Part shown: positions 1 to 64,000 of the stretch, one piece after another | Numbering within the stretch: the stretch's first letter is position 1 | Layout of the letters: each line of letters opens with the position of its first letter | Assembly (NCBI GenBank): GCA_963535465.1 | Contig: CAUSWF010000002.1 | Location: forward strand, 64,606-128,605 | Origin: an uncultured Erysipelotrichaceae bacterium | GTDB lineage: Bacteria; Bacillota_I; Bacilli_A; RF39; UBA660 | Direction of reading: 5' to 3' | DNA: 64,000 nt | The notes under the pieces: model-generated | Database searches by the model: none | What the model saw: the letters and a program-made list of their open reading frames with translations, nothing else | Told to the model about the DNA's origin: nothing | Translations under genes and position numbers: made by a program

Positions 1-1943
1 GGAGAACCTACCTGTCTTACTCTTGGTATTTTATTAGGATCTGGATAAGTAGCACGAGGTCTATTTATAAAGTATTTATAAAATCCTCTATCTCTTGCCC
101 ATGTAAGCATAGATACACGAGTTGCTTCTATATTAGCTTGACAATTATAATACATTAACATTTGCATAGCTGTTTTGTAAGCAACTCTAACATCGTCAGG
201 TCTTGCTAAATAGTAGGCTACATACATTGGTTCTTGATTTCCAAAAGCTCTTTTCTTTATAGTAATACAGAATTTAGAAGGAGATTTAGTAGCTTCAGAT
301 GTTTGATCTTGTCCTATATCAATAGAGTCAATTCCAGCTACATATAAATTTTTCATTTCTTTATAAGAAATTTTATTTCCTTCTTCATCTTCTGATTGTA
401 ATAACCATAATGGTTGCTATATTATATGAACTTCGCCTGTATTAGTTGGAATAAACTAAACATCTGTAATATTATCACACATATCCTATTTTCTTCCATT
501 ATTTGTTTTAAATATAAATTTAAATTCTCCATGTTGTACTTTAGGACCTTGCTTATGTAAACGTATCTAAGCTAACTAATCTGCAAGTAAAACCTTATTA
601 AATTTATTATCTCCTTCAAGGGCAAAGGCTTCTTCAGCAGTAAAACAATACTCAGCACAGTATGTTACTAAAGCTTTAGGATCTTTATATCTGTCTCTAT
701 GTTTTTGATAATGTTCTTTAGCTTTTACTTGGTCAACAACTCCTCTAGAATCTACCATATCAGGTAAATCTAAAGCAGAATAAGATGGAATAAAAAATCC
801 AGTAAATACTTGACTTCCATCATCAGTGTAATTATGTCTATAAGGCAATACAAGATAGGATTCTGGATCATAATATATTGTTTTTAATCCATCCAAGGCC
901 GCACCCGAGTCCCCTCCAGTACCACCTGCTATAAGGATACCCATTTTATTACCTCCAACATCTACTAAAGCTTCTCCTTGAATAAAAGATTTTAGTAAAG
1001 TCGGATTAGATCCAGCTTCTTCAAACATAACAAGTTCCGCACGATCACCTCTTACTTTTGAAGGTTTATCAGCAACAATGCCTTCAATTTGAGACTTCCA
1101 TCCATCTTCTACTTTTTGTCCATTTATTATTTTATAAAAAGAGGCTCTTTTAATATCTGCCTTATCAACAACTTGTCTTAATTTAAAAAATCCTCCATCT
1201 GTTTTATCATTTAGGAAAGTTAAAGCTCCCCATACTTTCTCTAGAGTTTTTTCTAATTTACCAGAATCAAAAGCAGTAATCATAGTAATACTATCTCTAT
1301 AACAAGAGTACTCATTAGCACATACAGATGCTAATATTTCCGAAAAACCTACAGCACGGCTTTTCATCATACATATATTTCTTCTTAATAATTTACATAA
1401 TTCTAAATAATGAAAGAACTCATACTAACATACCATAAACCGTGGAAATATATTTTTACGTGCTGTACCAGCTTTTTCTACTCTAGAATTTTTAAGTTGA
1501 TAGTAATTTAAAAAGAAATAATTACATCCTGTAATAGTATAACCATTAACAGTCATTCCATTACGGCATCTTTTATATTCTTGATTCCAGAAATCTCTGT
1601 ATAATTTAGATCCAAATTGATATTGACAATAATGTCCTGTCTTTTCAAAATTATCTCTTGCTTCTGTAAACCATGAAGGATTAAAATCGAGACCGTGTAT
1701 TGCATCTATTGGTTTATATCCACATATTTCGTAGGATTGTGTTCTATCAAAAAAAGATATAGTCTAACTAATTGGGTAATCCCATTCAAAATTAGTTCTG
1801 ACTATATCTTTCTCTATATCCTAAATAAATTCCTTTTCTTCCTTAGCTTCGGCCTGTTTTGTAGCATCTATAATAGACTAAACCTCATCAGGAAGTTTAA
1901 TTTTTCTAGGACGACCTCTTTTACGTTTTTTAATTTCTTCCAT
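1..1943 (-). CDS. terL: Terminase large subunit, C-terminal end runs off the window start; TAG read as sense
   Basis: ATG at 1943-1941. The frame stays open to base 1 only if nine in-frame TAGs are read through (plus-strand cta at 1878, 1821, 1764, 1425, 576, 567, 486, 456, 417). ORF-track fragment 576..1370 plus the flanks give FLNYYQL, MFEEAGSNP, ILIAGGTGGDSG, AGIDSID and NIEAT, which are TerL ATPase/nuclease-type motifs. Confidence 0.85.
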
Positions 1944-2530
1944 TACATATCTGTTGGTAAGAATCCATCAGTAGCACCTGCTCTAATTGCTGAGGCTTCT
2001 TGTTGCTCTTTTTGAACTTGCTGTTCTAATATTTTTAATTCATCATTTACTTTAGATATCTAAGACATTTCTTTCATAATATCAGAAACTTTATAAATAG
2101 GTTTACCTGTCTAATCATCAACTTCCATAGGATTAACAGTTTCAAAGTAAATAATAAATTTATCAACAGCCATCTAAGCAGCTTTAAGCATACGTATAGT
2201 ACGATTAGATTCTTGTATTTCTTTATATTTTCTACAAGCAGCTCTAAAAGTAGGATCATTCCATTCTTCTTCTGAAAGTCCTGCATCTTTTAAAGCTTCT
2301 TGGTGTCTATCTTGTTCTGTGTAATCTTTATAAAAAGATTCCCAGTCTATAGCTAAGTATATATATGTAAATTCTCGGTAAGCTCTTAAATGTTTCTTAC
2401 CTGTTTTATCTTCAGTGCAAACATTTCTCTTATCATCCATTAAAGCAGCAAATTCTCTAATTAAAAGAATTTGCCCTTTTTCCAATTCTACCTAACCACT
2501 TGCATTATTGTACTGAAAAATATGTAACAT
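1943..2530 (-). CDS. Hypothetical late protein (195 aa), recoded
   Basis: ATG 2530-2528, TAA 1945-1943 overlapping the terL ATG. Four in-frame TAGs (2492, 2174, 2111, 2060). It contains ORF-track piece 2174..2485. Confidence 0.6.
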
Positions 2531-2535
2531 TATAA

Positions 2536-3855
2536 TTATTTATTTAAATGAAGAATGCTTCTAAGTTTAACAAAATCAATATTACCTCCATTAAGACATT
2601 TCTTCATCTTTCCACCTTTTTTATCTTCTCTTACTTCAAACTGTGCTTTAGTTTTAGAAGATTGACTATTAAATTTTTTAATTAATCCTTGAAGTTCTTG
2701 TTCTTCCGCTGGAGTAAGTTTACCTTTAGCTCTTTTAGAAGTAAGTTGATACTGACGTGCATTATCTTGTTTAGTATAAGTAGGAACAACTTTTACATTA
2801 GAATTACCTGTACGCATATTTGAAACTGTAGAAGAAATTGCTTTTTTCTTAGTTTTATCTGCTGGCATTTCCATACCTTCTTCAGCAGTTCTCATTCCAC
2901 GACAAGCAGAGCATATACGACCTCCTGCTTTAAAATAATATTTATAAGTACCTTCAGGACATTCCCCTTTAATTTGTTTAATATAGTTTAATTTAGCACC
3001 AAGCTTTGCCATCTAGGTCTGTTTATTAGCTTCTTCTTGAAGATATTGTTGAAACTATTTCCAAGATTCTTCATTTGGTTGTAAATTATTAGCTTTACAA
3101 AATTCTGCAAAAGCTCTTTTAATTTCTTCGTTTTGGTCTAATTGACCTCCATTCTAATATTTCATACTATCGTTATTATAATCAAGTCTAATTCTACGTC
3201 TATCTCTAGCTCCAATATGCCCTTTAATACCTGTAGCTGCAAGATATTTTTCCCAATCTTCATCTTTACTAACATCTAATCCTCTATTTTTTAATTTAAT
3301 AGCTAAATCATTAATAAATAAATCTTTCCCCGGATTTATTAATGCGTTTCTAAATTGATCTATATTTTGTATACCATTATATCCTCTATCCATTAAAGAT
3401 CCAGATTGATTACGTAATCCTTGTCTTACAATAGCTCTATTTACTTGATTAAGTCTTGGCTATACATTTTTTCCAATTTCTGGTGTATAATTGTACACAT
3501 TAGGAGTAGTATTAAAAGAATGGTTTTCAAATTGTTCAGGAGTAGTTTTATCACCGTATCTAAATGTTTTAGCCATATTTAAAGCATTAGCTGTTTCATT
3601 TCCCCATAAACCATCTTCTTTAATATAACCTACTTCATTTCCATACATAGCATTGTACCATTTCTAAAAAGCAAGGGCATTATCAAAACCATGAGATTCT
3701 ACTCCATTATTATCCCATGTAATATTATTTAAATCTGGATTAGCATTAGCAAAAGCTTGAGCATATCCTAAACCATTATAACGACCTCTTTTAACTATTG
3801 CATTATCTTGTTTATATCTATACTAATCCCACTTTTGTACTGGTTTTTTTATCAT
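2536..3855 (-). CDS. Hypothetical virion/cell-wall-associated protein (439 aa), recoded
   Basis: ATG 3855-3853 to TAA 2538-2536. It joins track ORFs 3460..3648, 3154..3393 and 2536..3012 in one frame through six TAGs (3823, 3664, 3460, 3154, 3055, 3013). DGLWGNETANAL resembles a peptidoglycan-binding repeat. Confidence 0.6.
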
Positions 3856-4076
3856 AGTTTAATTAAATCCTTAGTATTAAAAATTGCTTCCTATAATTTA
3901 TTATCTGTTGAGAACCATCTACATTTAATTCCTCGAAGAATTGGTTCTTTATCAGCATTTAGATGCTTGAATATTGTTGTTTCTTTCTTTATTACCAGCA
4001 TAGTAGGTTTATTAGGAATATCCTATTTAAGCGTTACTATATCTCCAGGCATAAAGTATATTTTATCATTTATCAT
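3852..4076 (-). CDS. Small DUF2158/YodC-like protein (74 aa), recoded
   Basis: ATG 4076-4074, TGA 3854-3852 (ATGA overlap with the next gene). Two in-frame TAGs. GDIVTLK(TAG)D...TMLV...IKCRWF resembles the GDxVxLKSGGPxMTV...CxWF pattern recalled from memory. Confidence 0.45.
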
Positions 4077-4662
4077 TATTATTAAATCTTTCTGTTAGTC
4101 CAGAGTTAAAAATAGCTATAAGACTATGTTCATTAACAAGAACAAAACCTTTACGATAAAATGGTATTATAGTTTCAGATGGTTTACGCCACATTACTAT
4201 ATCACCTACTTTAGTATAAGTGCATTTAGTTCCTACTTCCATAACTTTTCCTACTTTAATAAATGGATCTTCTTCATGCATAGCACCATCTTCTCTACTT
4301 TTATAAATAGGTGCTTTACCTCCAAGATCAACAATTAAACCATCAACTTTTTTAATTCGTTGAAAAGGATTAACTACAAAAGGAGAAATAATTATGCCTT
4401 CGTAAAGAGGTTTCATTTCTAAAGTATCTAGGTTAATGTCTTTACTATAATCTGTTAATTGTTTGTTATAATTATCTAAATTAGATAAATATTCATTTAC
4501 ATCTTCTTTATGCTTATTTTCTTTTTCTATAACAAGATCATCTATTGTTTGATCTTTATTTACTATGAAACTTTTAGAATCTTCTGAACTTACTTTGATT
4601 GCTACTTTTTCTTTATTAGACGGAGTAGTATTAACGTCTCTTCCATTAATTGTTCTTATCAT
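4066..4662 (-). CDS. Hypothetical protein, C-terminal half possibly GroES/Cpn10-like fold
   Basis: Intact ORF-track ORF. KPLYEGIII...GKVMEVG...KVGDIVMW loosely resembles the Cpn10 pattern. Weak. Confidence 0.4.
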   Translation of the reverse strand: MIRTINGRDVNTTPSNKEKVAIKVSSEDSKSFIVNKDQTIDDLVIEKENKHKEDVNEYLSNLDNYNKQLTDYSKDINLDTLEMKPLYEGIIISPFVVNPFQRIKKVDGLIVDLGGKAPIYKSREDGAMHEEDPFIKVGKVMEVGTKCTYTKVGDIVMWRKPSETIIPFYRKGFVLVNEHSLIAIFNSGLTERFNNNDK

Positions 4663-4663
4663 A

Positions 4664-4903
4664 TTACCATTTATTACTAGGACATTTTTCTTCTTTTACA
4701 GAAGTTTTTAAATTGATAAAACATCCACATAGACCACATATTTTTTGATTATCTATTACCTCTAAATATTTACATCTATTACAATACTTTAATCTATTAA
4801 AAGAAAGCTCTTTATTTTTTCCAATAGTATAATTGAATAAACCTTTTATTATATGTTTAATTTTCGTTGGAAAATTCTCCATAATATTTTTTAGCTGCTT
4901 CAT
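4664..4903 (-). CDS. Small Cys-rich (zinc-ribbon-like) protein
   Basis: ORF-track ORF with CNRC...CGLCGC...CPSNKW. Paralogous to 5474..5740. Confidence 0.5.
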   Translation of the reverse strand: MKQLKNIMENFPTKIKHIIKGLFNYTIGKNKELSFNRLKYCNRCKYLEVIDNQKICGLCGCFINLKTSVKEEKCPSNKW

Positions 4904-5480
4904 TCCTAGCTTTAACAGCTTCTTCTAATGTATCATAACGTCCAATATATTTAGTTTTATTATTTAATGTAATTTGGGCAGTCCACTTATTTTTATCTTT
5001 TGAAAAATATACACCTTTATGTCCAGATGTATTATTTTTTGGGACAGTACAATTACATAAATTTTGTTGGTTTGTACAAATTCTTAGATTGCATTTTCTA
5101 TTATCTAACCCATTATGATTGATATGATCTATCAATATTTTTGGATCAGTAATATTTAAAATATACCTATGCAATCTTCTAAATTGTTTATTATTAGAAG
5201 TACAATAATATGTATTTCTTTGCAGATCTGATTTATGCCATCTTATAGCTTTTACTTTTTCTATATCTTCTATATCTATTAAAGCTTTTCCACATATTTC
5301 ATTATCCCTATTTATTAAAAATATTTCAGCATGATCGTCAACTATTTCTATATGGTTTGTTTTATCTTTATACGAATATTTAAAAATTTTTCCGTATCTT
5401 CTTATTTGTGTATAATGTTTAGAACATAATCCATTAGCACAAACTTTTTTACCACATCCTTCAATTTTACATATTACCAT
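4857..5480 (-). CDS. HNH homing endonuclease with C-terminal AP2 DNA-binding domain
   Basis: DHINHNGLDNRKCNLRICTNQQN (HNH) followed by SGHKGVYFSKDKNKWTAQI...GRYDTLEEAVKARNEAAKKYYGEF (AP2). Confidence 0.8.
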   Translation of the reverse strand: MVICKIEGCGKKVCANGLCSKHYTQIRRYGKIFKYSYKDKTNHIEIVDDHAEIFLINRDNEICGKALIDIEDIEKVKAIRWHKSDLQRNTYYCTSNNKQFRRLHRYILNITDPKILIDHINHNGLDNRKCNLRICTNQQNLCNCTVPKNNTSGHKGVYFSKDKNKWTAQITLNNKTKYIGRYDTLEEAVKARNEAAKKYYGEFSNEN

Positions 5481-5740
5481 TGTTCACAAGGGCAAACACT
5501 ATCCCTATTTTTTGTTTTATATTTTAAAACACAGCCGCATCCTTTAAAATAACCATCTTTCTTTTCTAAACTAACATCTTTTGTTTTAGGATTCATATAT
5601 AATTTAGGATTACATATTCCTCCGAACTCATCCTTATATAAAGGACATTTTTTACATATATCTATTCTTATTTTAGATATATCCTTATTAAGACCAAGTA
5701 ATTCATTTACATGACCTTTTATTATATTGCCAACTTCCAT
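5474..5740 (-). CDS. Small Cys-rich (zinc-ribbon-like) protein
   Basis: CKKCPLY...GGIC...GCGCVLKYKTKNRDSVCPCEQW. Paralog of 4664..4903. Confidence 0.5.
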   Translation of the reverse strand: MEVGNIIKGHVNELLGLNKDISKIRIDICKKCPLYKDEFGGICNPKLYMNPKTKDVSLEKKDGYFKGCGCVLKYKTKNRDSVCPCEQW

Positions 5741-5776
5741 AATGTTTGTTTATTATCCTATTTTCTGATGATAATC

Positions 5777-7693
5777 TTAATATTCTATCGGTTTAAGTTT
5801 GGCTAATTTTTCTTGTTTAAAAACAGACTTTTTATAAAATTTTAGCATTGATTCTACTTCTTTCTTTAAATAAGGTAAATGATAAACTGTTTGATTATCA
5901 TTATGATCAAAGTGTACTAATATTAAATCTTTAATAGTATATTCTGGATTAATTTTTTGTAACATCCATGCATAAGTAGATAACTGTAAAGCATAATGCC
6001 AGTAATTGCAATCTTCCAAAGTGTTCAATGGATACTTCATTTTAACAGAACTACGAGTTTTAGTATCAAAGCCACTATGTTGTTTGATTTCTTTATTAGT
6101 ATTATGTGTAATTATACATTTATTAGTAACTAAAAAAGTATGTAAAGGGCTGTCTACTTCTAAACATTGTGTTGGAATAGTTTCTGTAATTTCTACTTTA
6201 TTAATATTTCTAAATGAATTTTTATCTATTTTTGGAAATTCAATTTCTTGATTTCTTATTAAAAAAGGATTTAATCCATTAGTTGAGAAACATACATCCC
6301 AAGCAATAAATTCTTTACCATTACATTTTTTTATTACTTCAAAAACAGTAGATTTTATACCTAATGTTCCTAATAATTTTACAGTACAATCTCTTTGCCA
6401 TTCTTGGCCCGTAGACATTACAAAACGTTTTCTTTTAGGATGATAATAACCATCAGTATCCATTAATCCTCTTAATAAGTCTAATCTTTGATTAAATGAA
6501 GCTGTATAATACTCTTCTGGAATATGTTTATTTTTTAAAAGATTCATTTTATTTAATAAAGTTCTTAATCCATAAACAGTCCTCATTTCAGTATTTTCTC
6601 TATCAGGATTATGTTGGGCATTTTCCCCTATATCAAAGCCACGATGTTTTAGTTCATCCCATAATTTAGATTGACTTGCTTGCGTAATAATACCACAATC
6701 TTTTGAACCATCACCTAACCAAACTCCTAATAAATAAGGATCTATTAGTAAATCTTTAGTTGGAGTATTAATAGGTTTTGGATTTAGTATTTTAGGAATT
6801 GTATAAGAATTTCTAGTATAAGTTTGCATATAATTATAAAGTTCCTTTGTAGTTATTACTCCTTTAGTATAAGGTGTTTTTTTACTTTGATTTTTAAATG
6901 ATACTTCCCAACGGTGATCTTCATCAGCTACTATAGTGTCTCCGTTATCAAAAGTTATTTTGAAGCATGGATTATTATGTATAGATGATTTATGCAAAAT
7001 TCGTGTAGGATTACCGTCTCCATCAAAAATAACATCCCCTTCTTTTACAGCTCCTATAGTAGTCCATCCAGAATTTGTTAATATTTCTGTGTCTAAAGGT
7101 AATCCTTTCCAATCCATGACTGTTATTTCATTACCTTGTTTAACTAATAAATCAATCTGTCCTGCAATTCTTAGCATGTTATCAGGAGAAGTACGAGAAA
7201 TTAAGTATTCAGGATATACTCCATTTTCTAAATCTAACGCAGTTCTTCCTTTATCGCATATAAATTTACCTCCTACACCAAATTTCTTTAGTGATACATT
7301 AGCACCCATCTTATACATACTTTGCTCTAGATCTGAATGTATTTTAGTACCTCTTTCACAAGATTCTCTATTAGTTTTATCCCATTCATCTAAAATACCT
7401 TGTTGTGCTTTATTAAAATCAAGTTCAGTAATATCATACGTACTTAAAAGTTCTTTAGGTATTTTGTGTGTATTCAACAAAGATTTTCTTTCTATTTTCC
7501 AAGCATCTGAGGGAATTAACTTTTCTAATGCCTTATATCCAGACCAAAAATCTTTATCAAAGGGTTGAGCAAACTTTTCTATTAAAGTTGTTACTGAAAT
7601 AAATCTATCATTTGTATCTGTATTCCAGTATACATGGTCATTTTCACTGAATGCAATGCTTCCATTCTGTTTGTCTATTTTCATATTATTCAT
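5777..7693 (-). CDS. PD-(D/E)XK (RecB/Cas4-like) nuclease interrupted by an intein
   Basis: Extein motifs are ERGTKIHSDLE, GQIDLL...VMDWK|..|TNK (D-x-K-T restored on splicing) and YALQLSTYAWML (QxxxY). Residues 197-531 are intein-like. Confidence 0.8.
   Translation of the reverse strand: MNNMKIDKQNGSIAFSENDHVYWNTDTNDRFISVTTLIEKFAQPFDKDFWSGYKALEKLIPSDAWKIERKSLLNTHKIPKELLSTYDITELDFNKAQQGILDEWDKTNRESCERGTKIHSDLEQSMYKMGANVSLKKFGVGGKFICDKGRTALDLENGVYPEYLISRTSPDNMLRIAGQIDLLVKQGNEITVMDWKGLPLDTEILTNSGWTTIGAVKEGDVIFDGDGNPTRILHKSSIHNNPCFKITFDNGDTIVADEDHRWEVSFKNQSKKTPYTKGVITTKELYNYMQTYTRNSYTIPKILNPKPINTPTKDLLIDPYLLGVWLGDGSKDCGIITQASQSKLWDELKHRGFDIGENAQHNPDRENTEMRTVYGLRTLLNKMNLLKNKHIPEEYYTASFNQRLDLLRGLMDTDGYYHPKRKRFVMSTGQEWQRDCTVKLLGTLGIKSTVFEVIKKCNGKEFIAWDVCFSTNGLNPFLIRNQEIEFPKIDKNSFRNINKVEITETIPTQCLEVDSPLHTFLVTNKCIITHNTNKEIKQHSGFDTKTRSSVKMKYPLNTLEDCNYWHYALQLSTYAWMLQKINPEYTIKDLILVHFDHNDNQTVYHLPYLKKEVESMLKFYKKSVFKQEKLAKLKPIEY
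6101..7105 (-). mobile_element. Intein (335 aa) with LAGLIDADG homing-endonuclease domain; class-3-like WCT signature
   Basis: Block A is GLPLDTEILT (Gly, not Cys/Ser, at position 1). Block B is TIVADEDHRW (W two residues after His). LAGLIDADG motifs are LLGVWLGDGS and LLRGLMDTDGYY. Block F is TQCLEVDSPLHTFLV (Cys where Asp is usual). Block G is IITHN followed by Thr+1. Confidence 0.75.
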
Positions 7694-8378
7694 TTACATA
7701 TTTTTTTATATTATTATAATCTAGTATTGCTGCTAACTTAGAAATTTCTGGACCTATAACTACTGGATAATAAGGCATCTTATACTCTTTCTTCTTTTTA
7801 TAAAGTATTATTATTAATCCAATAGGACTATTACTTCCTGCTATAGGATAAAAAGCAGCAGCTCTAGCATTACTTGCTAAAAGTTTATTGTAAAATTTTG
7901 GCATAGAATATTTAATAGAATCTATATTATTTACTCTTAATAGAGAGTAATTATTTATTTTCTATAACTCATCTATATAATAAACATATTCAAGTTCATG
8001 CCATTCTCTTTTTGTTTCTTGCGAATCTATGCCTCTAGTCTTCTCAGTAAGGCAATTTAAATACTAGTAACTAAAACCTTGTAAACTTCTAGTTGAATTA
8101 TGATAACTTAAAAGTATTACATTTGTAGCATCAGGATCTTTATCAAGTATTGCCTAAACACTTCTATCTATTTCTGGAGCCATTTTAAGAGTATACTTTT
8201 CAGCTTCCTACTTATCATTCTCCATAGATTCAGCCCATTGTTTAATGCTGTTTTTGTTTTCAGAAATTATATAATTTCCGAGGCACCATCCTAATAATCC
8301 AATTATAATTACAGTTTTTGTTTGTGTGCCCAAACTATCTAAAAATTCCCAAATCTTTTTTATTAATTTTAATTTCAT
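7686..8378 (-). CDS. Membrane-anchored hypothetical protein (230 aa), recoded
   Basis: ATG 8378-8376. N-terminal TM segment TVIIIGLLGWCLGNYII. Five in-frame TAGs join it to track ORF 7686..7904. Confidence 0.55.
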
Positions 8379-8560
8379 TAAATTTTTAATTAATACTTTT
8401 TATTAAGCTTTTACTTCCTTTCAAATCTTTACGCAAATCTTAATTCTAAATATAATAAATAAACTTACTAAATTTTGAACTAAACAAATTTAATAATATT
8501 TTTACAGTAATCAAATTTAGAGATATAAATTATAACAATTTTTATAAATACGTTTATAAT
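8379..8560. promoter_or_regulatory. Divergent intergenic region between the two recoded late blocks (putative late promoters)
   Basis: 182 nt of AT-rich non-coding sequence between ATG 8378 (minus) and ATG 8561 (plus). No specific promoter motif identified. Confidence 0.35.
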
Positions 8561-9331
8561 ATGGCAGTAAATAATAGTATTTACAATAACAAAAATCCTA
8601 ATATTAAATATAATATTTAGAATTTATTTACTACGGCTAAAATTGCTTCTTTATTAAAGAAAGGAGGTAATGTACATAGAACAGATATATTTCCAGGGGT
8701 TATAGATACTAATGCTAATTTTGATAATATGAGTCCTAGGAAAAAAAGAAAAAAGATTAAAAAACATCAAGATGGAGGAGAAATAGAAGTGGTTGAATAT
8801 AATCCTGTAGTATTATCTTTAAAAAAATTAGATTATCCAGAACTAAATAATATTAATACTAAAACTTTAGATATATCTGGATTATCTTTTGATAAATTTA
8901 CTCCACCTTCTATAAATAATATGCGCGTATAGGAAAATTATCCTATAAATCCAAATATTAGTTTAGAAGATTTATTAAAACAAGAAGGAGTAAATGCAAA
9001 AGTTTCTTCTGGTTATAGAAAGGGAGCAATATCAAAAAATGGACATAAAAGTAATCATAGTCATTTAAATTCTGATGGAACTCCAGGAGCTTATGATATA
9101 GTTCCTAATGATGGTAACTTTGAAAATCTTAGAAAGGAGATATATGGTAATCCACGTATAGTTGCATGGCTTAAAGCTAAAGGTTGGGGTATTTTAGAAG
9201 AAACTACTCCTAATATTATGAGAAAAACTGGAGCTACAGGTAAACATTGGCATTTTGGTCCTGATACTGCAGCCTTAGATATGTCTAGATAGAATGGAAT
9301 TAATTATACTAAATTAGGAGGTTTATTATGA
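8561..9331 (+). CDS. Peptidase M15 (VanY / L-Ala-D-Glu peptidase)-like cell-wall hydrolase, recoded
   Basis: ATG 8561, TGA 9329-9331. Three in-frame TAGs (8618, 8930, 9293). SSGYRKG...SNHSH...GAYDIV...GKHWHF matches the SxHxxGxAxD...HxH zinc-peptidase pattern. Confidence 0.6.
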
Positions 9332-10470
9332 TAGAAACTACAAAATATGATAATATAGATCAGTAGTTTGAATATCCAGATTTACCAAGTATTAATAATT
9401 CTAATAATACTATAATAGCAGATGAGGCTACTGAAAATTATCTTAGGGCTGTTCAAAATGAATATGCTTTAAAGGCTTAGAGAGATAAAGAATTATGGGA
9501 ACAACAATAGAACGTTAAAAATAATTAGCCTAATTAGTAGTATTCATTTACAGATAATAATATACCTCAAATAAGTAGTTCTAATAAACAAGGATCTTAG
9601 AAAGTAAAAGAAATACTTGATAATATGATACATGATCCTACTAAAAAAACTATATTGTTAAAAATTGCAGAAAAAGAATCTAATTTTAAAATAGATGCTA
9701 AAAATGCTAAAAGTTCTGCTAGCGGTTTATTTGGATTTTTAAATTCAACTAAACAAAAATATGGTTATGGTAATACTGCTGAATAGTAGATTTAGGGAGC
9801 ATCTAAATTATATGATGCTCATGCTACTTAGTTATAGTAGTATATAAATAAATATGGAACTAGAGGTAAATCAATAACTTAGTTAATGTATGGTATGTGG
9901 TTTAGACCTACTTCTTTACTTCATTATTTACAAACAGGTCAAGATGATTATAAAGATGCACAAGGAACTAGTTTAGAAAAAATATTTGCAAAAATGGCTA
10001 AAAATGGAGGAATATTAAAAGCATAGGATGGAATAATAATTCCAAAAGCTCCTAATACATTTAGATAGTATGGAATAGATCCTAATAAGTTTGTTAATAT
10101 GTGGAACGGACTTGTTAATAAAGGAATATCTCCACAAGTAGCATTTGATGCTACATGGCAAGCTAATAAAGAAGTTCCTAAAGGATATTATTCATATGGA
10201 AAAAAGAAACCTAATCTCAATAGTTGGGTAGAAGCTGCTTCAGATAGTTTAACCACAGGAGCATATAAAAAAGCAAAGAATGCTTAGAATTTTGATTAGT
10301 ATAGATAGGCTACTTTTAAATATAATAAAAATCCAGAATATACTAATTGGTTAAAAACTAATAGATAGGATGCTGTTAATTTTATAAACAGATATAGACA
10401 ACAAAACGGAATAGTAGGTAAACCTATAGCTTAGCTTATCCCAGTAACTTAGATAATTAATAACGTATGA
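9328..10470 (+). CDS. Lytic transglycosylase (SLT)-domain protein, recoded
   Basis: GGAGG precedes ATG 9328; TGA at 10468-10470. I counted 22 in-frame TAGs, including TAG-TAG doublets. IAEKESNF...SSASGLFGFLNST resembles the SLT catalytic ES...GLMQ region. Confidence 0.6.
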
Positions 10471-10745
10471 TAAAGAATTTTATAAAAAGTATGTTACTAG
10501 CTACTCAAGGATCTATAAGTTCTAAAAGAGTTTGTGGAGTTCTTGGTTGGTTAGTATGTTTAGGTATTTGTATTTACTGTACAGTTGGTTAGATACAAGC
10601 TCCTATACTAGCAGACAGTGTTCTTATAGGTAGCGCAGCATTAATGGGCGTAGATAGTGTTACAGGTATATGGAAAAATAAAAGAGATATAAATATTATA
10701 AAAGAAAATGAAACTAATGTAGAACAAAATAATAGTTTAGTATAA
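10467..10745 (+). CDS. Holin-like small membrane protein (92 aa), recoded
   Basis: ATGA overlap with the upstream gene. Two hydrophobic segments (VCGVLGWLVCLGICIYC, ILADSVLIGSAALMGV). One in-frame TAG, TAA stop. Confidence 0.5.
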
Positions 10746-10750
10746 TAAAT

Positions 10751-13183
10751 ATGACTCAAATAAAATTTGATAAATCTAAAAAATATTATGATAGTAAATT
10801 AAATAAATACTATGGTTAGGGTATTTGGTTTAAGGATACTAATGATGATGGTAAATATAATGAAGGAGAATCTTTAATTCCTATGGGAAATAGAATTAAA
10901 AATTCTAATAATTCTTATGTACAATTAAATTCTGATGGAAGTAGAACTTTATTATATTCTAAAGGTAAATTTACTAATACTAATATTTCAAATGTAGATA
11001 AATAGGCTATATCTAAAGGATTAATATATGGACGCAATGCTTCTTTACAAAATAATAAATATGTAAGATCTAATAATGGCATAAGTAATTGGGATATAGA
11101 TACAGTTAGACAAAAAAATAAAGATGGAAGTTATACAGATATTAATAATAATACATCTTTTATATATAATAAAAATAAATATATTGGAACAGCTGGCAGT
11201 AAAAATGTAATAGATTTATATCATAACGTAGTAAGTAATGATGGAGGTAAAACTTGGTCTAGAAATTCTACAACTCAAAAATCTGTAAGTCCTTTTATTA
11301 CAAGACGCTATGGTACATAGCCTTTAGGTTAGTATTTAAATCCAGATACTAATATTAAAACAAATTATGCTGAAGTTAATTTTGGAGATACTAATGGTTA
11401 GAATCAATATTTAAAAAATAATTATTGGGTATATGATGATGGTAATGGTAATGTTCAAACTATCGGATTTAGGTATAAAGATGGTAAAGATTATGCGTTT
11501 TTATCAGACGATAATAATTTTTTAAATGATAATGTTTCTGGTATTTTAAAATCTAAATAGAGTATAGGTTCATCTAAACTTAAATCTTATAGTGCTGGTT
11601 TTACTCCAGGTATGGAAAAATGGAGAGGAAAAGGTGGATGGTATACAAATGTAGGATAGGATCTCCCCGATATAGTATACGGTGCTAAAGATGGTTATTT
11701 ATATAATAAACAAGGATAGCAAATAGGATTTAATGCAAATGGTACTTATTATTTAAAAAATAATATTATTGCTTCTGAAGAAAAACCTACATTTAAGAAT
11801 ACTTTAGTAAATGGGTGGTCTGGCTTAGTACAAGACTTTAGTAATTTAAGTTCTAGATTTGATCCTTCTAATAATTAGGGTTTCCAAAATAGATTTACTG
11901 GAATATTTGGAGATTTAGGTAGAGGAATACAGCATGCTGCATAGGGTACTGTAGGGGCATTAGCTACTGCTATTATTCCAGATAGTTTGAATGAAACCAT
12001 AGGTAAGTATGGTTAGATTACCGATATAGGAAAAGATTTAAGAAGTATAACTAGTTTATTTGGTAATGGGAAATTTGTTACACCTTGGGATTAGGATAAC
12101 CATGGCCTTGTTGATTACGCAGATATAATTGGCAACAAACAAGGTCTTCAAGATATAAACGATGCATTAAATGGAGCAACTGTTTTAATCGGAACTAAAG
12201 GATTAGGCACAACAAAAGAAGTTTTAAAAGGAACACTGCAGGGAACAAAAGCTATGAGGTTTACTGAAGCTGCTCTTAAAGGAGCAAAAAATACTTCTAA
12301 AAATATATATTCAAATGGAGCATATTATACAGGAAAAGCAGGATTACGTCCAAGTAATATTACTCCTATGATTAATGCTGTTAAACAAGGTTTTAAAAAT
12401 GCACGTACTTATTATGAAGAATCTGCTCCAGTAGTAACAAAACCAACAATAGTTGAGTCTAAACCAGTAACAGCAGGTACAAAATAGTATATACAACCTA
12501 CAATAAAAAAACTTAATCCAAATAAAGGTGCTGAAGTAGTATATAATATGAAATTTAATCCTGTTTAGGAAGCTTAGAATATAATGGCTAAACCTAAATT
12601 TATATTTAAAGAAAATTCTATAGTACATGTTCCTAAAGGATTACCTGTAAAAGTAGAATAGCCTGTACTAACATAGCAACCTGTTGTTAAACCGTCTGTA
12701 CAAAAAATTCCTAAAACTGCACCTAAACAATTAACTTTAGAGTTTGTGGAAGATAAACCTAAATATGTACAACCTATATTAAAACAGCTTAATGATGCTA
12801 AAAAAGCTGAAATTGCAAGTAAAATAGTTCCTATAGATTATGCAAATGTAGCACATACTATAATGTAGTCTAAACCTACTATATAGCTTCCAGAATTTAG
12901 ATTTTCTTCTAAATTTAATCCTGTTTCTGAAGCTAAAGCTAGAACAGTTAGTAATACTTCAAATGTAGGAAATATTCCTAATAAAAATATTAAGTATGTA
13001 GAAAGTCAACCTACAGTTAATAATTCTAAAATACTACAGTGGAAGCAAGCTAAAGAAATTAAAGCAGTACCTAAAACAATGAAACCTAAAAGTAAAAGTA
13101 AAATATTGAAAAAAGTAAATAAAAAATATTTAGGTGGAATTTTAAATAATAAATTTAATAATTGGATAAATGCAAATAACTAA
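10751..13183 (+). CDS. Large virion/tail-associated hypothetical protein (810 aa), recoded
   Basis: One frame is open from ATG 10751 to TAA 13181-13183 with 19 in-frame TAGs. It contains track ORF 12254..12487. C-terminal internal repeat: Y(I/V)QPxxKxLN...KFNPV(TAG/S)EA occurs twice. Confidence 0.55.
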
Positions 13184-13697
13184 TTTTATAAAATATATAT
13201 AGAGTTGGGAAGGAGGTTATGCTAATATACCTCAAGATAGTGGAGGTCCTACTAATAAAGGAATTACCCTAACTACTTTCCGATCTATATTTGGGCAAAA
13301 CAAAACAATAGATGATTTAAAGAAAATGACAGATGAGCAATGGTGGAAAGTATTTAAAACTAAATTTTGGGATAAATACAAAGCAGATAATATTAAAGAT
13401 GAATGGTTAAGATATTTATTAGTAGACTGGTTATGGTGTTCTGGTCAATGGGCTATTACTAAAGTTTAGAAATTACTGGGATTAAATCCAGATGGAATTG
13501 TCGGAGACAGAACTATAACAGCTATTAATAGTAAAAATCCTAAACAATTATTTGATACTATTTGGAAGATGAGAGAAAAATTCCTTCAAGATATTTCTAA
13601 AGGTAAGAATAGTATATTTTTAAAAGGATGGCTTAGACGTCTTAATGGGCTTAAATATGGTTATTTAGTAACTAGTAATAATAAAATATTAAAATGA
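13170..13697 (+). CDS. GH108-family N-acetylmuramidase with PG_binding_3-like C-terminus (endolysin), recoded
   Basis: WEGGYANIPQDSGGPTNKGIT is the GH108 signature, and LLGLNPDGIVGDRT is PG-binding-like. In-frame TAGs at 13200 and 13467. TGA at 13695-13697 overlaps the next ATG. Confidence 0.75.
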
Positions 13698-13924
13698 GTT
13701 TTATAACAAATTTTAAAGAATCCAATAGGTATAAACACTTTTGGTGTGCTATACCTATTGGATTAATTTTTACTATACTTTGTGTTATTGGGTGTGCAGG
13801 AGGTATGGAATTTAAAGATAAACAATATAGTAATTATTGGGATTGGAAAGATTTTGGATTTACTGTATTAGGAGGATTTGTCGGACAGATATTATAGATT
13901 ATATTAATATTAATTTTATTATAA
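13694..13924 (+). CDS. Small membrane protein (76 aa), lysis-cassette partner, recoded
   Basis: Hydrophobic segments WCAIPIGLIFTILCVIGCAGG and GFTVLGGFVGQIL(TAG)IILILILL. TAG at 13895, TAA at 13922. Confidence 0.5.
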
Positions 13925-15273
13925 TGCCAAAACCTTTTGATTTAGATTTACATAAAAGTTATAATGTAAATAATAAAAGTAAAAATTATAAGTCCTTTAC
14001 TGGGGCTAATGGAGAATTATGGTATACTGATAGACCTTTAATTACTTATAATAATAGTAAATTAGCTTATGTAACTAACGGAAGAAATGCTAGATGGGTT
14101 ACTGTTGGAAATGAATTTAATACTTAGCCTTAGATGTTATCTAGAGAACAAGCTGTAAAACGAGATCTTAATAAACCTAGAATACAAGCAGCTAATGATT
14201 TAACTTAGGGTTTAACTGATCTTATTACAGGAGGAATGGCTGGATCATTAAGAGAAGGGGCTTAGAATCTTACTAAAGGTAATTATATTAAGGGTATTTC
14301 ATAGTTAGCTACACCTGCCATGTTTGGATCTGGAATTGCAGGAAATATAGCAAGAGCAGGTGTCGGATCTTATAATTTATTAAATGAAGATAGAGTTAGA
14401 AAAACATATAAATATATTAATAATAAGGAATATGGGAATGCTGCTGTTTCTGGATTAGGAGATATTTTAAATGGAGGTATGGCTATACATGGTGGTACTT
14501 AGTTATTTAAAAACTACAGAATAGTTGAACCTAAATTATTAAGTGCTAATTTAAATAATAAAAATATGCCATATTACTCTTAGTTTGAATAGTAGGAAGC
14601 ATAGCAACATATGATATCTGATATAAAAAGAGGTTATTAGAATTTTAAAGATTGGATGACGAATCCTCATTATTTAGAATCTACTTTAGACAACATGGAA
14701 GAAGCTAAAAGAATGGGTTTAAAATATACACCTACTTATGATAAACCTCATTATAAAGCACTAATGTAGAACGGTATTAAAATTAATTTTAAGAAATAGA
14801 TGCAGGGTAATGGTGCTACTAGTTAGTTTGGTGCATAGGCCGGACATCCTGCTGAAGTTGATTTAAATTTAGGATCACCACAATCATTTTTTAATACTGT
14901 AAGACATGAATCTGGGCATGCTGCTTATCATGGTAATGGGTTAACTCCAGATGAACTTAAATATTTAAGATTTAAAACTCATTAGGCTTTTATAGATAAG
15001 GCTGAGGCTGGTCCTTATGATTTTCATTAGTAGACTGGTGAAGCTGCTATGAACGGTAGAGATTTAGGACATGATTTAGGAATATCTGTAGGACAATCTT
15101 ATCCAGGATATTAGAAAGCTTTAGAAACATTAAATTCAGGACTAGGCAAATCTACAAAAGATGGAATGATTAAATTATTTAAAACAGATGAACAATCTAT
15201 GCCTTATGTATGGAAATTACTTAATGGTACTTTACTAGGAGGAGCTTTAGTAACTAAATTTAATAATAAATGA
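13924..15273 (+). CDS. HExxH zinc-metallopeptidase-motif protein (449 aa), recoded
   Basis: ATG 13924 overlaps the upstream TAA. 19 in-frame TAGs, TGA at 15271-15273. Contains VRHESGHAAYHG. It joins track ORFs 13837..14127 and 14320..14502. Confidence 0.55.
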
Positions 15274-15275
15274 AT

Positions 15276-15313
15276 AAAGGCGAGCATCAATTAAGATGTT
15301 CGCCTTTCTTTTT
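15276..15313. terminator. Intrinsic terminator closing the recoded plus-strand block (possibly bidirectional)
   Basis: aaaggcga (15276-83) pairs with tcgccttt (15300-07), followed by a T-run. It lies 3 nt after the TGA of 13924..15273. Confidence 0.7.
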
Positions 15314-15576
15314 AAATTTAAAATTATGAAAAACTTTATTAATTTCTTTTTCTAGATCTTCTTTTATTTTTCTATTAATTCTATCAGCAATTTCTTGCTA
15401 CCTAATACATATTTTCCAAGAAGATTTTTCATTTTCTATCTGGATCTATTGATAGTTTATTTAACTCATCTTGATAATCTAAAAACCAAGATTCGTCTAA
15501 ACATTTATTATCTGTACATAACTTTCTAAATGTATATAAATTCTTAATTAAAAACTTAGAAAGTTTCTTAAGTATT

Positions 15577-15780
15577 TTAATTTTTAATTTCATCCAATAA
15601 TTTTTGTTTCCAAAATAAATATTCTTTTGAATTTTCTAGTTTATGTAATTTAAAGAATTTCTTTATTCTTTTTATATTCTTTATACTATGATATAGTTTA
15701 TTCTTATAACATTCTGAAATTTCATCATTAGATACATTAAAATACTTACAAAGTTTAATCATTAAGTGGTATACTAACAT
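15577..15780 (-). CDS. Hypothetical protein (67 aa)
   Basis: ORF-track ORF. The ATG begins 2 nt after the 3' end of the upstream suppressor tRNA. Confidence 0.45.
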   Translation of the reverse strand: MLVYHLMIKLCKYFNVSNDEISECYKNKLYHSIKNIKRIKKFFKLHKLENSKEYLFWKQKLLDEIKN

Positions 15781-15782
15781 AG

Positions 15783-15870
15783 TTGCCTCGCTAGGATTCG
15801 AACCCAGATTGACGCCCTCAGAAGGCTACAGATTTAGAGTCTGCCGTAATAACCATTATACTACAAGGCA
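15783..15870 (-). tRNA. Suppressor tRNA, anticodon CUA (reads TAG), 88 nt with long variable arm (type II architecture)
   Basis: Reverse complement: TGCCTTG TA GTATAATGGTTATTAC G GCAGA CTCTAAA TCTGT AGCCTTCTGAGGGCGTCAAT CTGGG TTCGAAT CCTAG CGAGGCA A. It has a 7-bp acceptor stem (U1-A72), a 7-nt loop with C34 U35 A36, and A73. Confidence 0.85.
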
Positions 15871-15876
15871 TTAAAG

Positions 15877-15948
15877 TTATCCCACTAGGATTCGAACCCA
15901 GACTAAGAGGGTTAGAGCCTCCTGTGCTAGCCGTTACACCATAGGACA
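15877..15948 (-). tRNA. Suppressor tRNA, anticodon CUA (reads TAG), 72 nt, tRNA-Gln-like
   Basis: Reverse complement: TGTCCTA TG GTGTAACGGCTAGCAC A GGAGG CTCTAAC CCTCT TAGT CTGGG TTCGAAT CCTAG TGGGATA A. U1-A72 is present, and the D arm is nearly identical to the phage tRNA-Gln(UUG) at 31788..31858. Confidence 0.85.
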
Positions 15949-15954
15949 ATAAAT

Positions 15955-15969
15955 GTGGGAGCCGCCCAC
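15955..15969 (-). promoter_or_regulatory. GC-rich hairpin 6 nt upstream of the suppressor tRNA pair (terminator/attenuator or processing signal)
   Basis: gtggg-agccg-cccac. On the transcribed (minus) strand the hairpin is followed by AUUUAUU and then tRNA nucleotide 1. Confidence 0.4.
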
Positions 15970-16134
15970 TTAATAAAATAAAAGATTTATTGGCTAAATA
16001 ATCTTAATTATTAAAATACTCAATCACCATCCTTTATATTCTCCTTAAGTATTTTAATTTCTTCACTTAGTATTGCTAAAGCATGTCTTGCTTGAAATAA
16101 TCTATTTTCTAATTCAGAAAATATTTTATCTTTA

Positions 16135-16503
16135 TTAATCATTTAAATACGTTACTAAGCGTTTTATTTCTGCACGTACTGTGTTATGTACTACAGTTTT
16201 AAACATATCAAGTACTTCGCTTGCAGTATTGTTTAAATTCCACTCATTGAGGGTTTTACCTGTTTGAGTTTCTACTTGCTCACAAGCTTTATTGAAAACA
16301 TCATCATCTAAATTATTTAAATAATCCTTAAGTTCTTTAGCAGATTTAAGTTCACTTTCATCACCAACTAACTTAATTGATATTGTTCCGTCTTCCTTAT
16401 TAATTTCATCTACTTTATAAGTAATGCCATCAATAATATAATTTTCCTCTTCTATACTATTTTCGGCAATACTATTAATTAAATTTTGTAATACTTCTTG
16501 CAT
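16135..16503 (-). CDS. Acidic hypothetical protein
   Basis: ORF-track ORF, no motif recognised. Confidence 0.5.
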   Translation of the reverse strand: MQEVLQNLINSIAENSIEEENYIIDGITYKVDEINKEDGTISIKLVGDESELKSAKELKDYLNNLDDDVFNKACEQVETQTGKTLNEWNLNNTASEVLDMFKTVVHNTVRAEIKRLVTYLND

Positions 16504-16707
16504 GTTTATTATTTAATTTTTAACTGTTACAATTATATATAAATATTAATTTATTACCAAATATAAAATGTTAATTTTTGTTGTTTTGTACTAAATTTTC
16601 TAATTTTAAAATTCTTTCTTTAAGCGACTTAATATCATTAGTATTCTTTTGTATTCTCTGTTCATGATTCTCAAGAACAGATATAATTTCTTGGTTTATT
16701 TCTTTTT

Positions 16708-18180
16708 TCATAATATAAATTTATAAATAGTTACTCTTTTATAATCTACTTGTTTTCTTGTCTTTTTAAATTCAGGAAAAAATGATTTTATTGTATTATT
16801 ATTCCATGTAAGTTGGTGTTCTTTTAATAAAGGTTTAAATATTTCCTGTATTTCATCTGAAGTATATTCTGATTTATTCAGTTCTACTAATTTATTATAT
16901 ATAAAAGGCAAGCCATGTTTAATTTTACTTGTAGCAATATTTGGTGTAAATGAATATTCCTCTGCTTCTTTTAATACTGCTAAACTATCAGAATAAATTT
17001 CACTAATTAAATCGTAGTTATATAGATCCAGTTTTCTAAGATTATCATCGTAAAATATCTTATCATTATGTTTATTAAGATATAAATTATAATAAGTATC
17101 TTTACTAAATAATTTTAATTCAGTTATATAATCATCAGCATCTAATTTATCTGTAAGTTCTGCTTTTCGTATACCTCTTCTTCTGGAATCTTCTACTAAA
17201 TTTAGAAAGTCTGTTTTAATAGTTCCTGCATATCTATGTTTATTTGTATTTAATATAAGTATACATTCATCTTTATATTTAGAATCTCGAAGTCGTCCAC
17301 ATACTTGTCTAACTTTAGTAGCTATATCTAATACTGTATTAGATACATTAGTATCTGATAATATTATACATAATCCATTTTTATCGTAAATATCACATCC
17401 TTCAAAAGCACATGATGTATAAAAATTTAAATGTTTTACTTCTGAATTTACTTCTGCATAATTACGTATTTTATTTTTACTATTTACTGAGCATACTACT
17501 CTATAATCTGGATTATCTAATTTTTTAATGATCGCATTTATTGTAGCTATAGAATTTAAAAATATATGTAAGTTTCTATCTTTATACATATCTATAATAT
17601 ATAATAATTCTTTCTGCACATAAAAAGTATCTCGAATATTTAGTTTAACAGGAACAGAATTTTGCCATTCATATGTAATTTGAGGTATATCCTTTAACTC
17701 TTCTAAAATACATTCAGGCTTAAGCGGAGTAGCTGTTAAGAATGCCCAATCTTTAAATTTATTAAAGTTTTGAAGAATATTTACAATAGCATCATTTCTA
17801 AAACTATAATCATTAAATAATAAGTGATATTCATCTATTAGTAAAAAATAATCTGGATAATTAGGAATTAACTCCATAAGTCTTGGAAGAGAATCATATG
17901 TAGCTATAATCTTTTTATATTCTAATGCTTTCTTTAAATAATTTTTAATTACTGTATTACCTACATCTCCCGTAACTCCTAGAACATTATCATTTGATTT
18001 AGATATTACTAAATTTTTAGTAGGACTAAGTATTAAACTATTCCGCCTAGCATTGATTTCAAGAGTTGTTCCGCCACAACCTGTGATTCCTTTATTAATA
18101 AGACAGTGTGATGGTAATTCATTAATTATATCTGATAAATATTGACACTTTTTGTCAATTAAAATTTTTTCATTTTGCAT
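16708..18180 (-). CDS. SF2 helicase-like protein with atypical motif I
   Basis: LLIDEYH (motif II DExH), FLTATP (motif III) and VRQVCGRLRD (motif VI). Motif I reads GITGCGGTT, with no Walker lysine. Confidence 0.6.
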   Translation of the reverse strand: MQNEKILIDKKCQYLSDIINELPSHCLINKGITGCGGTTLEINARRNSLILSPTKNLVISKSNDNVLGVTGDVGNTVIKNYLKKALEYKKIIATYDSLPRLMELIPNYPDYFLLIDEYHLLFNDYSFRNDAIVNILQNFNKFKDWAFLTATPLKPECILEELKDIPQITYEWQNSVPVKLNIRDTFYVQKELLYIIDMYKDRNLHIFLNSIATINAIIKKLDNPDYRVVCSVNSKNKIRNYAEVNSEVKHLNFYTSCAFEGCDIYDKNGLCIILSDTNVSNTVLDIATKVRQVCGRLRDSKYKDECILILNTNKHRYAGTIKTDFLNLVEDSRRRGIRKAELTDKLDADDYITELKLFSKDTYYNLYLNKHNDKIFYDDNLRKLDLYNYDLISEIYSDSLAVLKEAEEYSFTPNIATSKIKHGLPFIYNKLVELNKSEYTSDEIQEIFKPLLKEHQLTWNNNTIKSFFPEFKKTRKQVDYKRVTIYKFIL

Positions 18181-18230
18181 ATTTTTAAAATTTTAAATTT
18201 ATTAGTACTTAAGTATGAAAAAAGGTTCTC

Positions 18231-18307
18231 GTGTCAAACCTTAATATTATAGTGCCAAGACAAAATCGGGATTGTGTCAAGACATATCTTGTGCAGTAAC
18301 CAAGACA
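18231..18307. repeat. Iteron-like direct repeats (C/T)CAAGACA x3 at 22-23 bp spacing plus a GTGTCAAAC half-site
   Basis: ccaagaca at 18255, tcaagaca at 18277 and ccaagaca at 18300; gtgtcaaacc at 18231. They lie in the divergent intergenic region 18181-18636. Confidence 0.5.
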
Positions 18308-18636
18308 ATGCTAAAGTAAATATATTATTTTTATTTTCAAATTATATTTTTAATTTTAACATTTTTTTATTTAATCTTTCCCCCCCCATTTTAAAAATGT
18401 AGTTCGTTTTAAATTTATTATAATATCGTATAAACGAGAGTATAATTAAAAAATTTATAAGTTATATGAGAGAGAGTCCACTCCCTTCGGTCGCCCCCCG
18501 CCTATCGTCGTGGGAAAATAGTCTACATTTATAAACTCCTATATGAATTTAGGGGATTGAACATTAAAAGATTGTTTAATCCAGGCTAAGTACGCATGCC
18601 TTAAATTGCGCACACCTCAAAAAGGATTAAGACTTA

Positions 18637-18942
18637 ATGAATTTCATTAATCTTACTCCACACGCTATTGTGCTGAACGATGGTGCAGTGTACCAGCCTT
18701 CTGGTACTATAGCACGCGTTTCGGCTCAGTTCAGCGAGGTTGTAGATGGATTCTGCACACAGACCTTCGGGGATGTTGTAGGACTGCCTGCACCTCAGGA
18801 TGGTGTGTACTACATCGTATCTGCTATGGTCTTTGCAGCCACAGACAGAGTTGATGTAGTTGCACCAGCCACTGGGCATCCTGCGTGTGTAAGGAATGAC
18901 AAAGGTCAGATAGTATCTGTACCTTGCTTCCTTAGACACTAA
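18637..18942 (+). CDS. Hypothetical protein (101 aa), G+C-richer island
   Basis: ORF-track ORF starting MNFINLTPHAIVLNDG.... The antisense ORF 18634..18975 is judged a shadow. Confidence 0.55.
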   Translation: MNFINLTPHAIVLNDGAVYQPSGTIARVSAQFSEVVDGFCTQTFGDVVGLPAPQDGVYYIVSAMVFAATDRVDVVAPATGHPACVRNDKGQIVSVPCFLRH

Positions 18943-19067
18943 GGACGTGTGGGACTTTGGTTTAGGCAATACCAAAGGTTGTAGATAAAATTGCAGCTGA
19001 GCTAAAGGAGTGGTAGCTTTATGTCCACTCCGTAGTTTATAATTCTTTTATAAACTTTAATAAAATC

Positions 19068-19691
19068 ATGGCAAAACGTGATTCTTATTTAAAGCTTATA
19101 GTCAGAGCAGAATTCGAAGAGAAGACTGTCTGTGCTTATGAAGATGGGGATGAAACTTTCCACACAATACATCACGGCGATGCTTGTGAGGCAAGTACAT
19201 TTCAGGTCTTCAAAAGGGCATGGGTAGAAGTTTATTCGATCTTTCCTGCGGAAAAGAAGTTATTGAAAGAATTTAATGACTTAGTTGCATCTAAGAAGGA
19301 TGCATTCTACGCATTAAGAGATTCTTTCAGTGAGTTCTATGAATTCCCTAAGATCGAGATAAACACTTCTCGTGTGGAGTTCTGCGAAGAAGAGAGAAAG
19401 CTAGGAGAGTTAGACCTCACTGAAGAAGAGTATGATCAGTTAAAAGCTGATAAGGACTTCTTTAGTAAAAGAGGTACTTTCGTTATATGCTATAACGGAA
19501 AGAACTTCAATGGTCTAGCTATTGCTGGTCAACCTGGATTCAACTCTAAATTTAACTGGGAACAGTTAAGATCAGAGTGGCATCCTAAGGAGATCAGCGG
19601 CATTCTTAGAGAAGATTGGGATTACCTGAAAAACAGGGATTACAGTCTTTTCGAAGACTTGCTCGAGGCTAGTCTCTCTGAACTGATGTAA
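19068..19691 (+). CDS. Hypothetical protein (207 aa), island
   Basis: ORF-track ORF, no motif recognised. Confidence 0.55.
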   Translation: MAKRDSYLKLIVRAEFEEKTVCAYEDGDETFHTIHHGDACEASTFQVFKRAWVEVYSIFPAEKKLLKEFNDLVASKKDAFYALRDSFSEFYEFPKIEINTSRVEFCEEERKLGELDLTEEEYDQLKADKDFFSKRGTFVICYNGKNFNGLAIAGQPGFNSKFNWEQLRSEWHPKEISGILREDWDYLKNRDYSLFEDLLEASLSELM

Positions 19692-19799
19692 GCTCAAGTT
19701 GAGTTGCTAAACTCAATATATAGAAAAAATTAGCTATGCGAAGCTACCTCGCAGAATAAGTAGGTAGCATAGTTTCAATTATCCTAAACATTAATAAAT

Positions 19800-19901
19800 A
19801 TGGATAAAAGAATCGTCATCATTGAACCAGACGGACGTGTTGCCGTGTTCAATGATAGAGGGGCTTTCCTCGCTTACTTAGAAAGTAAGAAAGAGGCGTA
19901 G
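19800..19901 (+). CDS. Small hypothetical protein (33 aa), island
   Basis: ATG 19800 gives MDKRIVIIEPDGRVAVFNDRGAFLAYLESKKEA. It ends in TAG at 19899-19901. Confidence 0.35.
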   Translation: MDKRIVIIEPDGRVAVFNDRGAFLAYLESKKEA

Positions 19902-20027
19902 TCTTCTCGAGTTGTGTTATGCCACACAACGTGTAGACAAAAGGCACCGAGTTCACTTGCTCTCGTAAAAGCAAGTACACTTTTAACAACCAGAAGTTGC
20001 GCACGACACGAATCAGTGCATAAAGTT

Positions 20028-20537
20028 ATGCAGATCGCAAATAACTTTTCAGAGAGAACTTTCGCAGCAGCATCTTTGCTGTCAGCTGGTAGCTCATTTA
20101 AGATTGTAAAGGTTGACATCTTTACAATCGCAGGTTCAACCAACAGCTACGTTGGCATTGAACTTGAAGGTCAAGAGCGTAAACCTGGCTTGCGTTCCTT
20201 GATCTCTAAGGGGCAATTAGGTCAACCTGTTACCTTTAAAGGTGGCAGAATGACAACTGCTAAGGACCAAACTGTTATCCGTAACGAAGGCACATTCGTT
20301 ACAGAGTTTAAGGATTGGTTGGCAGCTAATCCTGCAGCTACCAACAAGACTGTTTGCGAGCACTGGACCAAGGTGCTTACAGGCAAGTACCTGAATTGCG
20401 GATTCGGTTCCGCGATCATCAACGAGTACAACAAGGTACGTTGTACCCTCGCACTCTCAGTGTCAGATCAGCCTGATGCTGAGTTTACAAAGTTAACCGC
20501 AGAGCAAGAGACAGCTCTGCAGTATGCATCTATCTAA
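20028..20537 (+). CDS. Hypothetical protein (169 aa), island
   Basis: In-frame ATG 20028 within track ORF 19914..20537. The upstream 19902-20026 is hairpin-rich (gttgtg..cacaac; acttgc..gcaagt) and more likely a leader. Confidence 0.5.
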   Translation: MQIANNFSERTFAAASLLSAGSSFKIVKVDIFTIAGSTNSYVGIELEGQERKPGLRSLISKGQLGQPVTFKGGRMTTAKDQTVIRNEGTFVTEFKDWLAANPAATNKTVCEHWTKVLTGKYLNCGFGSAIINEYNKVRCTLALSVSDQPDAEFTKLTAEQETALQYASI

Positions 20538-20607
20538 GTCTCTGTCCTGAGCATGACATTAAAAGGCTCTTTCTTTTTTAATATAAACACTTTAAAAAAA
20601 TACAATT

Positions 20608-20988
20608 ATGAAAGAGAAATTAATAACAAACTTAATAAATCTAGGTGCTGAAATAGTAAACCACCCAGATAAAGACAAAGCTATTTCTTGGTTAAAGATC
20701 TGGGGATTAGATTCTCCTGACACAGAAGCTCTTATAGAACTGTTGTGTCGTAAATATAAAGAGAATAATAAATTTTCTTGTAAGTTATTTTACTGGAACC
20801 TAGAAGACGGATGGAAAGTTTATCACAAACTCAAAGAAGCTGCGAAGAATATGCAATTAGACGAAGAAACTCGCTATGTTGCAAGTAGCTTACTGCATGA
20901 CGGATCTCCGTCTGCAATGGGCTACAGTCTAAGGATGAATGCTTACTATATAGAACATTTCATTAAGATTGTAACATTTGCATGTTAA
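20608..20988 (+). CDS. Hypothetical protein (126 aa)
   Basis: ORF-track ORF. Confidence 0.5.
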   Translation: MKEKLITNLINLGAEIVNHPDKDKAISWLKIWGLDSPDTEALIELLCRKYKENNKFSCKLFYWNLEDGWKVYHKLKEAAKNMQLDEETRYVASSLLHDGSPSAMGYSLRMNAYYIEHFIKIVTFAC

Positions 20989-21024
20989 AATATCAATCAG
21001 TTATTTATTTAATATTTCACAACT

Positions 21025-21263
21025 ATGAATAAAAGCATGTTTGTGGCAACATTAAGAGGAAAAATGTTTGGCAGGAGTGTTCTTTATTTAAGATAATTGC
21101 TGATACACAAGAGCATACTTTAAACAATCTTGCTAAAGATATTAGTTCTCAATATGGAATTAATGTGTCTGAGTTTCATTATGATCATGGGTACCTTAAA
21201 GCCCAGACCTCAAATGAAAATATTACGATCTATATAGAAGAAGTGAACTTAGAAGAGGTGTGA
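21025..21263 (+). pseudogene. Small gene split across two frames at an A5 run (frameshifted, slippery, or assembly error)
   Basis: ATG 21025 encodes MNKSMFVATLRGK... and stops after 23 codons. The -1 frame continues from the ggaaaaatg run as NVWQECSLFKIIADTQEH...EEV with TGA at 21261-63 and has no start codon of its own. Confidence 0.35.
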
Positions 21264-21278
21264 CAACCTCTTCTTTTA
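21251..21278 (+). terminator. Intrinsic terminator
   Basis: agaagaggt pairs with acctcttct (9 bp), followed by TTTT. Confidence 0.7.
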
Positions 21279-21302
21279 TATTAATATTTAAAATATAGAA
21301 CT

Positions 21303-21527
21303 ATGTTTACATTCATAATTAATAGTATTGAACTACTTCAAGATAAGAAAGGTACAATAGGTCATCATGCAGTGGTAGCCTGTGCCAACGAAGTAACCGA
21401 AGAGGTTCGTCAAAAAGTGGGAGTACAAGTTAAAAAAAGATTCGGTCTAACATTGGATACAACAACAGGAAAGACATCTGATCCAGATGTCTTTCTGACC
21501 ATTTCAACTACTATTTTAATAAAATAA
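21303..21527 (+). CDS. Hypothetical protein (74 aa), island
   Basis: ORF-track ORF. Confidence 0.5.
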   Translation: MFTFIINSIELLQDKKGTIGHHAVVACANEVTEEVRQKVGVQVKKRFGLTLDTTTGKTSDPDVFLTISTTILIK

Positions 21528-21535
21528 AATAAACT

Positions 21536-21691
21536 ATGTTACAGTACAATAATAAATCACTCAGATTTTGCTCTTACTCTGATATAGAGAATAAGGAGCA
21601 TAAGTGGATCGGTCAAACAAGAACTGATGAGTTCGGACGATCATTACAAATCTGGCAAGTAGGCGATGCCTACTATGCCTGCATAGCTTAA
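21536..21691 (+). CDS. Small hypothetical protein (51 aa), island
   Basis: ATG 21536 gives MLQYNNKSLRFCSYSDIENKEHKWIGQTR...YYACIA, with a TAA stop. A strong terminator follows. Confidence 0.4.
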   Translation: MLQYNNKSLRFCSYSDIENKEHKWIGQTRTDEFGRSLQIWQVGDAYYACIA

Positions 21692-21696
21692 AGAAT

Positions 21697-21729
21697 AAAG
21701 GGAAGGCTTCGGCTTTCCCTTTATTTTTT
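21697..21729 (+). terminator. Intrinsic terminator with UUCG tetraloop
   Basis: aaagggaaggc-ttcg-gctttcccttt, followed by ATTTTTT. Confidence 0.75.
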
Positions 21730-21927
21730 CTCTATATGCTTGCTGGGAGGAGAGAAAATAGTCTTTTCTTCACTTAAAAATAGTCTATGTATAAACTGCT
21801 ACATTACCTTAGCGGAAAGACTACAATGTTTATGTATAGGCTGAAACAGCCAAAAGAAATCCTATACATCACATTGTACGCTAAATTCAATAAGTAATAA
21901 TTAAAAGTATCTTTTGGCAAATTAATC

Positions 21928-22464
21928 ATGCAAATAGTAGAAGCAATGAACAGAGAGTTGGAAATGGTAGTAGCTAATGGTGGTAAGCAGCAGGATGCTT
22001 TCAGTAGCAAGGCTATTCAGTCAGAAATTGAGACTCTTGAGAAGGGTGATGTATTCCAGGTATTTGGAAAGGTATTCAGTTCTCCTGTTCGTAGAGGTTC
22101 TAATGCCATTGCAGAATACAAACAGGCTCGTGTGTTTAAGATGAAGGATGGTAAAGCTGATCCAGACTCTATGAGAATTGTAAACATTTACCCATCATTC
22201 TTTAACAAGAGTGTAGTGGAAGTAAACGAGAAGTGTGAGCGTACAGGTCGCATTATTCGTGCTGACGGTAGTGTTTGCCAGGCTTATAAGAGCCATGGTA
22301 ATGTTACTAAAGGTTGGGATCAAGTAATCGAGGGTAAAGTAATCGAAGTTACTGAGGTAACACCTGTACTACGCAAACGTTATGGTACAGAGAACCAGAC
22401 ACAGACTACCAAAGTGTGCAACTTTGAGTATTCTGATGTTACATTACCAGAACTCGATGCATAA
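21928..22464 (+). CDS. Hypothetical protein (178 aa), island
   Basis: ORF-track ORF preceded by a roughly 130-nt structured leader. Confidence 0.55.
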   Translation: MQIVEAMNRELEMVVANGGKQQDAFSSKAIQSEIETLEKGDVFQVFGKVFSSPVRRGSNAIAEYKQARVFKMKDGKADPDSMRIVNIYPSFFNKSVVEVNEKCERTGRIIRADGSVCQAYKSHGNVTKGWDQVIEGKVIEVTEVTPVLRKRYGTENQTQTTKVCNFEYSDVTLPELDA

Positions 22465-22657
22465 CATATACACATTGAAGGGTTACCTTATAGGTAACTC
22501 TTCTTTATGTATAAAATCAGGGCAATACATTGATTTAGTTTCTGTTAATCCGATTTTACCGAGGTTAAAAGAAGGCTTTTTCAATGTATTGTTGAAAAAT
22601 GGCAGATATGAATTAATTGATGCCAAGTGGACTACTCCACTCAAGATAGACCATTAA
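22457..22657 (+). CDS. Hypothetical protein (66 aa)
   Basis: In-frame ATG 22457 within track ORF 22382..22657. It overlaps the upstream stop by 8 nt. Confidence 0.4.
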   Translation: MHNIYTLKGYLIGNSSLCIKSGQYIDLVSVNPILPRLKEGFFNVLLKNGRYELIDAKWTTPLKIDH

Positions 22658-23127
22658 GAGTAGTGCGTTGGTGAGAGTAATCTCACCAGGTTGGTTGTTA
22701 TAAAGTGTTTATTTATTGAGGAGTTAGGGAGTGATGGTGAAGGGAAGGCTGTGTGAGCGCACAGAACCACCCACCAACCATTCTCTCTTTCCCCAATAAA
22801 ATCATTTTTTAAAAAATAAGGATTTGTATAATACTCTCTTAAAAACAAATATAATGTAATCATTTCAATTAAAAATTATTAAATAAATGATTTTAAAATA
22901 AAGTCATTAATGAAATACACAGTTTGTGAAAATAGTGTATTTTTTCTTTAAAAAATTCGTGTCAACAAACAAATAAACACTAATAAAAATATGGAATTAT
23001 TATTATTTATCATATTATTGGTAATTACATTAATATGTATTGCCAATTTAGCTAGTAAATTAGGTAAAGATTTTAATAGCTTCTTAGAAGAAAAATTTCC
23101 AAATATTAAAGAATAAAATTCAAAAGT

Positions 23128-23565
23128 ATGTATATAATAACCATTTTAGGCATTCTAGGAATATTAATCATTATTCTAGGAATAATATGCTATAATAAGA
23201 AACAAAATAAGAAAATTTTAAAGGAACAATTAAAAACTTTAAAAGAACTTAGAGACAATATAATTGCATCAAAAAATCTTATTGACTTATATCATATACA
23301 TAAACGTATATTTAAAGAGTTTGAAAAGTATTATATTCCTTCTTGTATAGGCATTTCTAAATATGGATTTTTTAGAGCTTCTTCTAGAGAAGATTTAGAT
23401 CCAGATAATATTTTCTTAGGAAATATTTTTGGATTAAATACTTTAAATCTTTCATATTGGAATTCTTATAATGATATAGAAATAAAAAATTTAATTCTAA
23501 ATCAATATAAACAAATATTGTCTTTAGGATTAATTAATATTAAAAATAAAATTAATAATGAGTAA
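23128..23565 (+). CDS. Membrane-anchored hypothetical protein
   Basis: ORF-track ORF with N-terminal TM segment IITILGILGILIIILGIICY. Confidence 0.5.
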   Translation: MYIITILGILGILIIILGIICYNKKQNKKILKEQLKTLKELRDNIIASKNLIDLYHIHKRIFKEFEKYYIPSCIGISKYGFFRASSREDLDPDNIFLGNIFGLNTLNLSYWNSYNDIEIKNLILNQYKQILSLGLINIKNKINNE

Positions 23566-23567
23566 CG

Positions 23568-24089
23568 ATGCTTGCTGGCTTTTTACAGCCTTATTCTATT
23601 TATTTATATATGTTTTTTCAAAATCCAATAAACAAGATGAGTGATATTATTATTATTTACCCAAAGGATTATCCACAGGTAACAAAAGAAGCTTTACAAA
23701 AAGCTAACCATATTATTACAGTAGTTAATGCCACAAATATTGATGGTGCTATTGAACAATTGGAAAGAGTCTATAAGTTAACGGCTGATTACCCAGAACT
23801 TATACAAGACAAATTAGCATTAGTAATTAATGACACTACTCTTGTTAATTTTCCAGAATCTACTTTAGAAATTCTCCAAAATTTAAGAGTATTCATACAA
23901 GTAACGACAACTAAGAATTTAGAAGTAACATTAGCTACAGCTATCGCTTTAGATGCTATGCTTATATTTCCAAAAGAGTTTATAGAAGAACAACATTCCG
24001 ATTTAGTCATGCTTACTTTAATGGCTATGAGAATGAATAATCGTCTTATAACTCGATTACCTAACTCTGCAGAAAAATTATCTTTCTAA
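23568..24089 (+). CDS. Hypothetical protein
   Basis: ORF-track ORF. The true start may be an internal Met. Confidence 0.5.
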   Translation: MLAGFLQPYSIYLYMFFQNPINKMSDIIIIYPKDYPQVTKEALQKANHIITVVNATNIDGAIEQLERVYKLTADYPELIQDKLALVINDTTLVNFPESTLEILQNLRVFIQVTTTKNLEVTLATAIALDAMLIFPKEFIEEQHSDLVMLTLMAMRMNNRLITRLPNSAEKLSF

Positions 24090-24397
24090 TGGGATTAATC
24101 AAAACAATAAATACTAAAATTCAATCAGCTGTTGCGAAGAAAGTACCAACAGCTGATGAGGCTTATTCTCAAGCTTTATTTAATGCTTCATCAATAGAAG
24201 AAGTAATTAAGTTTGAAAAAGAATGTATTATTGATAAGATACAAGATGCAATAATGCATAAGCAGACACATGTATTTTATGTGCCTACAGATCAACTTGA
24301 TTATTCTTCTATAGAAGAAGAACTAAAAGAGAAAGGATACAATGTGATCAAATATAATGACCCTTTTGATTACTGGATAATTAATTGGAATCATTAA
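24089..24397 (+). CDS. Hypothetical protein
   Basis: ORF-track ORF, followed by a 14-bp perfect hairpin (24407-24455). Confidence 0.5.
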   Translation: MGLIKTINTKIQSAVAKKVPTADEAYSQALFNASSIEEVIKFEKECIIDKIQDAIMHKQTHVFYVPTDQLDYSSIEEELKEKGYNVIKYNDPFDYWIINWNH

Positions 24398-24826
24398 CAA
24401 CTTTTAACAATTATAGATTTGAGAATCTTATTTTCGAGTCTATAATTGTTAAACATTTCATAAAATATGAGTAGAAGTTATAAAAAATCTAAAGTTTATA
24501 ACATTTTGCAGATCATGAATCTGACAAAGAAGATAAAGTAAGATCTCACAAGAAGTTCAGAAGAACAGCCAAATATAAAATGAAAATTGATGCAGATCTT
24601 CCAAATAAACTTTCTGAAGTGGACGATATTTGGGATTATAGCTCTAAAGGAGTAAATATTTATGATGAAAATATAGATCCAAAATATTTAAGAAAATGAA
24701 CACAGCAAAAAAATATAAATTATATGATTCAAAAGATCATTTAATTTGTTCTTTTCAATCTTATCAACAAGCATCAGTTTATAAATTAGCTTATGGTAAT
24801 AAAGGTTGGTATATAAAATAAAAAAT

Positions 24827-25010
24827 ATGTATAAGTAATTAACCTTGGCTGGTGACAGTACAGAGACATCCTAAGCAATATGGGTCATTGCGCACTTTAT
24901 ATCACATATTTCTGGGTGAAATATCATATAATCTTCCTAGGTAATGAAAGATATTTCAGAACTATAAAAGTAAATACATTGCAATTATGGTAGTCTAATT
25001 ACTTATACAT
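24827..25010 (+). ncRNA. 184-nt structured element closed by a perfect 15-bp stem, immediately 5' of the tRNA array
   Basis: atgtataagtaatta (24827-41) is the exact reverse complement of taattacttatacat (24996-25010). There is an inner 9-bp hairpin, tgaaatatc/gatatttca. No ORF. tRNA-Phe starts 4 nt downstream. Confidence 0.45.
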
Positions 25011-25013
25011 TTT

Positions 25014-25086
25014 GGGGCAATAGCAAAGCTGGTCAATGCGTTGGACTGAAAATCCAAAGATAATGGTTCGATTCCATTTTGTCCCA
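25014..25086 (+). tRNA. tRNA-Phe (GAA)
   Basis: Acceptor GGGGCAA/TTGTCCC. Anticodon arm TTGGA CTGAAAA TCCAA. T arm AATGG TTCGATT CCATT. Confidence 0.85.
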
Positions 25087-25094
25087 CTACAAAT

Positions 25095-25166
25095 CGCGAG
25101 GTAGAGCAGTGGTAGCTTATTAGGCTCATAACCTAATGGTCGCAGGTTCGATTCCTGCCTTCGCAA
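25095..25166 (+). tRNA. tRNA-Met (CAU), initiator-like
   Basis: Anticodon loop CTCATAA. C1 opposite A72 (unpaired first position), A11:U24, and two of the three G-C pairs of the initiator anticodon stem. Confidence 0.8.
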
Positions 25167-25172
25167 CATATT

Positions 25173-25259
25173 GGAGAGTTGGCTGAGTGGCTTAAAGCGC
25201 TGGTCTTGAAAACCAGAGGGCGGTAAAACGCTCCAAGAGTTCGAATCTCTTACTCTCCT
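25173..25259 (+). tRNA. tRNA-Ser (UGA), long variable arm
   Basis: Acceptor GGAGAGT/ACTCTCC. Anticodon arm CTGGT CTTGAAA ACCAG. Variable arm AGGGCGGTAAAACGCTCC. T arm AAGAG TTCGAAT CTCTT. Confidence 0.85.
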
Positions 25260-25267
25260 CTTATATT

Positions 25268-25353
25268 GGAGATTTAAGCCTAATTGGTAAGGCAGCAGTT
25301 TGCTAAACTGCCAGTAATCGTAGTAATATGATGTATAGGTCCTATAATCTCCA
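25268..25353 (+). tRNA. Aberrant tRNA-like element (Ser-GCU-like) lacking a canonical T arm
   Basis: Perfect acceptor GGAGATT/AATCTCC. D arm GCC TAATTGGTAA GGC. Anticodon arm GCAGT TTGCTAA ACTGC. Extra arm ATCGTA-GTAA-TATGAT. The T arm is replaced by the mini-hairpin tATAGGTCCTATa. Confidence 0.45.
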
Positions 25354-25375
25354 CAATTAATTTAAATAAAAGATT

Positions 25376-25585
25376 ATGAAAAAATTTAATAATCATTTGT
25401 TACCAAATGGTTTATGGTATTTAGTACAAGCATACCTTATTAGTACAGAATGGCAATGGTATAAGGATAATAATATTAAATATGAATCTGCTACAAAATT
25501 AACTGCTGGGCAATTATCTAATTTAGTTGCTAATGCTATTAGTTGGAGTGTAAAACGTATTCAATATAATACTGAAAATACTTAA
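25376..25585 (+). CDS. Small hypothetical protein, paralog of 27967..28194
   Basis: MKKFNNHLLPNGLWY...WQWYKDNN versus MKKFKGHVLPDDLFY...WQWFKDNN. Confidence 0.5.
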   Translation: MKKFNNHLLPNGLWYLVQAYLISTEWQWYKDNNIKYESATKLTAGQLSNLVANAISWSVKRIQYNTENT

Positions 25586-25635
25586 AAGATAAATAAAAAT
25601 CTACAGGCAATAATAATTTAATTAAAGCCTATTAT

Positions 25636-25706
25636 GCTCTTGTCGTCTAATGGTAGGACATGAGACTTTCTATCGTAGAATTACGGTTCGAATCCGTGCT
25701 TGAGTA
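25636..25706 (+). tRNA. Degenerate tRNA-Glu (UUC)-like, possibly a pseudo-tRNA
   Basis: The D arm TCGTCTAATGGTAGGAC and T arm are as in the Glu tRNA at 30128. The acceptor stem has two T-T mismatches, the anticodon stem has an A-G mismatch, and position 37 is T. Confidence 0.45.
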
Positions 25707-25943
25707 CAATTATTAGTTCTTACATAATAATTACGTCATTGTATTGTCGGGTATAAAAATACAACGGTAATAGATATTCCGTAAATATATCTAAGTACAA
25801 GCAGTAGTACTAGTTAGTAATTCATAAGTAAGACATTGATTACTAAAACTGAAAACAGTTATATCTATTATAATTGCAAATATAGTATTTATAATTACAG
25901 TAAGTTTGTTATACTCTAATGTGGGTTTTGAACTTACTAAATT

Positions 25944-26010
25944 GGAGTACCAAGGCTGGAGAATCTCCCTTGCATGGAGATTGTGGGGAGTTCGATTCTC
26001 TTTACCTCCA
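25944..26010 (+). tRNA. Aberrant 67-nt tRNA-like element (Ala-UGC-like) without a normal D arm
   Basis: Anticodon hairpin (AA)TCTCC CTTGCAT GGAGA(TT). T arm GGGAG TTCGATT CTCTT. The acceptor pairs only with a bulge (GGAGTA / TACCTCC). Confidence 0.35.
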
Positions 26011-26118
26011 CATTTCTAACATGATATCGGGACAAAGCGTTGTCCAATCTAGCAGAATATAAATACATCATTTTTAAACAAGTAGTAAGTTATTGTGAAA
26101 TAATTTACTATATTTGCT

Positions 26119-26177
26119 TAGGTAGTCAACGACAGCAGGCTTGCCCCGAAAGGTTCATAGGTCCTATCCTAAGCGCA
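26119..26177 (+). ncRNA. 59-nt structured element sharing the ATAGGTCCTAT module
   Basis: A 7-bp closing stem (gcttagg/cctaagc) encloses gtcaacgac, a cccc-gaaa-gg hairpin, and cATAGGTCCTATc placed directly 5' of the closing strand, as in 25268..25353. Confidence 0.35.
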
Positions 26178-26359
26178 TTTACTAATTAAACATTTTATAA
26201 ACATTAAAAAAGAAATATATTAAACCAGAAATCAAAACAATTAAAATAGATAATGAACCTTGTATGAATAATACAAGCCAACATAAAGAAGGATCTTCAT
26301 GGGTATGTCCATGTGATAAAGACTCTGTTACTATAGAAAATTTAATAAATAAATAAATA

Positions 26360-27232
26360 ATGGAAAATAAAGTATTTTTTGGAGAAAGTGGTTTAACTTC
26401 TACAAGTGCAAATCATGTAGCAAACCTTGCTAAAGAGTTCATTAGTTCAAATGAAAACTATCTTAATAGCATTTCTTTCATTAATTGTAAAGTAGGACTT
26501 ATCGGTAGTGATAAAGATCAAACTTACAGTTTAGGTGTACAAAATTTAAATGATATTGAAGTTATATTAGCAGATATTGCTAAATGTAAAGCATTGATTG
26601 CTTGGTTACGTGAGGCTATTAAAGCTAAGAATGCTTTAATTTCAGATATTAATAATTTTAATATTTCAAGTTATTGTCAACTTAAAGGACTACCTAATCC
26701 TGAACGTCCTCAACTTCCAGATTATTTAACAGCTGAAGAATATTATGATTCTCTTCCTATTAAAGAAAGAAATGAATATTATTCTTTGGAAGCAGAAGCA
26801 GCAACTTTAGGTCAGTTTATTCATCCTGGAGGTAATCTTAATCAGCAACGTAGTTTGTTATCTGAGAAATTAATGCACCCAATTAAATCTGAGGGAGAAG
26901 GAAGGGATACCATATTGTATAAGTATAGTCCTTCTATTAGTTTAGAAGAAGTGGATAGTACTTTCTTTAAGCTGCAGGCTAAACATAGAGAAATTCAAGC
27001 CAGATTAAATGGGATGAAGCATCTTTGTGAAATAGCTATGCAGCAAGACCGATTGCAAAAGGATAATACTTATAAGGCAGCTGATAATACATATTTTACA
27101 AAAATGCATGAACTTGCAAACGAAGTTAATATCTATAAAGACGAAGAACTTACAAGAATTCAGAATCTTAAGATTGTTATTCCAAATTCTCTAGAAAGTA
27201 TTTATAAAAAGATACAATCATTGGGTAAATAA
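26360..27232 (+). CDS. Hypothetical protein (290 aa)
   Basis: ORF-track ORF, no motif recognised. Confidence 0.55.
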   Translation: MENKVFFGESGLTSTSANHVANLAKEFISSNENYLNSISFINCKVGLIGSDKDQTYSLGVQNLNDIEVILADIAKCKALIAWLREAIKAKNALISDINNFNISSYCQLKGLPNPERPQLPDYLTAEEYYDSLPIKERNEYYSLEAEAATLGQFIHPGGNLNQQRSLLSEKLMHPIKSEGEGRDTILYKYSPSISLEEVDSTFFKLQAKHREIQARLNGMKHLCEIAMQQDRLQKDNTYKAADNTYFTKMHELANEVNIYKDEELTRIQNLKIVIPNSLESIYKKIQSLGK

Positions 27233-27577
27233 GAACTTAGAGGCTTGACCTCTTAATCTTATTGAATATGTTTAATAGATGTCATTTATCTATGAATAAA
27301 ATTATTGCTAATTTAGTAATAATATTTTAAGTTTGTAACTTAAAATTGAATGTATACTCTTTCAAAACTTATATTTAAAAGTAATCTGAACAATTACTGC
27401 TTTTGTTTTCGAAGAAAGAGTATGTTCTTGATATTGATTTTATTTTAGTTTTAGTTGGCATTTATTAAACATAACTCAATATTTTAAATATGTTTTTAAA
27501 TTTATTAATTATTATAATATTAGTATTAATTTTTGAATTATTACTTAATATTATTAAAATAATAGCTAAAATTTATC

Positions 27578-27784
27578 TTGATGAAATACGTAATTTGTAA
27601 TTATAATAATTATTCAGTAATTGAAATAATCGAATCTGATAACTTTATAAAAGTTGAAGAAAGATTAAAACAATTAAATAAAGGTTATAATAACGAATTA
27701 ATTATAATATCCTTACATAGGTATAATAAACTTATTAAAGGATTAGTATCAAAAATAAATAGAATTAAAAATATGTTAATGTAA
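27578..27784 (+). CDS. Hypothetical protein (68 aa)
   Basis: ORF-track ORF. Confidence 0.4.
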   Translation: MMKYVICNYNNYSVIEIIESDNFIKVEERLKQLNKGYNNELIIISLHRYNKLIKGLVSKINRIKNMLM

Positions 27785-27859
27785 AAATATGTGGAGAGGA
27801 GCAATGTTCTACTGTGGAGATGATAATGCATTCCTAGAATTATTCAACCCTTTCCCTAT

Positions 27860-27932
27860 GCTCATATAGCTCAGTTGGTAGAGCACTGGTCTCCAAAACC
27901 AGGTGTCCCCGGTTCGATTCCTACTGTGAGTG
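27860..27932 (+). tRNA. tRNA-Trp (CCA) with poorly paired T stem
   Basis: Acceptor GCTCATA/TGTGAGT. D arm GCTC AGTTGGTA GAGC. Anticodon arm CTGGT CTCCAAA ACCAG. The T arm CCCGG TTCGATT CCTAC pairs at only 2 of 5 positions. Confidence 0.6.
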
Positions 27933-27966
27933 CATTTTAATAAATTAATTAATTAATTAAATAATT

Positions 27967-28194
27967 ATGAAAAAGTTTAAAGGACACGTATTACCAGATG
28001 ATTTATTTTATATGATTGTATCATATAGTGAAAAAACTAAATGGCAATGGTTTAAAGATAATAATTTAACTATTCCTGAAGATTTTGGTTTTTCATTAGT
28101 TAAGAAAATATCTAAAGAACAATTGAATGATTTAATTAATTATGCTGTTAAATATAATATAGATAACATTAAATATGAAACTGAAGACTATTAA
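27967..28194 (+). CDS. Small hypothetical protein, paralog of 25376..25585
   Basis: ORF-track ORF. It follows a tRNA, as its paralog does. Confidence 0.5.
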   Translation: MKKFKGHVLPDDLFYMIVSYSEKTKWQWFKDNNLTIPEDFGFSLVKKISKEQLNDLINYAVKYNIDNIKYETEDY

Positions 28195-28558
28195 AAAATA
28201 TTTATTTAACGAAATTAATTTACTTACAGATAAAAAATGTAAGCCAGCACAAAATAGTAATTTATTGTTAATGTTCAGTGAACATAAAAAATATAGAAAA
28301 CCGTTCAACGGTTTAAATTTTTATAGAAAAAGATGTAATTTTTATGATACATCTGAAGCTTGTGAACTAATGGCTGAACATTTTTGGGAATTTGAAAAAT
28401 ATGAATGGTTTCAATTAATGATATTAATTAATGAATTACCCCTTGAATATTCTGGAGTTCCATTTAAATTAAAAGCTTATGCCAACGCATATTGTGATTG
28501 GTTTAAAAGAAATTTACCTGAATTATGGGAAGATTATAAAGAAGCACATAGAGAATAA
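28175..28558 (+). CDS. Hypothetical protein
   Basis: ORF-track ORF. Confidence 0.5.
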   Translation: MKLKTIKKYLFNEINLLTDKKCKPAQNSNLLLMFSEHKKYRKPFNGLNFYRKRCNFYDTSEACELMAEHFWEFEKYEWFQLMILINELPLEYSGVPFKLKAYANAYCDWFKRNLPELWEDYKEAHRE

Positions 28559-28562
28559 AAAT

Positions 28563-28751
28563 ATGAAAATAAAATATACAGAATATTTAGATGTCCCAGG
28601 ATTATTTGAAAACAATAATACCATAGATGATATTATAGCAGACCTTCAAAATTTGAAAGAAGCACATCCTGATACATCACATATAGATTTTATTTATGAT
28701 GATGGTTATGACTATAAATCTTCATTTGTCCAAATTAATTATTATATATAA
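28563..28751 (+). CDS. Hypothetical protein
   Basis: In-frame ATG 28563 within track ORF 28479..28751. This start avoids the overlap with the upstream gene. Confidence 0.45.
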   Translation: MKIKYTEYLDVPGLFENNNTIDDIIADLQNLKEAHPDTSHIDFIYDDGYDYKSSFVQINYYI

Positions 28752-28766
28752 TAAAAATTTTTAATT

Positions 28767-29540
28767 ATGAATCTTTTTAAAAAGAAAAAATATAAAATTC
28801 TAAAAGATGATTTTAGAATAATTGATGGTATTAAAGTTTATAGAATACAAGCTTTAAAATCATTTGCTAATGTAAAGAAAGGCGATTTAGGAGGATTTAT
28901 ACAATCTGAAGAAAATCTTTCACAACAAAATACTTGTTGGATATATGATGTAGCTATAGTTAAAGATGAAGTTAAAGTTCTAGACGATGCTAAAGTTTTT
29001 TCAAATTCTATATTAAGAGGTGTATTTACAGTAGAAGATGCTTGTAGTATTGTTGATTCCACTATTAAAGTTAAATTATGTGGTAGTATAAAAGATGGTA
29101 TACATCTTTGCGAAACTAATATAGATTCATATACTATGACACTTAAGACTGGAGTATTAAATAATAATGATATATATGCTACCAATTTAACAGTAATCGA
29201 CTCTTCTTTAAAATATGTAACTTGCAATGAAAGTAATTTATATTTTAATAATAGTTATTTATATGATGTAAAAATTAATAATTCTGTAACTTTAAATCAA
29301 GTAATGGCAAAACAAACTGAAATATCTTCAAATTCTGATATTTTTGTTTTTTTAAATAATTGGTCTAGCTTACGTTATTTTAATTACGTAGTTCCTAATA
29401 AGACTTGGTATGTTGGCTGTTTTATAGGTTCAGGAGAAGAACTTATTAAAAAAGCTTATAAAGACAGTGAATTATCTGGAAAAATGTATGAGAAATATGT
29501 TAAGTTTATAGAAAAACTAAATGAAGATAAGAACCCTTAG
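28767..29540 (+). CDS. Hypothetical protein (257 aa), repetitive beta-rich sequence
   Basis: ORF-track ORF. It ends in TAG (29538-40). Confidence 0.5.
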   Translation: MNLFKKKKYKILKDDFRIIDGIKVYRIQALKSFANVKKGDLGGFIQSEENLSQQNTCWIYDVAIVKDEVKVLDDAKVFSNSILRGVFTVEDACSIVDSTIKVKLCGSIKDGIHLCETNIDSYTMTLKTGVLNNNDIYATNLTVIDSSLKYVTCNESNLYFNNSYLYDVKINNSVTLNQVMAKQTEISSNSDIFVFLNNWSSLRYFNYVVPNKTWYVGCFIGSGEELIKKAYKDSELSGKMYEKYVKFIEKLNEDKNP

Positions 29541-29580
29541 AAAACGTCTTTTCTATAATTATTCTTTTTAAATAAAAAAT

Positions 29581-29718
29581 ATGGAAAAAATAATTCATCT
29601 ATATATAATTAATGAATGTGGTAAGAAATGCCCAATGTGTTGTAATAAGTTTTATAATATGGTTAAACTCCCCAGGGACTACAACCGGAATATTTCCGGA
29701 CACGGTCGCTTAGTGTGA
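29581..29718 (+). pseudogene. Truncated ORF with a CxxxCxxC (radical-SAM-like) N-terminus running into structured non-coding sequence
   Basis: MEKIIHLYIINECGKKCPMCCNKFYNM.... From about 29662 the reading frame enters G+C-richer hairpin sequence and stops at 29716-18. Confidence 0.3.
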
Positions 29719-30127
29719 ACGACAGCACGTTTAATATTTTGCAGTGTGAAGAATGAGTGATTTAATTAACCTTTCTAAGTTGAGGATATAATTTAGTTGC
29801 TCGAATACCCAGAGAACGCGTAAAACAGGGACTTTTGTATAGTTAAGTATAAAAACTATATAAGCAATATTGTATTTGCTATTAGCAATATTGTGATTAC
29901 TCTACCTACTGAGTAAGGGTCTATGTAATTATAGGCTAGGAGTGTAGGGAATAGTGGGTACAGCCTAAATTACATTATAGGAACTTCTGTACGGCGAAAC
30001 TAGAGGATGATTACTATGGATATGCGATTACATATCTAATCTGGTTGAATATTAATGTTAGTAGAGCATATATTAATTCTTTAAAAGAACAGCTACCTCT
30101 ACTTAGGATTAATCCTGTTCTTTATTT
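29662..30127 (+). ncRNA. About 470-nt structured non-coding RNA candidate abutting tRNA-Glu
   Basis: No ORF of 60 aa or more on either strand between 29541 and 30304. Hairpins include ccggaa-tat-ttccgg (29685-99), gtcg..cgac (29705-23), a roughly 60-nt imperfect hairpin at 29921-29980, and a duplicated AGCAATATTGT. Confidence 0.45.
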
Positions 30128-30199
30128 AGCCTCATCGTCTAACGGTCAGGACATAAGGTTTTCATCCTTGTAATTGGAGTTCGATTTTCCATGAGATTA
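30128..30199 (+). tRNA. tRNA-Glu (UUC)
   Basis: D arm TCGTCTAACGGTCAGGAC. Anticodon arm TAAGG TTTTCAT CCTTG. T arm TGGAG TTCGATT TTCCA. Acceptor AGCCTCA/TGAGATT has one C-A mismatch. Confidence 0.7.
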
Positions 30200-30304
30200 C
30201 TTAATTTAAAATAAAAAATTATAGCAGCAGCTGATAAAATTTACTGTAAATATTACAGTGATTATTACACATTTAAAAAATGGATAGAAAAATACAGACC
30301 AAGT

Positions 30305-30511
30305 TTGTTAGAAATTTTTGCTTTGTATGATTCGCAACAATGGGAAGATATAATTGAAAATAGTCACGATGAAGACCTTTTTGTATGTTATTTTCCTTAT
30401 TACTTAACTAAATGGCTTCTTTGGCGATGTCCTGTTAGTATCATTAGAGAAGAATTAGAAGAAAGAGGATATGAAACAAAATGGTATCATAAATTGTTTT
30501 TTAAGTATTAA
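30305..30511 (+). CDS. Hypothetical protein
   Basis: ORF-track ORF with a TTG start. The frame is open upstream to 30219 without an ATG. Confidence 0.4.
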   Translation: MLEIFALYDSQQWEDIIENSHDEDLFVCYFPYYLTKWLLWRCPVSIIREELEERGYETKWYHKLFFKY

Positions 30512-30514
30512 ACT

Positions 30515-30847
30515 ATGAATAAAGATGAATTATTTAAATTAAACTCAGAAATAACTGATTTAGAAATAAAATTAGCTAAATTAAAGAGTAAGAGGAAACA
30601 ACTACAAAATAATATAGACTGTTTAATCGGAAGCTATCTTACTAGAGGTAAGTTTTATTATAAAATACTATCTATAAATAAAGAGAAACAAACAATAGAA
30701 GCTTTATGTATAAATTACGAAGACGAAGAATATAGTATCTCTTTTCTTCCAGCTTTAAATTTTGAATATATTAATGGTTTAGCTTTAATGTCTTCAAAAG
30801 TATTTGAAAAACTGTATAAAGAAGTAATGGAAAAAATATCTAAATAA
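30515..30847 (+). CDS. Hypothetical protein
   Basis: ORF-track ORF. Confidence 0.5.
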   Translation: MNKDELFKLNSEITDLEIKLAKLKSKRKQLQNNIDCLIGSYLTRGKFYYKILSINKEKQTIEALCINYEDEEYSISFLPALNFEYINGLALMSSKVFEKLYKEVMEKISK

Positions 30848-30849
30848 TT

Positions 30850-31099
30850 ATGTTAGTATTTTTAATTTATATATTAGGAAATATTATTGCTTTCTTTTTA
30901 TCTTTACATGTACTTTATTATTATAGTAAAAATAATAGTTATATGGTAAAACACCAAAGAAGATTTTTTTGAAGAAGAAAGTCCGTTTATTATATTTGCA
31001 TTTATATTTTCTTGGGTTGGAGTACTTGGGTGCTTAATGTGTTATATTGGTATTTTATTTAATAAATTTATAAATTATTTATCTAATAAATGGTTTTAA
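30850..31099 (+). pseudogene. Small multi-TM protein gene split by a T7 homopolymer
   Basis: ATG 30850 gives MLVFLIYILGNIIAFFLSLHV...RRFF, with TGA at 30970. The +1 frame from 30971 continues as EEESPFIIFAFIFSWVGVLGCLMCYIGILF...KWF and has no start codon. Confidence 0.35.
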
Positions 31100-31782
31100 T
31101 GAATAAAGGAACTATTACTAAATTTAAGAATTGGATTTTAGAAAATTCAAATCTTAAGCTTTTAGAGAGTAAATCTACTGAAAGTATATATCTTACAAAT
31201 GATTCTTTAAAAATTAGAATTTCTGACCATATACAGGGTTCAGATCGTTCTAATATTCGATTTGATATAAGTATATTTATTCCAGAAGAAAGTAAACAAT
31301 ATATAGTTTCTATTGGATATAAAATTTATATTTATAATACTTTACTCGAAGTAAAGAATTTGTTAATATCTGTATTTAGAATTAACTTAGGAATTGACAC
31401 TACTACTATTAATAAAGCTGTAAATAAACAAAAAGAAGCAAATAAAGAAATTAACAGTGCATTATCGCAACAAATAGCTAATTTATCTAAGAAAAATAAT
31501 AAGTATAAAGTAAGACTAGCTAAGCTTAGTGAAAAAGCAACTAAATATGATAAACTAACGAAAGTTCATAATAAAAAATTAAAAGAGTACCAAAAGCTAC
31601 AAGCAAAATGTGGTTCTTTTATGAATGATATTTCGAAAGCTAAAGATATAATATCTGAATTGCAAAATAATCCCGATGCTAGAAAAGCTATTCAAATCTC
31701 TGATAAAACTTATTATATTGATAATTTTCCTAAGGATATACAAGACTTATTAAAAGAATCAATTCAGTATTATAACCAATAA
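31090..31782 (+). CDS. Hypothetical coiled-coil protein
   Basis: ORF-track ORF. Confidence 0.5.
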   Translation: MVLMNKGTITKFKNWILENSNLKLLESKSTESIYLTNDSLKIRISDHIQGSDRSNIRFDISIFIPEESKQYIVSIGYKIYIYNTLLEVKNLLISVFRINLGIDTTTINKAVNKQKEANKEINSALSQQIANLSKKNNKYKVRLAKLSEKATKYDKLTKVHNKKLKEYQKLQAKCGSFMNDISKAKDIISELQNNPDARKAIQISDKTYYIDNFPKDIQDLLKESIQYYNQ

Positions 31783-31787
31783 AAGTT

Positions 31788-31858
31788 TGGGATATGGTGT
31801 AATGGTAACACAGCGGGTTTTGATCCCACTATTCCTGGTTCGAATCCGGATATCCCAA
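31788..31858 (+). tRNA. tRNA-Gln (UUG)
   Basis: Acceptor TGGGATA/TATCCCA (U1-A72). D arm GGTGTAATGGTAACAC. Anticodon loop TTTTGAT. T arm CCTGG TTCGAAT CCGGA. Confidence 0.8.
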
Positions 31859-32018
31859 CAAAATAATTTACTAATTAAATTAAAAAATTATGAGTAAGAA
31901 AAATTTTGTAAATCTTATGCAAAAAAAGCATAAGGAGTTTGTTCAGTTTGCTAATGCAACTAACTATTATAAAAAACATAATATTGAAAATTTTTTAACT
32001 AAAGAATACGAATAAATT

Positions 32019-32498
32019 ATGGAAACAAGAGAATTAGTAATTACTATCCCAGAAGGATATGAAATTGATAAAGAAAATTCAACTTTCGAATGTATTAAGT
32101 TTAAAAAGAAAGTTAAGAAAATAGATACTTGGGATGATTTAGATAATATTTCTGGATATATGATAAATAATATGTCAGAAATTATTACTATACCTGTAAT
32201 TTCTGCAGAAGATATGGATAAAAATGTATTTATATCTGAAAAATATGCAAAAGCAGCATTAGCTTTAGCTCAAATCTCTCAGCTTATGCCTTATTATGGT
32301 GGTGAGATAACTGAAGAAGAGTGGAAAAATGTTAGGCTGAAAAAGTATGGAGTGTTATTGTACAATAGTAAAATAGCAACAAACATCTACTATGATACAA
32401 AACAAATGATTGGTTTCCATACAGAAGAACAGTTAAATAGATTTCTATATTTCCCAGAGAATATACAACTCGTAAAGGACTTATACATGGTAGGTTAA
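32019..32498 (+). CDS. Hypothetical protein
   Basis: ORF-track ORF. Confidence 0.5.
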   Translation: METRELVITIPEGYEIDKENSTFECIKFKKKVKKIDTWDDLDNISGYMINNMSEIITIPVISAEDMDKNVFISEKYAKAALALAQISQLMPYYGGEITEEEWKNVRLKKYGVLLYNSKIATNIYYDTKQMIGFHTEEQLNRFLYFPENIQLVKDLYMVG

Positions 32499-32583
32499 AA
32501 TAAAATAAAACAAAAATGTTGTAGGGATTTTGTACCTAAAGGGTTTTATTGAGGGTTAATAGATTACCTACTTTTTAAATATT

Positions 32584-33132
32584 ATGGATAATTTAGAAAA
32601 TTATTGTAAATTCCACAAAAAAATTTATTTTATAGATACTAATGGAGTTATTTACAAATACATTTATAATAGAAATACTTTTATAAAATTAACTCATTGG
32701 TCTATGGGTGAGGATCGTAGAATTTCTATTGAATATTTATCTAAAAAATATACTAATAAAGAATTAAAAATCCTTACTTCACAAAAAGCTAATGAATTAA
32801 CTAACCAATATTGGAATAATCTTACCAGAGAATGGGAATATGATGGGAGAAAATATAAAGTATTATCTATAAAAGATGCACTTACTCAAAATATTGACCC
32901 TGAAGATGATGGTAAATTACATATTTTTCCTGAAGAGTATTTTAGATATTATGTCGGTTTATATCGAAATAGAATAATTTGGTATACTTATACTTCTTAT
33001 AATTGTTCTTGTTTAATATTTAAATTTGCAGATATAAATAAACAACCATCAGTACTTAATGATTTTTGTGGATATATTAGTAGGAAAGGTATTCAACCTA
33101 TCTTAGACTGTGAAACTAATGAATTTATTTAA
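32584..33132 (+). CDS. Hypothetical protein
   Basis: ORF-track ORF. Confidence 0.5.
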   Translation: MDNLENYCKFHKKIYFIDTNGVIYKYIYNRNTFIKLTHWSMGEDRRISIEYLSKKYTNKELKILTSQKANELTNQYWNNLTREWEYDGRKYKVLSIKDALTQNIDPEDDGKLHIFPEEYFRYYVGLYRNRIIWYTYTSYNCSCLIFKFADINKQPSVLNDFCGYISRKGIQPILDCETNEFI

Positions 33133-33423
33133 AATATAATTATATAATGGACTGATTGTTTATGTTCGTTCAGTTTAAAAGAAGGATACAATATGTTGAA
33201 AACAACGGGAAAGCAATGTAAGTAATGAAGGCTTCGACACCGAACCAACTATATAATTTTAATTATGGGAAAACTTTTAAATCAATTAAAAAATTATTTC
33301 GAAAATACTCCTAAAGAAGTATTAGAGAAAGAAGCAAAAAAATTAGACTATCTCAATAAAATAGGTCCAGATGTTTTAGAGTATGCTAAAATAGTTAGAG
33401 GATATTAAATTTAATATATAAAA

Positions 33424-33612
33424 ATGAATACAATACAAGCTATATTGGTTATTCCAATAATATTTCTTGGATGGGTTTATTTTGCAGCTATTACTTCTTT
33501 GTGGCAAGATTATGTTAAAATAAATAATGTGGTTATTAATAGTTTATTATACCTATCATGTATGGCTATATCTACTATTCCATTTATACATTTACTAAAA
33601 TTAATTTATTAA
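33424..33612 (+). CDS. Small membrane protein
   Basis: ORF-track ORF with two hydrophobic segments. Confidence 0.45.
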   Translation: MNTIQAILVIPIIFLGWVYFAAITSLWQDYVKINNVVINSLLYLSCMAISTIPFIHLLKLIY

Positions 33613-33616
33613 AAAT

Positions 33617-34684
33617 ATGAAAAAATTTATTATTTTTATGATGGCTACTATGTTTAGCCTCATCACCAATGCTCAAACAGCATTACAAACAACTAAAGTA
33701 CTTGATAATACCTATATTGGTATTAATGGCGGTGTTACTACTCCTATGAGTTTAGATAAAGCACTTCCACTTAATCCAACTTTTGGTATTCGAGTAGGCA
33801 AGGACTTTACTCCAGTTATTGGTATAAATGTAGAAGGAACTACATGGTTTGGTTCTAATTTTGATCTTAAAATTGGTAAGAATATGTTTAGAGCAGTTAA
33901 TGTAGGTGTAAATCCAACTATTAACTTAACTAATCTATTTAAAGGTTATAATGGATCTCCTCGTAAGTTAGAATTTATAACTGTAACAGGTCTTGGTTGG
34001 TTGCATAACTTTGGAAATTCCAATAATTATCTTACATCTAAGATGGCTATAGATATGGTATGGAATCCATGCTCATTCTTAAGTTTTTATATAGAACCTG
34101 GAGTATTTTGGAATCTTAATCAAGGAAAGAATCAATTAACAAAAGTTTCTGGATTCTATGATAAACCTATGAATACTATGCCTTATGTAATTCAAGATAT
34201 TACACAATATAATAAAGTACAATTTACTAAAAACGGTGCTCAGTTATTTGTAAATGTAGGTATTACTTATAAATTTAAGACATCTAATGGAACTCATAAT
34301 TTTAAATTGTATAATATTGGTGATTTAAATAATGAAATTAATTCTCTTAGAAATGAACTTAATAAGAAACCTACAGAGATAATTAAAACAAAAACTAATA
34401 CTGTTGTTAATAATGTAGGTACTTATGTAATATTCTTTGCACAAGGTAGTTCTGAACTTTCTAATGATGCTTTACGTACTCTTGATAAAGTTAAAGGAGA
34501 TGTTATAGTTGAAGGTTTCGCTTCTCCAGAAGGATCTGCTGAGTTTAATCAAACTCTATCTGAAGAACGTGCTAAAATAGTTACTACATTCTTAAAATTA
34601 AAGAAAGTAAATGTTATTGAATCTGTTGGAAGAGGTGCTACAAGTAATACTTCTAATAGAGTAGTAATTGTTACTAATAAATAA
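33617..34684 (+). CDS. OmpA-family outer-membrane protein (signal peptide, beta-barrel-like N-domain, OmpA_C domain)
   Basis: MKKFIIFMMATMFSLITNAQT is a signal peptide. The C-terminus FAQGSSELSNDAL...VEGFASPEGSAEFNQTLSEERAKIV matches the OmpA C-terminal peptidoglycan-binding pattern. Confidence 0.7.
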   Translation: MKKFIIFMMATMFSLITNAQTALQTTKVLDNTYIGINGGVTTPMSLDKALPLNPTFGIRVGKDFTPVIGINVEGTTWFGSNFDLKIGKNMFRAVNVGVNPTINLTNLFKGYNGSPRKLEFITVTGLGWLHNFGNSNNYLTSKMAIDMVWNPCSFLSFYIEPGVFWNLNQGKNQLTKVSGFYDKPMNTMPYVIQDITQYNKVQFTKNGAQLFVNVGITYKFKTSNGTHNFKLYNIGDLNNEINSLRNELNKKPTEIIKTKTNTVVNNVGTYVIFFAQGSSELSNDALRTLDKVKGDVIVEGFASPEGSAEFNQTLSEERAKIVTTFLKLKKVNVIESVGRGATSNTSNRVVIVTNK

Positions 34685-34694
34685 TATTAAAAAA

Positions 34695-35159
34695 ATGAAG
34701 AATCTAATTTTATTTTTAATCTGTACTTTATTTTGTTTAACTTCATGTAAAGAACATTTTTCTGATGGAGAAAGAGTTGGCGTAGTAACTAAGTTTTCTA
34801 AAGCTGGAGTAGTTTGGGATTCTTGGGATGGACATCTTAATATTACTCAAACAGGAATGAACTCAGCTGGTGAACCTTTTGCTTTTTCATTAGATAATGA
34901 TAGAAACGATCAAGATTCTATTGTAGAGTTACTTACTGAAGCACAGCTTAAAGGTTGGAAAGTTAAACTTTTATATCATCAAGTTTGGGGTTTTAAGAAT
35001 GTTTTTCATAATAGAGGTGAATCTGATTACTTTGTTGATGGTGTAGAAATACTTGATAAGAATTTTTCAAAACCTTTAGAAATTATAAATAATAATAATA
35101 AAACTAAAGGAAGTGTTATTGATACTATTTACGTAGTTATTGATAAAAATAAACAATAA
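34695..35159 (+). CDS. Lipoprotein
   Basis: ATG 34695 gives MKNLILFLICTLFCLTSCKE, with lipobox LTSC. Confidence 0.6.
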   Translation: MKNLILFLICTLFCLTSCKEHFSDGERVGVVTKFSKAGVVWDSWDGHLNITQTGMNSAGEPFAFSLDNDRNDQDSIVELLTEAQLKGWKVKLLYHQVWGFKNVFHNRGESDYFVDGVEILDKNFSKPLEIINNNNKTKGSVIDTIYVVIDKNKQ

Positions 35160-35201
35160 AAGTAGCTGAGTCTTATTAGTTCCTCATTCAAAGAACTATA
35201 A

Positions 35202-35275
35202 CTCTCCTTAGCTCAACTGCAAAGAGCAACTTTCTTCTAAAAAGTGGGTTACAAGTTGGAATCTTGTAGGAGAGA
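35202..35275 (+). tRNA. tRNA-Arg (UCU)
   Basis: Perfect acceptor CTCTCCT/AGGAGAG. D arm GCTC AACTGCAAA GAGC. Anticodon arm ACTTT CTTCTAA AAAGT. T arm ACAAG TTGGAAT CTTGT. Confidence 0.8.
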
Positions 35276-35512
35276 CTAATTAGTACTTTATTTAATATGT
35301 TTAATATATTATTTTTTTATATTCTGTTATTTCTTTGTAGGATTTATATTGTCTCTTCCTTATATATACCTTACTGATAAATATTGTAAACTAAGTAAAT
35401 ATCGTATAGAAAATTTACCTTCATTTTTACTTATTTTATTTATCTGGCCCATATGTTGGACATTTATTCCTGTAATTATATTATTAATAATTCAACATAA
35501 AATTAAAAATTC

Positions 35513-35725
35513 ATGACATTTGGAGATTTTAAAAACGAAATAACTAGAGTAATTGAAAATAGACCTAAAAATTGGAGAAAAGGTCAAACTGTATTTAATT
35601 ATATTGAATCGAAATATGATGTTGCAAGAAGTGTGCAATATAGTGATAAAATTGATTGTTTTTATGATGATTCTAAAATTGAAGAATTTATAAAAGCAGC
35701 ATATAAAAGAATTATTAATTCTTAA
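35513..35725 (+). CDS. Hypothetical protein
   Basis: ORF-track ORF. Confidence 0.45.
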   Translation: MTFGDFKNEITRVIENRPKNWRKGQTVFNYIESKYDVARSVQYSDKIDCFYDDSKIEEFIKAAYKRIINS

Positions 35726-35739
35726 AACTATTAAAGCTT

Positions 35740-35923
35740 TTGACTATATTGAAGTCTGTTAGCAATAACAGTTATAATTTAGTAAAGAGGTTAAGACTTT
35801 CTGATGTGTAGAAAGTTTGGAGCCAACCTTATTATGGGTGAGGACTCTATTCCCATATTTTACATCTTTAGTAAGATTGTATTTCAAGATTAGCTATTCG
35901 AGAAAGTATTGCATATCTTGCGT
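35740..35923 (+). ncRNA. Structured non-coding region upstream of the tmRNA
   Basis: Hairpins ctgtta-gcaa-taacag and actttct-gatgtgt-agaaagt, nested in ggtt..aacc. No ORF. It ends at a terminator. Confidence 0.3.
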
Positions 35924-35950
35924 ATAGGTGGAAATATTCCACCTATTTTT
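35924..35950 (+). terminator. Intrinsic terminator
   Basis: ataggtgg-aaatatt-ccacctat, followed by TTTTT. Confidence 0.65.
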
Positions 35951-35954
35951 ATTT

Positions 35955-36273
35955 GGGGCTGTTTGGTTTTGATTGTATAAGGAAGTAAAAATAACATGCA
36001 AAGACTGATGGAAAGACATCAATTCAAATTAAATGCTAAGGTTATTCCTATGAACAGCTTTGCTGTTCGCATTGCAGCTTAATGACTGCCGAGCTGGTAA
36101 CTTGCTTAGGAACAGAAAAGTTACAAATTTATAATTAAGTTATCCCTTCTTTAAAAAGGAAATTTTCATATTGCTAAATAATATAAAGATGATGTAACAT
36201 CTATAAAAAACTAAGCATGTAAAATTATTTGAGGTATTTATACAAGACGAGAGTTCGAATCTCTCCAGCTCCA
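35955..36273 (+). ncRNA. ssrA: tmRNA (SsrA), phage-encoded
   Basis: The 5' GGGGCTG pairs with the 3' CAGCTCC, followed by A. T arm GAGAG TTCGAAT CTCTC. The conserved ACTAAGCATGTA element is present. The tag frame 36035-36082 ends GCAGCTTAATGACTGCC, as in the E. coli GCAGCUUAAUAACCUGC, and the predicted tag is AKVIPMNSFAVRIAA. Confidence 0.85.
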
Positions 36274-36374
36274 CTTTAGTTGGCTACTGACTACAAAATA
36301 GTAGATGACTTCTAGGGCCGTTCAACATGTAAACAACCTAGGTAATGGCATACCTGTTAAAATCAAAGCATGCT

Positions 36375-36406
36375 AAGGGTACTCATAAGAGTGCCCTTTA
36401 TTTTTT
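36375..36406 (+). terminator. Intrinsic terminator downstream of tmRNA
   Basis: aagggtactc-ataa-gagtgccctt, followed by a T-run. Confidence 0.7.
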
Positions 36407-36599
36407 ATATAAATCTAAAATAAATAAAGATAAAATTAGTAAATTAATATATGGAAGAATTAATAAGAGAATATGTCATTCCTATAAAACCTGTAGAAAT
36501 GATTGATTGTAGTTATCTACCCAACAAAAAGAGTAAATCACGTGCAGGGTCAACACCCTACGCAAGTAAGAGGAAAAATAAACATAAAAAGTAAATAGT

Positions 36600-37154
36600 A
36601 TGAAAATAGAATTACAATGTGATGATACAATCCCTATTCCTGAAGGTTGTAAAGCAGTTATCAAAGATGGAAATGTAGTATTTGAGAAAGAATTTAAGAA
36701 AGGAGATATACTTAGTTCTGGTAATATAATATTAATATTTAAAGAAACCCATGAAGATAATATAAGTCATTTTCGTTCCTATTATGATATTACTAACCAA
36801 GCTGACATCTGTTGGATTCCTGATAATGAGAATAACTATTGGGTTATAAAAGCTTTTCACCATGCTACTGAAGAAGAAAAACAGTTACTCTTCGATAAAA
36901 TGAAAGAGCAAGGACTGCTCTGGAATGCTGAAAAGAAGCGTGTCGAAAATATTAGGTGGAGAGCAAAGTATGACGAAAAATATTACTATGTTAGTACAGA
37001 AGGAATTGTATTAGAAGATACAGAAGGGTGTCATATTATTGATGATAATAGATATAAATTTGGCAACTATTTTCAAACAAAAGAACACGCAGAAGAAGCT
37101 TCTGATCGTATAAAAGAAACATTACAAAAATATCATGAAGATTTAGGATATTAA
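36600..37154 (+). CDS. Hypothetical protein
   Basis: ORF-track ORF. Confidence 0.5.
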   Translation: MKIELQCDDTIPIPEGCKAVIKDGNVVFEKEFKKGDILSSGNIILIFKETHEDNISHFRSYYDITNQADICWIPDNENNYWVIKAFHHATEEEKQLLFDKMKEQGLLWNAEKKRVENIRWRAKYDEKYYYVSTEGIVLEDTEGCHIIDDNRYKFGNYFQTKEHAEEASDRIKETLQKYHEDLGY

Positions 37155-37422
37155 ACTATAGCTAGATTTAGACTTGTAGATGTAAATAATAATAGAAATA
37201 TTATAGAACATTATCGTTCTGAAATGTTTCCAGGTGATAAGGGGAATAAGGATTTTGACAAAGATTATGCTGACTGCTTGTAAAGATTCAGTGATGAACT
37301 TCATTTTGTAGATTATGAAAATTCTTCTCCTAATTTAGAAACTCAAATTACTTATGATGATAAAGTTTAGGATTATATGTCAGATCCTATAGAAGATTTT
37401 TATAACTTATAAATAATAAAAT

Positions 37423-37785
37423 ATGAATAATAAATTAAAATGTGTACCTTTTATCATTAAAAATGATAATAAAACACCATGTGGTTATGCTAATGGTTAT
37501 GTAGCTGTTCCTATAACTCATTCTTTATATGAAAGATATTATTTTGATGATGTTGAAGACTTTATAGATGTACATGGAGGATTAACTTTAAGTGAACATT
37601 TCGAGTCTTTTAGAAATGCTGATATAATTCCTTTAACTACTGATATTATATCTGAACATAGTTGGGTATTTGGCTTTGATACAAAGCACTACGATGATAA
37701 TAAACGTAATTGGGATAGATTAAATTGTATTGATGAGACTTTCAAGTTATTAAAACAATTAGAAGATTACGATAAAGAAAATTGA
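37423..37785 (+). CDS. Hypothetical protein
   Basis: ORF-track ORF. Confidence 0.5.
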   Translation: MNNKLKCVPFIIKNDNKTPCGYANGYVAVPITHSLYERYYFDDVEDFIDVHGGLTLSEHFESFRNADIIPLTTDIISEHSWVFGFDTKHYDDNKRNWDRLNCIDETFKLLKQLEDYDKEN

Positions 37786-37847
37786 TTTAAGTCAATTTGA
37801 TAAAAAATTTAATTTTACTATTTTTGAAAAAGTAAATTTAAATAAAT

Positions 37848-37921
37848 GGGTTAGGTAGTGTTAATGGTCAGCACGATTGTTTGTGGCACAATTAGTTTGA
37901 GTTCGAGCCTCAATTTAACCC
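37848..37921 (+). tRNA. tRNA-His (GUG) with encoded G-1
   Basis: G-1 at 37848 lies opposite C73. Acceptor GGTTAGG/TTTAACC. Anticodon arm ATTGT TTGTGGC ACAAT. T arm TTGAG TTCGAGC CTCAA. Confidence 0.8.
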
Positions 37922-38087
37922 CAAATCCATCCTAATACTAAGTATTAACTAAAAATTAATAGCGATGATTAGAAAAATGAAAAAGTTAATTAAGAAATGT
38001 GGAATAATTTATGCTGAAAATTTCTATAAACTTAATAAAAAAGTAATAGACGCAGGATTATTTCCGCTTATCTAAAAAATTTAGATT

Positions 38088-38609
38088 ATGATTAGAAAAA
38101 GAAAAGTAAATTATCATTGTATTTACTGTCTTTGCATAGGAATCTTATTAGGAATTATTTTTAGTAATTCTAAAAAAGAACCTAATGCAAAAGATCAAAT
38201 TGAAATTAAGATGAATGTTATTAAGGATAGTGTTGTATTCGATACTATGATTGTTAAAAAACAAGTCATTACTAAGAAACTCACGTCAAATAGAGCACTC
38301 CCTCTTAACGAAAATAATTTGAGGAAAGTTTTAAAAGACAATAATGTATGCCAATCTCATATTGTTTTAGCACAAGCTAAACTTGAAACAGGTAACTTTT
38401 CTTCAAAAGTTTGTAAAACAAAAAATAATTTATTTGGACTTCGTAAGGGAAATACTTATAGAAGTTATTCTCATTGGTCTGAATCTGTTAAAGCCTATAA
38501 AAAACTTATTCAATCTAGGTACAAAGGAGGAAATTATTATTCTTTTTTAGATAGAATTGGATATGCAGGCGATAAAAGTTATACAACGAAATTAAAAGAA
38601 CTTGTATAA
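38088..38609 (+). CDS. Membrane-anchored glucosaminidase/muramidase (FlgJ/LytD-type domain)
   Basis: N-terminal TM segment. IVLAQAKLETGNFSSKVCKTKNNLFGLRKG matches the glucosaminidase AQaxlEtG...NNlFGi pattern. Confidence 0.6.
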   Translation: MIRKRKVNYHCIYCLCIGILLGIIFSNSKKEPNAKDQIEIKMNVIKDSVVFDTMIVKKQVITKKLTSNRALPLNENNLRKVLKDNNVCQSHIVLAQAKLETGNFSSKVCKTKNNLFGLRKGNTYRSYSHWSESVKAYKKLIQSRYKGGNYYSFLDRIGYAGDKSYTTKLKELV

Positions 38610-38651
38610 AGTTCATAAGATTTATTATTATTAATTAAAATTTTTATTAAA

Positions 38652-38786
38652 ATGAAGAAAATTATGATTGTTGCTGCTGTTTTTACAGCTGTAAGTTTTA
38701 CGTCTTGTAATCGTACTGCGAATAATTCTAAACAGACAGTAGATACTGTACGAATTGATACAGTACATACAGATTCTGTAAAATAA
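38652..38786 (+). CDS. Small lipoprotein (44 aa)
   Basis: MKKIMIVAAVFTAVSFTSCNR has lipobox FTSC. It is followed by the hairpin agctagc/gctagct plus a T-run. Confidence 0.5.
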   Translation: MKKIMIVAAVFTAVSFTSCNRTANNSKQTVDTVRIDTVHTDSVK

Positions 38787-38943
38787 TCACTAGCTAGCTT
38801 TAAGCTAGCTTTTTTCGTTTATATATGATTGCAATTATTTTTATTATAGGAATATTATTAGTAATATCTTATAAACCACATTTTGAAATAATAAATGGCA
38901 AGTCTTTAATATTATGGTATACAAATCTTAAGAAAGAAAGAAA

Positions 38944-39183
38944 ATGGATCCTTATATTATAATATTTCTATTTCTTTTATTGATTGTATTAGTTACTCTT
39001 ACATTAATATATTATAATACTGATGATTATTTTATTGGTATAGTAATTTCTAAAACAAAAGAATATTATTATGTAGATAATTTAATCAGTAAGCAAGTAG
39101 TAAAATGTAAAAGTAATAAAGAGTATCAAATAGGAGATAGAGTAACTGCTTTTAGAAAATACTTAACTTGGTATTTAGTATGA
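38944..39183 (+). CDS. Membrane-anchored hypothetical protein
   Basis: ORF-track ORF with an N-terminal TM segment. Confidence 0.45.
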   Translation: MDPYIIIFLFLLLIVLVTLTLIYYNTDDYFIGIVISKTKEYYYVDNLISKQVVKCKSNKEYQIGDRVTAFRKYLTWYLV

Positions 39184-39602
39184 TAAATTATACAATTTAT
39201 ACAGACGGTGCTTATAAACCTAGTTTAAATGCTGGAGGAATAGGTATCGTCTTTTTACGTAATGGGCAAAAAGTTTTTGAGCATTCATCTAAATATAAAG
39301 ATACTACTAACCAAAGAATGGAAATGCAAGCTGTATTAGTTGCTCTAAATTCTATAATAAAAGAAATTGACTCTCTTACAATCATTACTGATAGCATGTA
39401 TGTAGTAGGAACTCTTACTAAAAACTGGCAACGAAAAACTAATAATGATTTATGGAATAAATTAGATATTGCTTTAAGTAAAGCTAAAAAATTAGTTAAA
39501 ACACCTATACAATTTAAGCATGTTAAAGGTCATAATGGGGATAAATATAATGAACAATGTGATAAATTAGCAAGTGAAGCATGTTATGAAATTGAATGTT
39601 GA
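39180..39602 (+). CDS. rnhA: Ribonuclease HI
   Basis: IYTDGA, NQRMEMQAV, IITDSMYV and HVKGHNGDKYNEQCDKLA give the DEDD catalytic pattern. ATG 39180 is preferred to the track TTG start at 39168. Confidence 0.8.
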   Translation: MINYTIYTDGAYKPSLNAGGIGIVFLRNGQKVFEHSSKYKDTTNQRMEMQAVLVALNSIIKEIDSLTIITDSMYVVGTLTKNWQRKTNNDLWNKLDIALSKAKKLVKTPIQFKHVKGHNGDKYNEQCDKLASEACYEIEC

Positions 39603-39876
39603 TTTTTTAGTTAAATTAGCTAGTAAATGTGGTAAAGTTTATGAAGAAGAAATAAACAAAGCAGTAGAAGAAGGTAAGTTAATTACAGCTGCAGATGTTG
39701 TTCTTTTTCTTTCTTTACTAACAGATGATATTGTTGGCGGTTACTGTAAAGCTACTAAGTCAGATTATAAAAGTTTATTTTTAGATTATATTAAGTTTTT
39801 ACAAGGAGTAAAAAAAGAAATTGAGCAGAGAAAAGAAATTAATAGAGAAATCGAAGATTCTAATAAGTCAAATTGA
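39574..39876 (+). CDS. Hypothetical protein
   Basis: ORF-track ORF. Confidence 0.45.
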   Translation: MKHVMKLNVDFLVKLASKCGKVYEEEINKAVEEGKLITAADVVLFLSLLTDDIVGGYCKATKSDYKSLFLDYIKFLQGVKKEIEQRKEINREIEDSNKSN

Positions 39877-40048
39877 TGACCTTTTTAAAGATTCAGATTG
39901 TTCTCTTTTAGAAGTAATATATATTATATCAATGACTCTTTACATTTATTTTAATGTAAATGGTATTAATGTAGAAGATTTTGTAAAAGCTCTTTATGCA
40001 GCTGGTGATCACTTTAAAAAACAAAAGAATAATGAAATACAAACATAA
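39821..40048 (+). CDS. Hypothetical protein
   Basis: ORF-track ORF with a non-ATG start. It overlaps the upstream ORF by 56 nt. Confidence 0.35.
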   Translation: MSREKKLIEKSKILISQIDDLFKDSDCSLLEVIYIISMTLYIYFNVNGINVEDFVKALYAAGDHFKKQKNNEIQT

Positions 40049-40175
40049 ATTAGCTGGTTTATTAGCTTACCAAAAAGCTTGGGAAGCAACAAGTTCAAGA
40101 CATCAAGATAGTACAACTAAACCAGGCTCTCAAAAAAAGTGGGGATGCGCACATCCTCATTCTGCTAAGTAAGTT

Positions 40176-40451
40176 ATGATTATAAAAACTAATGATTATA
40201 TTCTTAAACAAATATCAGAAGATTCTTTATTTTGGGATTTAACTTTTTCTAAAGTAATTAATAAAGGTAAAGATACTGAAAGAATAGAATTTAAAGATCC
40301 TATATACGGAGTTACTATAGAATCGGCTAAAAAACGTATTGCTCTATGGCGTACTAATAAAAAATGTTCTGAAGAAATTACTCCACAAGAATTTAATAAA
40401 GTATATTCAAATGAAAAGCATTTAATTGAAAAAGAATTAATTGATTTATAA
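40176..40451 (+). CDS. Hypothetical protein
   Basis: ORF-track ORF. Confidence 0.5.
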   Translation: MIIKTNDYILKQISEDSLFWDLTFSKVINKGKDTERIEFKDPIYGVTIESAKKRIALWRTNKKCSEEITPQEFNKVYSNEKHLIEKELIDL

Positions 40452-40924
40452 TGAAGGCCATTGAAAAATTAGTTAAAAATTTAAATATATTATTTGATAA
40501 ACTTAACGACAAGTATGATATTAATTATGGAGGTTGTTGTTTTGTAGCTTATATCATTGCTAAAGAGCTAGAAAAAAGAGAATTATACGATTTTAATTTA
40601 CGTATATATGGTTATAATATATTTAATTATTCTGAACAAGAATTACGTAATAATATCATAAATAATATTGATGATGTTCCTTGTAAATATCATACTGTAT
40701 CTCACTATAGTATTGTATATAATGATATTTATGAAATTAATTCTAGAGATAATGATGAAGATTCTGATTTTATAGATATTTATAATTTAAATTCTTTTGA
40801 TATTAAACGTATTTACGATTATGGTGATTGGAACTGTGCTTATTCTATTAGTAATAATATATATGTAGAAAGATTTATTAAAATAATATTTAATAATTAT
40901 GATAAAGAAAGCAAAAATACTTAA
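40451..40924 (+). CDS. Hypothetical protein
   Basis: ORF-track ORF. Confidence 0.5.
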   Translation: MKAIEKLVKNLNILFDKLNDKYDINYGGCCFVAYIIAKELEKRELYDFNLRIYGYNIFNYSEQELRNNIINNIDDVPCKYHTVSHYSIVYNDIYEINSRDNDEDSDFIDIYNLNSFDIKRIYDYGDWNCAYSISNNIYVERFIKIIFNNYDKESKNT

Positions 40925-41096
40925 ATGTAAATTTTGTGGTTGTAAAACAACCCATTTTCTTACAAGTCAAGGAGAATACAAGTGTAGTACTTGTGGTAGT
41001 ACAAACAAAACTATAGCTATAAAAGATATAGTTTTTGAACCTGAATTTGATTTAGATACTAATAAAGAGGAAGCTCAAGAAGAAGTATCTGAATAA
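40899..41096 (+). CDS. Zinc-ribbon protein
   Basis: CKFCGC...CSTCGS. Confidence 0.45.
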   Translation: MIKKAKILKCKFCGCKTTHFLTSQGEYKCSTCGSTNKTIAIKDIVFEPEFDLDTNKEEAQEEVSE

Positions 41097-41386
41097 TGCT
41101 TAGAGAATTAGATTATTTTCTCTATGAACTTAATATTTATAAAATATTTAGTAAAGAAAAAAGATGTGAATTAATCTATTCTAAATTCTATAAAAGCGGT
41201 AATGAATTGCCTGTAAAAATTAAAGTAGATTATTTTCCTAATAAAAAGAAACCAGAAATAATCTACGAAAAATCATTTAATTTAATAGGTGCTCCTAAAG
41301 ATTATATAGAGAGATTGCCTAAACCTAAAGAAAAAAAGAAGAAACATGAAAAAAGAAATCGTACAGTATGCAACAGGAAAGTTTAA
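41096..41386 (+). CDS. Hypothetical protein
   Basis: ORF-track ORF. Confidence 0.45.
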   Translation: MLRELDYFLYELNIYKIFSKEKRCELIYSKFYKSGNELPVKIKVDYFPNKKKPEIIYEKSFNLIGAPKDYIERLPKPKEKKKKHEKRNRTVCNRKV

Positions 41387-41852
41387 GCATTTTGATGGTA
41401 AGGAACGTGAATTTACAGTTTGTATGGTGAGTATTTCTCCAGAAACAAACAACGATATGGAATCATATTACCAGAATATGGATGGAGATTATCTTTTTGA
41501 AAACGAATCTCATATCTATACTAAAGCATGTTCTAAAGGAATTATAGCAAAATGGGAACGCTATGTCAATTTTGGTATTTCTGTAAGAAATCCAAATGAT
41601 TCTTACAATGAAGACATTGCTAAGAAAATTGCTTATGGTAAGGCTAACAGTGTTAAAGGCTATACAGTAGCTTTTGATGATTTAGCTTTAATAAGTAAAG
41701 ATGTAGTTAATGCTCTCCTTAATAATTTTGTAAAAAAAGTTTCTAATGATCCTTCTTTAGCTATTCAGAACTATGAAGAACAAGAAGCATTATATAATGC
41801 TAAGAAAGCTAAAAAGGCTATGTTCAATAGTAATGACACGTTTTCAATATAA
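41346..41852 (+). CDS. Hypothetical protein
   Basis: ORF-track ORF. Confidence 0.5.
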   Translation: MKKEIVQYATGKFKHFDGKEREFTVCMVSISPETNNDMESYYQNMDGDYLFENESHIYTKACSKGIIAKWERYVNFGISVRNPNDSYNEDIAKKIAYGKANSVKGYTVAFDDLALISKDVVNALLNNFVKKVSNDPSLAIQNYEEQEALYNAKKAKKAMFNSNDTFSI

Positions 41853-42159
41853 CAAACTAATAGTATTAATTAGTATTACTGTTATTATATTCTTTGGTTT
41901 TTGGTACTATGGAAATTATAATAATAGTAATACTATAATACATCATTATAAAAAAGATTCTGTTTATTACCAAAAGCGGGATAGTTTGCATAAAGTTAAT
42001 GATACAATATCTACTAAAATACAAACAATAGAACATACTTATGAAAAGAAAATTGAAACTATTAAGCGTATGCCTATTGATTCCGCTTATATCTTTTGGG
42101 CAGACTATATCCAAAGATACAGGATTAATAATGACTCCGCAACAATTAAGAACTACTAA
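41833..42159 (+). CDS. N-terminally membrane-anchored protein
   Basis: ATG 41833 gives MTRFQYNKLIVLISITVIIFFGFWYY. This start is preferred to the track start at 41773. Confidence 0.45.
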   Translation: MTRFQYNKLIVLISITVIIFFGFWYYGNYNNSNTIIHHYKKDSVYYQKRDSLHKVNDTISTKIQTIEHTYEKKIETIKRMPIDSAYIFWADYIQRYRINNDSATIKNY

Positions 42160-42400
42160 TCTAATATTTTTGGAACATGAAAAATGGTCTAAACAAATTC
42201 CTCTTCTAAAACAGCAAATACAAAATTATCAAAAACTTGATAGTTTAGCTTATAAACATGATTCTTTACAAACACAGCAATTAATAGATTTAAATAATAC
42301 TATTGATTTACAAGAAAAAAAGATAAATAAATTAAAGAAAACTAAAAGTTTTGGTATTGGAGTAATAATTGCTTTAATATTAGGATTGATATGCAAGTAG
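42041..42400 (+). CDS. Secreted/membrane protein overlapping the previous gene out of frame
   Basis: The signal-like N-terminus is MKRKLKLLSVCLLIPLISFGQ and the C-terminal TM segment is GIGVIIALILGLICK. It ends TAG-TAA (42398-42403). Confidence 0.4.
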   Translation: MKRKLKLLSVCLLIPLISFGQTISKDTGLIMTPQQLRTTNLIFLEHEKWSKQIPLLKQQIQNYQKLDSLAYKHDSLQTQQLIDLNNTIDLQEKKINKLKKTKSFGIGVIIALILGLICK

Positions 42401-42511
42401 TAAAGGATAAAAATGGAATTAAATTAAAATTTCCTGAAAGATCTTGTAAAGATTGTCGATCTTATCCTTGCATGCAAAATATGAATAAATTTAAATGTGA
42501 TATAGCTAAAT

Positions 42512-42847
42512 ATGGATGTAGAGGATTCAAAATTCATAACTCTACTAACAAGAGTTGAGGCTATATTACATGATTCCTCAGGATACACTACTTACATATT
42601 TAAAAATATAGATGATAAAGCCTCTTTTTTATATAAATATATAATGTGTACAAGATATCCTAATTGGGAACATAGAGGTTTAAAGATTGGCGAAGAAGGA
42701 TTTTTAACTTATCAACCAGTAAATGAAGGGATTGATAAATGGTTTGATGGTTATAATTTAGTCCCTTATAAATTTTCAGCAAATAGGTTTATCAATTTTA
42801 TTAGTAAACCTAACGAAAAAATAATAGATAATAAATATATAATGTAG
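42512..42847 (+). CDS. Hypothetical protein
   Basis: ORF-track ORF. It ends in TAG. Confidence 0.45.
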   Translation: MDVEDSKFITLLTRVEAILHDSSGYTTYIFKNIDDKASFLYKYIMCTRYPNWEHRGLKIGEEGFLTYQPVNEGIDKWFDGYNLVPYKFSANRFINFISKPNEKIIDNKYIM

Positions 42848-42885
42848 ATGAGATATTTAAGATATGTAAAAATTATAAGAAAAAC

Positions 42886-43776
42886 ATGGGAGTTTTAGGC
42901 GAAAAATTAACACAAGCAATCAATAAACATGAAAACAATGTAGAAAACTTTATTTGGAAAGGTCCAAAGAAAGAAGTAAATGGAGTAAGAGTACAAGAAG
43001 AAGTCAGACTTATGGATGCTACTCCAGAGCAACTTAATAAATTTTATGCTCATTGTATGTCCATGTTATATAGTAACGATAAAAAGAATCCAGGCAGAAC
43101 AATTCTACTTGATATAATCAAAAGACAAAGACAGAAATGTAATGCAGAATTATATCTTCGTTGGCTCGAAAATAAGTATCAAACAAATATTCCTAACGTA
43201 CGTAAACCTTATCCTAGATTTCTTTATAATAGCGATATTAGAGAAGTTCTAGAAATAAATAAAGAGAGTATTCCACATGAAGAATATGCTAATACTCCTA
43301 TTACTGTTTTAACTGATGGGGTTCCTATGGAATTTAGGGATGTCATGATTCAAGATGTACTTCATGGTGCTGTTGGTGTGTTGGGTTTGTTTGATAGATC
43401 ACATATTTCTCTTAGTTTTATTACTAAGATGGGTGTTTGGTTGACCGATAAAGAAATGAACGAACTTCTCGAAAGAGATAAGGATGGAAAGGCCCGCAAC
43501 AGAATTGATATAATTAAGGAACGTTTTAATCTTCGTAAAGATATTAAATTGTATCCAAATGAAAATGGCTTGAGTTATACAGAACTTCGAGCTATGTTAA
43601 ATCTTAAAACTAAGAAATATTCTGAATTAACAACAGACCAGCTTCTTGTTTTAAGAGATAAAGTATTGTTCCGATTTGAAGACGAGGTGCGCTTTCATAT
43701 TTCTCAATGGGAAGATATTATTAATAAAATTGAACGTGTTGCTGAAATTAAAGGTATTACTTTGGAACGTAATTAA
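42886..43776 (+). CDS. Hypothetical protein (296 aa)
   Basis: ORF-track ORF. Confidence 0.55.
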   Translation: MGVLGEKLTQAINKHENNVENFIWKGPKKEVNGVRVQEEVRLMDATPEQLNKFYAHCMSMLYSNDKKNPGRTILLDIIKRQRQKCNAELYLRWLENKYQTNIPNVRKPYPRFLYNSDIREVLEINKESIPHEEYANTPITVLTDGVPMEFRDVMIQDVLHGAVGVLGLFDRSHISLSFITKMGVWLTDKEMNELLERDKDGKARNRIDIIKERFNLRKDIKLYPNENGLSYTELRAMLNLKTKKYSELTTDQLLVLRDKVLFRFEDEVRFHISQWEDIINKIERVAEIKGITLERN

Positions 43777-43833
43777 TTTAGTAGATTTATTTCCTATAGA
43801 TACATATTCAGCTTTAATTTATTATATTAGTTA

Positions 43834-45108
43834 ATGAATTTATTTGGATATGTATCAAGGGATGAACGTCAGGAACAATGTAGGGTAACTTGGATTAAAA
43901 ATAAGTGTAAAGGATCTATACAAGCCTGCACGGGCTTCGGAAAAACGCATGTAGGACTTAATTGTATTAAAACTTTACTGTCTAAAAGACCTGGATCTAG
44001 AGTTCTTATCGTTGTTCCTACAGACGTACTGCAAAATCAATGGCAAGATATACTCGTTAATAATGATTTATCTTTTTATTGTACAGTTGAAGTTATTAAT
44101 ACTGTTGTTAAACATTCATGGCATTGTGATTTACTCATTTTAGACGAAGAACATCGTTATGCTGCGGATACTTTTAAACAAGTATTTAAAAAAGTACAAT
44201 ATAAGATGATATTGGGACTAACTGCAACTTTTGAAAGACTTGATGGAAGAGAAAAAATTATAGCTAAATACTGTCCAGTTATTGATAAAATTACTGTACA
44301 AGAAGCCTTATTAAATGGTTGGGTATCTAAATTTAAAGAATATTTAGTTCTTATTGATGTTGATGATATTGATAAATATAAACAACTTAATAAAGAATTT
44401 ACATCACATTTTGAATTTTTTAATTTTGATTTCGATTTAGCTATGAAAATGATCGGAAAAGATGGTTATAAATATAGAATAGCTTATAGAGACCAATTAC
44501 TTCCAGACAATGCTTTAGAAGAAGATAGATCTAATATGTTTAAAAATATTACTATTCATGCTATGGGATTTATGAGAGCTATGCAAGATCGTAAAGCTTT
44601 TATAAATAATCATTTAAAAAAGACAGAAATAGCTAATATGATTATACAGGCTAGACCTAATTCTAAAATCATTACTTTCTCTAATAATATTAAAATGGCT
44701 GAATCTATAGCAGTAGGAGAGGTATATAGTGGTAAGACTTCTAAAAAGAAAGGAAGAACTACTATATCTGAATTTAATTTAAAACCTACAGGAGTATTAA
44801 ATACAATTAAAAAAGCTATAGAAGGGCTCGATGTAAAAGGATTATCTGTAGCTATTAATATAGGTATAGATAGTTCTGAAATAAAAGCTGTCCAAAAACT
44901 TGGAAGAATTATTAGAGCAGAAGAAGGAAAAGAAGCAGAAATGTTTAATATCATTATAAACAATACAGCAGAGGTTGAATGGTTTAAACGGTCCCATAAA
45001 AATGCTGAGTATATAACTATTGATGAAGAAAATTTAAAGAAAGTATTATTAGGAAAAGAATATAGTGAATATAAGAAACCTGTTCCTAAACTTTCTTTTA
45101 GGTTTTGA
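43834..45108 (+). CDS. SF2 DEAD/DExH-box helicase
   Basis: CTGFGKTHV (motif I), LILDEEH (II), GLTATFER (III) and QKLGRIIR (VI). Confidence 0.8.
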   Translation: MNLFGYVSRDERQEQCRVTWIKNKCKGSIQACTGFGKTHVGLNCIKTLLSKRPGSRVLIVVPTDVLQNQWQDILVNNDLSFYCTVEVINTVVKHSWHCDLLILDEEHRYAADTFKQVFKKVQYKMILGLTATFERLDGREKIIAKYCPVIDKITVQEALLNGWVSKFKEYLVLIDVDDIDKYKQLNKEFTSHFEFFNFDFDLAMKMIGKDGYKYRIAYRDQLLPDNALEEDRSNMFKNITIHAMGFMRAMQDRKAFINNHLKKTEIANMIIQARPNSKIITFSNNIKMAESIAVGEVYSGKTSKKKGRTTISEFNLKPTGVLNTIKKAIEGLDVKGLSVAINIGIDSSEIKAVQKLGRIIRAEEGKEAEMFNIIINNTAEVEWFKRSHKNAEYITIDEENLKKVLLGKEYSEYKKPVPKLSFRF

Positions 45109-45190
45109 TACATATAATAAAACTCCGAGAGGAGAATAAATATTTTGTAGTTTGAGATATGTTAGTGAACAATTCTTAAGCTAATTTAAG

Positions 45191-45814
45191 TTGAAAAAAT
45201 TTAATTATTCTATTGATGATGATATTGCATTTCAAGAAAAATACCAAATAACCCCTACCGAATTATTTGTACTAAAGATTATTCTTTTATTGCAGGAAGA
45301 TACTCAAGATGAAGATTATCTTAAAAGATTTCTTCAAATTTCTGATAATAAAGAATGTTTTAGAGATACTTTACAATCTTTGCAAAATAAGGGGTTGCTT
45401 TTAAAATCTTATAAAATTCCTAATAAAGGAGAACCATTTAATCCTTATGATATTGCTATTAATAAAGTGCTAACCAAAAATATGCATAAAGCATCTTTTG
45501 ATTTAGGTCAGGAACTGATGGAAGTTTATCCAAGATATGGTACTATTAATGGAGGCATGGTTCCTTTACATGGAGTTTCTAAACGATTTGGAAGTCGGGA
45601 AGATTTTTATCGTTTTTATAGTAAAATTATTAATTGGAATCCAAAAACTCATAATAAAATTATAGAGTTAATTAAATGGGAACAAGCTAATAATATAGGA
45701 TTTTTAAATATGACTGTTTTATCTTTTGTAATTGATCATCGATGGGAAGCATTACAAGATATTAAAGATGGCAAGTTAAGTAATGTTACATTTAATACCA
45801 TAGAAAGTTTATAA
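45191..45814 (+). CDS. Hypothetical protein upstream of the replicative helicase (possible loader/organiser)
   Basis: ORF-track ORF with a TTG start. The functional guess rests on position only. Confidence 0.4.
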   Translation: MKKFNYSIDDDIAFQEKYQITPTELFVLKIILLLQEDTQDEDYLKRFLQISDNKECFRDTLQSLQNKGLLLKSYKIPNKGEPFNPYDIAINKVLTKNMHKASFDLGQELMEVYPRYGTINGGMVPLHGVSKRFGSREDFYRFYSKIINWNPKTHNKIIELIKWEQANNIGFLNMTVLSFVIDHRWEALQDIKDGKLSNVTFNTIESL

Positions 45815-46875
45815 TGAGTTATAAATCATTATTAGCTGAAATTGATAAAGGAAGAGCAGGTAGAAGTCACGGTACTTCTATTGGATTGCCTAAATTAGAG
45901 GAATTAACTGATGGAGTAACACAGGGAACTTATACTTTAATCTTTGCTGGATCTGGAATAGGTAAAACCAATTTATTAGTATATGCTTATCTCTATAGAG
46001 TTATTATGGAGCATCTTGATGATGGAAAATTAAGAATTAATTTCTTTTCTTTAGAGATGAAGTCTGAAATTATACTAGCTAAATTACTTTCTTTATACAT
46101 TTATGAAAAATTTGGAAAGAGATTGGGATTCAAAGAATTACTATCCAGAAAAAAAGACTATATATTATCTGAAGAAGATTATAAAATAGTTAATCAGTGT
46201 ATTCCTTGGCTTGAGAAAGTCGATAAAATATTAAATATAATTGATAAAAATGTTAGTGCAGATGGAGCATATGCAATAGTAATGGAGGATCTTAAAAAAG
46301 AAGGAACTTTTGAAGGTGCTGGTAAAGCACGTAAATATATTCCTAATGATCCAGATAAACTATTGATAACTATGATGGATCATATGGCTTTGTTGAAATA
46401 CACAAAATCTAAAAAAGATGAGATTGATAAATGGTCTCATTATGCAGTTAGTCTTAGAAATAGAACTAACATGTCTTTTGTAATGTTAATGCAAAGCAAT
46501 AGAGATGCAGCTTCTATGGATAGAAAAAAGCAAGGTTATCAGGAACCTATGCCTTCTGACCTAAAAGATAGCGGAGGTCCTTATGAAGATTGTGATTGTT
46601 GTTTATCAATATATGATCCAATTGTAGATCATTTAGCAAATTATCATGAATATAACATTAAAGCACTGAATGGAAGATTCAAAGCTATTATCTGTTTAAA
46701 AAATAGATACGGAGCATCTAATAAGGCTGATTATTGTTATTTTGATGGTAAAATTAGTTATTGGAGAGAACTTCCTCCAGCTAATGAGATACATGACTAT
46801 ACTAACATATTTAATAAGAAAGATAAAGTTAAAATAGAAGATAATAACGATACTAAATTTAACTTTACAATGTAA
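45814..46875 (+). CDS. DnaB-like replicative helicase (RecA-fold C-terminal domain)
   Basis: FAGSGIGKTNLL (Walker A), LITMMDHMALL (Walker B) and QSNRDAASMDRKK...PSDLKDSGGPYEDCD. Confidence 0.7.
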   Translation: MSYKSLLAEIDKGRAGRSHGTSIGLPKLEELTDGVTQGTYTLIFAGSGIGKTNLLVYAYLYRVIMEHLDDGKLRINFFSLEMKSEIILAKLLSLYIYEKFGKRLGFKELLSRKKDYILSEEDYKIVNQCIPWLEKVDKILNIIDKNVSADGAYAIVMEDLKKEGTFEGAGKARKYIPNDPDKLLITMMDHMALLKYTKSKKDEIDKWSHYAVSLRNRTNMSFVMLMQSNRDAASMDRKKQGYQEPMPSDLKDSGGPYEDCDCCLSIYDPIVDHLANYHEYNIKALNGRFKAIICLKNRYGASNKADYCYFDGKISYWRELPPANEIHDYTNIFNKKDKVKIEDNNDTKFNFTM

Positions 46876-46879
46876 AAAA

Positions 46880-47578
46880 ATGGCAGAATTAATAGCTATA
46901 GTAGGAGAAAGTGGTAGTGGTAAAACCACATCAATTAGAAATCTAAATCCAGAAACTACTTTTATTATATCAACTACAGGAAAGCGTCCTGGAATTAAGG
47001 GTGCTAAGAAAAAGTATCCAGATTTTAAAGTAAATAAAGAAACTAAAGAAATTTCAGGCAATTTCTATACTACAAGCAATATAGATCAGATTGCAAAGAT
47101 GATGAGCCTCATCAATACTAAGTTAACTAATATTAAAGTGTTGATTATTGATGATTTTCAATATCTACAAGCCTTCGAAGCTATGGCTAGAGTAGATGAG
47201 AAAGGCTATAGTAAGTTTACTGACATGGCAAAGCATGCTTATGAAGTTCTTAAGTCATCAATGGATCTTAGAGATGATCTATATGTAGCAGTACTTACTC
47301 ATAGTGAGAATACTGGTGATAATCTTAATCCCTACTGGAAAATTAAGACTCAAGGCAAAATGTTGGATAGTGTTATTACACTTGAAGGTCTTTTCACTTA
47401 TGTACTTTTCACTAAGGTTGTTCGGGATGAAGGATCTAATGAAATACAATATAAGTTTCTTACTAATTCAGATGGAACATGTACAGCTAAATCCCCTATG
47501 GGACTGTTTGATGATACTCTAATAGATAATGATTTAAATTTTGTTATTGATAAAATTAAGGAGTATAACGAAGACTAA
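46880..47578 (+). CDS. P-loop ATPase (AAA_24-like phage NTP-binding protein)
   Basis: VGESGSGKTTS and VLIIDDFQ. Confidence 0.6.
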   Translation: MAELIAIVGESGSGKTTSIRNLNPETTFIISTTGKRPGIKGAKKKYPDFKVNKETKEISGNFYTTSNIDQIAKMMSLINTKLTNIKVLIIDDFQYLQAFEAMARVDEKGYSKFTDMAKHAYEVLKSSMDLRDDLYVAVLTHSENTGDNLNPYWKIKTQGKMLDSVITLEGLFTYVLFTKVVRDEGSNEIQYKFLTNSDGTCTAKSPMGLFDDTLIDNDLNFVIDKIKEYNED

Positions 47579-48177
47579 TGAAACTTGTTAAAATTACTGT
47601 AAAATCTGAATGGGTAGATGAAACAACTGGTGAAATTATTACCGACGAGCGAGTTCTTAACAATTCCACTGTAAAGACTAAGAAAGCCTCAACTTCTAAA
47701 AAGAAAAAGGAAGAAGATAATGATCCAACACCTAAACTCACTTTAGATGATACTAAGTATCATTTAAATAATGCAGCTATTCAACTTTTAGGAGTAGAAG
47801 CTGGAGATAAAATTGATATTAAATATCAAAAGGTAGATGGATTTAATGGTAAGGTTCCAATTATTGGAACTAATGCTACTTTCCAAACACAAGGAGGTAA
47901 TAAACTTTCTAAGTCAAATACAGTTATTTGTAGGGGTACAGGTAATGATAGGTTATCAGAATATGGGCATAACTTTGTATTAACTGTTCATCCTCATAAT
48001 GATAATTTATTTGTTCTTAATGGTGATGCTACTTTAGAAGAGACAATTGCTCCAGAAGAAATAAAAGTTCCAGAAAAAGAAGCAGAGCAAGAAGTAGATA
48101 ATTTATTAGATAATTTAGATAGTAAAACAATAGATAATGAAGAAATTAATGCAGATGATTTTGATTTTACTTTTTAA
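47578..48177 (+). CDS. Hypothetical protein with acidic C-terminus
   Basis: ORF-track ORF. Confidence 0.5.
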   Translation: MKLVKITVKSEWVDETTGEIITDERVLNNSTVKTKKASTSKKKKEEDNDPTPKLTLDDTKYHLNNAAIQLLGVEAGDKIDIKYQKVDGFNGKVPIIGTNATFQTQGGNKLSKSNTVICRGTGNDRLSEYGHNFVLTVHPHNDNLFVLNGDATLEETIAPEEIKVPEKEAEQEVDNLLDNLDSKTIDNEEINADDFDFTF

Positions 48178-48190
48178 ATTTAAATAAATT

Positions 48191-48886
48191 ATGATGAATT
48201 TTGGTTCTTTAGCAGAAACAGTAGCAGTTAGTGGTAGTAGACGTCTTAAGCCTTGGGGTATTTATCCTGTTAAGTTTCAAGGTGTGGAGGTACGAGAAAT
48301 TCAAGGAAAAAAAGATACTTCTAAGACATATAAAATACTAACAACTAAGTTTGAAGGAGAAAATGGATACTACAATGAAGATACATTCTTTCCTAATGAA
48401 GACAGTGCTAAAAGAAATACATATACTAATAAAGAAGGGCATGAAGTAGAAATGCCTTCTAGTTTTGAGCAAATTATGACTTATATTGCTCAACTTGCAG
48501 GAGTTCTTAATCCAGAAGGATTTAAGAAGATGCAAGCTGCTTCATCTAAGTTTAAATCTTTTGATGATGTATGTAAAGCATTAAAGCAAATTCTTACTCC
48601 AAAAGTAGGTACAGAGTGCTTTATTAAATTGGTTGGACGTAATCGTGATGGTCGTATTCAACCAGCTTTGCCTCGTATTACTGCATTAAATAAAGAAGGT
48701 AAGGCATTTACAAGTGATAATTTTATTAGCTTGAAGCAAGATATTCTTGCCTTTACCGAATACGAGGAAACACAAATTAAGGCATACAAGAATGCTAAGC
48801 CTACAAGTATGCCAAACGATATTGATGATGAACCTACAAGTCAAAGTCAGGATTCAGAAGATGATGACTTTTCTGACTTGCTTTGA
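48191..48886 (+). CDS. Possible single-stranded DNA-binding protein
   Basis: The acidic C-terminal tip DDEPTSQSQDSEDDDFSDLL is typical of SSB tails. It lies within the replication module. Confidence 0.4.
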   Translation: MMNFGSLAETVAVSGSRRLKPWGIYPVKFQGVEVREIQGKKDTSKTYKILTTKFEGENGYYNEDTFFPNEDSAKRNTYTNKEGHEVEMPSSFEQIMTYIAQLAGVLNPEGFKKMQAASSKFKSFDDVCKALKQILTPKVGTECFIKLVGRNRDGRIQPALPRITALNKEGKAFTSDNFISLKQDILAFTEYEETQIKAYKNAKPTSMPNDIDDEPTSQSQDSEDDDFSDLL

Positions 48887-48934
48887 TGCTTAAATAAATA
48901 AGCTTATATTTAAGGTTCAATTTTAAATTTATAT

Positions 48935-49954
48935 ATGACATTAGATTTTACATTTGAACCAAAAATTACTAAGTCTTATTTACTTTCTAAATATTCAGAG
49001 GAAACTTATATGGAATATTATCTTGGAATAAAGGTAGCTAAAGGATTATTTTGTTCTCCTTTAAGAAAAGATAATACTCCTACTTGTTCTTTTTATAAAA
49101 ATAAATCTGGAGAACTTATATTTAAGGATTTTAATGGAAGTTTCTATGGTAACTTTGTAAATGTTGTTATGGAAAAATTCCACGTTAATTATCATCAAGC
49201 TTTAAAAATAATAGCAGAAGATTTTGGCTTATCTAATAAGCATGTTGATAGAGAAATTCAACCTATTAAACCAAGTACTACTGTTTTTAAAGATGAAGGT
49301 CCTGCAGATATAAGAATAGAGGTAAAAGACTTTACTATAGCTGAACTACAGTGGTGGGAAAGTTATGGTATTACTCCAGATATATTAAAAAAGTATAATG
49401 TCTATTCTTGTCAAAATGTATTTTTAAACGGAGATTTATTTAAAACAGAATATAAAGATAACTTTATGTTTGGTTATTATGGAGGTAAAAAAGATAAACT
49501 AGAATTATGGAGAATCTATTTTCCTAAACAATCTACTTATAGATTTCTTACTAATTGGCCAGCTAGAAAGATTCAGGGTTATAAACAACTTCCTAAAATA
49601 GGTAAATTGTGCGTTATTACAAAATCAATGAAAGATGTAATGTGTTTATATAGCTTAGGGATTAATGCAATAGCTCCAAATAGTGAGAATTTATTTATTT
49701 CTGATAGTGTATTAGAAGATCTAAAAAAGAGATTTAAATATATTGTCGTTTTTTATGATCATGACCTTCCTGGATTGCAGAATATGCAAAAAATAAAAAA
49801 TAAACATAAAGAACTTATTTATTTTTATATACCAAGACATTATAAAACAAAAGATATAAGCGACTTTCATAAAAAATATGGAAGAGATAAAACTTTGAAA
49901 TTTATTAAAGAAAGCATTTTAAAATTTAAAAAATATGAAGTAGAAAGAACTTAA
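48935..49954 (+). CDS. DNA primase (Toprim-type)
   Basis: N-terminal Cys cluster CSPLRKDNTPTCSFY. Toprim-like ITKSMKD and VFYDHDLPG (DxD). Confidence 0.55.
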   Translation: MTLDFTFEPKITKSYLLSKYSEETYMEYYLGIKVAKGLFCSPLRKDNTPTCSFYKNKSGELIFKDFNGSFYGNFVNVVMEKFHVNYHQALKIIAEDFGLSNKHVDREIQPIKPSTTVFKDEGPADIRIEVKDFTIAELQWWESYGITPDILKKYNVYSCQNVFLNGDLFKTEYKDNFMFGYYGGKKDKLELWRIYFPKQSTYRFLTNWPARKIQGYKQLPKIGKLCVITKSMKDVMCLYSLGINAIAPNSENLFISDSVLEDLKKRFKYIVVFYDHDLPGLQNMQKIKNKHKELIYFYIPRHYKTKDISDFHKKYGRDKTLKFIKESILKFKKYEVERT

Positions 49955-50534
49955 TACATCTTGTAGAATAACTTATCCTGATAAAACTACATTAGAATTT
50001 GAATCTTTAGAAGAAGCAGCTAAAGGAACTGAAGAGTATTTTAATTCTCATCCAGAATTACCTAAGAAATTCAGACCTATTTTATCTGTAAATTCTATTA
50101 AACTACGCTGTAATAAATCTACTCCTACAAAAGATGGAATATTATGCGAATGGTTAGATTCTCATACTAAAAAGTCATATCAAGCTAAGAAAAGTAAATC
50201 TAAAGGAAATAAATATGAATTACAAATAGTTCATGAGTTAACTAATATGGGATTTTCAGGATTAGTAACTTCTAGATCTCAAAATAGATTATTAGATAAT
50301 GCAAAAGTGGACATTGCAGAAACTGACGAAAAATTAAGTTGTTATATACAATGTAAAGCAACTAGTAATATGCCAAGTGTTTCTAATATAACTAATTCAT
50401 GTCCACTGAAAGATAGACCGTTATCTATATTTTGGAAAAAACAAGATCAATCAAAAGAAGAATATGTAATAATCCCAAAAGATTATTTCTATAATTTATT
50501 AGCTAAATATCATAAAAAAACTAACTACAAATGA
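49935..50534 (+). CDS. Nuclease-like protein whose only upstream ATG is followed by an in-frame TAG at codon 3
   Basis: ATG AAG TAG at 49935-49943. The frame is then open for 197 codons to TGA at 50532-34, and the next ATG is at 50247. The N-half LEFESLEEAAKGT...KDGILCEWL looks like a homing-endonuclease DNA-binding module. The C-half VDIAETDEKLSCYIQCK is PD-(D/E)xK-like. Confidence 0.45.
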
Positions 50535-50673
50535 TTGGATAATTAAAGGAGTTAGATTCTGAAACTTTTAATAAAATTTTATGGGTTAATACAAATAATG
50601 AAAAATGTACTATAATTCCAGAAGATTTCTTTTATAAGTTACTTGATGCTTATACTAAAATTAATAAAATATA

Positions 50674-50925
50674 ATGAAACAACAATGGTATGTAATTAGT
50701 TGGGGAGATATGAAAGAAGACCCAACTCAGATTCTTGCATATTATACCACTTCTGAAGAGAAAGCTCGAAAATATATATTGAATTATATATTGAATGAAC
50801 TATTACATAAATTAGCTGATATATCTGAATTTATAAATATGGATTGGGATACTGTGATAGAAGTGGTTAAAAATAAATATAATGTAAGTTTATCTTACAT
50901 GTTACACCTAGAAAATGATAAATAA
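50674..50925 (+). CDS. Hypothetical protein
   Basis: ORF-track ORF. Confidence 0.5.
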   Translation: MKQQWYVISWGDMKEDPTQILAYYTTSEEKARKYILNYILNELLHKLADISEFINMDWDTVIEVVKNKYNVSLSYMLHLENDK

Positions 50926-50932
50926 ATAATAT

Positions 50933-51451
50933 ATGTTACGAATAGGTTTGGACATTGATGAAGTATTAGCAGATTTCTTTAATACTTATTTATCAATTTT
51001 TGGTCATCCTAAAAATGGCTACGAAATTACAAGAAATGTACAAAGAATTTTATCTAAAAATAAAGATTTCTGGTTAAATTTACCTAAATTAAGGGATATT
51101 GATTTTATTCCAGAACTTTATTGTACTAAAAGAGTAAACCCTAAACAATGGACTAAACAATGGTTGAATAGTAATGGATTTACAAGTAGTCCTGTATATC
51201 AAATGTATTACCAAAAAGGTAATAAAGCTAATATGATTAAAGGACGTTGTGATGTATTTGTTGACGACTCTGTATCTAATTTTAAAGCAATGAATAAAAG
51301 AGGTGTTCCTTGCCTACTAATGGATACTCCATTTAATCAAGATGCAGGTCCTATATTACGTATATACTCACTTGATAAATATGAAATTGAAGAAGTTTAT
51401 AACTTAGGTAAAGAACAAAACCTATTTAAAAACTTTGAAGACTTATATTAA
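50933..51451 (+). CDS. 5'(3')-deoxyribonucleotidase (HAD/NT5C family)
   Basis: MLRIGLDIDEVLADF carries the DxDxV nucleophile motif, and VFVDDS is also present. Confidence 0.7.
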   Translation: MLRIGLDIDEVLADFFNTYLSIFGHPKNGYEITRNVQRILSKNKDFWLNLPKLRDIDFIPELYCTKRVNPKQWTKQWLNSNGFTSSPVYQMYYQKGNKANMIKGRCDVFVDDSVSNFKAMNKRGVPCLLMDTPFNQDAGPILRIYSLDKYEIEEVYNLGKEQNLFKNFEDLY

Positions 51452-52477
51452 ATGAAATTAAGTGAAATTCATATTAAACCACTTTTAGAAACTTTAAGAT
51501 TTGAAGATATAGATGATGAAATTTATTTCTCAGAAAAATATAGTGGTTATGTGAGTAATTCACGTCTTTCTAGAATAAATCCAGATCAAGATGGATCTCC
51601 AGAAAAGTTTTTTAATCAAACTTTAGGTATATATACAGATAGTATAGTATTTGGTTCAGCTATGCATACTTTAGTATTGCAACCAGAGAGTTTTGAATTA
51701 AATGAATTAGCTAATAGACCTACAGCTAAAGCTGGATTTATGGCTGATGAAGTATTTAAAACTTATAAAAATAATGGTAATATTATAGAAGCTATTTATA
51801 AAGCTTCTGATAAAATTGGATATTATAAAGGTAAATTAACTGATAATAAAATTAATAAGTTAATTAATCAATGTACTCCATATTGGCAAGATAGATTAAA
51901 GTTCGAGCAAAATAATAATCCAGATAAAATACAGATATATTTGGATTCTAAATCAAGAGAACGTCTAAAATCTTGTTTATTTGCTATCAATAAAAATGAT
52001 AATATTAAATCATTATTAAATCCTAAAGGTATTATAGAAGATCCAGAAAATGGATACGAAAAAGCAATTCTATTAGATGTAGAAGTAACTTTTGATGATC
52101 CTAATAGAAAACCTTTTATCTTACGTTTAAAATCTAAATTAGATAATTATACTATTGATAAGGAAAATAATACTATATTAGTAAATGATTTGAAAACTCA
52201 TGGAGCAATTCTTCCAGAGTTTGATAATGCAGTTACTAAATATCATTATTATAGAGAAATGGCTATGTACTCATGGTTATTATCTATGGTAGCTAAAAAG
52301 TATTATAATATGGATAATCCAACTATTAAAAGTAACTTTTTAGTAGTACAGACTATTCCAGAATTTTATACTAAAGTATCTCCTATGACAGGTAGATTAT
52401 TTAATCTCGGATTTGATGAACTTAAAAGACTTTTAAAATTAGTTGCTTTTTATAAAGCTAATGGGTATGTCCTTTAA
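51452..52477 (+). CDS. PD-(D/E)XK exonuclease (RecE/exonuclease VIII-like)
   Basis: GSAMHTLVLQPE, LKSKLDNY...LVNDLKT and YYREMAMYSWLL. Confidence 0.65.
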   Translation: MKLSEIHIKPLLETLRFEDIDDEIYFSEKYSGYVSNSRLSRINPDQDGSPEKFFNQTLGIYTDSIVFGSAMHTLVLQPESFELNELANRPTAKAGFMADEVFKTYKNNGNIIEAIYKASDKIGYYKGKLTDNKINKLINQCTPYWQDRLKFEQNNNPDKIQIYLDSKSRERLKSCLFAINKNDNIKSLLNPKGIIEDPENGYEKAILLDVEVTFDDPNRKPFILRLKSKLDNYTIDKENNTILVNDLKTHGAILPEFDNAVTKYHYYREMAMYSWLLSMVAKKYYNMDNPTIKSNFLVVQTIPEFYTKVSPMTGRLFNLGFDELKRLLKLVAFYKANGYVL

Positions 52478-52793
52478 AGAATTAAAACATCTTTATGAAG
52501 AAAACTTTAGCTTAGGTTATATAGATTTAGATATTAATAATAAATTTGCATTGATATCTTTAATTTGTTATATAACTACACATATGCAAGCTAAAAAACC
52601 TGATGTTACTTATTATCAAATTATATGTAAGTTAGCTGAAGGAACTGGTTGGAAAGAAAAAGATATATATAAACTTACTATTATGTGCGAAGATTTCGGA
52701 TATGGATGTAAAGAATTTCCTACTTTCGGACTAAAACCAAAGGAAATGTCTGCAAAAATAAAAGAAATCATGTATAAATCTCTTCCCTTTTAA
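52443..52793 (+). CDS. Hypothetical protein
   Basis: ORF-track ORF. The true start may be the internal ATG near 52461. Confidence 0.45.
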   Translation: MLFIKLMGMSFKELKHLYEENFSLGYIDLDINNKFALISLICYITTHMQAKKPDVTYYQIICKLAEGTGWKEKDIYKLTIMCEDFGYGCKEFPTFGLKPKEMSAKIKEIMYKSLPF

Positions 52794-52868
52794 AGGTTAG
52801 TCAGATTTCCAAGTAATTAGTAAAATAGATAAAAATTAATTTTAATGTGATTTTAACATTTATTCACT

Positions 52869-52896
52869 TTGACTGAAAAAGTTTTGAGTATATAAT
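52869..52896 (+). promoter_or_regulatory. Sigma70-type promoter candidate
   Basis: TTGACT (52869-74), a 16-nt spacer, then TATAAT (52891-96). A cctca-gaaa-tgagg leader hairpin lies downstream. Confidence 0.4.
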
Positions 52897-52985
52897 TGTA
52901 TCACAAACCTCAGAAATGAGGTAAAGATAATTAAAACACATGTAGATAATTTTTATGAATTAATGTTTAAATTTTTATTATTAAT

Positions 52986-53528
52986 ATGGAAAATGTATTG
53001 AATTTTAAGAGAGTAGAATTGATGGGAGCAACTAAGGAAGAAGCTTTGGCAAAGGCTCCATTTGAAATTATGGGTGATGCTACACAAGCTTACAAAAACT
53101 GGAAGAAGACAGCTACAGCTGATTCTGATGTAAACGATTTCTATCGTGAGTACTTGACAAAGAAGTCAAAGAATGTAGCTGGTGTTGGTTTCTCAATCAC
53201 TATTGATGCAGCTGTTGCTGACAGTCGTGAGCGTCCTTGGAAGATTACTGATGTAAAGAACGAACAAGGTAAGCGTAAGTATGAAACAGTTCTTGTTTTG
53301 AAAGATATTGCAACAGGTAATGTTCTTGGTAAGGTAGCTGGCAAGAAAGTTGATGCTAAAGAACTTGCTAAGAAAGTTATTAAGGACGGTTTCAAAGGTA
53401 AAGGTATTGCTGTTTATTCTAAGGAAGTTACAGTAGGTGAACCTAAAGCATTTACTTTTGAATATGCTCCTTCTAAGAGTTCACATGCTGGTACTTATGT
53501 AGTATTTGGCATAGTAAAAAATGCGTAA
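52986..53528 (+). CDS. Hypothetical, probably abundantly expressed protein (180 aa)
   Basis: ORF-track ORF that is noticeably G+C-richer than its neighbours. It is flanked by a promoter candidate and a 12-bp-stem terminator. Confidence 0.55.
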   Translation: MENVLNFKRVELMGATKEEALAKAPFEIMGDATQAYKNWKKTATADSDVNDFYREYLTKKSKNVAGVGFSITIDAAVADSRERPWKITDVKNEQGKRKYETVLVLKDIATGNVLGKVAGKKVDAKELAKKVIKDGFKGKGIAVYSKEVTVGEPKAFTFEYAPSKSSHAGTYVVFGIVKNA

Positions 53529-53545
53529 TCTACTCTAACAATATA

Positions 53546-53586
53546 AAGGGTAGTCGAGGATAACACTTCGGCTACCCTTATTTTTT
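53546..53586 (+). terminator. Intrinsic terminator
   Basis: aagggtagtcga pairs with tcggctaccctt (12 bp, one G-T pair), followed by ATTTTTT. Confidence 0.75.
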
Positions 53587-53648
53587 ATAACAACTTGAAA
53601 AAGTAATAATTATTAAAACTCGAAAGAGTATAAATTAAATTTTAAAAT

Positions 53649-55193
53649 ATGACAAGACAAACAACTATTAATAAAGTAATTGATTTTCTAACTCGAATAA
53701 AAGAAGCAGGATATACAAATGTAAAACAATATTGTAAAGATTTTAATGAACCTTATTCTTCTTATGCTAATAATGTAAGTAAAATTATGAATGATGCTGA
53801 TGTTCATGATGATTATAAAAATACTATTAAAACATTAAAATCTGATATTAAATGTAATAATAAATCTAATAATTCTGTTATTAACTCTGAAAAACTTGAT
53901 TCGGATGATCGTGCTAATACAGAAATAGTGCGCGATGAAGAAGGTAAAGTACTTTATTATAAGTTTGAAATTTATCGTAGAGATAAATCTCCTGTAGTAG
54001 GACAACTTACACGTGAAGAAATGAATAGTGTGTATCGTCTTTATTCATACTATGGTGCTAATATTACTCAACGTGAAATTTCTCGCACTCTTCCAGAATA
54101 TTCTTTAGTTGATTTTAAACGCATTCTTAGAGTATTTAATATTACTAAAGCTTGTTCTCCTTTTGCACCTCATATGTTTGAGGAATATTCAGAAGAAGAA
54201 CTCAAGGATATGCACTTACGTTTAAAAGAAAATGACTTTCTTAAGAAACTTGAAAAAGATGAAATTAATGATTTACGTAAATTAAATACTAATTTAGCTA
54301 AAGAATTAAATAATTTTAAGACTAATGTACTTCAAAATGTAATTGATGCAGGTATTGAAATTAAAGATTCTAATTTTAAACCGCGTGAATTTACACAAAA
54401 AGAACCTAATACAAAGAATTTGATCATTTGGTTGTCTGATATGCATATTGGAGCATATAATGATGCTTTTGGTACATATAGTATTGTTGAATATAATAAA
54501 GAAGATATACAACATCGTCTTGATGTTATTGTTAGTAAGTTTGCAAATAAAACTTATACTAATATTTATGTAGTAAATTTGGGAGATTCTGTAGATTCCT
54601 TTAAGAAAGAAACTACAAGAGGTGAACACCCATTGCCATCTGTATGGAATGATAAAGAGATTTCAATGAATTATATAGAATTAATGAAACAATTCTTTGT
54701 AAATTTGCAAGCTAATACTCATTATACTAATATGACTTATCTGTGTATTGGTGAATCCAACCATGACGGTGACACGGGATGGCTTAATAATAAAATTCTT
54801 GAAGCTCACCTTCAGAATATGGGAATATATACTTATATTAGTAACTATTCTATTGATGTATTTGGTGTTGGTAATCATACATTTGTGTTTGCACATGGAA
54901 AAGATAACCAGAACCAATTTAAGAATTTCCCGCTTACTCTTAACGATAAAACAGATTTGTATTTTACACAATGGATGAATGAAAATAATGTTGTTGGTAA
55001 ATATAAATATGTAGTAAAAGGTGATTTACATCGTTTTGCTTATACTGTAGGTAATACTTTTGATTATATCAGTGTGGGTTCTCTTTATGGTAGCAGTAAT
55101 TGGATTACAGCTAACTTTGGTAATACTAAGTGGAGTATTAATTTTATGGAAATACAAGGTAATGACATGCAAATCGGAACAATCCGCGAGTAG
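53649..55193 (+). CDS. Protein with C-terminal calcineurin-like metallophosphoesterase domain
   Basis: WLSDMHIG, VVNLGDSVD, GESNHDG, FAHGKD and KGDLHRF. It ends in TAG (55191-93). Confidence 0.65.
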   Translation: MTRQTTINKVIDFLTRIKEAGYTNVKQYCKDFNEPYSSYANNVSKIMNDADVHDDYKNTIKTLKSDIKCNNKSNNSVINSEKLDSDDRANTEIVRDEEGKVLYYKFEIYRRDKSPVVGQLTREEMNSVYRLYSYYGANITQREISRTLPEYSLVDFKRILRVFNITKACSPFAPHMFEEYSEEELKDMHLRLKENDFLKKLEKDEINDLRKLNTNLAKELNNFKTNVLQNVIDAGIEIKDSNFKPREFTQKEPNTKNLIIWLSDMHIGAYNDAFGTYSIVEYNKEDIQHRLDVIVSKFANKTYTNIYVVNLGDSVDSFKKETTRGEHPLPSVWNDKEISMNYIELMKQFFVNLQANTHYTNMTYLCIGESNHDGDTGWLNNKILEAHLQNMGIYTYISNYSIDVFGVGNHTFVFAHGKDNQNQFKNFPLTLNDKTDLYFTQWMNENNVVGKYKYVVKGDLHRFAYTVGNTFDYISVGSLYGSSNWITANFGNTKWSINFMEIQGNDMQIGTIRE

Positions 55194-55527
55194 GATAATA
55201 TCTTTAGACAATTTATTAGAGTATTTTAAGTATTTAGAAGTTAATTTTATTTGGACTTATGATGAATTTTCTAAAATACTAAATAAATATAAATACTTTA
55301 TAAATAAATATAACATTACAATAAATTGGGAATCCTATGATCCAGGATTCACTGATTTAGAAAAATACATATCTACAATTGTATTAAAAAGAATTTTAAG
55401 AAATGTGAAATTTGATAATACTTGTTTAGGTATAGTATCATGCAAAAGAAGCAATTTAACAGATAAACAATATTTAGAATTACAAAAATTTTCAGAATAT
55501 TGTAGATTTGATATAAATTTTTTATAA
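55162..55527 (+). CDS. Hypothetical protein
   Basis: In-frame ATG 55162 within track ORF 55060..55527, giving a 32-nt overlap with the upstream gene. Confidence 0.4.
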   Translation: MTCKSEQSASRIISLDNLLEYFKYLEVNFIWTYDEFSKILNKYKYFINKYNITINWESYDPGFTDLEKYISTIVLKRILRNVKFDNTCLGIVSCKRSNLTDKQYLELQKFSEYCRFDINFL

Positions 55528-55554
55528 TTATATAAATTTTATTATGATTAAAAC

Positions 55555-55890
55555 ATGGAAAATTTAGTAGAAAAAGTAATTAAATTATGTGATAATATTT
55601 GTAATGGTAATTATCCTATTGATAATTTAGGTGTATATAAAAGTTATAATACTGGCTTTACTATTAATAATAAACTAGCTATATTTATAAATTCTGATAC
55701 TTTAAACATAAGTACAAATAAAGGTATATTATCTGTAAATATGGATATAGTTGAAAAAGCTAGTATAACTATTGCATTTCAAAAATTAGAAGAATATTCT
55801 AAACAATTAGCTGAAACTGTTTTAGATGAATATATTAATGTAGAAAATACTAAGATTTCTAATATTAATGAATTAGACTGTAATAATTAA
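55555..55890 (+). CDS. Hypothetical protein
   Basis: ORF-track ORF. Confidence 0.5.
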   Translation: MENLVEKVIKLCDNICNGNYPIDNLGVYKSYNTGFTINNKLAIFINSDTLNISTNKGILSVNMDIVEKASITIAFQKLEEYSKQLAETVLDEYINVENTKISNINELDCNN

Positions 55891-56669
55891 TGGATATTCA
55901 ATTAGACGATTTACTAAAAGGAAAACAAACAAGAATTAAAGATAAAGAATATTTTGAAACAGAAGCTTATGTAAATCCTTTCTTAGAAAGAATGAGTAAA
56001 ATTACTTCTGATTTTAGAGTTAAAGTAGAGTTACCTCCACAGGTAACTCTTACTAAAGAAGGCGATGTAAATCTTGAAGATATTACTTATAATAGAGTAT
56101 GGTTACAAGCTGTACTTCCAGAAAGTTATAATGTTGATAATCATCAAGATGTAGTAGGAATGGTTTACGGTTTAGATACTAGAAAACCAGTTGTTAAATT
56201 CTATAGAGGTGGATTGAATATGGCATGTACTAATTTATGTGTATTTAATCCAGATTATCTTGATGTACAAGAGTTACAACCAGAAGCTGCCATTGATTAT
56301 CGTCCTTTAGATGCTTTAATTAATAAAGCAAGTGAGATTAAAGTATTTTTGGATAAGTTACATAATCATACTTTCCCAAGAGACAATCAATATATTAATG
56401 AACAATTAGGTATGTGGATAAGAAATAGTCTTAACATGCCTTATTATAATGGAGTTAATAATGTAAAGTTAGCAACTTCTACTGCAATTGATGCATATAA
56501 GCTTCTATTTGAAAAAGAAGCTTCTCCTTATTTTGTACCATCAGATTCTAATACTAATATGTTTAATGTATACAATGCTTTCACCGAACTTATTAGCAAT
56601 GATAAAGATAAGGATATTATGAATAAATGCGAAAAAACACTACTTCTAAAGAGTATTTTAGGCATCTAA
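55890..56669 (+). CDS. Hypothetical protein, possibly DUF932-like
   Basis: FYRGGLNMACTNLCVF resembles the G...vC.N motif recalled for DUF932. Weak. Confidence 0.4.
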   Translation: MDIQLDDLLKGKQTRIKDKEYFETEAYVNPFLERMSKITSDFRVKVELPPQVTLTKEGDVNLEDITYNRVWLQAVLPESYNVDNHQDVVGMVYGLDTRKPVVKFYRGGLNMACTNLCVFNPDYLDVQELQPEAAIDYRPLDALINKASEIKVFLDKLHNHTFPRDNQYINEQLGMWIRNSLNMPYYNGVNNVKLATSTAIDAYKLLFEKEASPYFVPSDSNTNMFNVYNAFTELISNDKDKDIMNKCEKTLLLKSILGI

Positions 56670-56731
56670 TTAGTTTTGAATTGTGAATTATTTAGACTAT
56701 CTTTATAGTTCACAATTTAAAATACTAATAT

Positions 56732-58837
56732 ATGATTGTAATTAAAAGAGACGGACGAAAAGAACAATTTAATGAAAACAAGATTAAGAAAGCTATTTCA
56801 AAATGTTACTTAGCTAATGACGAACTGCCAGATGAAATACAAATTAACAAGATTGTATCAGAGATAGAAAATTTAACTGATGAATTAACAGTAGAAGAAA
56901 TACAAGACTTTATAATTAATGATTTAGAAGATTTAGATATAGCTCAATCTTATAAAGAATATAGAGAACAACGAAATAAAATTCGAGACTTTAAATTAAA
57001 TCAAAAATTTTACAACACTGTTACTGAATTAGTTGATAGGAAACAAAACGAAGCATCTAAAGAAAATTCTAATAAAGATGCTACTCAAATCCATGTAATT
57101 AGAGATTTAATCGCAGGAGAAACTTCACGTAAACTTTATAATGAACTTATAATGCCTAAGAAATTACGTGAATTACATGAAAAAGGAATACTTCACGTAC
57201 ATGATACTGACTATAGATTACAACAAAATGAGACTAATTGCGAGCTATCAAATCTTGAAGATACTCTAAGTAAGGGAACTGTAATGAATGGCAAATTCAT
57301 TGAACCACCTAAGAGTTTAAGAACTGCTTGTACTGTGGCTTCTCAAATTATTACAGCTGTAAGCTCATCTACTTATGGAGGGCAAACTATTACTATGTCA
57401 CATTTAGCTAAATATGTTAAAGTATCCAAAGAAAAGATAACTAAGAAAATGGCTAAGTTAAGAGTTACTGATCCTAATGTAGTTAATGCTTTATTACAGG
57501 ATGAAATTAAAGACTCAATACAAACTTTACTATATCAGTTGAACACTATCTCTTGTACTAACGGACAGAGTCCTTTCATAACGTTATTTTTATACCTTGA
57601 TGAGAAACCAGAGTATAAAAAAGAAACTTTAATGCTTTGTAAAGAGGTAATTAAACAACGCATAGAAGGAATGAAGTCTCCTTCTAGATATATTATTAGT
57701 CCTACATTCCCTAAATTAGTAATTTGTTTAACTGATAAAATGTTTATTGAAGGTACTCCTGATTATGAATTTGCAAAATTATGTGCTAAATGTGTAACAA
57801 AACGTATGGTTCCAGATTTCATATCTGAGAAGAACATGAAGGCACTTAAAGAAGGATGTGTAATACCGCCAATGGGATGCAGAAGTATATTACATCCTTG
57901 GAAGGATAAGAACGGTAATTATCAAATATACGGTAGAAATAATGTTGGTGTAATATCAATTAATTTACCATATTTAGCTCTTGAAAGTAAAACTATAGAA
58001 GAATTTTATGGTAAACTTGAAGATATGATTGACTATGTGTCTAAGACACAAAAATCTATCTATGATGTTATTGTAGATTCTCCTGTAGATATTGCTCCTA
58101 TACTTTATATGTATGGAGTATTAGATAGAGCTAAATCAGGAACTAAAATTAAAGATGTCATTGGTAATTGTAAATGTTCTGTATCTATAGGATATATGGG
58201 AATTGCAGAATGTGTTGAACGATTTGGAATAAGTTATAATACTAAAGAAGGGCATGATTTAGGTATTAGTATTATTAAACATATGTTTGATAGAACTAAT
58301 TACAATAAAGAAAAATATGATATAGCTCTTAGTTTATATGGGACTCCTGCCGAGAGTTTGACCACGAAGTTTGCTAAAGCATTAAAAGTATTTCCAATTA
58401 TCCCTCATGTTAATGATAGAACTTATATTACTAATAGTTATCACATTCCTGTTGAAACACATATAGATGCTTTTAGTAAGATGGATTTTGAATCAGAGTT
58501 TCAGAAATACTCTACAGGTGGTGCGATTTCTTATGTTGAAGTACCTGATGTTCGTAATAATCCAGAAGCAATCTTTGAATTAATGAAACATATATATGAT
58601 GTAATGGTTTATTGTGAGATAAATACTACATCATGTTCAATTTGTTATAATTGTGGTTTTGAAGGTGAAATAGAATTATCAGAAGATGGTACTCATTGTA
58701 CTTGTCCTAATTGTGGATGTACTGATCCTTCAAAATTACATGTTATCCTCCGCTCTTGCGGATATCTTGGTGAGTATTCATTAGGAACATCTATTGGAAG
58801 AGCTGGAGATATAACTAATAGAGTAAAACATTTATAA
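56732..58837 (+). CDS. nrdD: Anaerobic ribonucleoside-triphosphate reductase (class III RNR)
   Basis: N-terminal ATP-cone (VIKRDGRKEQFNENKIKKAI), Zn site CSICYNCG...CPNCGC, and glycyl-radical motif RSCGYLG. Confidence 0.9.
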   Translation: MIVIKRDGRKEQFNENKIKKAISKCYLANDELPDEIQINKIVSEIENLTDELTVEEIQDFIINDLEDLDIAQSYKEYREQRNKIRDFKLNQKFYNTVTELVDRKQNEASKENSNKDATQIHVIRDLIAGETSRKLYNELIMPKKLRELHEKGILHVHDTDYRLQQNETNCELSNLEDTLSKGTVMNGKFIEPPKSLRTACTVASQIITAVSSSTYGGQTITMSHLAKYVKVSKEKITKKMAKLRVTDPNVVNALLQDEIKDSIQTLLYQLNTISCTNGQSPFITLFLYLDEKPEYKKETLMLCKEVIKQRIEGMKSPSRYIISPTFPKLVICLTDKMFIEGTPDYEFAKLCAKCVTKRMVPDFISEKNMKALKEGCVIPPMGCRSILHPWKDKNGNYQIYGRNNVGVISINLPYLALESKTIEEFYGKLEDMIDYVSKTQKSIYDVIVDSPVDIAPILYMYGVLDRAKSGTKIKDVIGNCKCSVSIGYMGIAECVERFGISYNTKEGHDLGISIIKHMFDRTNYNKEKYDIALSLYGTPAESLTTKFAKALKVFPIIPHVNDRTYITNSYHIPVETHIDAFSKMDFESEFQKYSTGGAISYVEVPDVRNNPEAIFELMKHIYDVMVYCEINTTSCSICYNCGFEGEIELSEDGTHCTCPNCGCTDPSKLHVILRSCGYLGEYSLGTSIGRAGDITNRVKHL

Positions 58838-58839
58838 TT

Positions 58840-59052
58840 ATGGAAGATTGTATAAAAATAATTCATAATGAAAATAATTCATTTACAGTTTCTTACAAAG
58901 ATAAGTATGCTGATGAATTATGTTGGGAAGAAATGTTAGGTTTAATTGCTAGTTTAACTATTAGTAGTAATAAACCTTGTCAACAATGGTTACGAACAGA
59001 CGAAGAACATGAAAAATTCAATCAATCTTTACGTAAATACTCAACAGTTTAA
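58840..59052 (+). CDS. Hypothetical protein
   Basis: ORF-track ORF. Confidence 0.45.
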   Translation: MEDCIKIIHNENNSFTVSYKDKYADELCWEEMLGLIASLTISSNKPCQQWLRTDEEHEKFNQSLRKYSTV

Positions 59053-59220
59053 AAATAAAAAATTTATAAATTATGGATGAAGAATTGTTTGATAAAGAGT
59101 TGCAAAAAAGACTTGGAATAGTTTATCACAAAGAAACTGGCACAGTTAGTGTCTGTGGTTATATTCCAGATCCTATTGCTTATACTAATATAGCAATATA
59201 TAAACAAATCATGGGAATGA

Positions 59221-59703
59221 ATGCTTAACATTTTAGAAATAAAACAATATGATGTTATCAACGGTCCTGGAATAAGATGTTCTATTTGGGTAGCTGGATG
59301 CAATAATCATTGCGAAGGTTGTTGGAGTCCTCATACATGGAATCCAAATCAAGGTAGACCTTTAAAAGAGTGTATTCCTGAAATTAAGAACTATCTTAAT
59401 AATCCGAAAGTAACTGGAGTATCTATATTAGGTGGAGATCTATTTTATCATTTATTTAATGGAGATTATAACGATGTAGTAACATTATTAATGCTATGTC
59501 ATAGTTATAATAAACCTGTATGGGTATGGACTGGTTATACAAAAGAAGAAATAGATAAACGTTTACAAGAATTACGTATACCTAAATTATTAAATGCTTT
59601 TGTAGATGTTCTTATTGATGGACGATTTGATATTACTAAAAAAGATATGAACCTTAAATGGAGAGGTTCCTCAAATCAAAGAATAATTAAAATAAATAAA
59701 TAA
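59221..59703 (+). CDS. nrdG: Anaerobic RNR activating enzyme (radical SAM)
   Basis: DVINGPGIRCSIWVAGCNNHCEGCWSPHTW contains CxxxCxxC. Confidence 0.85.
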   Translation: MLNILEIKQYDVINGPGIRCSIWVAGCNNHCEGCWSPHTWNPNQGRPLKECIPEIKNYLNNPKVTGVSILGGDLFYHLFNGDYNDVVTLLMLCHSYNKPVWVWTGYTKEEIDKRLQELRIPKLLNAFVDVLIDGRFDITKKDMNLKWRGSSNQRIIKINK

Positions 59704-59728
59704 CTTAAGCTCACTATATTAATTTATA

Positions 59729-59992
59729 GTGAGCTATTTTTATGTACTTATGGAGTTAACTTATACAGATGGTTGTATTGCTACTAGTCTTGATATAGAT
59801 GGAGTAGAAAGTATTGATATGAGTATTGAAGACTTTAGAAAAGTTATTCATAAAATTGTTGATAATATTAATGATTTAGCATCACTACAAACTATTTTTA
59901 CTGATTTTGTAGAATGTAATGGTAAACTTGTTAATGAGTATCATTGTGATTGTTGTGGTGATTATGTTACTACTTATACAATAACTATATGA
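59729..59992 (+). CDS. Hypothetical protein
   Basis: ORF-track ORF with a GTG start. An alternative ATG lies near 59750. Confidence 0.45.
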   Translation: MSYFYVLMELTYTDGCIATSLDIDGVESIDMSIEDFRKVIHKIVDNINDLASLQTIFTDFVECNGKLVNEYHCDCCGDYVTTYTITI

Positions 59993-60267
59993 AAAAATTT
60001 AAATTAATTAGGTCCGAAGTTATACCTGTAATGGTTACTTCAACTATAGAAATAGAAGCTGAAAATTTAAAAGAAGCTATAGAACAGGTAGTTGAGGGTG
60101 AAGGTGATATACTTTATACTTCAGAAGATGTAGTGGATTATGCGTATAATATAGAAAAGTATGCTGATAACGCTACTTTATCTATATATGATACTAATAA
60201 TAAATTATTATATAATGATAACGAAACATTTGCTTATGGGCACAATCCATACAAATGTTTTGAATAA
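59989..60267 (+). CDS. Hypothetical protein
   Basis: ORF-track ORF. Confidence 0.5.
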   Translation: MKKFKLIRSEVIPVMVTSTIEIEAENLKEAIEQVVEGEGDILYTSEDVVDYAYNIEKYADNATLSIYDTNNKLLYNDNETFAYGHNPYKCFE

Positions 60268-60293
60268 ATATTAACTTTTTAAAAATTAAAATT

Positions 60294-60635
60294 ATGAATA
60301 AGTTTGAAAAATTAATTAGTGCAAACAGTAATTCAACATTAAAACGTCGTGCAGGCATTATTAGTAATGAAGCTAAAATGGCTCAAGAAGATATTGTAGC
60401 TACGATTAAACGTGCAATCAATCAGGAAGAACTTAAATTAATGAGCCTTACCGACTTTGCTCCTTCACATACTACGAGTTTACAACCAGGTAATTTTGAG
60501 CAAGGAGGTGCTACAGAATGGGCACAAGAATTACAAAAGTGTAAGGAAAATATTTATAATTTGAATATTAAACTTCAATTAGCTAATGATACTTATAAAG
60601 AGTATTTCGCTGAAGAAAATATAGAGGAGGTTTAA
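60294..60635 (+). CDS. Hypothetical protein
   Basis: ORF-track ORF. Confidence 0.5.
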   Translation: MNKFEKLISANSNSTLKRRAGIISNEAKMAQEDIVATIKRAINQEELKLMSLTDFAPSHTTSLQPGNFEQGGATEWAQELQKCKENIYNLNIKLQLANDTYKEYFAEENIEEV

Positions 60636-60637
60636 TC

Positions 60638-60937
60638 ATGGGACCACGTAAAGTTTTTAATTTTAAAGTTAAAGAGATAATTGGATACATTGAACATTAT
60701 AACGGAAATTCAGGTGAAAGCAGTAATGATGAGAATATTGATTCAGTAGATATTTATTTATCTGGAGGTAAAGTAGTTACTTTAGATCTAACAGATGATC
60801 CTCTTAATGGCGATGAACTTGCTAAAATCTTAGGATATAATTCTGACTATTGGGATACTTTGTACGGTAAAGAAAATCCAACTAAATTACTTAGATCTGA
60901 ACTGAAATCCAAATCAACATATAATCCTTATGAATAA
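60638..60937 (+). CDS. Hypothetical protein
   Basis: ORF-track ORF. Confidence 0.5.
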   Translation: MGPRKVFNFKVKEIIGYIEHYNGNSGESSNDENIDSVDIYLSGGKVVTLDLTDDPLNGDELAKILGYNSDYWDTLYGKENPTKLLRSELKSKSTYNPYE

Positions 60938-61280
60938 AGAAACGGAAGCTAAATACGATAAATTATATGAGAATTATTTAGAAAATTATTATTCTGATAT
61001 TCTAAAAAGAAAGGAATTTTTTGACATCCTAACTAAATATTCTGATGATCTTCCAAAAGATTATGAATTAGAAAATTATGATGTTGAATATTTTTCTTTT
61101 GAAGAGCAATTAATTACGGATATTATCCAATATAATTGTGATGATGCTTATATTTATATCAATATTGATAAAGTAGAAATTGAAGATATAGAAGATATTT
61201 CTGAAAAAGATCTTAATTATATTGTTAAATTTTGCAAGAAACATAATTTAGATATAATAAATATCAATAAAAGAAATTAA
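60930..61280 (+). CDS. Hypothetical acidic protein
   Basis: ORF-track ORF. Confidence 0.5.
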   Translation: MNKETEAKYDKLYENYLENYYSDILKRKEFFDILTKYSDDLPKDYELENYDVEYFSFEEQLITDIIQYNCDDAYIYINIDKVEIEDIEDISEKDLNYIVKFCKKHNLDIININKRN

Positions 61281-61285
61281 TTTAA

Positions 61286-61471
61286 ATGATTTTAGATAAT
61301 TTAATAGGGAAAAGTATTTATATTAGATTTAAAAGAAATAGTTATAGTTCTAATAAAAATGTTATTTTATTAGAAGTTAATAACTTTGGTATATGGATAA
61401 AAGAGGGGAATTATGATCATCGTTTCTATCCGTATAATAGTATTGAATATATTTCAACTGATAATTTATAA
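61286..61471 (+). CDS. Hypothetical protein
   Basis: ORF-track ORF. Confidence 0.45.
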   Translation: MILDNLIGKSIYIRFKRNSYSSNKNVILLEVNNFGIWIKEGNYDHRFYPYNSIEYISTDNL

Positions 61472-61475
61472 AATT

Positions 61476-61925
61476 ATGCTAAATGATAAGTTAGATTCTA
61501 TGATTATAGAATCAAGAAAAAGTAATAATTCGGATAAATTAAGAGTATTACAAGCTATTAAATCTGAATTTAGTAAAGTTATTCATTCTAAACAAATTTT
61601 AGATGAAGCTAAAGAATTAAAAATTCTTAATAAAATGTATAAGGAACGTGTAAATTCTGCTAAAATTTATGAAGAAAATGGAAGAAAAGATTTAGCTAAA
61701 ATAGAAAATGCAGAAGCTAGAGAACTAAATCCATTTTTACCTGAAAGAATTAATGAATCTGTGATTATAACATTTACTGAAGATTATATTAAATCTTTAA
61801 ATAGAGATATTTCTATGAAGGATTCTGGGCTTATTATTAAAACAGTTAAAAATAAGTATCCTAGTGCTGAAGGTAAATTAGTAAGTAATATAATTAAACA
61901 ATTTGTAAATAATGGAAATAAATAA
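61476..61925 (+). CDS. GatB/YqeY-domain protein
   Basis: ATG 61476. LRVLQAIKSEFSK...LNKMYKERVNSAKIYEENGRKDLAKIENAEARELNPFLP matches the YqeY/GatB C-terminal domain pattern. Confidence 0.6.
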   Translation: MLNDKLDSMIIESRKSNNSDKLRVLQAIKSEFSKVIHSKQILDEAKELKILNKMYKERVNSAKIYEENGRKDLAKIENAEARELNPFLPERINESVIITFTEDYIKSLNRDISMKDSGLIIKTVKNKYPSAEGKLVSNIIKQFVNNGNK

Positions 61926-62079
61926 ATCTTTATTTGAAGAAAGATGTTATTATGAAATTTATCATACTTTATTAAATCTTTTTGAGTATTTTGTTAAACA
62001 TATTAATTCTTATAACGAATTAAGTGAAGAGGAAAAACAACTTTGCCCTAAAAATATATTTGATCAATTAGTTGTATAA
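61912..62079 (+). CDS. Small hypothetical protein (55 aa), paralog of the next gene
   Basis: SYNELSEEEKQLCPKNIFDQL versus SYDELTKEEKEIFPKDIFENL in 62081..62257. Confidence 0.4.
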   Translation: MEINKSLFEERCYYEIYHTLLNLFEYFVKHINSYNELSEEEKQLCPKNIFDQLVV

Positions 62080-62080
62080 T

Positions 62081-62257
62081 ATGGAAGTAAATAAACTTTT
62101 ATTCAAACCTATTAAAGTTCCTGTTGAATTTTATTATATGTTGTTAAGACATCTTCAATATTCTATTAAAGATATAGAATCTTATGACGAATTAACTAAA
62201 GAAGAAAAAGAGATATTTCCTAAAGATATATTTGAAAATTTAATAATTAAAAAATAA
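62081..62257 (+). CDS. Small hypothetical protein
   Basis: ATG 62081 within track ORF 62072..62257. Confidence 0.45.
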   Translation: MEVNKLLFKPIKVPVEFYYMLLRHLQYSIKDIESYDELTKEEKEIFPKDIFENLIIKK

Positions 62258-62258
62258 T

Positions 62259-62651
62259 ATGTTATATTTTACAATAAAATTAGCAGAAAATAGTACTTAT
62301 AACTATGAAGTAGATAAAATTAGTTATAATATTGAAAATTTTAATACAAAAGAAATCATATTTTATACATCTAAAAATTTAAATAAAGGAGATATTATAG
62401 ACTTTTGGGAATTAAAGGATTACGATGTTTACTCTGAATATGTTTATAAAATATTAGATTCTAATAAAAATATTGCTACAGTCATAGATTATGATGACAT
62501 TTATGATGTAATTAGTTATGAATATACTAACATGATGATTGTAGTTAGAATAGAACAACTATTTTATGATAAAAAAGAAATAATAGATATTATGGAACGC
62601 ACTAGTGAAATATTATGTGATATATGTGAACTAGATATTCCAATTTACTAA
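62259..62651 (+). CDS. Hypothetical protein, paralog of 62669..63049
   Basis: Both start MLYF and share length and composition. Confidence 0.5.
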   Translation: MLYFTIKLAENSTYNYEVDKISYNIENFNTKEIIFYTSKNLNKGDIIDFWELKDYDVYSEYVYKILDSNKNIATVIDYDDIYDVISYEYTNMMIVVRIEQLFYDKKEIIDIMERTSEILCDICELDIPIY

Positions 62652-62668
62652 TTAAAAATTAATCAATT

Positions 62669-63049
62669 ATGCTATATTTTTCAATACAACATCCTAATGA
62701 ATACGATCTAGAATTTGCATGTCTTTTATGCGTTTCAAAAAATATAAATGATATTAAGAGTTCTTTAATATTTAAAACTGATGATGATTCTGTTACAATA
62801 AGAGACGAAGATAGTTTAGACTTTTATGAAGTTTATTCTGGGAGTTATGCAGTATTACAATATATGGATGGTTTTAAGTTTAGATCATTTGATATGAGTA
62901 TAGATGCTACTTCCGAATATTATGCAGATTATTTTGATAATGAATCAATAAAAGAAATGAAGGAATGTAAATACTATATTAAAAAAGATGGAAAAATTAT
63001 ATTAGAAAAAGATATAACAGATAACATTAAAAATTTAGTAAATGCATAA
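62669..63049 (+). CDS. Hypothetical protein
   Basis: ORF-track ORF. Confidence 0.5.
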   Translation: MLYFSIQHPNEYDLEFACLLCVSKNINDIKSSLIFKTDDDSVTIRDEDSLDFYEVYSGSYAVLQYMDGFKFRSFDMSIDATSEYYADYFDNESIKEMKECKYYIKKDGKIILEKDITDNIKNLVNA

Positions 63050-63752
63050 CATATTAATTGTTCCAGATATTCATGGTAGAACTTTTTGGAAGAAATTAAA
63101 TCCAAATGATGCTGATTTAATTATATTTTTAGGAGATTATACTGATCCATATAATAATGAAAATATAACTCCTGAAATGGCTATAAATAATCTTAAAGAA
63201 TTAGTAAATTTCTATAATAAATATAAGGATAAATGTGTCTTCTTAAAAGGAAATCATGATTATCCTTATATATCAGAATTATATAAAAAGAACTTCGATT
63301 ATTTGTGTAGATATGATTATGAACATGAAGAAGAAATAGTTTCTTTATTAAAAGAACTAAATCTTAAAGATTGTTATATCATTAACAATTATATATTTAG
63401 TCATGCTGGTTTTAATAATCATTATTGGAAACTAATTCAACCTGGATTTAAAGTAGGAGAATCTATTAGTGATGTATTATCTAATTACCCAGAATTAGCT
63501 GCAAGAGTATCTTGGAGAAGAGGTGGAGTTTTTAATTATGGTAGTCACGTTTGGGAAGATTTACATTATTTTCTTGAAAGTTCTCCTAATAAAGAATTAT
63601 CTAAGTATATTCAAATATTTGGACATACCTTTATAAAAGAAGCTATACATCATAATAATTGTTACTGTCTAGATTGTCAAGATATATTTAAATTAAATTT
63701 AGAAACACGTAAATTATGTTATGCTTCAGGAAAAGAAATTACCGAAATATAA
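63042..63752 (+). CDS. Ser/Thr-phosphatase-type metallophosphoesterase
   Basis: VPDIHGR, FLGDYTD, KGNHD, SHAG and FGHT. Confidence 0.75.
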   Translation: MHNILIVPDIHGRTFWKKLNPNDADLIIFLGDYTDPYNNENITPEMAINNLKELVNFYNKYKDKCVFLKGNHDYPYISELYKKNFDYLCRYDYEHEEEIVSLLKELNLKDCYIINNYIFSHAGFNNHYWKLIQPGFKVGESISDVLSNYPELAARVSWRRGGVFNYGSHVWEDLHYFLESSPNKELSKYIQIFGHTFIKEAIHHNNCYCLDCQDIFKLNLETRKLCYASGKEITEI

Positions 63753-64000
63753 ATTAGGAGAAGAACAAGAAGAAGCATTATCAAGAATAAAAGATTTTGT
63801 AAAAAATAGTAAAGAAATTAGTTTTTCTTTATTTGGGCCTGCTGGAACGGGTAAATCTTTAATGATTTCTTATGTTATTAAATATTTAATAGATGAAGGG
63901 TATGATTATGCTCTATGTGCTCCTACTCATAAAGCTGCTTTAGTTATGAGAACATATACAGGAGAAGATACGACTACTCTTCATAGCCTTTTAGCTTTGT
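63721..64000 (+). CDS. SF1 Dda/RecD-like helicase, N-terminal part (runs off the window end)
   Basis: ATG 63721. LFGPAGTGKS is the Walker A motif, followed by LCAPTHKAA. Confidence 0.65.
   Translation, partial: MLQEKKLPKYKLGEEQEEALSRIKDFVKNSKEISFSLFGPAGTGKSLMISYVIKYLIDEGYDYALCAPTHKAALVMRTYTGEDTTTLHSLLAL

What the first reader, a model, noticed from the sequence alone, without database searches (positions are those of the whole stretch)
49935..50534. Standard-code region contains a nuclease ORF whose only usable ATG is followed two codons later by TAG
**What the sequence shows.**
- The frame reads ATG AAG TAG (49935-43) and is then open for 197 codons. An open stretch of that length is very unlikely by chance in sequence this AT-rich.
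- The first 100 codons contain no ATG, GTG or TTG.
- The N-terminal half resembles homing-endonuclease DNA-binding modules (LEFESLEEAAKGT...GILCEWL). The C-terminal half has a D...QCK nuclease-like motif.

**Interpretation.** Full-length product would therefore require the CUA suppressors or reinitiation coupled to the primase stop at 49952-54. That would make this an early-region gene gated by the late decoding state. It could be a way to keep a potentially toxic endonuclease off until late.
Basis: partly seen in the sequence, partly recalled or inferred. Interest (0 to 1): 0.6.

Follow-up and report, generated by a model that had tools for sequence, protein, structure and literature searches.

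The report
Conserved amber gate on phage nuclease
A junction-resolvase-like nuclease gene sitting among the early replication genes of a large crAss-like gut phage starts ATG-AAG-TAG, and this one stop codon just after the start is kept in about nine of ten relatives, so the enzyme can probably be made only once the phage's own stop-codon-reading tRNAs are active.

Summary
ATG 49935, AAG, TAG 49941-43 is followed by 196 sense codons ending at TGA 50532-34. No ATG, GTG or TTG occurs before codon 105.

More than 120 full-length homologues place the N-terminus at ATG 49935.

The window is a Zeta-type crAss-like phage.
- It has a TAG-rich late block (1-15.3 kb), where TAG makes up 46% of Gln-type codons.
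- It has two tRNA(CUA) genes at 15.8-15.9 kb.
- It has a 48-kb block on the + strand that is essentially free of TAG.

The protein combines an I-HmuI-like DNA-binding domain with an Hjc-like PD-(D/E)xK domain. It sits next to the primase gene in most loci checked.

The main new result comes from 109 unique homologous genes out of about 165 loci.
- About 100 carry exactly one TAG, always 2-6 codons after the ATG.
- The first 10 codons hold TAG 101, CAA 3, CAG 0.
- The remaining 19,231 codons hold TAG 6, CAA+CAG 439.
- Only the TAG is conserved; the neighbouring codons and the overlap with the primase stop both vary.

So the TAG is selected as a stop-type codon, acting as a suppressor-dependent "amber gate". 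That it works as a timer is inferred, not shown.

This is a new variant of the proposed phage code-switch regulation.

The parts
49935..50534 (+). Gated nuclease gene: 199 codons (ATG, AAG, TAG, then 196 sense codons) plus TGA
   Evidence: The homologue P0001 (99% identical, 199 aa) was called with TAG read as Q.
49935..49937 (+). Start codon (ATG), 17 nt upstream of the primase stop
   Evidence: The N-termini of homologues align here. An in-frame ATG lies 2-6 codons upstream of the TAG in all 73 distinct gated sequence contexts.
49941..49943 (+). The amber gate: in-frame TAG at codon 3
   Evidence: The TAG is conserved in independent contigs and in about 100 of 109 unique homologous genes.
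49962..50153 (+). N-terminal DNA-binding domain, a NUMOD/I-HmuI-like helix-turn-helix (residues about 10-73)
50160..50531 (+). C-terminal Hjc-like PD-(D/E)xK nuclease domain. Catalytic positions are E95 (50217-19), D126 (50310-12), Q139 (50349-51) and K141 (50355-57).
50247..50249 (+). First standard start codon after the TAG (Met105). A product from here would lack the DNA-binding domain and Glu95.
48935..49954 (+). DnaG-type primase gene. Its last 20 nt overlap the nuclease start, and its TAA stop (49952-54) lies 9 nt after the gate.
   Evidence: PHROG 12622 at E 4e-44. Pfam Toprim_2.
15876..15948 (-). tRNA(CUA) number 1, Gln-like (U1-A72; aligns best with the phage's own tRNA-Gln(UUG))
   Evidence: ARAGORN. 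Rfam tRNA, 54 bits. Alignment.
15782..15870 (-). tRNA(CUA) number 2, 89 nt with a long variable arm; the amino acid it carries is uncertain
   Evidence: ARAGORN. Rfam tRNA, 57.7 bits. Alignment.
50512..50674 (+). Scar of a deleted homing-endonuclease gene. It includes a leftover copy of an older nuclease C-terminal tail (...CTIIPEDFFYKLLDAYTKINKI*, about 50586-50674). It is not part of the gate but explains the gap after the gene.
   Evidence: Relatives L002 and L003 (99.5% identical) carry a 950-nt insertion at 50548/50549. That insertion encodes a TAG-rich 370-aa DUF723 protein whose ORF ends in this tail.

Best explanation
**What it is.** The gene at 49935-50534 encodes a two-domain enzyme: an I-HmuI-like DNA-binding domain plus an Hjc-like PD-(D/E)xK junction-resolving nuclease. 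It belongs to the replication gene block of a Zeta-type crAss-like phage.

**How it works.** Translation starts at ATG 49935 and meets UAG at codon 3.
1. While the cell decodes with the host's standard code, release factor 1 ends translation after Met-Lys. No nuclease and no partial protein is made.
2. Once the phage's own tRNA(CUA) genes (15.8-15.9 kb, one of them Gln-like) have accumulated, the UAG is read as an amino acid, probably Gln. This is the same switch that allows translation of the TAG-rich late genes.
3. The full 199-aa nuclease is then produced, at a level set by the efficiency of suppression.

The single TAG thus acts as a one-codon, suppressor-dependent gate. It delays, and probably also limits, a DNA-cutting enzyme whose mRNA belongs to the early/middle replication operon. 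The enzyme is most plausibly needed late, to resolve branched DNA before packaging, as T4 endonuclease VII does.

**Shown:**
- the position of the start codon;
- the need to pass the TAG;
- the presence of suppressor tRNAs;
- the split of the genome into TAG-free and TAG-rich blocks;
- the fold of the protein;
- family-wide selection for a TAG in the N-terminal tail.

**Inferred:**
- that UAG terminates early in infection;
- when the suppressor tRNAs appear;
- the identity of the inserted residue;
- the substrate of the nuclease;
- that early expression would be harmful.
For: **1. The start is ATG 49935.**
- More than 120 homologues of 175-199 aa cover 94-100% of the read-through protein and begin M-(A/S/K)-K... 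a few residues before the conserved LNTS motif.
- The Q at position 3 of database proteins P0001 and P0004 is a TAG in the DNA of all seven contigs that encode them.

**2. The TAG is selected as TAG.**
- About 165 loci from IMG/VR, ENA, Logan and GenBank give 109 unique genes.
- About 100 of these carry one TAG, at codons 3-7.
- The first 10 codons hold TAG 101, CAA 3, CAG 0. The remaining 19,231 codons hold TAG 6, CAA 386, CAG 53.
- In 87 genes from the first 88 loci plus the window, every member is gated in 32 of 38 clusters at 90% identity, 22 of 27 at 80% and 10 of 12 at 60%.

**3. Nothing around the TAG is conserved.**
- Across 73 distinct nucleotide contexts, 16 different codons precede it and 23 follow it.
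- Its distance to the ATG and to the LNTS motif both vary.
- The upstream gene's stop lies from -31 to +22 nt in either other frame, or is absent.
- This rules out a DNA motif or an overlap constraint as the reason for conservation.

**4. TAG is read as Gln in this family.**
- The rare TAGs in the gene body align with Q (LSV#ALKIR against LSVQALKIR).
- One ungated relative has Q in the gate's place (MAKKQVDL against MAKK#VEL).

**5. Genome context.**
- In the window's late genes TAG makes up 46% of Gln-type codons. In 16 early genes it makes up 0 of 146.
- The window has two tRNA(CUA) genes.
- GenBank record MT835492.1 has the same architecture. Its gated nuclease is the only gene with an N-terminal TAG in a 58-kb block with almost no in-frame TAG.

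**6. The frame is under purifying selection right after the TAG.** Synonymous changes occur at codons 7 and 9. Over codons 1-92, 9 codons differ synonymously and 4 nonsynonymously from L005.

**7. TAG serves as the apparent stop of the upstream early gene in about a quarter of contexts** (15 of 55). This is consistent with standard decoding early in infection.

**8. Precedent for the logic.**
- T4 delays translation of late-acting nucleases carried on early transcripts (PMC2988022).
- Endonuclease VII acts at packaging (PMC3016281).
- Borges et al. proposed that in-frame stops delay an intron endonuclease sitting in an early gene.

**9. The nuclease fold is Hjc-like**.
Against: - There are no expression, ribosome-profiling or proteomic data, so both the timing and the read-through itself are inferred.
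- The tRNA(CUA) genes lie in a TAG-free operon on the minus strand (18180 down to 15782). That operon could be transcribed early. If so, the gate would limit dosage more than it sets timing.
- About 10% of lineages lack the gate (for example L050, L064, L082, L086). At least some of these phages still use TAG recoding, so the gate is dispensable.
- The second tRNA(CUA) has a long variable arm and unclear identity.
- I could not test genome by genome whether the gate co-occurs with suppressor tRNAs (can show only presence).
Confidence: 0.65

Rival explanations
1. **Dosage limiter, not a timer.** The suppressor tRNAs, or near-cognate read-through, are available throughout infection. The single TAG then only lowers the yield of a nuclease that is needed in small amounts.
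For: - The tRNA(CUA) genes sit in a TAG-free transcription unit next to the start of the early block.
- There is only one TAG per gene, rather than several.
- The nucleotide after the TAG is a purine in 61 of 73 contexts (A 42, G 19, C 9, T 3). From my own knowledge of work on E. coli amber suppression, this context favours suppression over termination.
Against: - The 48-kb early block avoids TAG completely (0 of 146 Gln-type codons). That avoidance is hard to explain if suppression were available from the start.
- Yield could be lowered more simply with a weak start site.
- This rival and the timer model are not exclusive.
Confidence: 0.2
2. **Neutral use of TAG as a Gln codon.** The gene is simply translated when suppressors are present, and the TAG arose by drift with no regulatory role.
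For: - TAG equals Gln is established for crAss-like phages (PMC9523058 and PMC7886860, found).
- One relative has a Gln codon at the equivalent place.
Against: - TAG makes up 101 of 104 Gln-type codons in the first 10 codons, but only 6 of 445 in the rest of the gene.
- The N-terminal tail is otherwise free to vary: 16 different codons precede the TAG and 23 follow it.
- At 40-60% protein identity a neutral codon would not persist in 10 of 12 deep clusters.
Confidence: 0.05
3. **The TAG is never decoded.** The protein is instead made by reinitiation after the primase stop, by a frameshift out of the primase frame (giving a primase-nuclease fusion), or from a non-canonical start downstream of the TAG.
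For: - In the window the primase stop lies only 9 nt after the TAG, and the two frames differ by +1.
- An ATA codon lies at codon 12.
Against: - The position and frame of the upstream stop relative to the TAG vary widely, and in 18 of 73 contexts no long upstream ORF ends nearby.
- There is no conserved slippery or start-like codon after the TAG. Twenty-three different codons follow it, and only a few are TTG, GTG or CTG.
- An in-frame ATG 2-6 codons upstream of the TAG is present in every gated lineage. These models do not need that ATG.
- There is no RNA structure around the site (z = +1.41).
Confidence: 0.04
4. **Decaying pseudogene or sequencing error.** The gene is a decaying homing-endonuclease-like remnant, and only the 95-aa ORF from 50247 matters, if anything does.
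For: - Under the standard code only a 95-aa ORF is callable.
- The 3' flank carries a scar from a deleted endonuclease gene.
Against: - The identical TAG is found in seven independent assemblies.
- The frame stays open for 196 codons (chance 1.2e-8).
- Purifying selection acts on the frame.
- The catalytic residues are invariant.
- The AlphaFold2 model is confident (pLDDT 87.5).
- The synteny is conserved.
Confidence: 0.01

Closest known systems
Stop-codon recoding (code 15, TAG read as Gln) and the proposed 'code switch' of crAss-like and other gut phages (Yutin et al. 2021, PMC7886860; Borges et al. preprint 10.1101/2021.08.26.457843; Peters et al. 2022, PMC9523058)
   Same: - In-frame TAG is decoded with the help of phage tRNA(CUA).
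- A TAG-rich late block sits beside a standard-code replication block.
- Recoding has been proposed to delay translation until the code has changed.
   Different: - Here there is one TAG per gene, confined to codons 3-7.
- The gene lies inside the standard-code replication block, and the rest of the gene avoids TAG.
- The position-restricted TAG is conserved across a whole gene family.
- The papers I read describe block-wise or gene-wide enrichment, not a single N-terminal gate.
Group I intron homing endonuclease with in-frame TGA codons inside an early gene of Agate phages (Borges et al.)
   Same: A nuclease encoded within an early region is thought to be held back until late by recoded stop codons.
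   Different: - That case involves TGA read as Trp, gene-wide codon preference and a mobile intron endonuclease.
- Here the codon is TAG, there is a single codon at the N-terminus, and the gene is a syntenic core gene next to primase.
- In relatives of this window, the mobile endonuclease genes beside the nuclease do show the Agate-like pattern, with 7-14 TAGs each.
T4 translational gating of late proteins carried on early polycistronic transcripts, by hairpins that hide the ribosome-binding site (I-TevI/II/III, segB, soc, e; review PMC2988022). From my own memory, gene 49 (endonuclease VII) is regulated the same way.
   Same: - The logic is the same: the mRNA is present early but translation is allowed only late.
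- It applies to DNA-cutting enzymes.
- Endonuclease VII acts late, at packaging (PMC3016281).
   Different: - The mechanism differs. T4 uses an RNA hairpin together with a late promoter. Here it is a stop codon together with a suppressor tRNA.
- No RNA structure is predicted at the start of this gene.
Archaeal Hjc and Hje Holliday-junction resolvases, and Hjc-like phage resolvases (PDB 1gef, 1ob8, 2wcw, 7bgs)
   Same: - The E...D...(E/Q)xK positions are conserved.
- A family profile gives weak sequence hits.
   Different: - This protein has an extra N-terminal helix-turn-helix domain of the kind found in homing endonucleases.
- It has Gln instead of Glu in the third catalytic position.
- Neither its activity nor its dimer state has been tested.
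Programmed stop-codon read-through of RNA viruses and phage Qbeta (the A1 protein), recalled from my own knowledge
   Same: A stop codon inside a functional ORF is read as sense in order to make the product.
   Different: - Those cases use host near-cognate tRNAs at a low, fixed rate to add a C-terminal extension.
- Here a dedicated virus-encoded suppressor tRNA is available, the stop lies at the N-terminus, and without read-through no product is made.
Engineered amber-suppression switches used for very tight control of toxic genes, recalled from my own knowledge
   Same: An early amber codon plus a suppressor tRNA supplied in trans gives tight on/off control at the level of translation.
   Different: This would be a natural, evolutionarily conserved counterpart.

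Membership tests
Phage genes decoded with reassigned TAG (code 15 / code switch) | An in-frame TAG inside a conserved ORF that aligns with a sense codon (Gln) in homologues | tested here: met
   TAG is at codon 3. Gene-body TAGs in relatives align with Q, and L086 has Q at the gate position.
Phage genes decoded with reassigned TAG (code 15 / code switch) | A suppressor tRNA with anticodon CUA encoded by the phage | tested here: met
   There are two tRNA(CUA) genes at 15782-15948 on the minus strand, and one is Gln-like. Six contigs that carry gated relatives also carry similar tRNAs.
Phage genes decoded with reassigned TAG (code 15 / code switch) | A genome divided into a TAG-rich late block and a TAG-free early block | tested here: met
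   In the window TAG makes up 46% of Gln-type codons in late genes and 0% in early genes. MT835492.1 has the same layout.
Phage genes decoded with reassigned TAG (code 15 / code switch) | Peptide evidence that the TAG is translated | not testable with these tools
   No proteomic data are available here.
Hjc-type PD-(D/E)xK Holliday-junction resolvase | Restriction-endonuclease-like fold that most closely matches Hjc | tested here: met
   [not shown]
Hjc-type PD-(D/E)xK Holliday-junction resolvase | Conserved catalytic E, D and (E/Q)xK residues | tested here: met
   E95, D126, Q139 and K141 are invariant in 36 sequences. The third position is Gln, not Glu.
Hjc-type PD-(D/E)xK Holliday-junction resolvase | Significant sequence similarity to the family | tested here: inconclusive
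   A family profile against PDB sequences gives E 0.03-0.09 to Hjc. Pfam PDDEXK_15 scores 15 bits against a cut-off of 27. PHROG 244 matches at E 6e-8.
Hjc-type PD-(D/E)xK Holliday-junction resolvase | Dimeric, structure-specific cleavage of four-way junctions | not testable with these tools
   This needs biochemistry.
   The gene sits in conserved synteny. A long upstream ORF, the primase where I identified it, ends beside it in 55 of 73 distinct contexts. The variable insertions are other genes beside it: DUF723/Vsr-like and GIY-YIG genes.
   [not shown]
Signal-dependent programmed read-through or frameshift | A conserved stimulatory RNA structure or slippery sequence at the recoding site | tested here: not met
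   The fold of 49905-50024 gives z = +1.41. No nucleotide is conserved around the TAG in 73 contexts.

The most novel reading that the evidence does not exclude
The N-terminal TAG is an evolved one-codon checkpoint. It ties production of a junction-resolving nuclease to the phage's change of genetic code.

If so, the code switch would serve as a general regulatory signal that reaches individual genes inside the otherwise standard-code early block.

Such hidden single-codon gates are missed by standard gene callers, which truncate the gene or start it late. For example, database N-termini such as 'MDTSV...' and 'LDTSV...' look like late starts forced by the stop codon.

Hidden gates of this kind may be part of the reason why some Zeta crAss-like phages keep tRNA(CUA) genes despite showing 'no apparent suppression'. 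That puzzle is raised in PMC12386605.
Probability: 0.4. Interest if true: 0.8.

Novelty: new variant of a known kind. Interest (0 to 1): 0.7.

Why it matters
The idea that gut phages change the genetic code to time their late genes rests mostly on block-wise codon statistics. This gene offers a clean, minimal test case.

- **It is a simple test object.** One codon in one conserved gene, inside an otherwise standard-code operon, carries a strong signature of selection for being a stop-type codon. A reporter fusion with or without the phage tRNA(CUA), or a TAG-to-CAA mutant, would show directly whether the code switch works as a timer.
- **It affects annotation.** Under the standard code the gene is truncated to 95 aa or given an artificial start. 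A core replication or recombination enzyme of an abundant group of gut phages is therefore easily missed.
- **It suggests convergent solutions.** These phages may have solved the problem T4 solves with RNA hairpins, keeping DNA-cutting enzymes silent while their mRNA is already present, by a different mechanism.
- **It gives a search pattern.** Looking for ATG followed by 1-5 codons and then TAG, ahead of a long open frame, could reveal further gated genes. It could also test whether 'orphan' suppressor tRNAs have such targets.

Tried and rejected
1. **Other gated genes in the window's early block.** ORFs with a TAG near their first ATG (28142-28558, 41746-42159, 39520-39876, 19800-20537, and 4664-4936 on the minus strand) look like chance upstream extensions of ordinary ORFs that have their own ATG after the TAG. 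The same holds for neighbouring ORFs in relatives (L067, L084, L048, L070, L088). I found no second gated family.
2. **An RNA structure at the gate.** None was found.
3. **A conserved DNA motif around the TAG.** None was found.
4. **A frameshift or reinitiation from primase.** This is rejected because the geometry varies between lineages.
5. **tblastn against GenBank phages (INPHARED).** Only two unannotated records carry the gene, and both are gated. I therefore could not examine the Zeta genomes discussed in PMC12386605.
6. **A pattern scan of IMG/VR for tRNA(CUA)**. It recovered 101 places, including six contigs that also hold gated nucleases. An exact-pattern scan cannot show that a tRNA is absent, so co-occurrence of gate and suppressor remains untested.
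7. **A TGA version of the gate in TGA-recoding relatives.** None was seen among about 160 loci, but the sample consists of the closest relatives only.
8. **Pfam assignment of the neighbours and of the 490-aa gene upstream of the suppressor tRNAs.** This was mostly uninformative.
9. **Literature searches for a prior description of this gate.** Nothing was found.
Full report
**What is in the sequence.**
- On the + strand the frame reads ATG (49935-37), AAG, TAG (49941-43). It then stays open for 196 sense codons to TGA at 50532-34.
- With the window's composition (27.9% G+C) the stop probability is 0.089 per codon. A run of 196 open codons has a chance of 1.2e-8.
- There is no in-frame ATG, GTG or TTG between codon 4 and codon 104. 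The first is ATG 50247.
- The ORF overlaps the last 20 nt of a DnaG-type primase gene (48935-49954; PHROG 12622 at E 4e-44), which is in a different frame.

**Genomic setting.**
- DNA similarity to crAss-like phage primase genes, contigs of relatives of 141-190 kb, and the gene content all fit the Zeta group of crAss-like phages as described by Yutin et al. (PMC7886860).
- Genes at 1-15.3 kb are full of in-frame TAG, up to 22 in 380 codons. The genes on the + strand from about 18.6 to 64 kb have almost none.
- In eight late genes TAG makes up 79 of 172 Gln-type codons (46%). In sixteen early genes it makes up 0 of 146. The nuclease gene has its one TAG plus six CAA.
- Two tRNA genes with anticodon CUA lie at 15782-15948 on the minus strand.
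  - One resembles the phage's own tRNA-Gln and has the U1-A72 pair.
  - The other has a long variable arm and unclear identity.
- Early genes end in TAA 53 times, TGA 8 times and TAG 3 times.

**Where the protein starts.**
- A search of 5.8 billion proteins found more than 120 relatives of 175-199 aa that cover 94-100% of the read-through product.
- Their N-termini (MKQKELNTS, MKNQTINTA, MSKQNLNTS, and so on) align with ATG 49935, and the whole N-terminal half is conserved.
- The 'Q' at position 3 of the closest database proteins is an artefact of calling genes with code 15. In all seven contigs that encode P0001 or P0004 the DNA reads ATG AAG TAG. This includes contigs whose flanking DNA differs from the window.
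- Against the 93%-identical relative L005, codons 1-92 show 9 synonymous and 4 nonsynonymous codon differences. These include synonymous changes at codons 7 and 9, just after the TAG. The frame is thus under protein-level selection from the very beginning.

**The main new finding.**
- I fetched about 165 related loci: two IMG/VR scans, ENA and Logan contigs, and two GenBank records. In each I read the 5' end of the gene.
- Almost all carry one in-frame TAG, 2-6 codons after the ATG and 0-3 codons before the conserved L(N/D)TS motif.
  - Examples are MK#KELNTS, MSK#NLNTS, MSKSN#NLNTA, MR#KKNLNTA, MAKKS#KDLDTS, MGKT#LNTS, MAKAK#LNTG, MS#RELDTS and MAKRT#TELDTS.
- Among 109 unique gene sequences about 100 are gated.
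- The first ten codons contain TAG 101, CAA 3 and CAG 0. The other 19,231 codons contain TAG 6, CAA 386 and CAG 53.
- In 87 genes from the first 88 loci plus the window, every member is gated in 32 of 38 clusters at 90% identity, 22 of 27 at 80% and 10 of 12 at 60%.
- Nothing but the TAG is conserved in 73 distinct nucleotide contexts. Sixteen different codons precede it and 23 follow it.
- The stop of the upstream gene lies from 31 nt before to 22 nt after the TAG, in either other frame. In 18 contexts no long upstream ORF ends nearby.
- The few extra TAGs in the gene body align with Gln, and one ungated relative has Gln at the gate position.
- The tail is otherwise free to change, and a T-to-C change would give an ordinary Gln codon. 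Persistence of TAG at this depth therefore means selection for the stop-type codon itself.

**Background check.**
- In the same loci, 412 neighbouring ORFs on the + strand (103,560 codons) contain 181 TAGs in 53 ORFs. Most of these fall into two classes.
- The first class is TAG-rich genes of 340-390 aa inserted right after the nuclease gene.
  - They encode DUF723 zinc-ribbon repeats plus a Vsr-like nuclease motif.
  - They are mobile endonuclease genes.
- The second class is a TAG a few codons before the TAA or TGA of the upstream primase-sized ORF. TAG is the apparent stop of that upstream gene in about a quarter of contexts (15 of 55).
- Other apparent N-terminal TAGs are chance upstream extensions.
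- In GenBank record MT835492.1 (121.6 kb) the gated nuclease is the only gene with an N-terminal TAG in a 58-kb block with almost no in-frame TAG. The opposite strand carries late genes with up to 128 TAGs.

**What the protein is.**
- The AlphaFold2 model is confident (pLDDT 87.5).
- E95, D126, Q139 and K141 are invariant.
- Sequence-level support is modest: PHROG 244 at E 6e-8, Pfam PDDEXK_15 below its cut-off, and profile hits to Hjc at E 0.03-0.09.
- The gene is a syntenic partner of primase rather than a mobile element. This fits the 'PDDEXK_b' nuclease of the crAss replication block mentioned by Yutin et al..
- A product starting at Met105 would lack the DNA-binding domain and Glu95.

**Most likely mechanism.**
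- Early in infection the host's release factor 1 ends translation at codon 3, so nothing useful is made.
- When the phage tRNA(CUA) species accumulate, the same event that unlocks the TAG-rich late genes, the full enzyme is produced.
- Placing the gate at the very N-terminus avoids wasteful or dominant-negative fragments. It also sits in a disordered tail (pLDDT about 75 for residues 1-10) that tolerates any inserted residue.
- The functional parallel is T4.
  - Late-acting nucleases carried on early transcripts are kept untranslated there by hairpins over the ribosome-binding site (PMC2988022).
  - Endonuclease VII acts at packaging (PMC3016281).
- The requirement for read-through and the selection on the TAG are shown. 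The timing, the inserted residue, the substrate and the toxicity are inferred.

**Rivals.**
- A pure dosage limiter is possible and compatible with the timer (0.2).
- Neutral codon use is contradicted by the distribution of TAG (0.05).
- Reinitiation, frameshift or a downstream start is contradicted by the variable geometry, by the ATG that is always present before the TAG, and by the absence of structure (z = +1.41) (0.04).
- A pseudogene or sequencing error is excluded (0.01).

**Relation to what is known.**
- Stop-codon recoding as a timing device has been proposed (Borges et al.). That work includes a TGA-rich intron endonuclease within an early gene of Agate phages.
- TAG read as Gln has proteomic support in crAss-like phages (PMC9523058).
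- I found no description of a single, position-restricted N-terminal TAG conserved across a core gene family in the standard-code block.
- I therefore rate it a new variant of a known kind.
- A recent paper on Zeta phages asks why some keep tRNA(CUA) with 'no suppression' (PMC12386605). Hidden single-codon gates are a testable answer, but I could not reach those genomes.

**Exceptions and local history.**
- About 10% of lineages lack the gate.
- In one (L077) a GIY-YIG endonuclease gene inserted at the 5' end and took over the old 'MGKT#V' start.
- In the window, the sequence after the gene (50512-50674) is the scar of a deleted endonuclease gene that is still present in the 99.5%-identical relatives L002 and L003.
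- Compared with L005, the nuclease domain (50210-50585) has been swapped for another variant, leaving a copy of the old C-terminal tail.

Noticed in passing
window 35955-36276 (+): There is a phage-encoded tmRNA gene. Rfam RF00023 scores 72.8 bits (E 2e-26, full length). ARAGORN predicts the tag peptide AKVIPMNSFAVRIAA. It sits among the tRNA genes of the TAG-free block. In a phage that makes cells read through TAG stops, a ribosome-rescue RNA might deal with ribosomes that run to the ends of messages.
   Followed up: partly
window 15782-15870 (-) and 15876-15948 (-): The two suppressor tRNA(CUA) genes are adjacent but differ in build. One is 73 nt and Gln-like. The other is 89 nt with a long variable arm, yet it has the same T arm and the U1-A72 pair. 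TAG might therefore be read as two different amino acids, or the second tRNA may carry an insertion.
   Followed up: partly
window 50512-50674; L002 3578-4690; L003 2091-3203: Relatives that are 99.5% identical carry a 950-nt insertion at window 50548/50549. It encodes a 370-aa endonuclease-like protein (DUF723 zinc-ribbon repeats plus a Vsr-like motif) with 7-8 in-frame TAGs. Its ORF starts inside the nuclease gene's 3' end and ends in a leftover nuclease tail. The window holds the deletion scar, and the insert's ATG is mutated here (CATGAA to CATAAA).
   Followed up: yes
window 50210-50585 and 50676-50920, against L005 3276-3601: Compared with a 93%-identical relative, the catalytic domain of the nuclease has been exchanged for a different variant of the same family. 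This variant is YELQIV...YIQCKAT; the other is LEYHIR...NIQAKNY. An extra 83-aa ORF (50674-50925) is also present. The old C-terminal tail survives as a non-coding remnant at about 50586-50674.
   Followed up: yes
L077 1834-2500 (IMGVR_UViG_3300028797_000900): In one lineage that lacks the gate, a GIY-YIG homing endonuclease gene sits at the 5' end of the nuclease gene. It begins 'MGKT#V', the same gated start that sister lineages have on the nuclease. The insertion seems to have captured the start and the gate.
   Followed up: partly
loci L015-L019, L023, L024, L031, L041-L045, L048, L055, L077, L089, L094, L100, L102: In these loci the long upstream ORF, which is primase-sized at 336-391 aa, appears to end in TAG. 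A back-up TAA or TGA follows, usually 1-10 codons later (48 codons later in L041). After the code switch this protein would therefore gain a short tail that runs into the nuclease start region. In the window, three early genes show the same pattern of TAG followed by a nearby second stop: 28767-29540, 42512-42847 and 53649-55193.
   Followed up: partly
window 25268-25353 (+): Rfam detects an additional tRNA-like gene here (42 bits) that ARAGORN did not report. It aligns as a long-arm (type II) tRNA next to tRNA-Ser.
   Followed up: no
window 4066-7693 (-): There is a TAG-free island inside the TAG-rich late region. It includes a 638-aa protein with weak LAGLIDADG and PD-(D/E)XK matches. It may be a mobile or early-type insertion in the late block.
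   Followed up: no
window 18000-22000: This segment has clearly higher G+C (0.36-0.37 against about 0.27 elsewhere). It lies at the junction between the minus-strand unit that ends in the suppressor tRNAs and the start of the + strand block. The ORFs here have unusual composition, for example 19800-20537.
   Followed up: no

Follow-up and report, generated by a model that had tools for sequence, protein, structure and literature searches.

A stand-alone YqeY protein in a TAG-recoded gut phage, a possible RNA adaptor of large phages

Bacterial YqeY proteins, such as those of B. subtilis (1NG6), C. jejuni (8XJE) and V. parahaemolyticus (8XJG), have a seven-helix, two-lobe fold. Their gene commonly shares an operon with rpsU and is co-regulated with it (PMC1865053, PMC13374519, PMC12054373); in Bacteroides-type genomes it adjoins serS or ftsZ, not rpsU. 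[quoted passage not shown] Bacterial GatCAB reportedly recognizes its tRNA by the first acceptor-stem pair together with the D-loop (PMC2811023). In Deinococcus radiodurans, a homologous YqeY domain is covalently tethered to GlnRS and raises efficiency on tRNA-Gln about 100-fold or more, but it acts in cis only: in isolation it neither shifts a tRNA-Gln transcript nor rescues truncated GlnRS in trans (PMC1865053).

In phages, YqeYs are gathered in PHROG 1460 as stand-alone proteins of roughly 145-150 aa encoded by large phages, with examples in Xanthomonas phages XacN1 and Xoo-sp13, Stenotrophomonas phage RAS14, Bacillus phage FADO, Vibrio phage 2.275.O, the Lak phages, pf16 (gp65) and crAss-like phages. 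The protein described here is alike in these respects, and is an unexceptional addition to a family that catalogues already list and on whose role others have speculated. One such gene, encoding a YqeY-motif protein, adjoins the tRNA clusters of Pseudomonas phage pf16, and a role in tRNA charging has been suggested (PMC5587285), as has a role in TAG-to-Gln recoding for phage YqeY genes (bioRxiv 10.64898/2026.08.21.746148). Suppressor charging in TAG-recoded phages is a recognized problem: few phages encode a synthetase, and stimulation of a side reaction of the host GlnRS has been proposed (bioRxiv 10.1101/2021.08.26.457843). [quoted passage not shown]

We analyzed a stretch of 64 kb (hereafter the window) from the genome of a gut phage, about 160 kb in all. 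Its initiation signals suggest a host among the Bacteroidota: Shine-Dalgarno motifs precede 3 of 57 gene starts in the window, against a background of 12%. Its ORF at 61476..61925 on the plus strand has its own ATG start and TAA stop, encodes 149 aa and contains no in-frame TAG. The start is the real one, because every homologue begins at MLNDKLDS; an alternative ATG at 61413, giving 170 aa, was rejected on this ground. The original prediction of a YqeY domain in this ORF was correct, and the assignment is far beyond chance. Pfam PF09424 (YqeY) matches with an E-value of 6.5e-22 (78.6 bits against a cut-off of 27) and spans residues 4-142, that is, profile positions 2-141 of 143; PHROG 1460 matches at 1.6e-13, and the solved YqeY chains 8xjg, 1ng6 and 8xje are matched in sequence at 1e-8 to 2e-5. 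An AlphaFold2 model (mean pLDDT 92) has seven helices, and its closest folds in the PDB are the stand-alone YqeYs, with 1ng6 first (TM 0.79-0.80, rmsd 2.9 A over 147 columns; Foldseek) and 8xje and 8xjg also matched with a probability of 1.00. We thus confirm a genuine, conserved, full-length stand-alone YqeY protein, like the bacterial ones in length and in its two-lobe fold. It is basic, with a pI of 9.4.

Its differences from the related modules are equally clear. A GatB fragment or a pseudogene is ruled out, as the match to YqeY spans the whole domain, the fold is predicted with confidence and the gene is conserved in synteny. Unlike GatB, the protein lacks the catalytic cradle (GatB_N), and Pfam gives YqeY alone; the GatB tail profile PF02637 does not match even at E-values up to 1; and the C-lobe of the model consists of three helices only (residues 94-107, 114-127 and 133-147), with no extra helix alpha14 to be seen. 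Nor is it fused to a GlnRS core: it is free-standing, in contrast to the Deinococcus domain, and a synthetase domain was not found in the Pfam-scanned parts of the window. The label "tRNA amidotransferase" carried by PHROG 1460 is a misnomer, since the catalytic domain is absent, and the same annotation, commonly given to phage genes of this type, is wrong.

The late genes of this phage use TAG as a glutamine codon; that the phage is recoded in this way had been predicted. In-frame TAGs are many in the genes between about 1.5 and 15.3 kb and absent from those at 16-64 kb, and reading through them lifts coverage by ORFs of at least 100 aa from 0.67 to 0.79. In the recoded block (about 1553..15273, both strands), whose ORFs yielded PHROG matches, we find a transglycosylase or baseplate-hub-like ORF with 22 TAGs (9328-10470), an 810-aa ORF with 19 (10751-13183), a lysozyme-like ORF (13170-13697) and a 449-aa ORF with another 19 (13924-15273). 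Where orthologues are aligned, glutamine is the residue most often found opposite TAG, and in one case TAG falls on a Gln conserved in three solved homologues; PDB searches with two other recoded proteins found no further TAG-aligned residues.

Two CUA tRNAs, both confirmed by Rfam, stand in tandem on the minus strand at the boundary between the recoded and standard-code parts. The first, supA (15782..15870; 89 nt, Rfam 57.7 bits), has a variable arm of about 20 nt and shares its first acceptor pair and T-arm with the second, supB (15876..15948; 73 nt, Rfam 54.1 bits). Both were detected by ARAGORN and carry U1-A72, the pair typical of tRNA-Gln. As reference for such features we took the ordinary phage tRNA-Gln (UUG) at 31788..31859 on the plus strand (ARAGORN; Rfam 53 bits): apart from supA, it is the closest tRNA of the window to supB, which has A73 and a D-arm resembling that of this tRNA. 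These features show that the suppressors are of the Gln type, again as predicted. In seven contigs of the clade supA is 100% identical over the aligned 89 nt and supB about 99% conserved. The tRNA-Gln belongs to a tRNA-rich region (25014..37922, plus strand; ARAGORN and Rfam) with tRNAs for Phe, Met, Ser, Glu (two), Trp, Gln, Arg and His, a further tRNA seen by Rfam only (25268-25353) and a tmRNA (35955-36276). These tRNAs are possible further clients of a tRNA-directed factor.

The YqeY gene itself is found far from all of them: within the window, the nearest tRNA is 23 kb away and the suppressors are 45.5 kb away. It belongs to a standard-code run of early or middle genes on the plus strand (56732..63752), in which several adjacent ORFs overlap by a few bases, and which comprises NrdD (56732-58837), NrdG (59221-59703), eight small ORFs, YqeY, four small ORFs and a calcineurin-like phosphoesterase (63042-63752; Metallophos, E 6e-9) that lies 1.1 kb downstream of YqeY. 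Pfam matches NRDD, ATP-cone and Gly_radical in this run, while the small neighbors of YqeY match no Pfam family and have no recognizable function. The setting is therefore one of replication and nucleotide metabolism, and differs from that of bacterial yqeY beside rpsU, serS or ftsZ. Pfam scans of the ten neighboring ORFs (59.7-63.7 kb) and of the 67 ORFs at 16-57 kb, packed as ten artificial polyproteins, found only RNase H, a glucosaminidase, an AAA_24 protein and the metallophosphoesterase. In these parts of the window, itself 64 kb out of some 160 kb of genome, they returned no synthetase, release factor, Pth, CCA enzyme, bS21, kinase or RNA ligase, and neither gatA nor gatC.

YqeY and its surroundings are conserved across the clade. 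Homologues at 48-99% identity occur on contigs of 155-170 kb with gene order kept, as in the 170-kb relative L001, and share an invariant core of LRVLQAIKSEFSKVIHS plus R58, R70, P89 and K141. Identity to cellular proteins is 20-40%; among those that bear a name, the YqeYs of Bacteroidota come nearest, at 31-35%. In a rough neighbor-joining tree the gut-phage subgroup that includes our protein separates from the cultured jumbo-phage and bacterial sequences. A megablast of 40-64 kb against the phage collection gave no match, so that a close cultured relative is absent from it, and tblastn with the YqeYs of MT835492 and MT835470 retrieved no further named phages from the same collection. Most carriers of YqeY are large phages, and tRNA sets are present in several that we checked (this phage, a clade of jumbo gut phages, and pf16). 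In cultured phages the gene neighborhoods are heterogeneous, with genes for NAD salvage, NUDIX, macro, Pth2 and thymidylate functions.

What the protein does has to be read from these comparisons, and we know of no stand-alone YqeY with a demonstrated function. The linkage of bacterial yqeY to rpsU, or to serS in Bacteroides, allows more than one reading. We lean, tentatively and at slightly less than even chances, toward a non-catalytic adaptor for structured RNA, probably tRNA, that would be a general translation accessory of large phages and not a dedicated part of a code switch. What we infer here is that the protein binds RNA or tRNA, that it serves as an adaptor, and which partner it has. 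While held by YqeY at its corner or on its D-loop side, a tRNA would be worked on by a partner enzyme, either an aminoacyl-tRNA synthetase or an RNA end-healing enzyme. Such an adaptor could keep the tRNA pool usable during infection, a pool that would comprise the 11 or more tRNAs of the phage itself and its two Gln-type CUA suppressors. The family and fold of the protein, its conserved core and gene order, its basic pI, a TAG-free ORF that can be expressed ahead of any code switch, the association of phage carriers with tRNAs, the fusion to a phosphatase domain described below and the binding of tRNA-Gln by a tethered homologous domain all argue for this adaptor model. Against it stand the failure of the isolated Deinococcus domain to bind tRNA-Gln, the 23 kb to the nearest tRNA and 45 kb to the suppressors, the heterogeneity of phage neighborhoods, the confinement of the fusion to one lineage and the lack of recognizable function among the neighbors. 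The Deinococcus precedent invoked in the original prediction speaks against a factor acting in trans: the tethered domains of Deinococcus GlnRS and GatB raise tRNA-Gln binding, whereas the free Deinococcus domain binds no tRNA.

A second lead to the function of these proteins comes from the standard-code lineage of MT835470. In part of it, YqeY is fused to a HAD_SAK_2 domain (21 loci and two diverged variants, 84-99% identity), and HAD_SAK is described as the family of the linear phosphatase of phage RNA repair (PMC7824862). The YqeY part of these fusions is 32-37% identical to our protein, among its closest homologues outside the clade, but our protein lacks the phosphatase domain, and a HAD_SAK homologue is absent from every ORF of the window. 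We had considered P0196, P0199 and P0201 as independent multi-domain fusions and rejected this, the YqeY part being common to all three; because these fused representatives share one YqeY part, the fusion is one event in one lineage.

The fusion suggests that YqeY could be the RNA-recognition subunit of a tRNA repair pathway, in which host or phage tRNAs cleaved by host anticodon nucleases would be handed first to an end-healing phosphatase and next to a ligase. MT835470 speaks for it, since its genome has no tRNAs of its own and its YqeY must therefore act on host RNA. So does the phosphoesterase that follows YqeY in the same gene run of the window, since calcineurin-like domains reportedly carry out the phosphatase step when certain jumbo phages repair RNA (PMC7824862), and so does a ligase with a weak RNA_ligase signature encoded a few kb further on in L001. 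Yet the run is long, so that a distance of about 1 kb to the phosphoesterase means little; the L001 ligase is primarily a match to DNA ligases; and the scanned parts of the window contain no polynucleotide kinase, RtcB or Rnl-type RNA ligase. Moreover, the fusion is a single lineage-specific event, and elsewhere within that lineage YqeY stands alone and its surroundings contain no HAD gene. We consider a role in tRNA repair unlikely on this evidence.

Another reading, the one put forward as speculation in the original prediction, makes YqeY a component of the code switch. The phage protein would act in trans to boost the formation of Gln-tRNA on the CUA suppressors by host GlnRS, or by ND-GluRS with GatCAB. 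A small phage protein promoting suppressor charging would, if this were true, represent a code-switch factor of a new class, and could be put to use for amber suppression in Bacteroidota. Its attraction is evident in a TAG-recoded phage with two Gln-type CUA tRNAs and an acknowledged gap in how such tRNAs are charged, for which stimulation of a host GlnRS side reaction has been proposed. The gene is written in standard code, as expected of a switch component and as a Jade-type factor would be; its ORF is free of TAG and lies in the standard-code part, and can therefore be made before any code switch. Unlike the factors of the Jade module, it is not clustered with the suppressors.

The distribution of the gene gives this idea both its main support and its main difficulty. 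YqeY is paired with tandem suppressors in 4 of the 5 YqeY-bearing contigs of the clade that reach at least 100 kb, and related YqeYs occur in three further gut-phage lineages that are TAG-recoded or carry CUA tRNAs. The group of MT835492 is strongly recoded (reading TAG through raises coverage from 0.51 to 0.91), and an exact pattern for a Gln-type CUA tRNA is found in 6 of its 24 contigs; the suppressor of this group was met by chance among the matches listed (at least 120) of the general pattern TCTAA...GGTTCGAATCC. In a clade of 278-317 kb jumbo gut phages, a CUA tRNA lies 9 kb from YqeY, and a cluster of 7-8 tRNAs including a CUA tRNA begins some 2 kb away from the gene. The third lineage, the Lak phages, is reported as recoded in the literature. 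The suppressor-charging idea stays open because of this co-occurrence in the clade and in three further lineages. But the count of four recoded lineages is biased, since all were found by similarity to the protein of a recoded phage, and the suppressor of the jumbo clade has G1-C72, which is not Gln-like. On the opposite side, 36 contigs of a sister lineage of gut phages have related YqeYs, late giant ORFs that are intact in standard code, and no match to either of two suppressor patterns; MT835470, the one fully read genome among them, has no tRNAs, and its portal, terminase and tail-fibre genes are intact. Standard-code phages of six named host genera (Xanthomonas, Stenotrophomonas, Bacillus, Vibrio, Salicola and Pseudomonas), cultured jumbo phages among them, also carry YqeY. 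The gene is thus not peculiar to recoded phages. Loci of 10 kb on either side of YqeY say nothing on recoding, the gene always being in an early block compatible with standard code. That the family spans recoded and standard-code gut phages provides a natural contrast set for a test of association.

Biochemical precedent also weighs against a code-switch role. In the sole biochemical test, a YqeY domain aided GlnRS when tethered to it but not in trans, and the free domain bound no tRNA (PMC1865053). Stand-alone YqeY also lacks the Lys-rich motif and helix alpha14 that the GatB tail has been modelled to place near the tRNA variable loop (PMC2811023). GatCAB reportedly reads the first acceptor pair and the D-loop, not the anticodon (PMC2811023), and therefore the anticodon change of the suppressors should not weaken the GatCAB step, contrary to the weakened recognition on which the original prediction was built. 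With a homologous domain restricted to cis action and the gene also present in standard-code phages, a trans-acting link to suppressor charging was left unsupported, and we find a code-switch role rather improbable. In its most specific form, the idea casts the YqeY of TAG-recoded gut phages as the missing protein of the switch, acting in trans so that the Gln-charging machinery of the host accepts CUA tRNAs, including supA with its unusual long variable arm and perfect conservation. This would, if true, answer how recoded phages charge suppressors without a synthetase of their own; we give it quite a small chance.

An action on the ribosome instead of on tRNA, with YqeY as a partner of bS21 in tuning initiation where host ribosomes dispense with Shine-Dalgarno pairing, would fit the yqeY/rpsU operon and its co-regulation, unpublished evidence for joint binding of OLE RNA by YqeY and bS21, and the scarcity of Shine-Dalgarno motifs that suits a Bacteroidota host, but is very improbable given that yqeY of the Bacteroides type adjoins serS or ftsZ and that a bS21 (rpsU) gene was found neither in the window or any fetched related locus (with a weak two-sequence profile) nor by Pfam at 16-57 and 59.7-63.7 kb. 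Outside phages and bacteria, the mitochondrial YqeY homologue AIM41 sits bound in Pichia complex I.

The 149-aa ORF at 61476-61925 of the forward strand (ATG start, TAA stop) is genuine and under selection, and encodes a stand-alone YqeY protein of a phage that recodes TAG to Gln. The YqeY domain that had been predicted from the sequence was recovered by profile search, PF09424 spanning the ORF end to end (E 6.5e-22; 78.6 bits against a Pfam cut-off of 27 bits), and PHROG 1460 (E 1.6e-13) together with sequence and fold matches in the PDB agree on this identity. The sequence matches among solved structures are the stand-alone YqeYs 8xjg, 1ng6 and 8xje, and an AlphaFold2 model built from 51 homologues (mean pLDDT 92, seven helices) has significant fold matches with stand-alone YqeYs only, the best being 1ng6 of B. 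subtilis (TM 0.79-0.80). The GatB catalytic domain is absent from the ORF, and the GatB-type tail profile PF02637 gave no report for it up to E 1. Compared with the GatB tail, the C-terminal lobe of the model consists of three helices, without the extra helix bearing the Lys-rich motif, which has been described as missing from stand-alone YqeY (PMC2811023). Because it has neither the catalytic domain nor a GatB-type tail, the label "tRNA amidotransferase" given to the family in PHROGs and in several phage papers is a misnomer. A longer reading from the ATG at 61413 was rejected: it overlaps the preceding ORF and is used by no homologue, all of which start with MLNDKLDS.

Contigs of 155-170 kb carry homologues of the protein that are 48-99% identical to it and share an invariant N-terminal core. 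In the 170-kb relative L001, gene order is that of the window (NrdD, NrdG, small ORFs, YqeY, metallophosphoesterase) and continues with dCTP deaminase, ligase, sigma factor and DNA polymerase. In L001 an ORF bearing homing-endonuclease motifs (NUMOD3) interrupts NrdD (3569-6834), which suggests an intron; the NrdD of the window (56732-58837) is continuous. The clade comprises seven IMG/VR contigs, and the tandem-suppressor pattern is found in four of the five that reach at least 100 kb. YqeY and the suppressors go together throughout the clade, and it therefore offers no internal contrast to exploit.

Recoding in the window (27.9% G+C) is a local effect. With TAG read through, ORFs of 100 aa or more cover 0.79 of the window, against 0.67 otherwise; in-frame TAGs are frequent in genes on both strands at about 1553-15273 (22, 19 and 19 in ORFs of 380, 810 and 449 codons), and the in-frame TAG map shows none in the genes at 16-64 kb. 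Among the products of the recoded block are a transglycosylase/baseplate-hub-like and a lysozyme-like protein; the unrecoded part encodes, among others, a helicase, DnaB, a primase-like protein, RNase H, NrdD and NrdG. At 19000-64000, early ORFs stop at TAA (47), TGA (6) or TAG (4). Also inside the recoded block lies a 638-aa ORF (5777-7693, reverse strand) that holds no TAG: it has an exonuclease N-terminus (phrog_298), its central ~350 aa match unrelated families (terminase, primase, DnaC), and its LAGLIDADG-like motif and terminal HNT would be the pattern expected of an intein.

The two CUA tRNAs, supB (15876-15948) and supA (15782-15870, 89 nt), both on the reverse strand and confirmed as tRNAs by Rfam, stand in tandem at the boundary of the recoded and unrecoded parts. 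They share a U1-A72 first pair and A73, and the D-arm of supB is nearly identical to that of the window's tRNA-Gln(UUG). Across the seven clade contigs supA is 100% identical over the 89 aligned nucleotides and supB about 99%, despite proteins diverged to 50-94% identity. Where TAG faces a sense codon in clade orthologues, in either direction, Gln is the commonest partner (25/73), followed by Lys and Glu, and TAG codon 100 of the lysozyme-like ORF (13170-13697, forward) aligns with a Gln that three solved homologues have in common. Given these acceptor features, the supB D-arm, the Gln partners and the conserved Gln, the original prediction fairly described a phage needing a charged Gln-type amber suppressor. 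Codon 11 of the same lysozyme-like ORF, also TAG, aligns with Leu/Phe/Leu. The phage has two suppressors of differing structure, and TAG may not be read as Gln everywhere. The variable arm of supA is class II-like (~20 nt), its U1-A72, A73 and T-arm matching the Gln-type suppressor 5 nt upstream. Elsewhere, a tmRNA (35955-36276, forward; Rfam 72.8 bits; predicted tag AKVIPMNSFAVRIAA) lies within a tRNA-rich region, an 86-nt tRNA at 25268-25353 (forward) is called by Rfam and missed by ARAGORN, and an ARAGORN tRNA-Arg at 35202-35276 (forward) scores below the Rfam gathering score.

Only 3 of 57 gene starts at 19000-64000 have a Shine-Dalgarno-like motif upstream, fewer than the 12% background, and A predominates at positions -3 to -5. 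These start signals and the nearest named cellular YqeYs, which are those of Bacteroidota, suggest a Bacteroidota host.

The most defensible mechanism, which we hold tentatively, is that YqeY would act as a non-catalytic adaptor on tRNA or another structured RNA, assisting a partner enzyme. A more specific role, in which the free protein would help host GlnRS or GatCAB to accept the CUA suppressors, appears unlikely. It runs contrary to the only direct biochemical test of a YqeY domain: in Deinococcus GlnRS the domain does raise efficiency with tRNA-Gln, but only if covalently attached; a tRNA-Gln transcript stays unshifted by even 50 uM of the isolated domain, which also fails in trans to restore binding by the truncated enzyme (PMC1865053). 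The reported recognition elements of bacterial GatCAB are the D-loop and the first acceptor-stem pair of its tRNA substrates (PMC2811023), so that the anticodon change, expected to weaken recognition, would matter for GlnRS or ND-GluRS but not for GatCAB.

The distribution of YqeY bears on this charging role in both directions, and carriers with the standard code, one of them read complete and free of tRNAs, count against it. Searching ~50,000 phage records by tblastn, we found YqeY in the cultured Xanthomonas phages XacN1 and Xoo-sp13, the Stenotrophomonas phages CM1 and RAS14, four Bacillus phages, Salicola SCTP-2 and a 349-kb Vibrio phage, all large phages that presumably use the standard code. 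The same search gave 15 records of Lak megaphages, which are reported to be TAG-recoded (bioRxiv 10.1101/2021.08.26.457843). Two uncultured gut-phage genomes were read complete. MT835492 (121.6 kb) has YqeY and strong TAG recoding (coverage 0.51 to 0.91), and longer members of its group carry a Gln-type CUA tRNA (6/24 contigs by exact pattern). In MT835470 (117 kb) the code is standard (coverage 0.94, with portal, terminase, tail-fibre and giant ORFs intact) and tRNAs are absent, yet its YqeY, 37% identical to that of the window, is among the closest outside the clade. Late giant ORFs beside YqeY were likewise intact in the standard code in the seven loci sampled from its group, at least one per subgroup, and neither suppressor pattern matched any of its 36 IMG/VR contigs. 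In a jumbo clade (278-317 kb), 7-8 tRNAs are clustered ~2 kb away from YqeY, among them a CUA tRNA, which has a G1-C72 pair and is not Gln-like. A rough neighbour-joining tree clusters the YqeYs of these gut phages (window clade, jumbo clade, MT835492 and MT835470 groups, Lak) apart from bacterial and cultured-phage sequences. Four of these five lineages are recoded or bear a CUA tRNA and the fifth, a large one, is not. The count is suggestive, but it is biased by finding lineages through a recoded phage's protein, and genome size, habitat and host all confound it. The co-occurrence survey falls cleanly on neither side, and suppressor charging in trans keeps a small probability. Both the gene family and the charging idea are already in the literature (PHROG 1460; bioRxiv 10.64898/2026.08.21.746148; PMC5587285): in the T4-like Pseudomonas phage pf16 a YqeY-motif protein adjoins tRNA clusters, which hold neither a Gln nor a suppressor tRNA, and a tRNA-charging role has been speculated for it (PMC5587285). 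The finding is of modest interest, unless an association test and charging assays prove positive.

Of the two main alternatives, a role in tRNA repair is equally improbable. Some members of the MT835470 lineage, which uses the standard code, have YqeY fused to an HAD_SAK_2 RNA-repair phosphatase domain, so that it forms the C-terminal half of a protein of 301-310 aa (MT835470.1, 29901-30806, forward), found in 21 loci (L122, which is MT835470.1 itself, L152-L170 and L175), one variant at 84% identity. The literature describes this HAD family as the linear phosphatase in the RNA repair of phages, some of which use calcineurin-like enzymes for that step (PMC7824862), and the gene run of the window YqeY contains a calcineurin-like phosphoesterase 1.1 kb downstream. 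The fusion arose in one evolutionary event and an HAD_SAK gene is absent from the window and from other members of the MT835470 lineage, so it is a hint that phage YqeY works beside an RNA-acting enzyme and not proof of repair in the window phage. In some variants (P0196, P0199) the HAD part is truncated or replaced.

Free YqeY occurs in organisms without GlnRS, usually beside the S21 gene, which led the authors to consider other functions probable (PMC1865053), and newer work, which still calls YqeY uncharacterised, mentions unpublished OLE RNA binding with bS21 (PMC13374519, PMC12054373). A ribosome- or bS21-linked role for the phage protein is nevertheless very doubtful, scans of parts of the window having detected no bS21. 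They likewise gave no synthetase, release factor, Pth, CCA enzyme, polynucleotide kinase or RNA ligase.

The neighbours of YqeY are heterogeneous in cultured jumbo phages (NAD salvage, NUDIX, macro domain, Pth2 and thymidylate genes). NAD-related genes surround it in four cultured and uncultured jumbo-phage loci (L188, L190, L191, L110), encoding NAD synthetase, NadM/NUDIX, nicotinamide phosphoribosyltransferase, a macro domain protein and an NMNAT-like product, a grouping that may merely reflect a shared accessory-gene region. Among bacteria, yqeY comes after ftsZ on contig GCA_947501625.1, and in Bacteroides-type genomes (L192-L195, ~5001-6848) it lies 67-127 nt upstream of serS with queA close by, whereas Firmicutes and Francisella are known to pair rpsU with yqeY.
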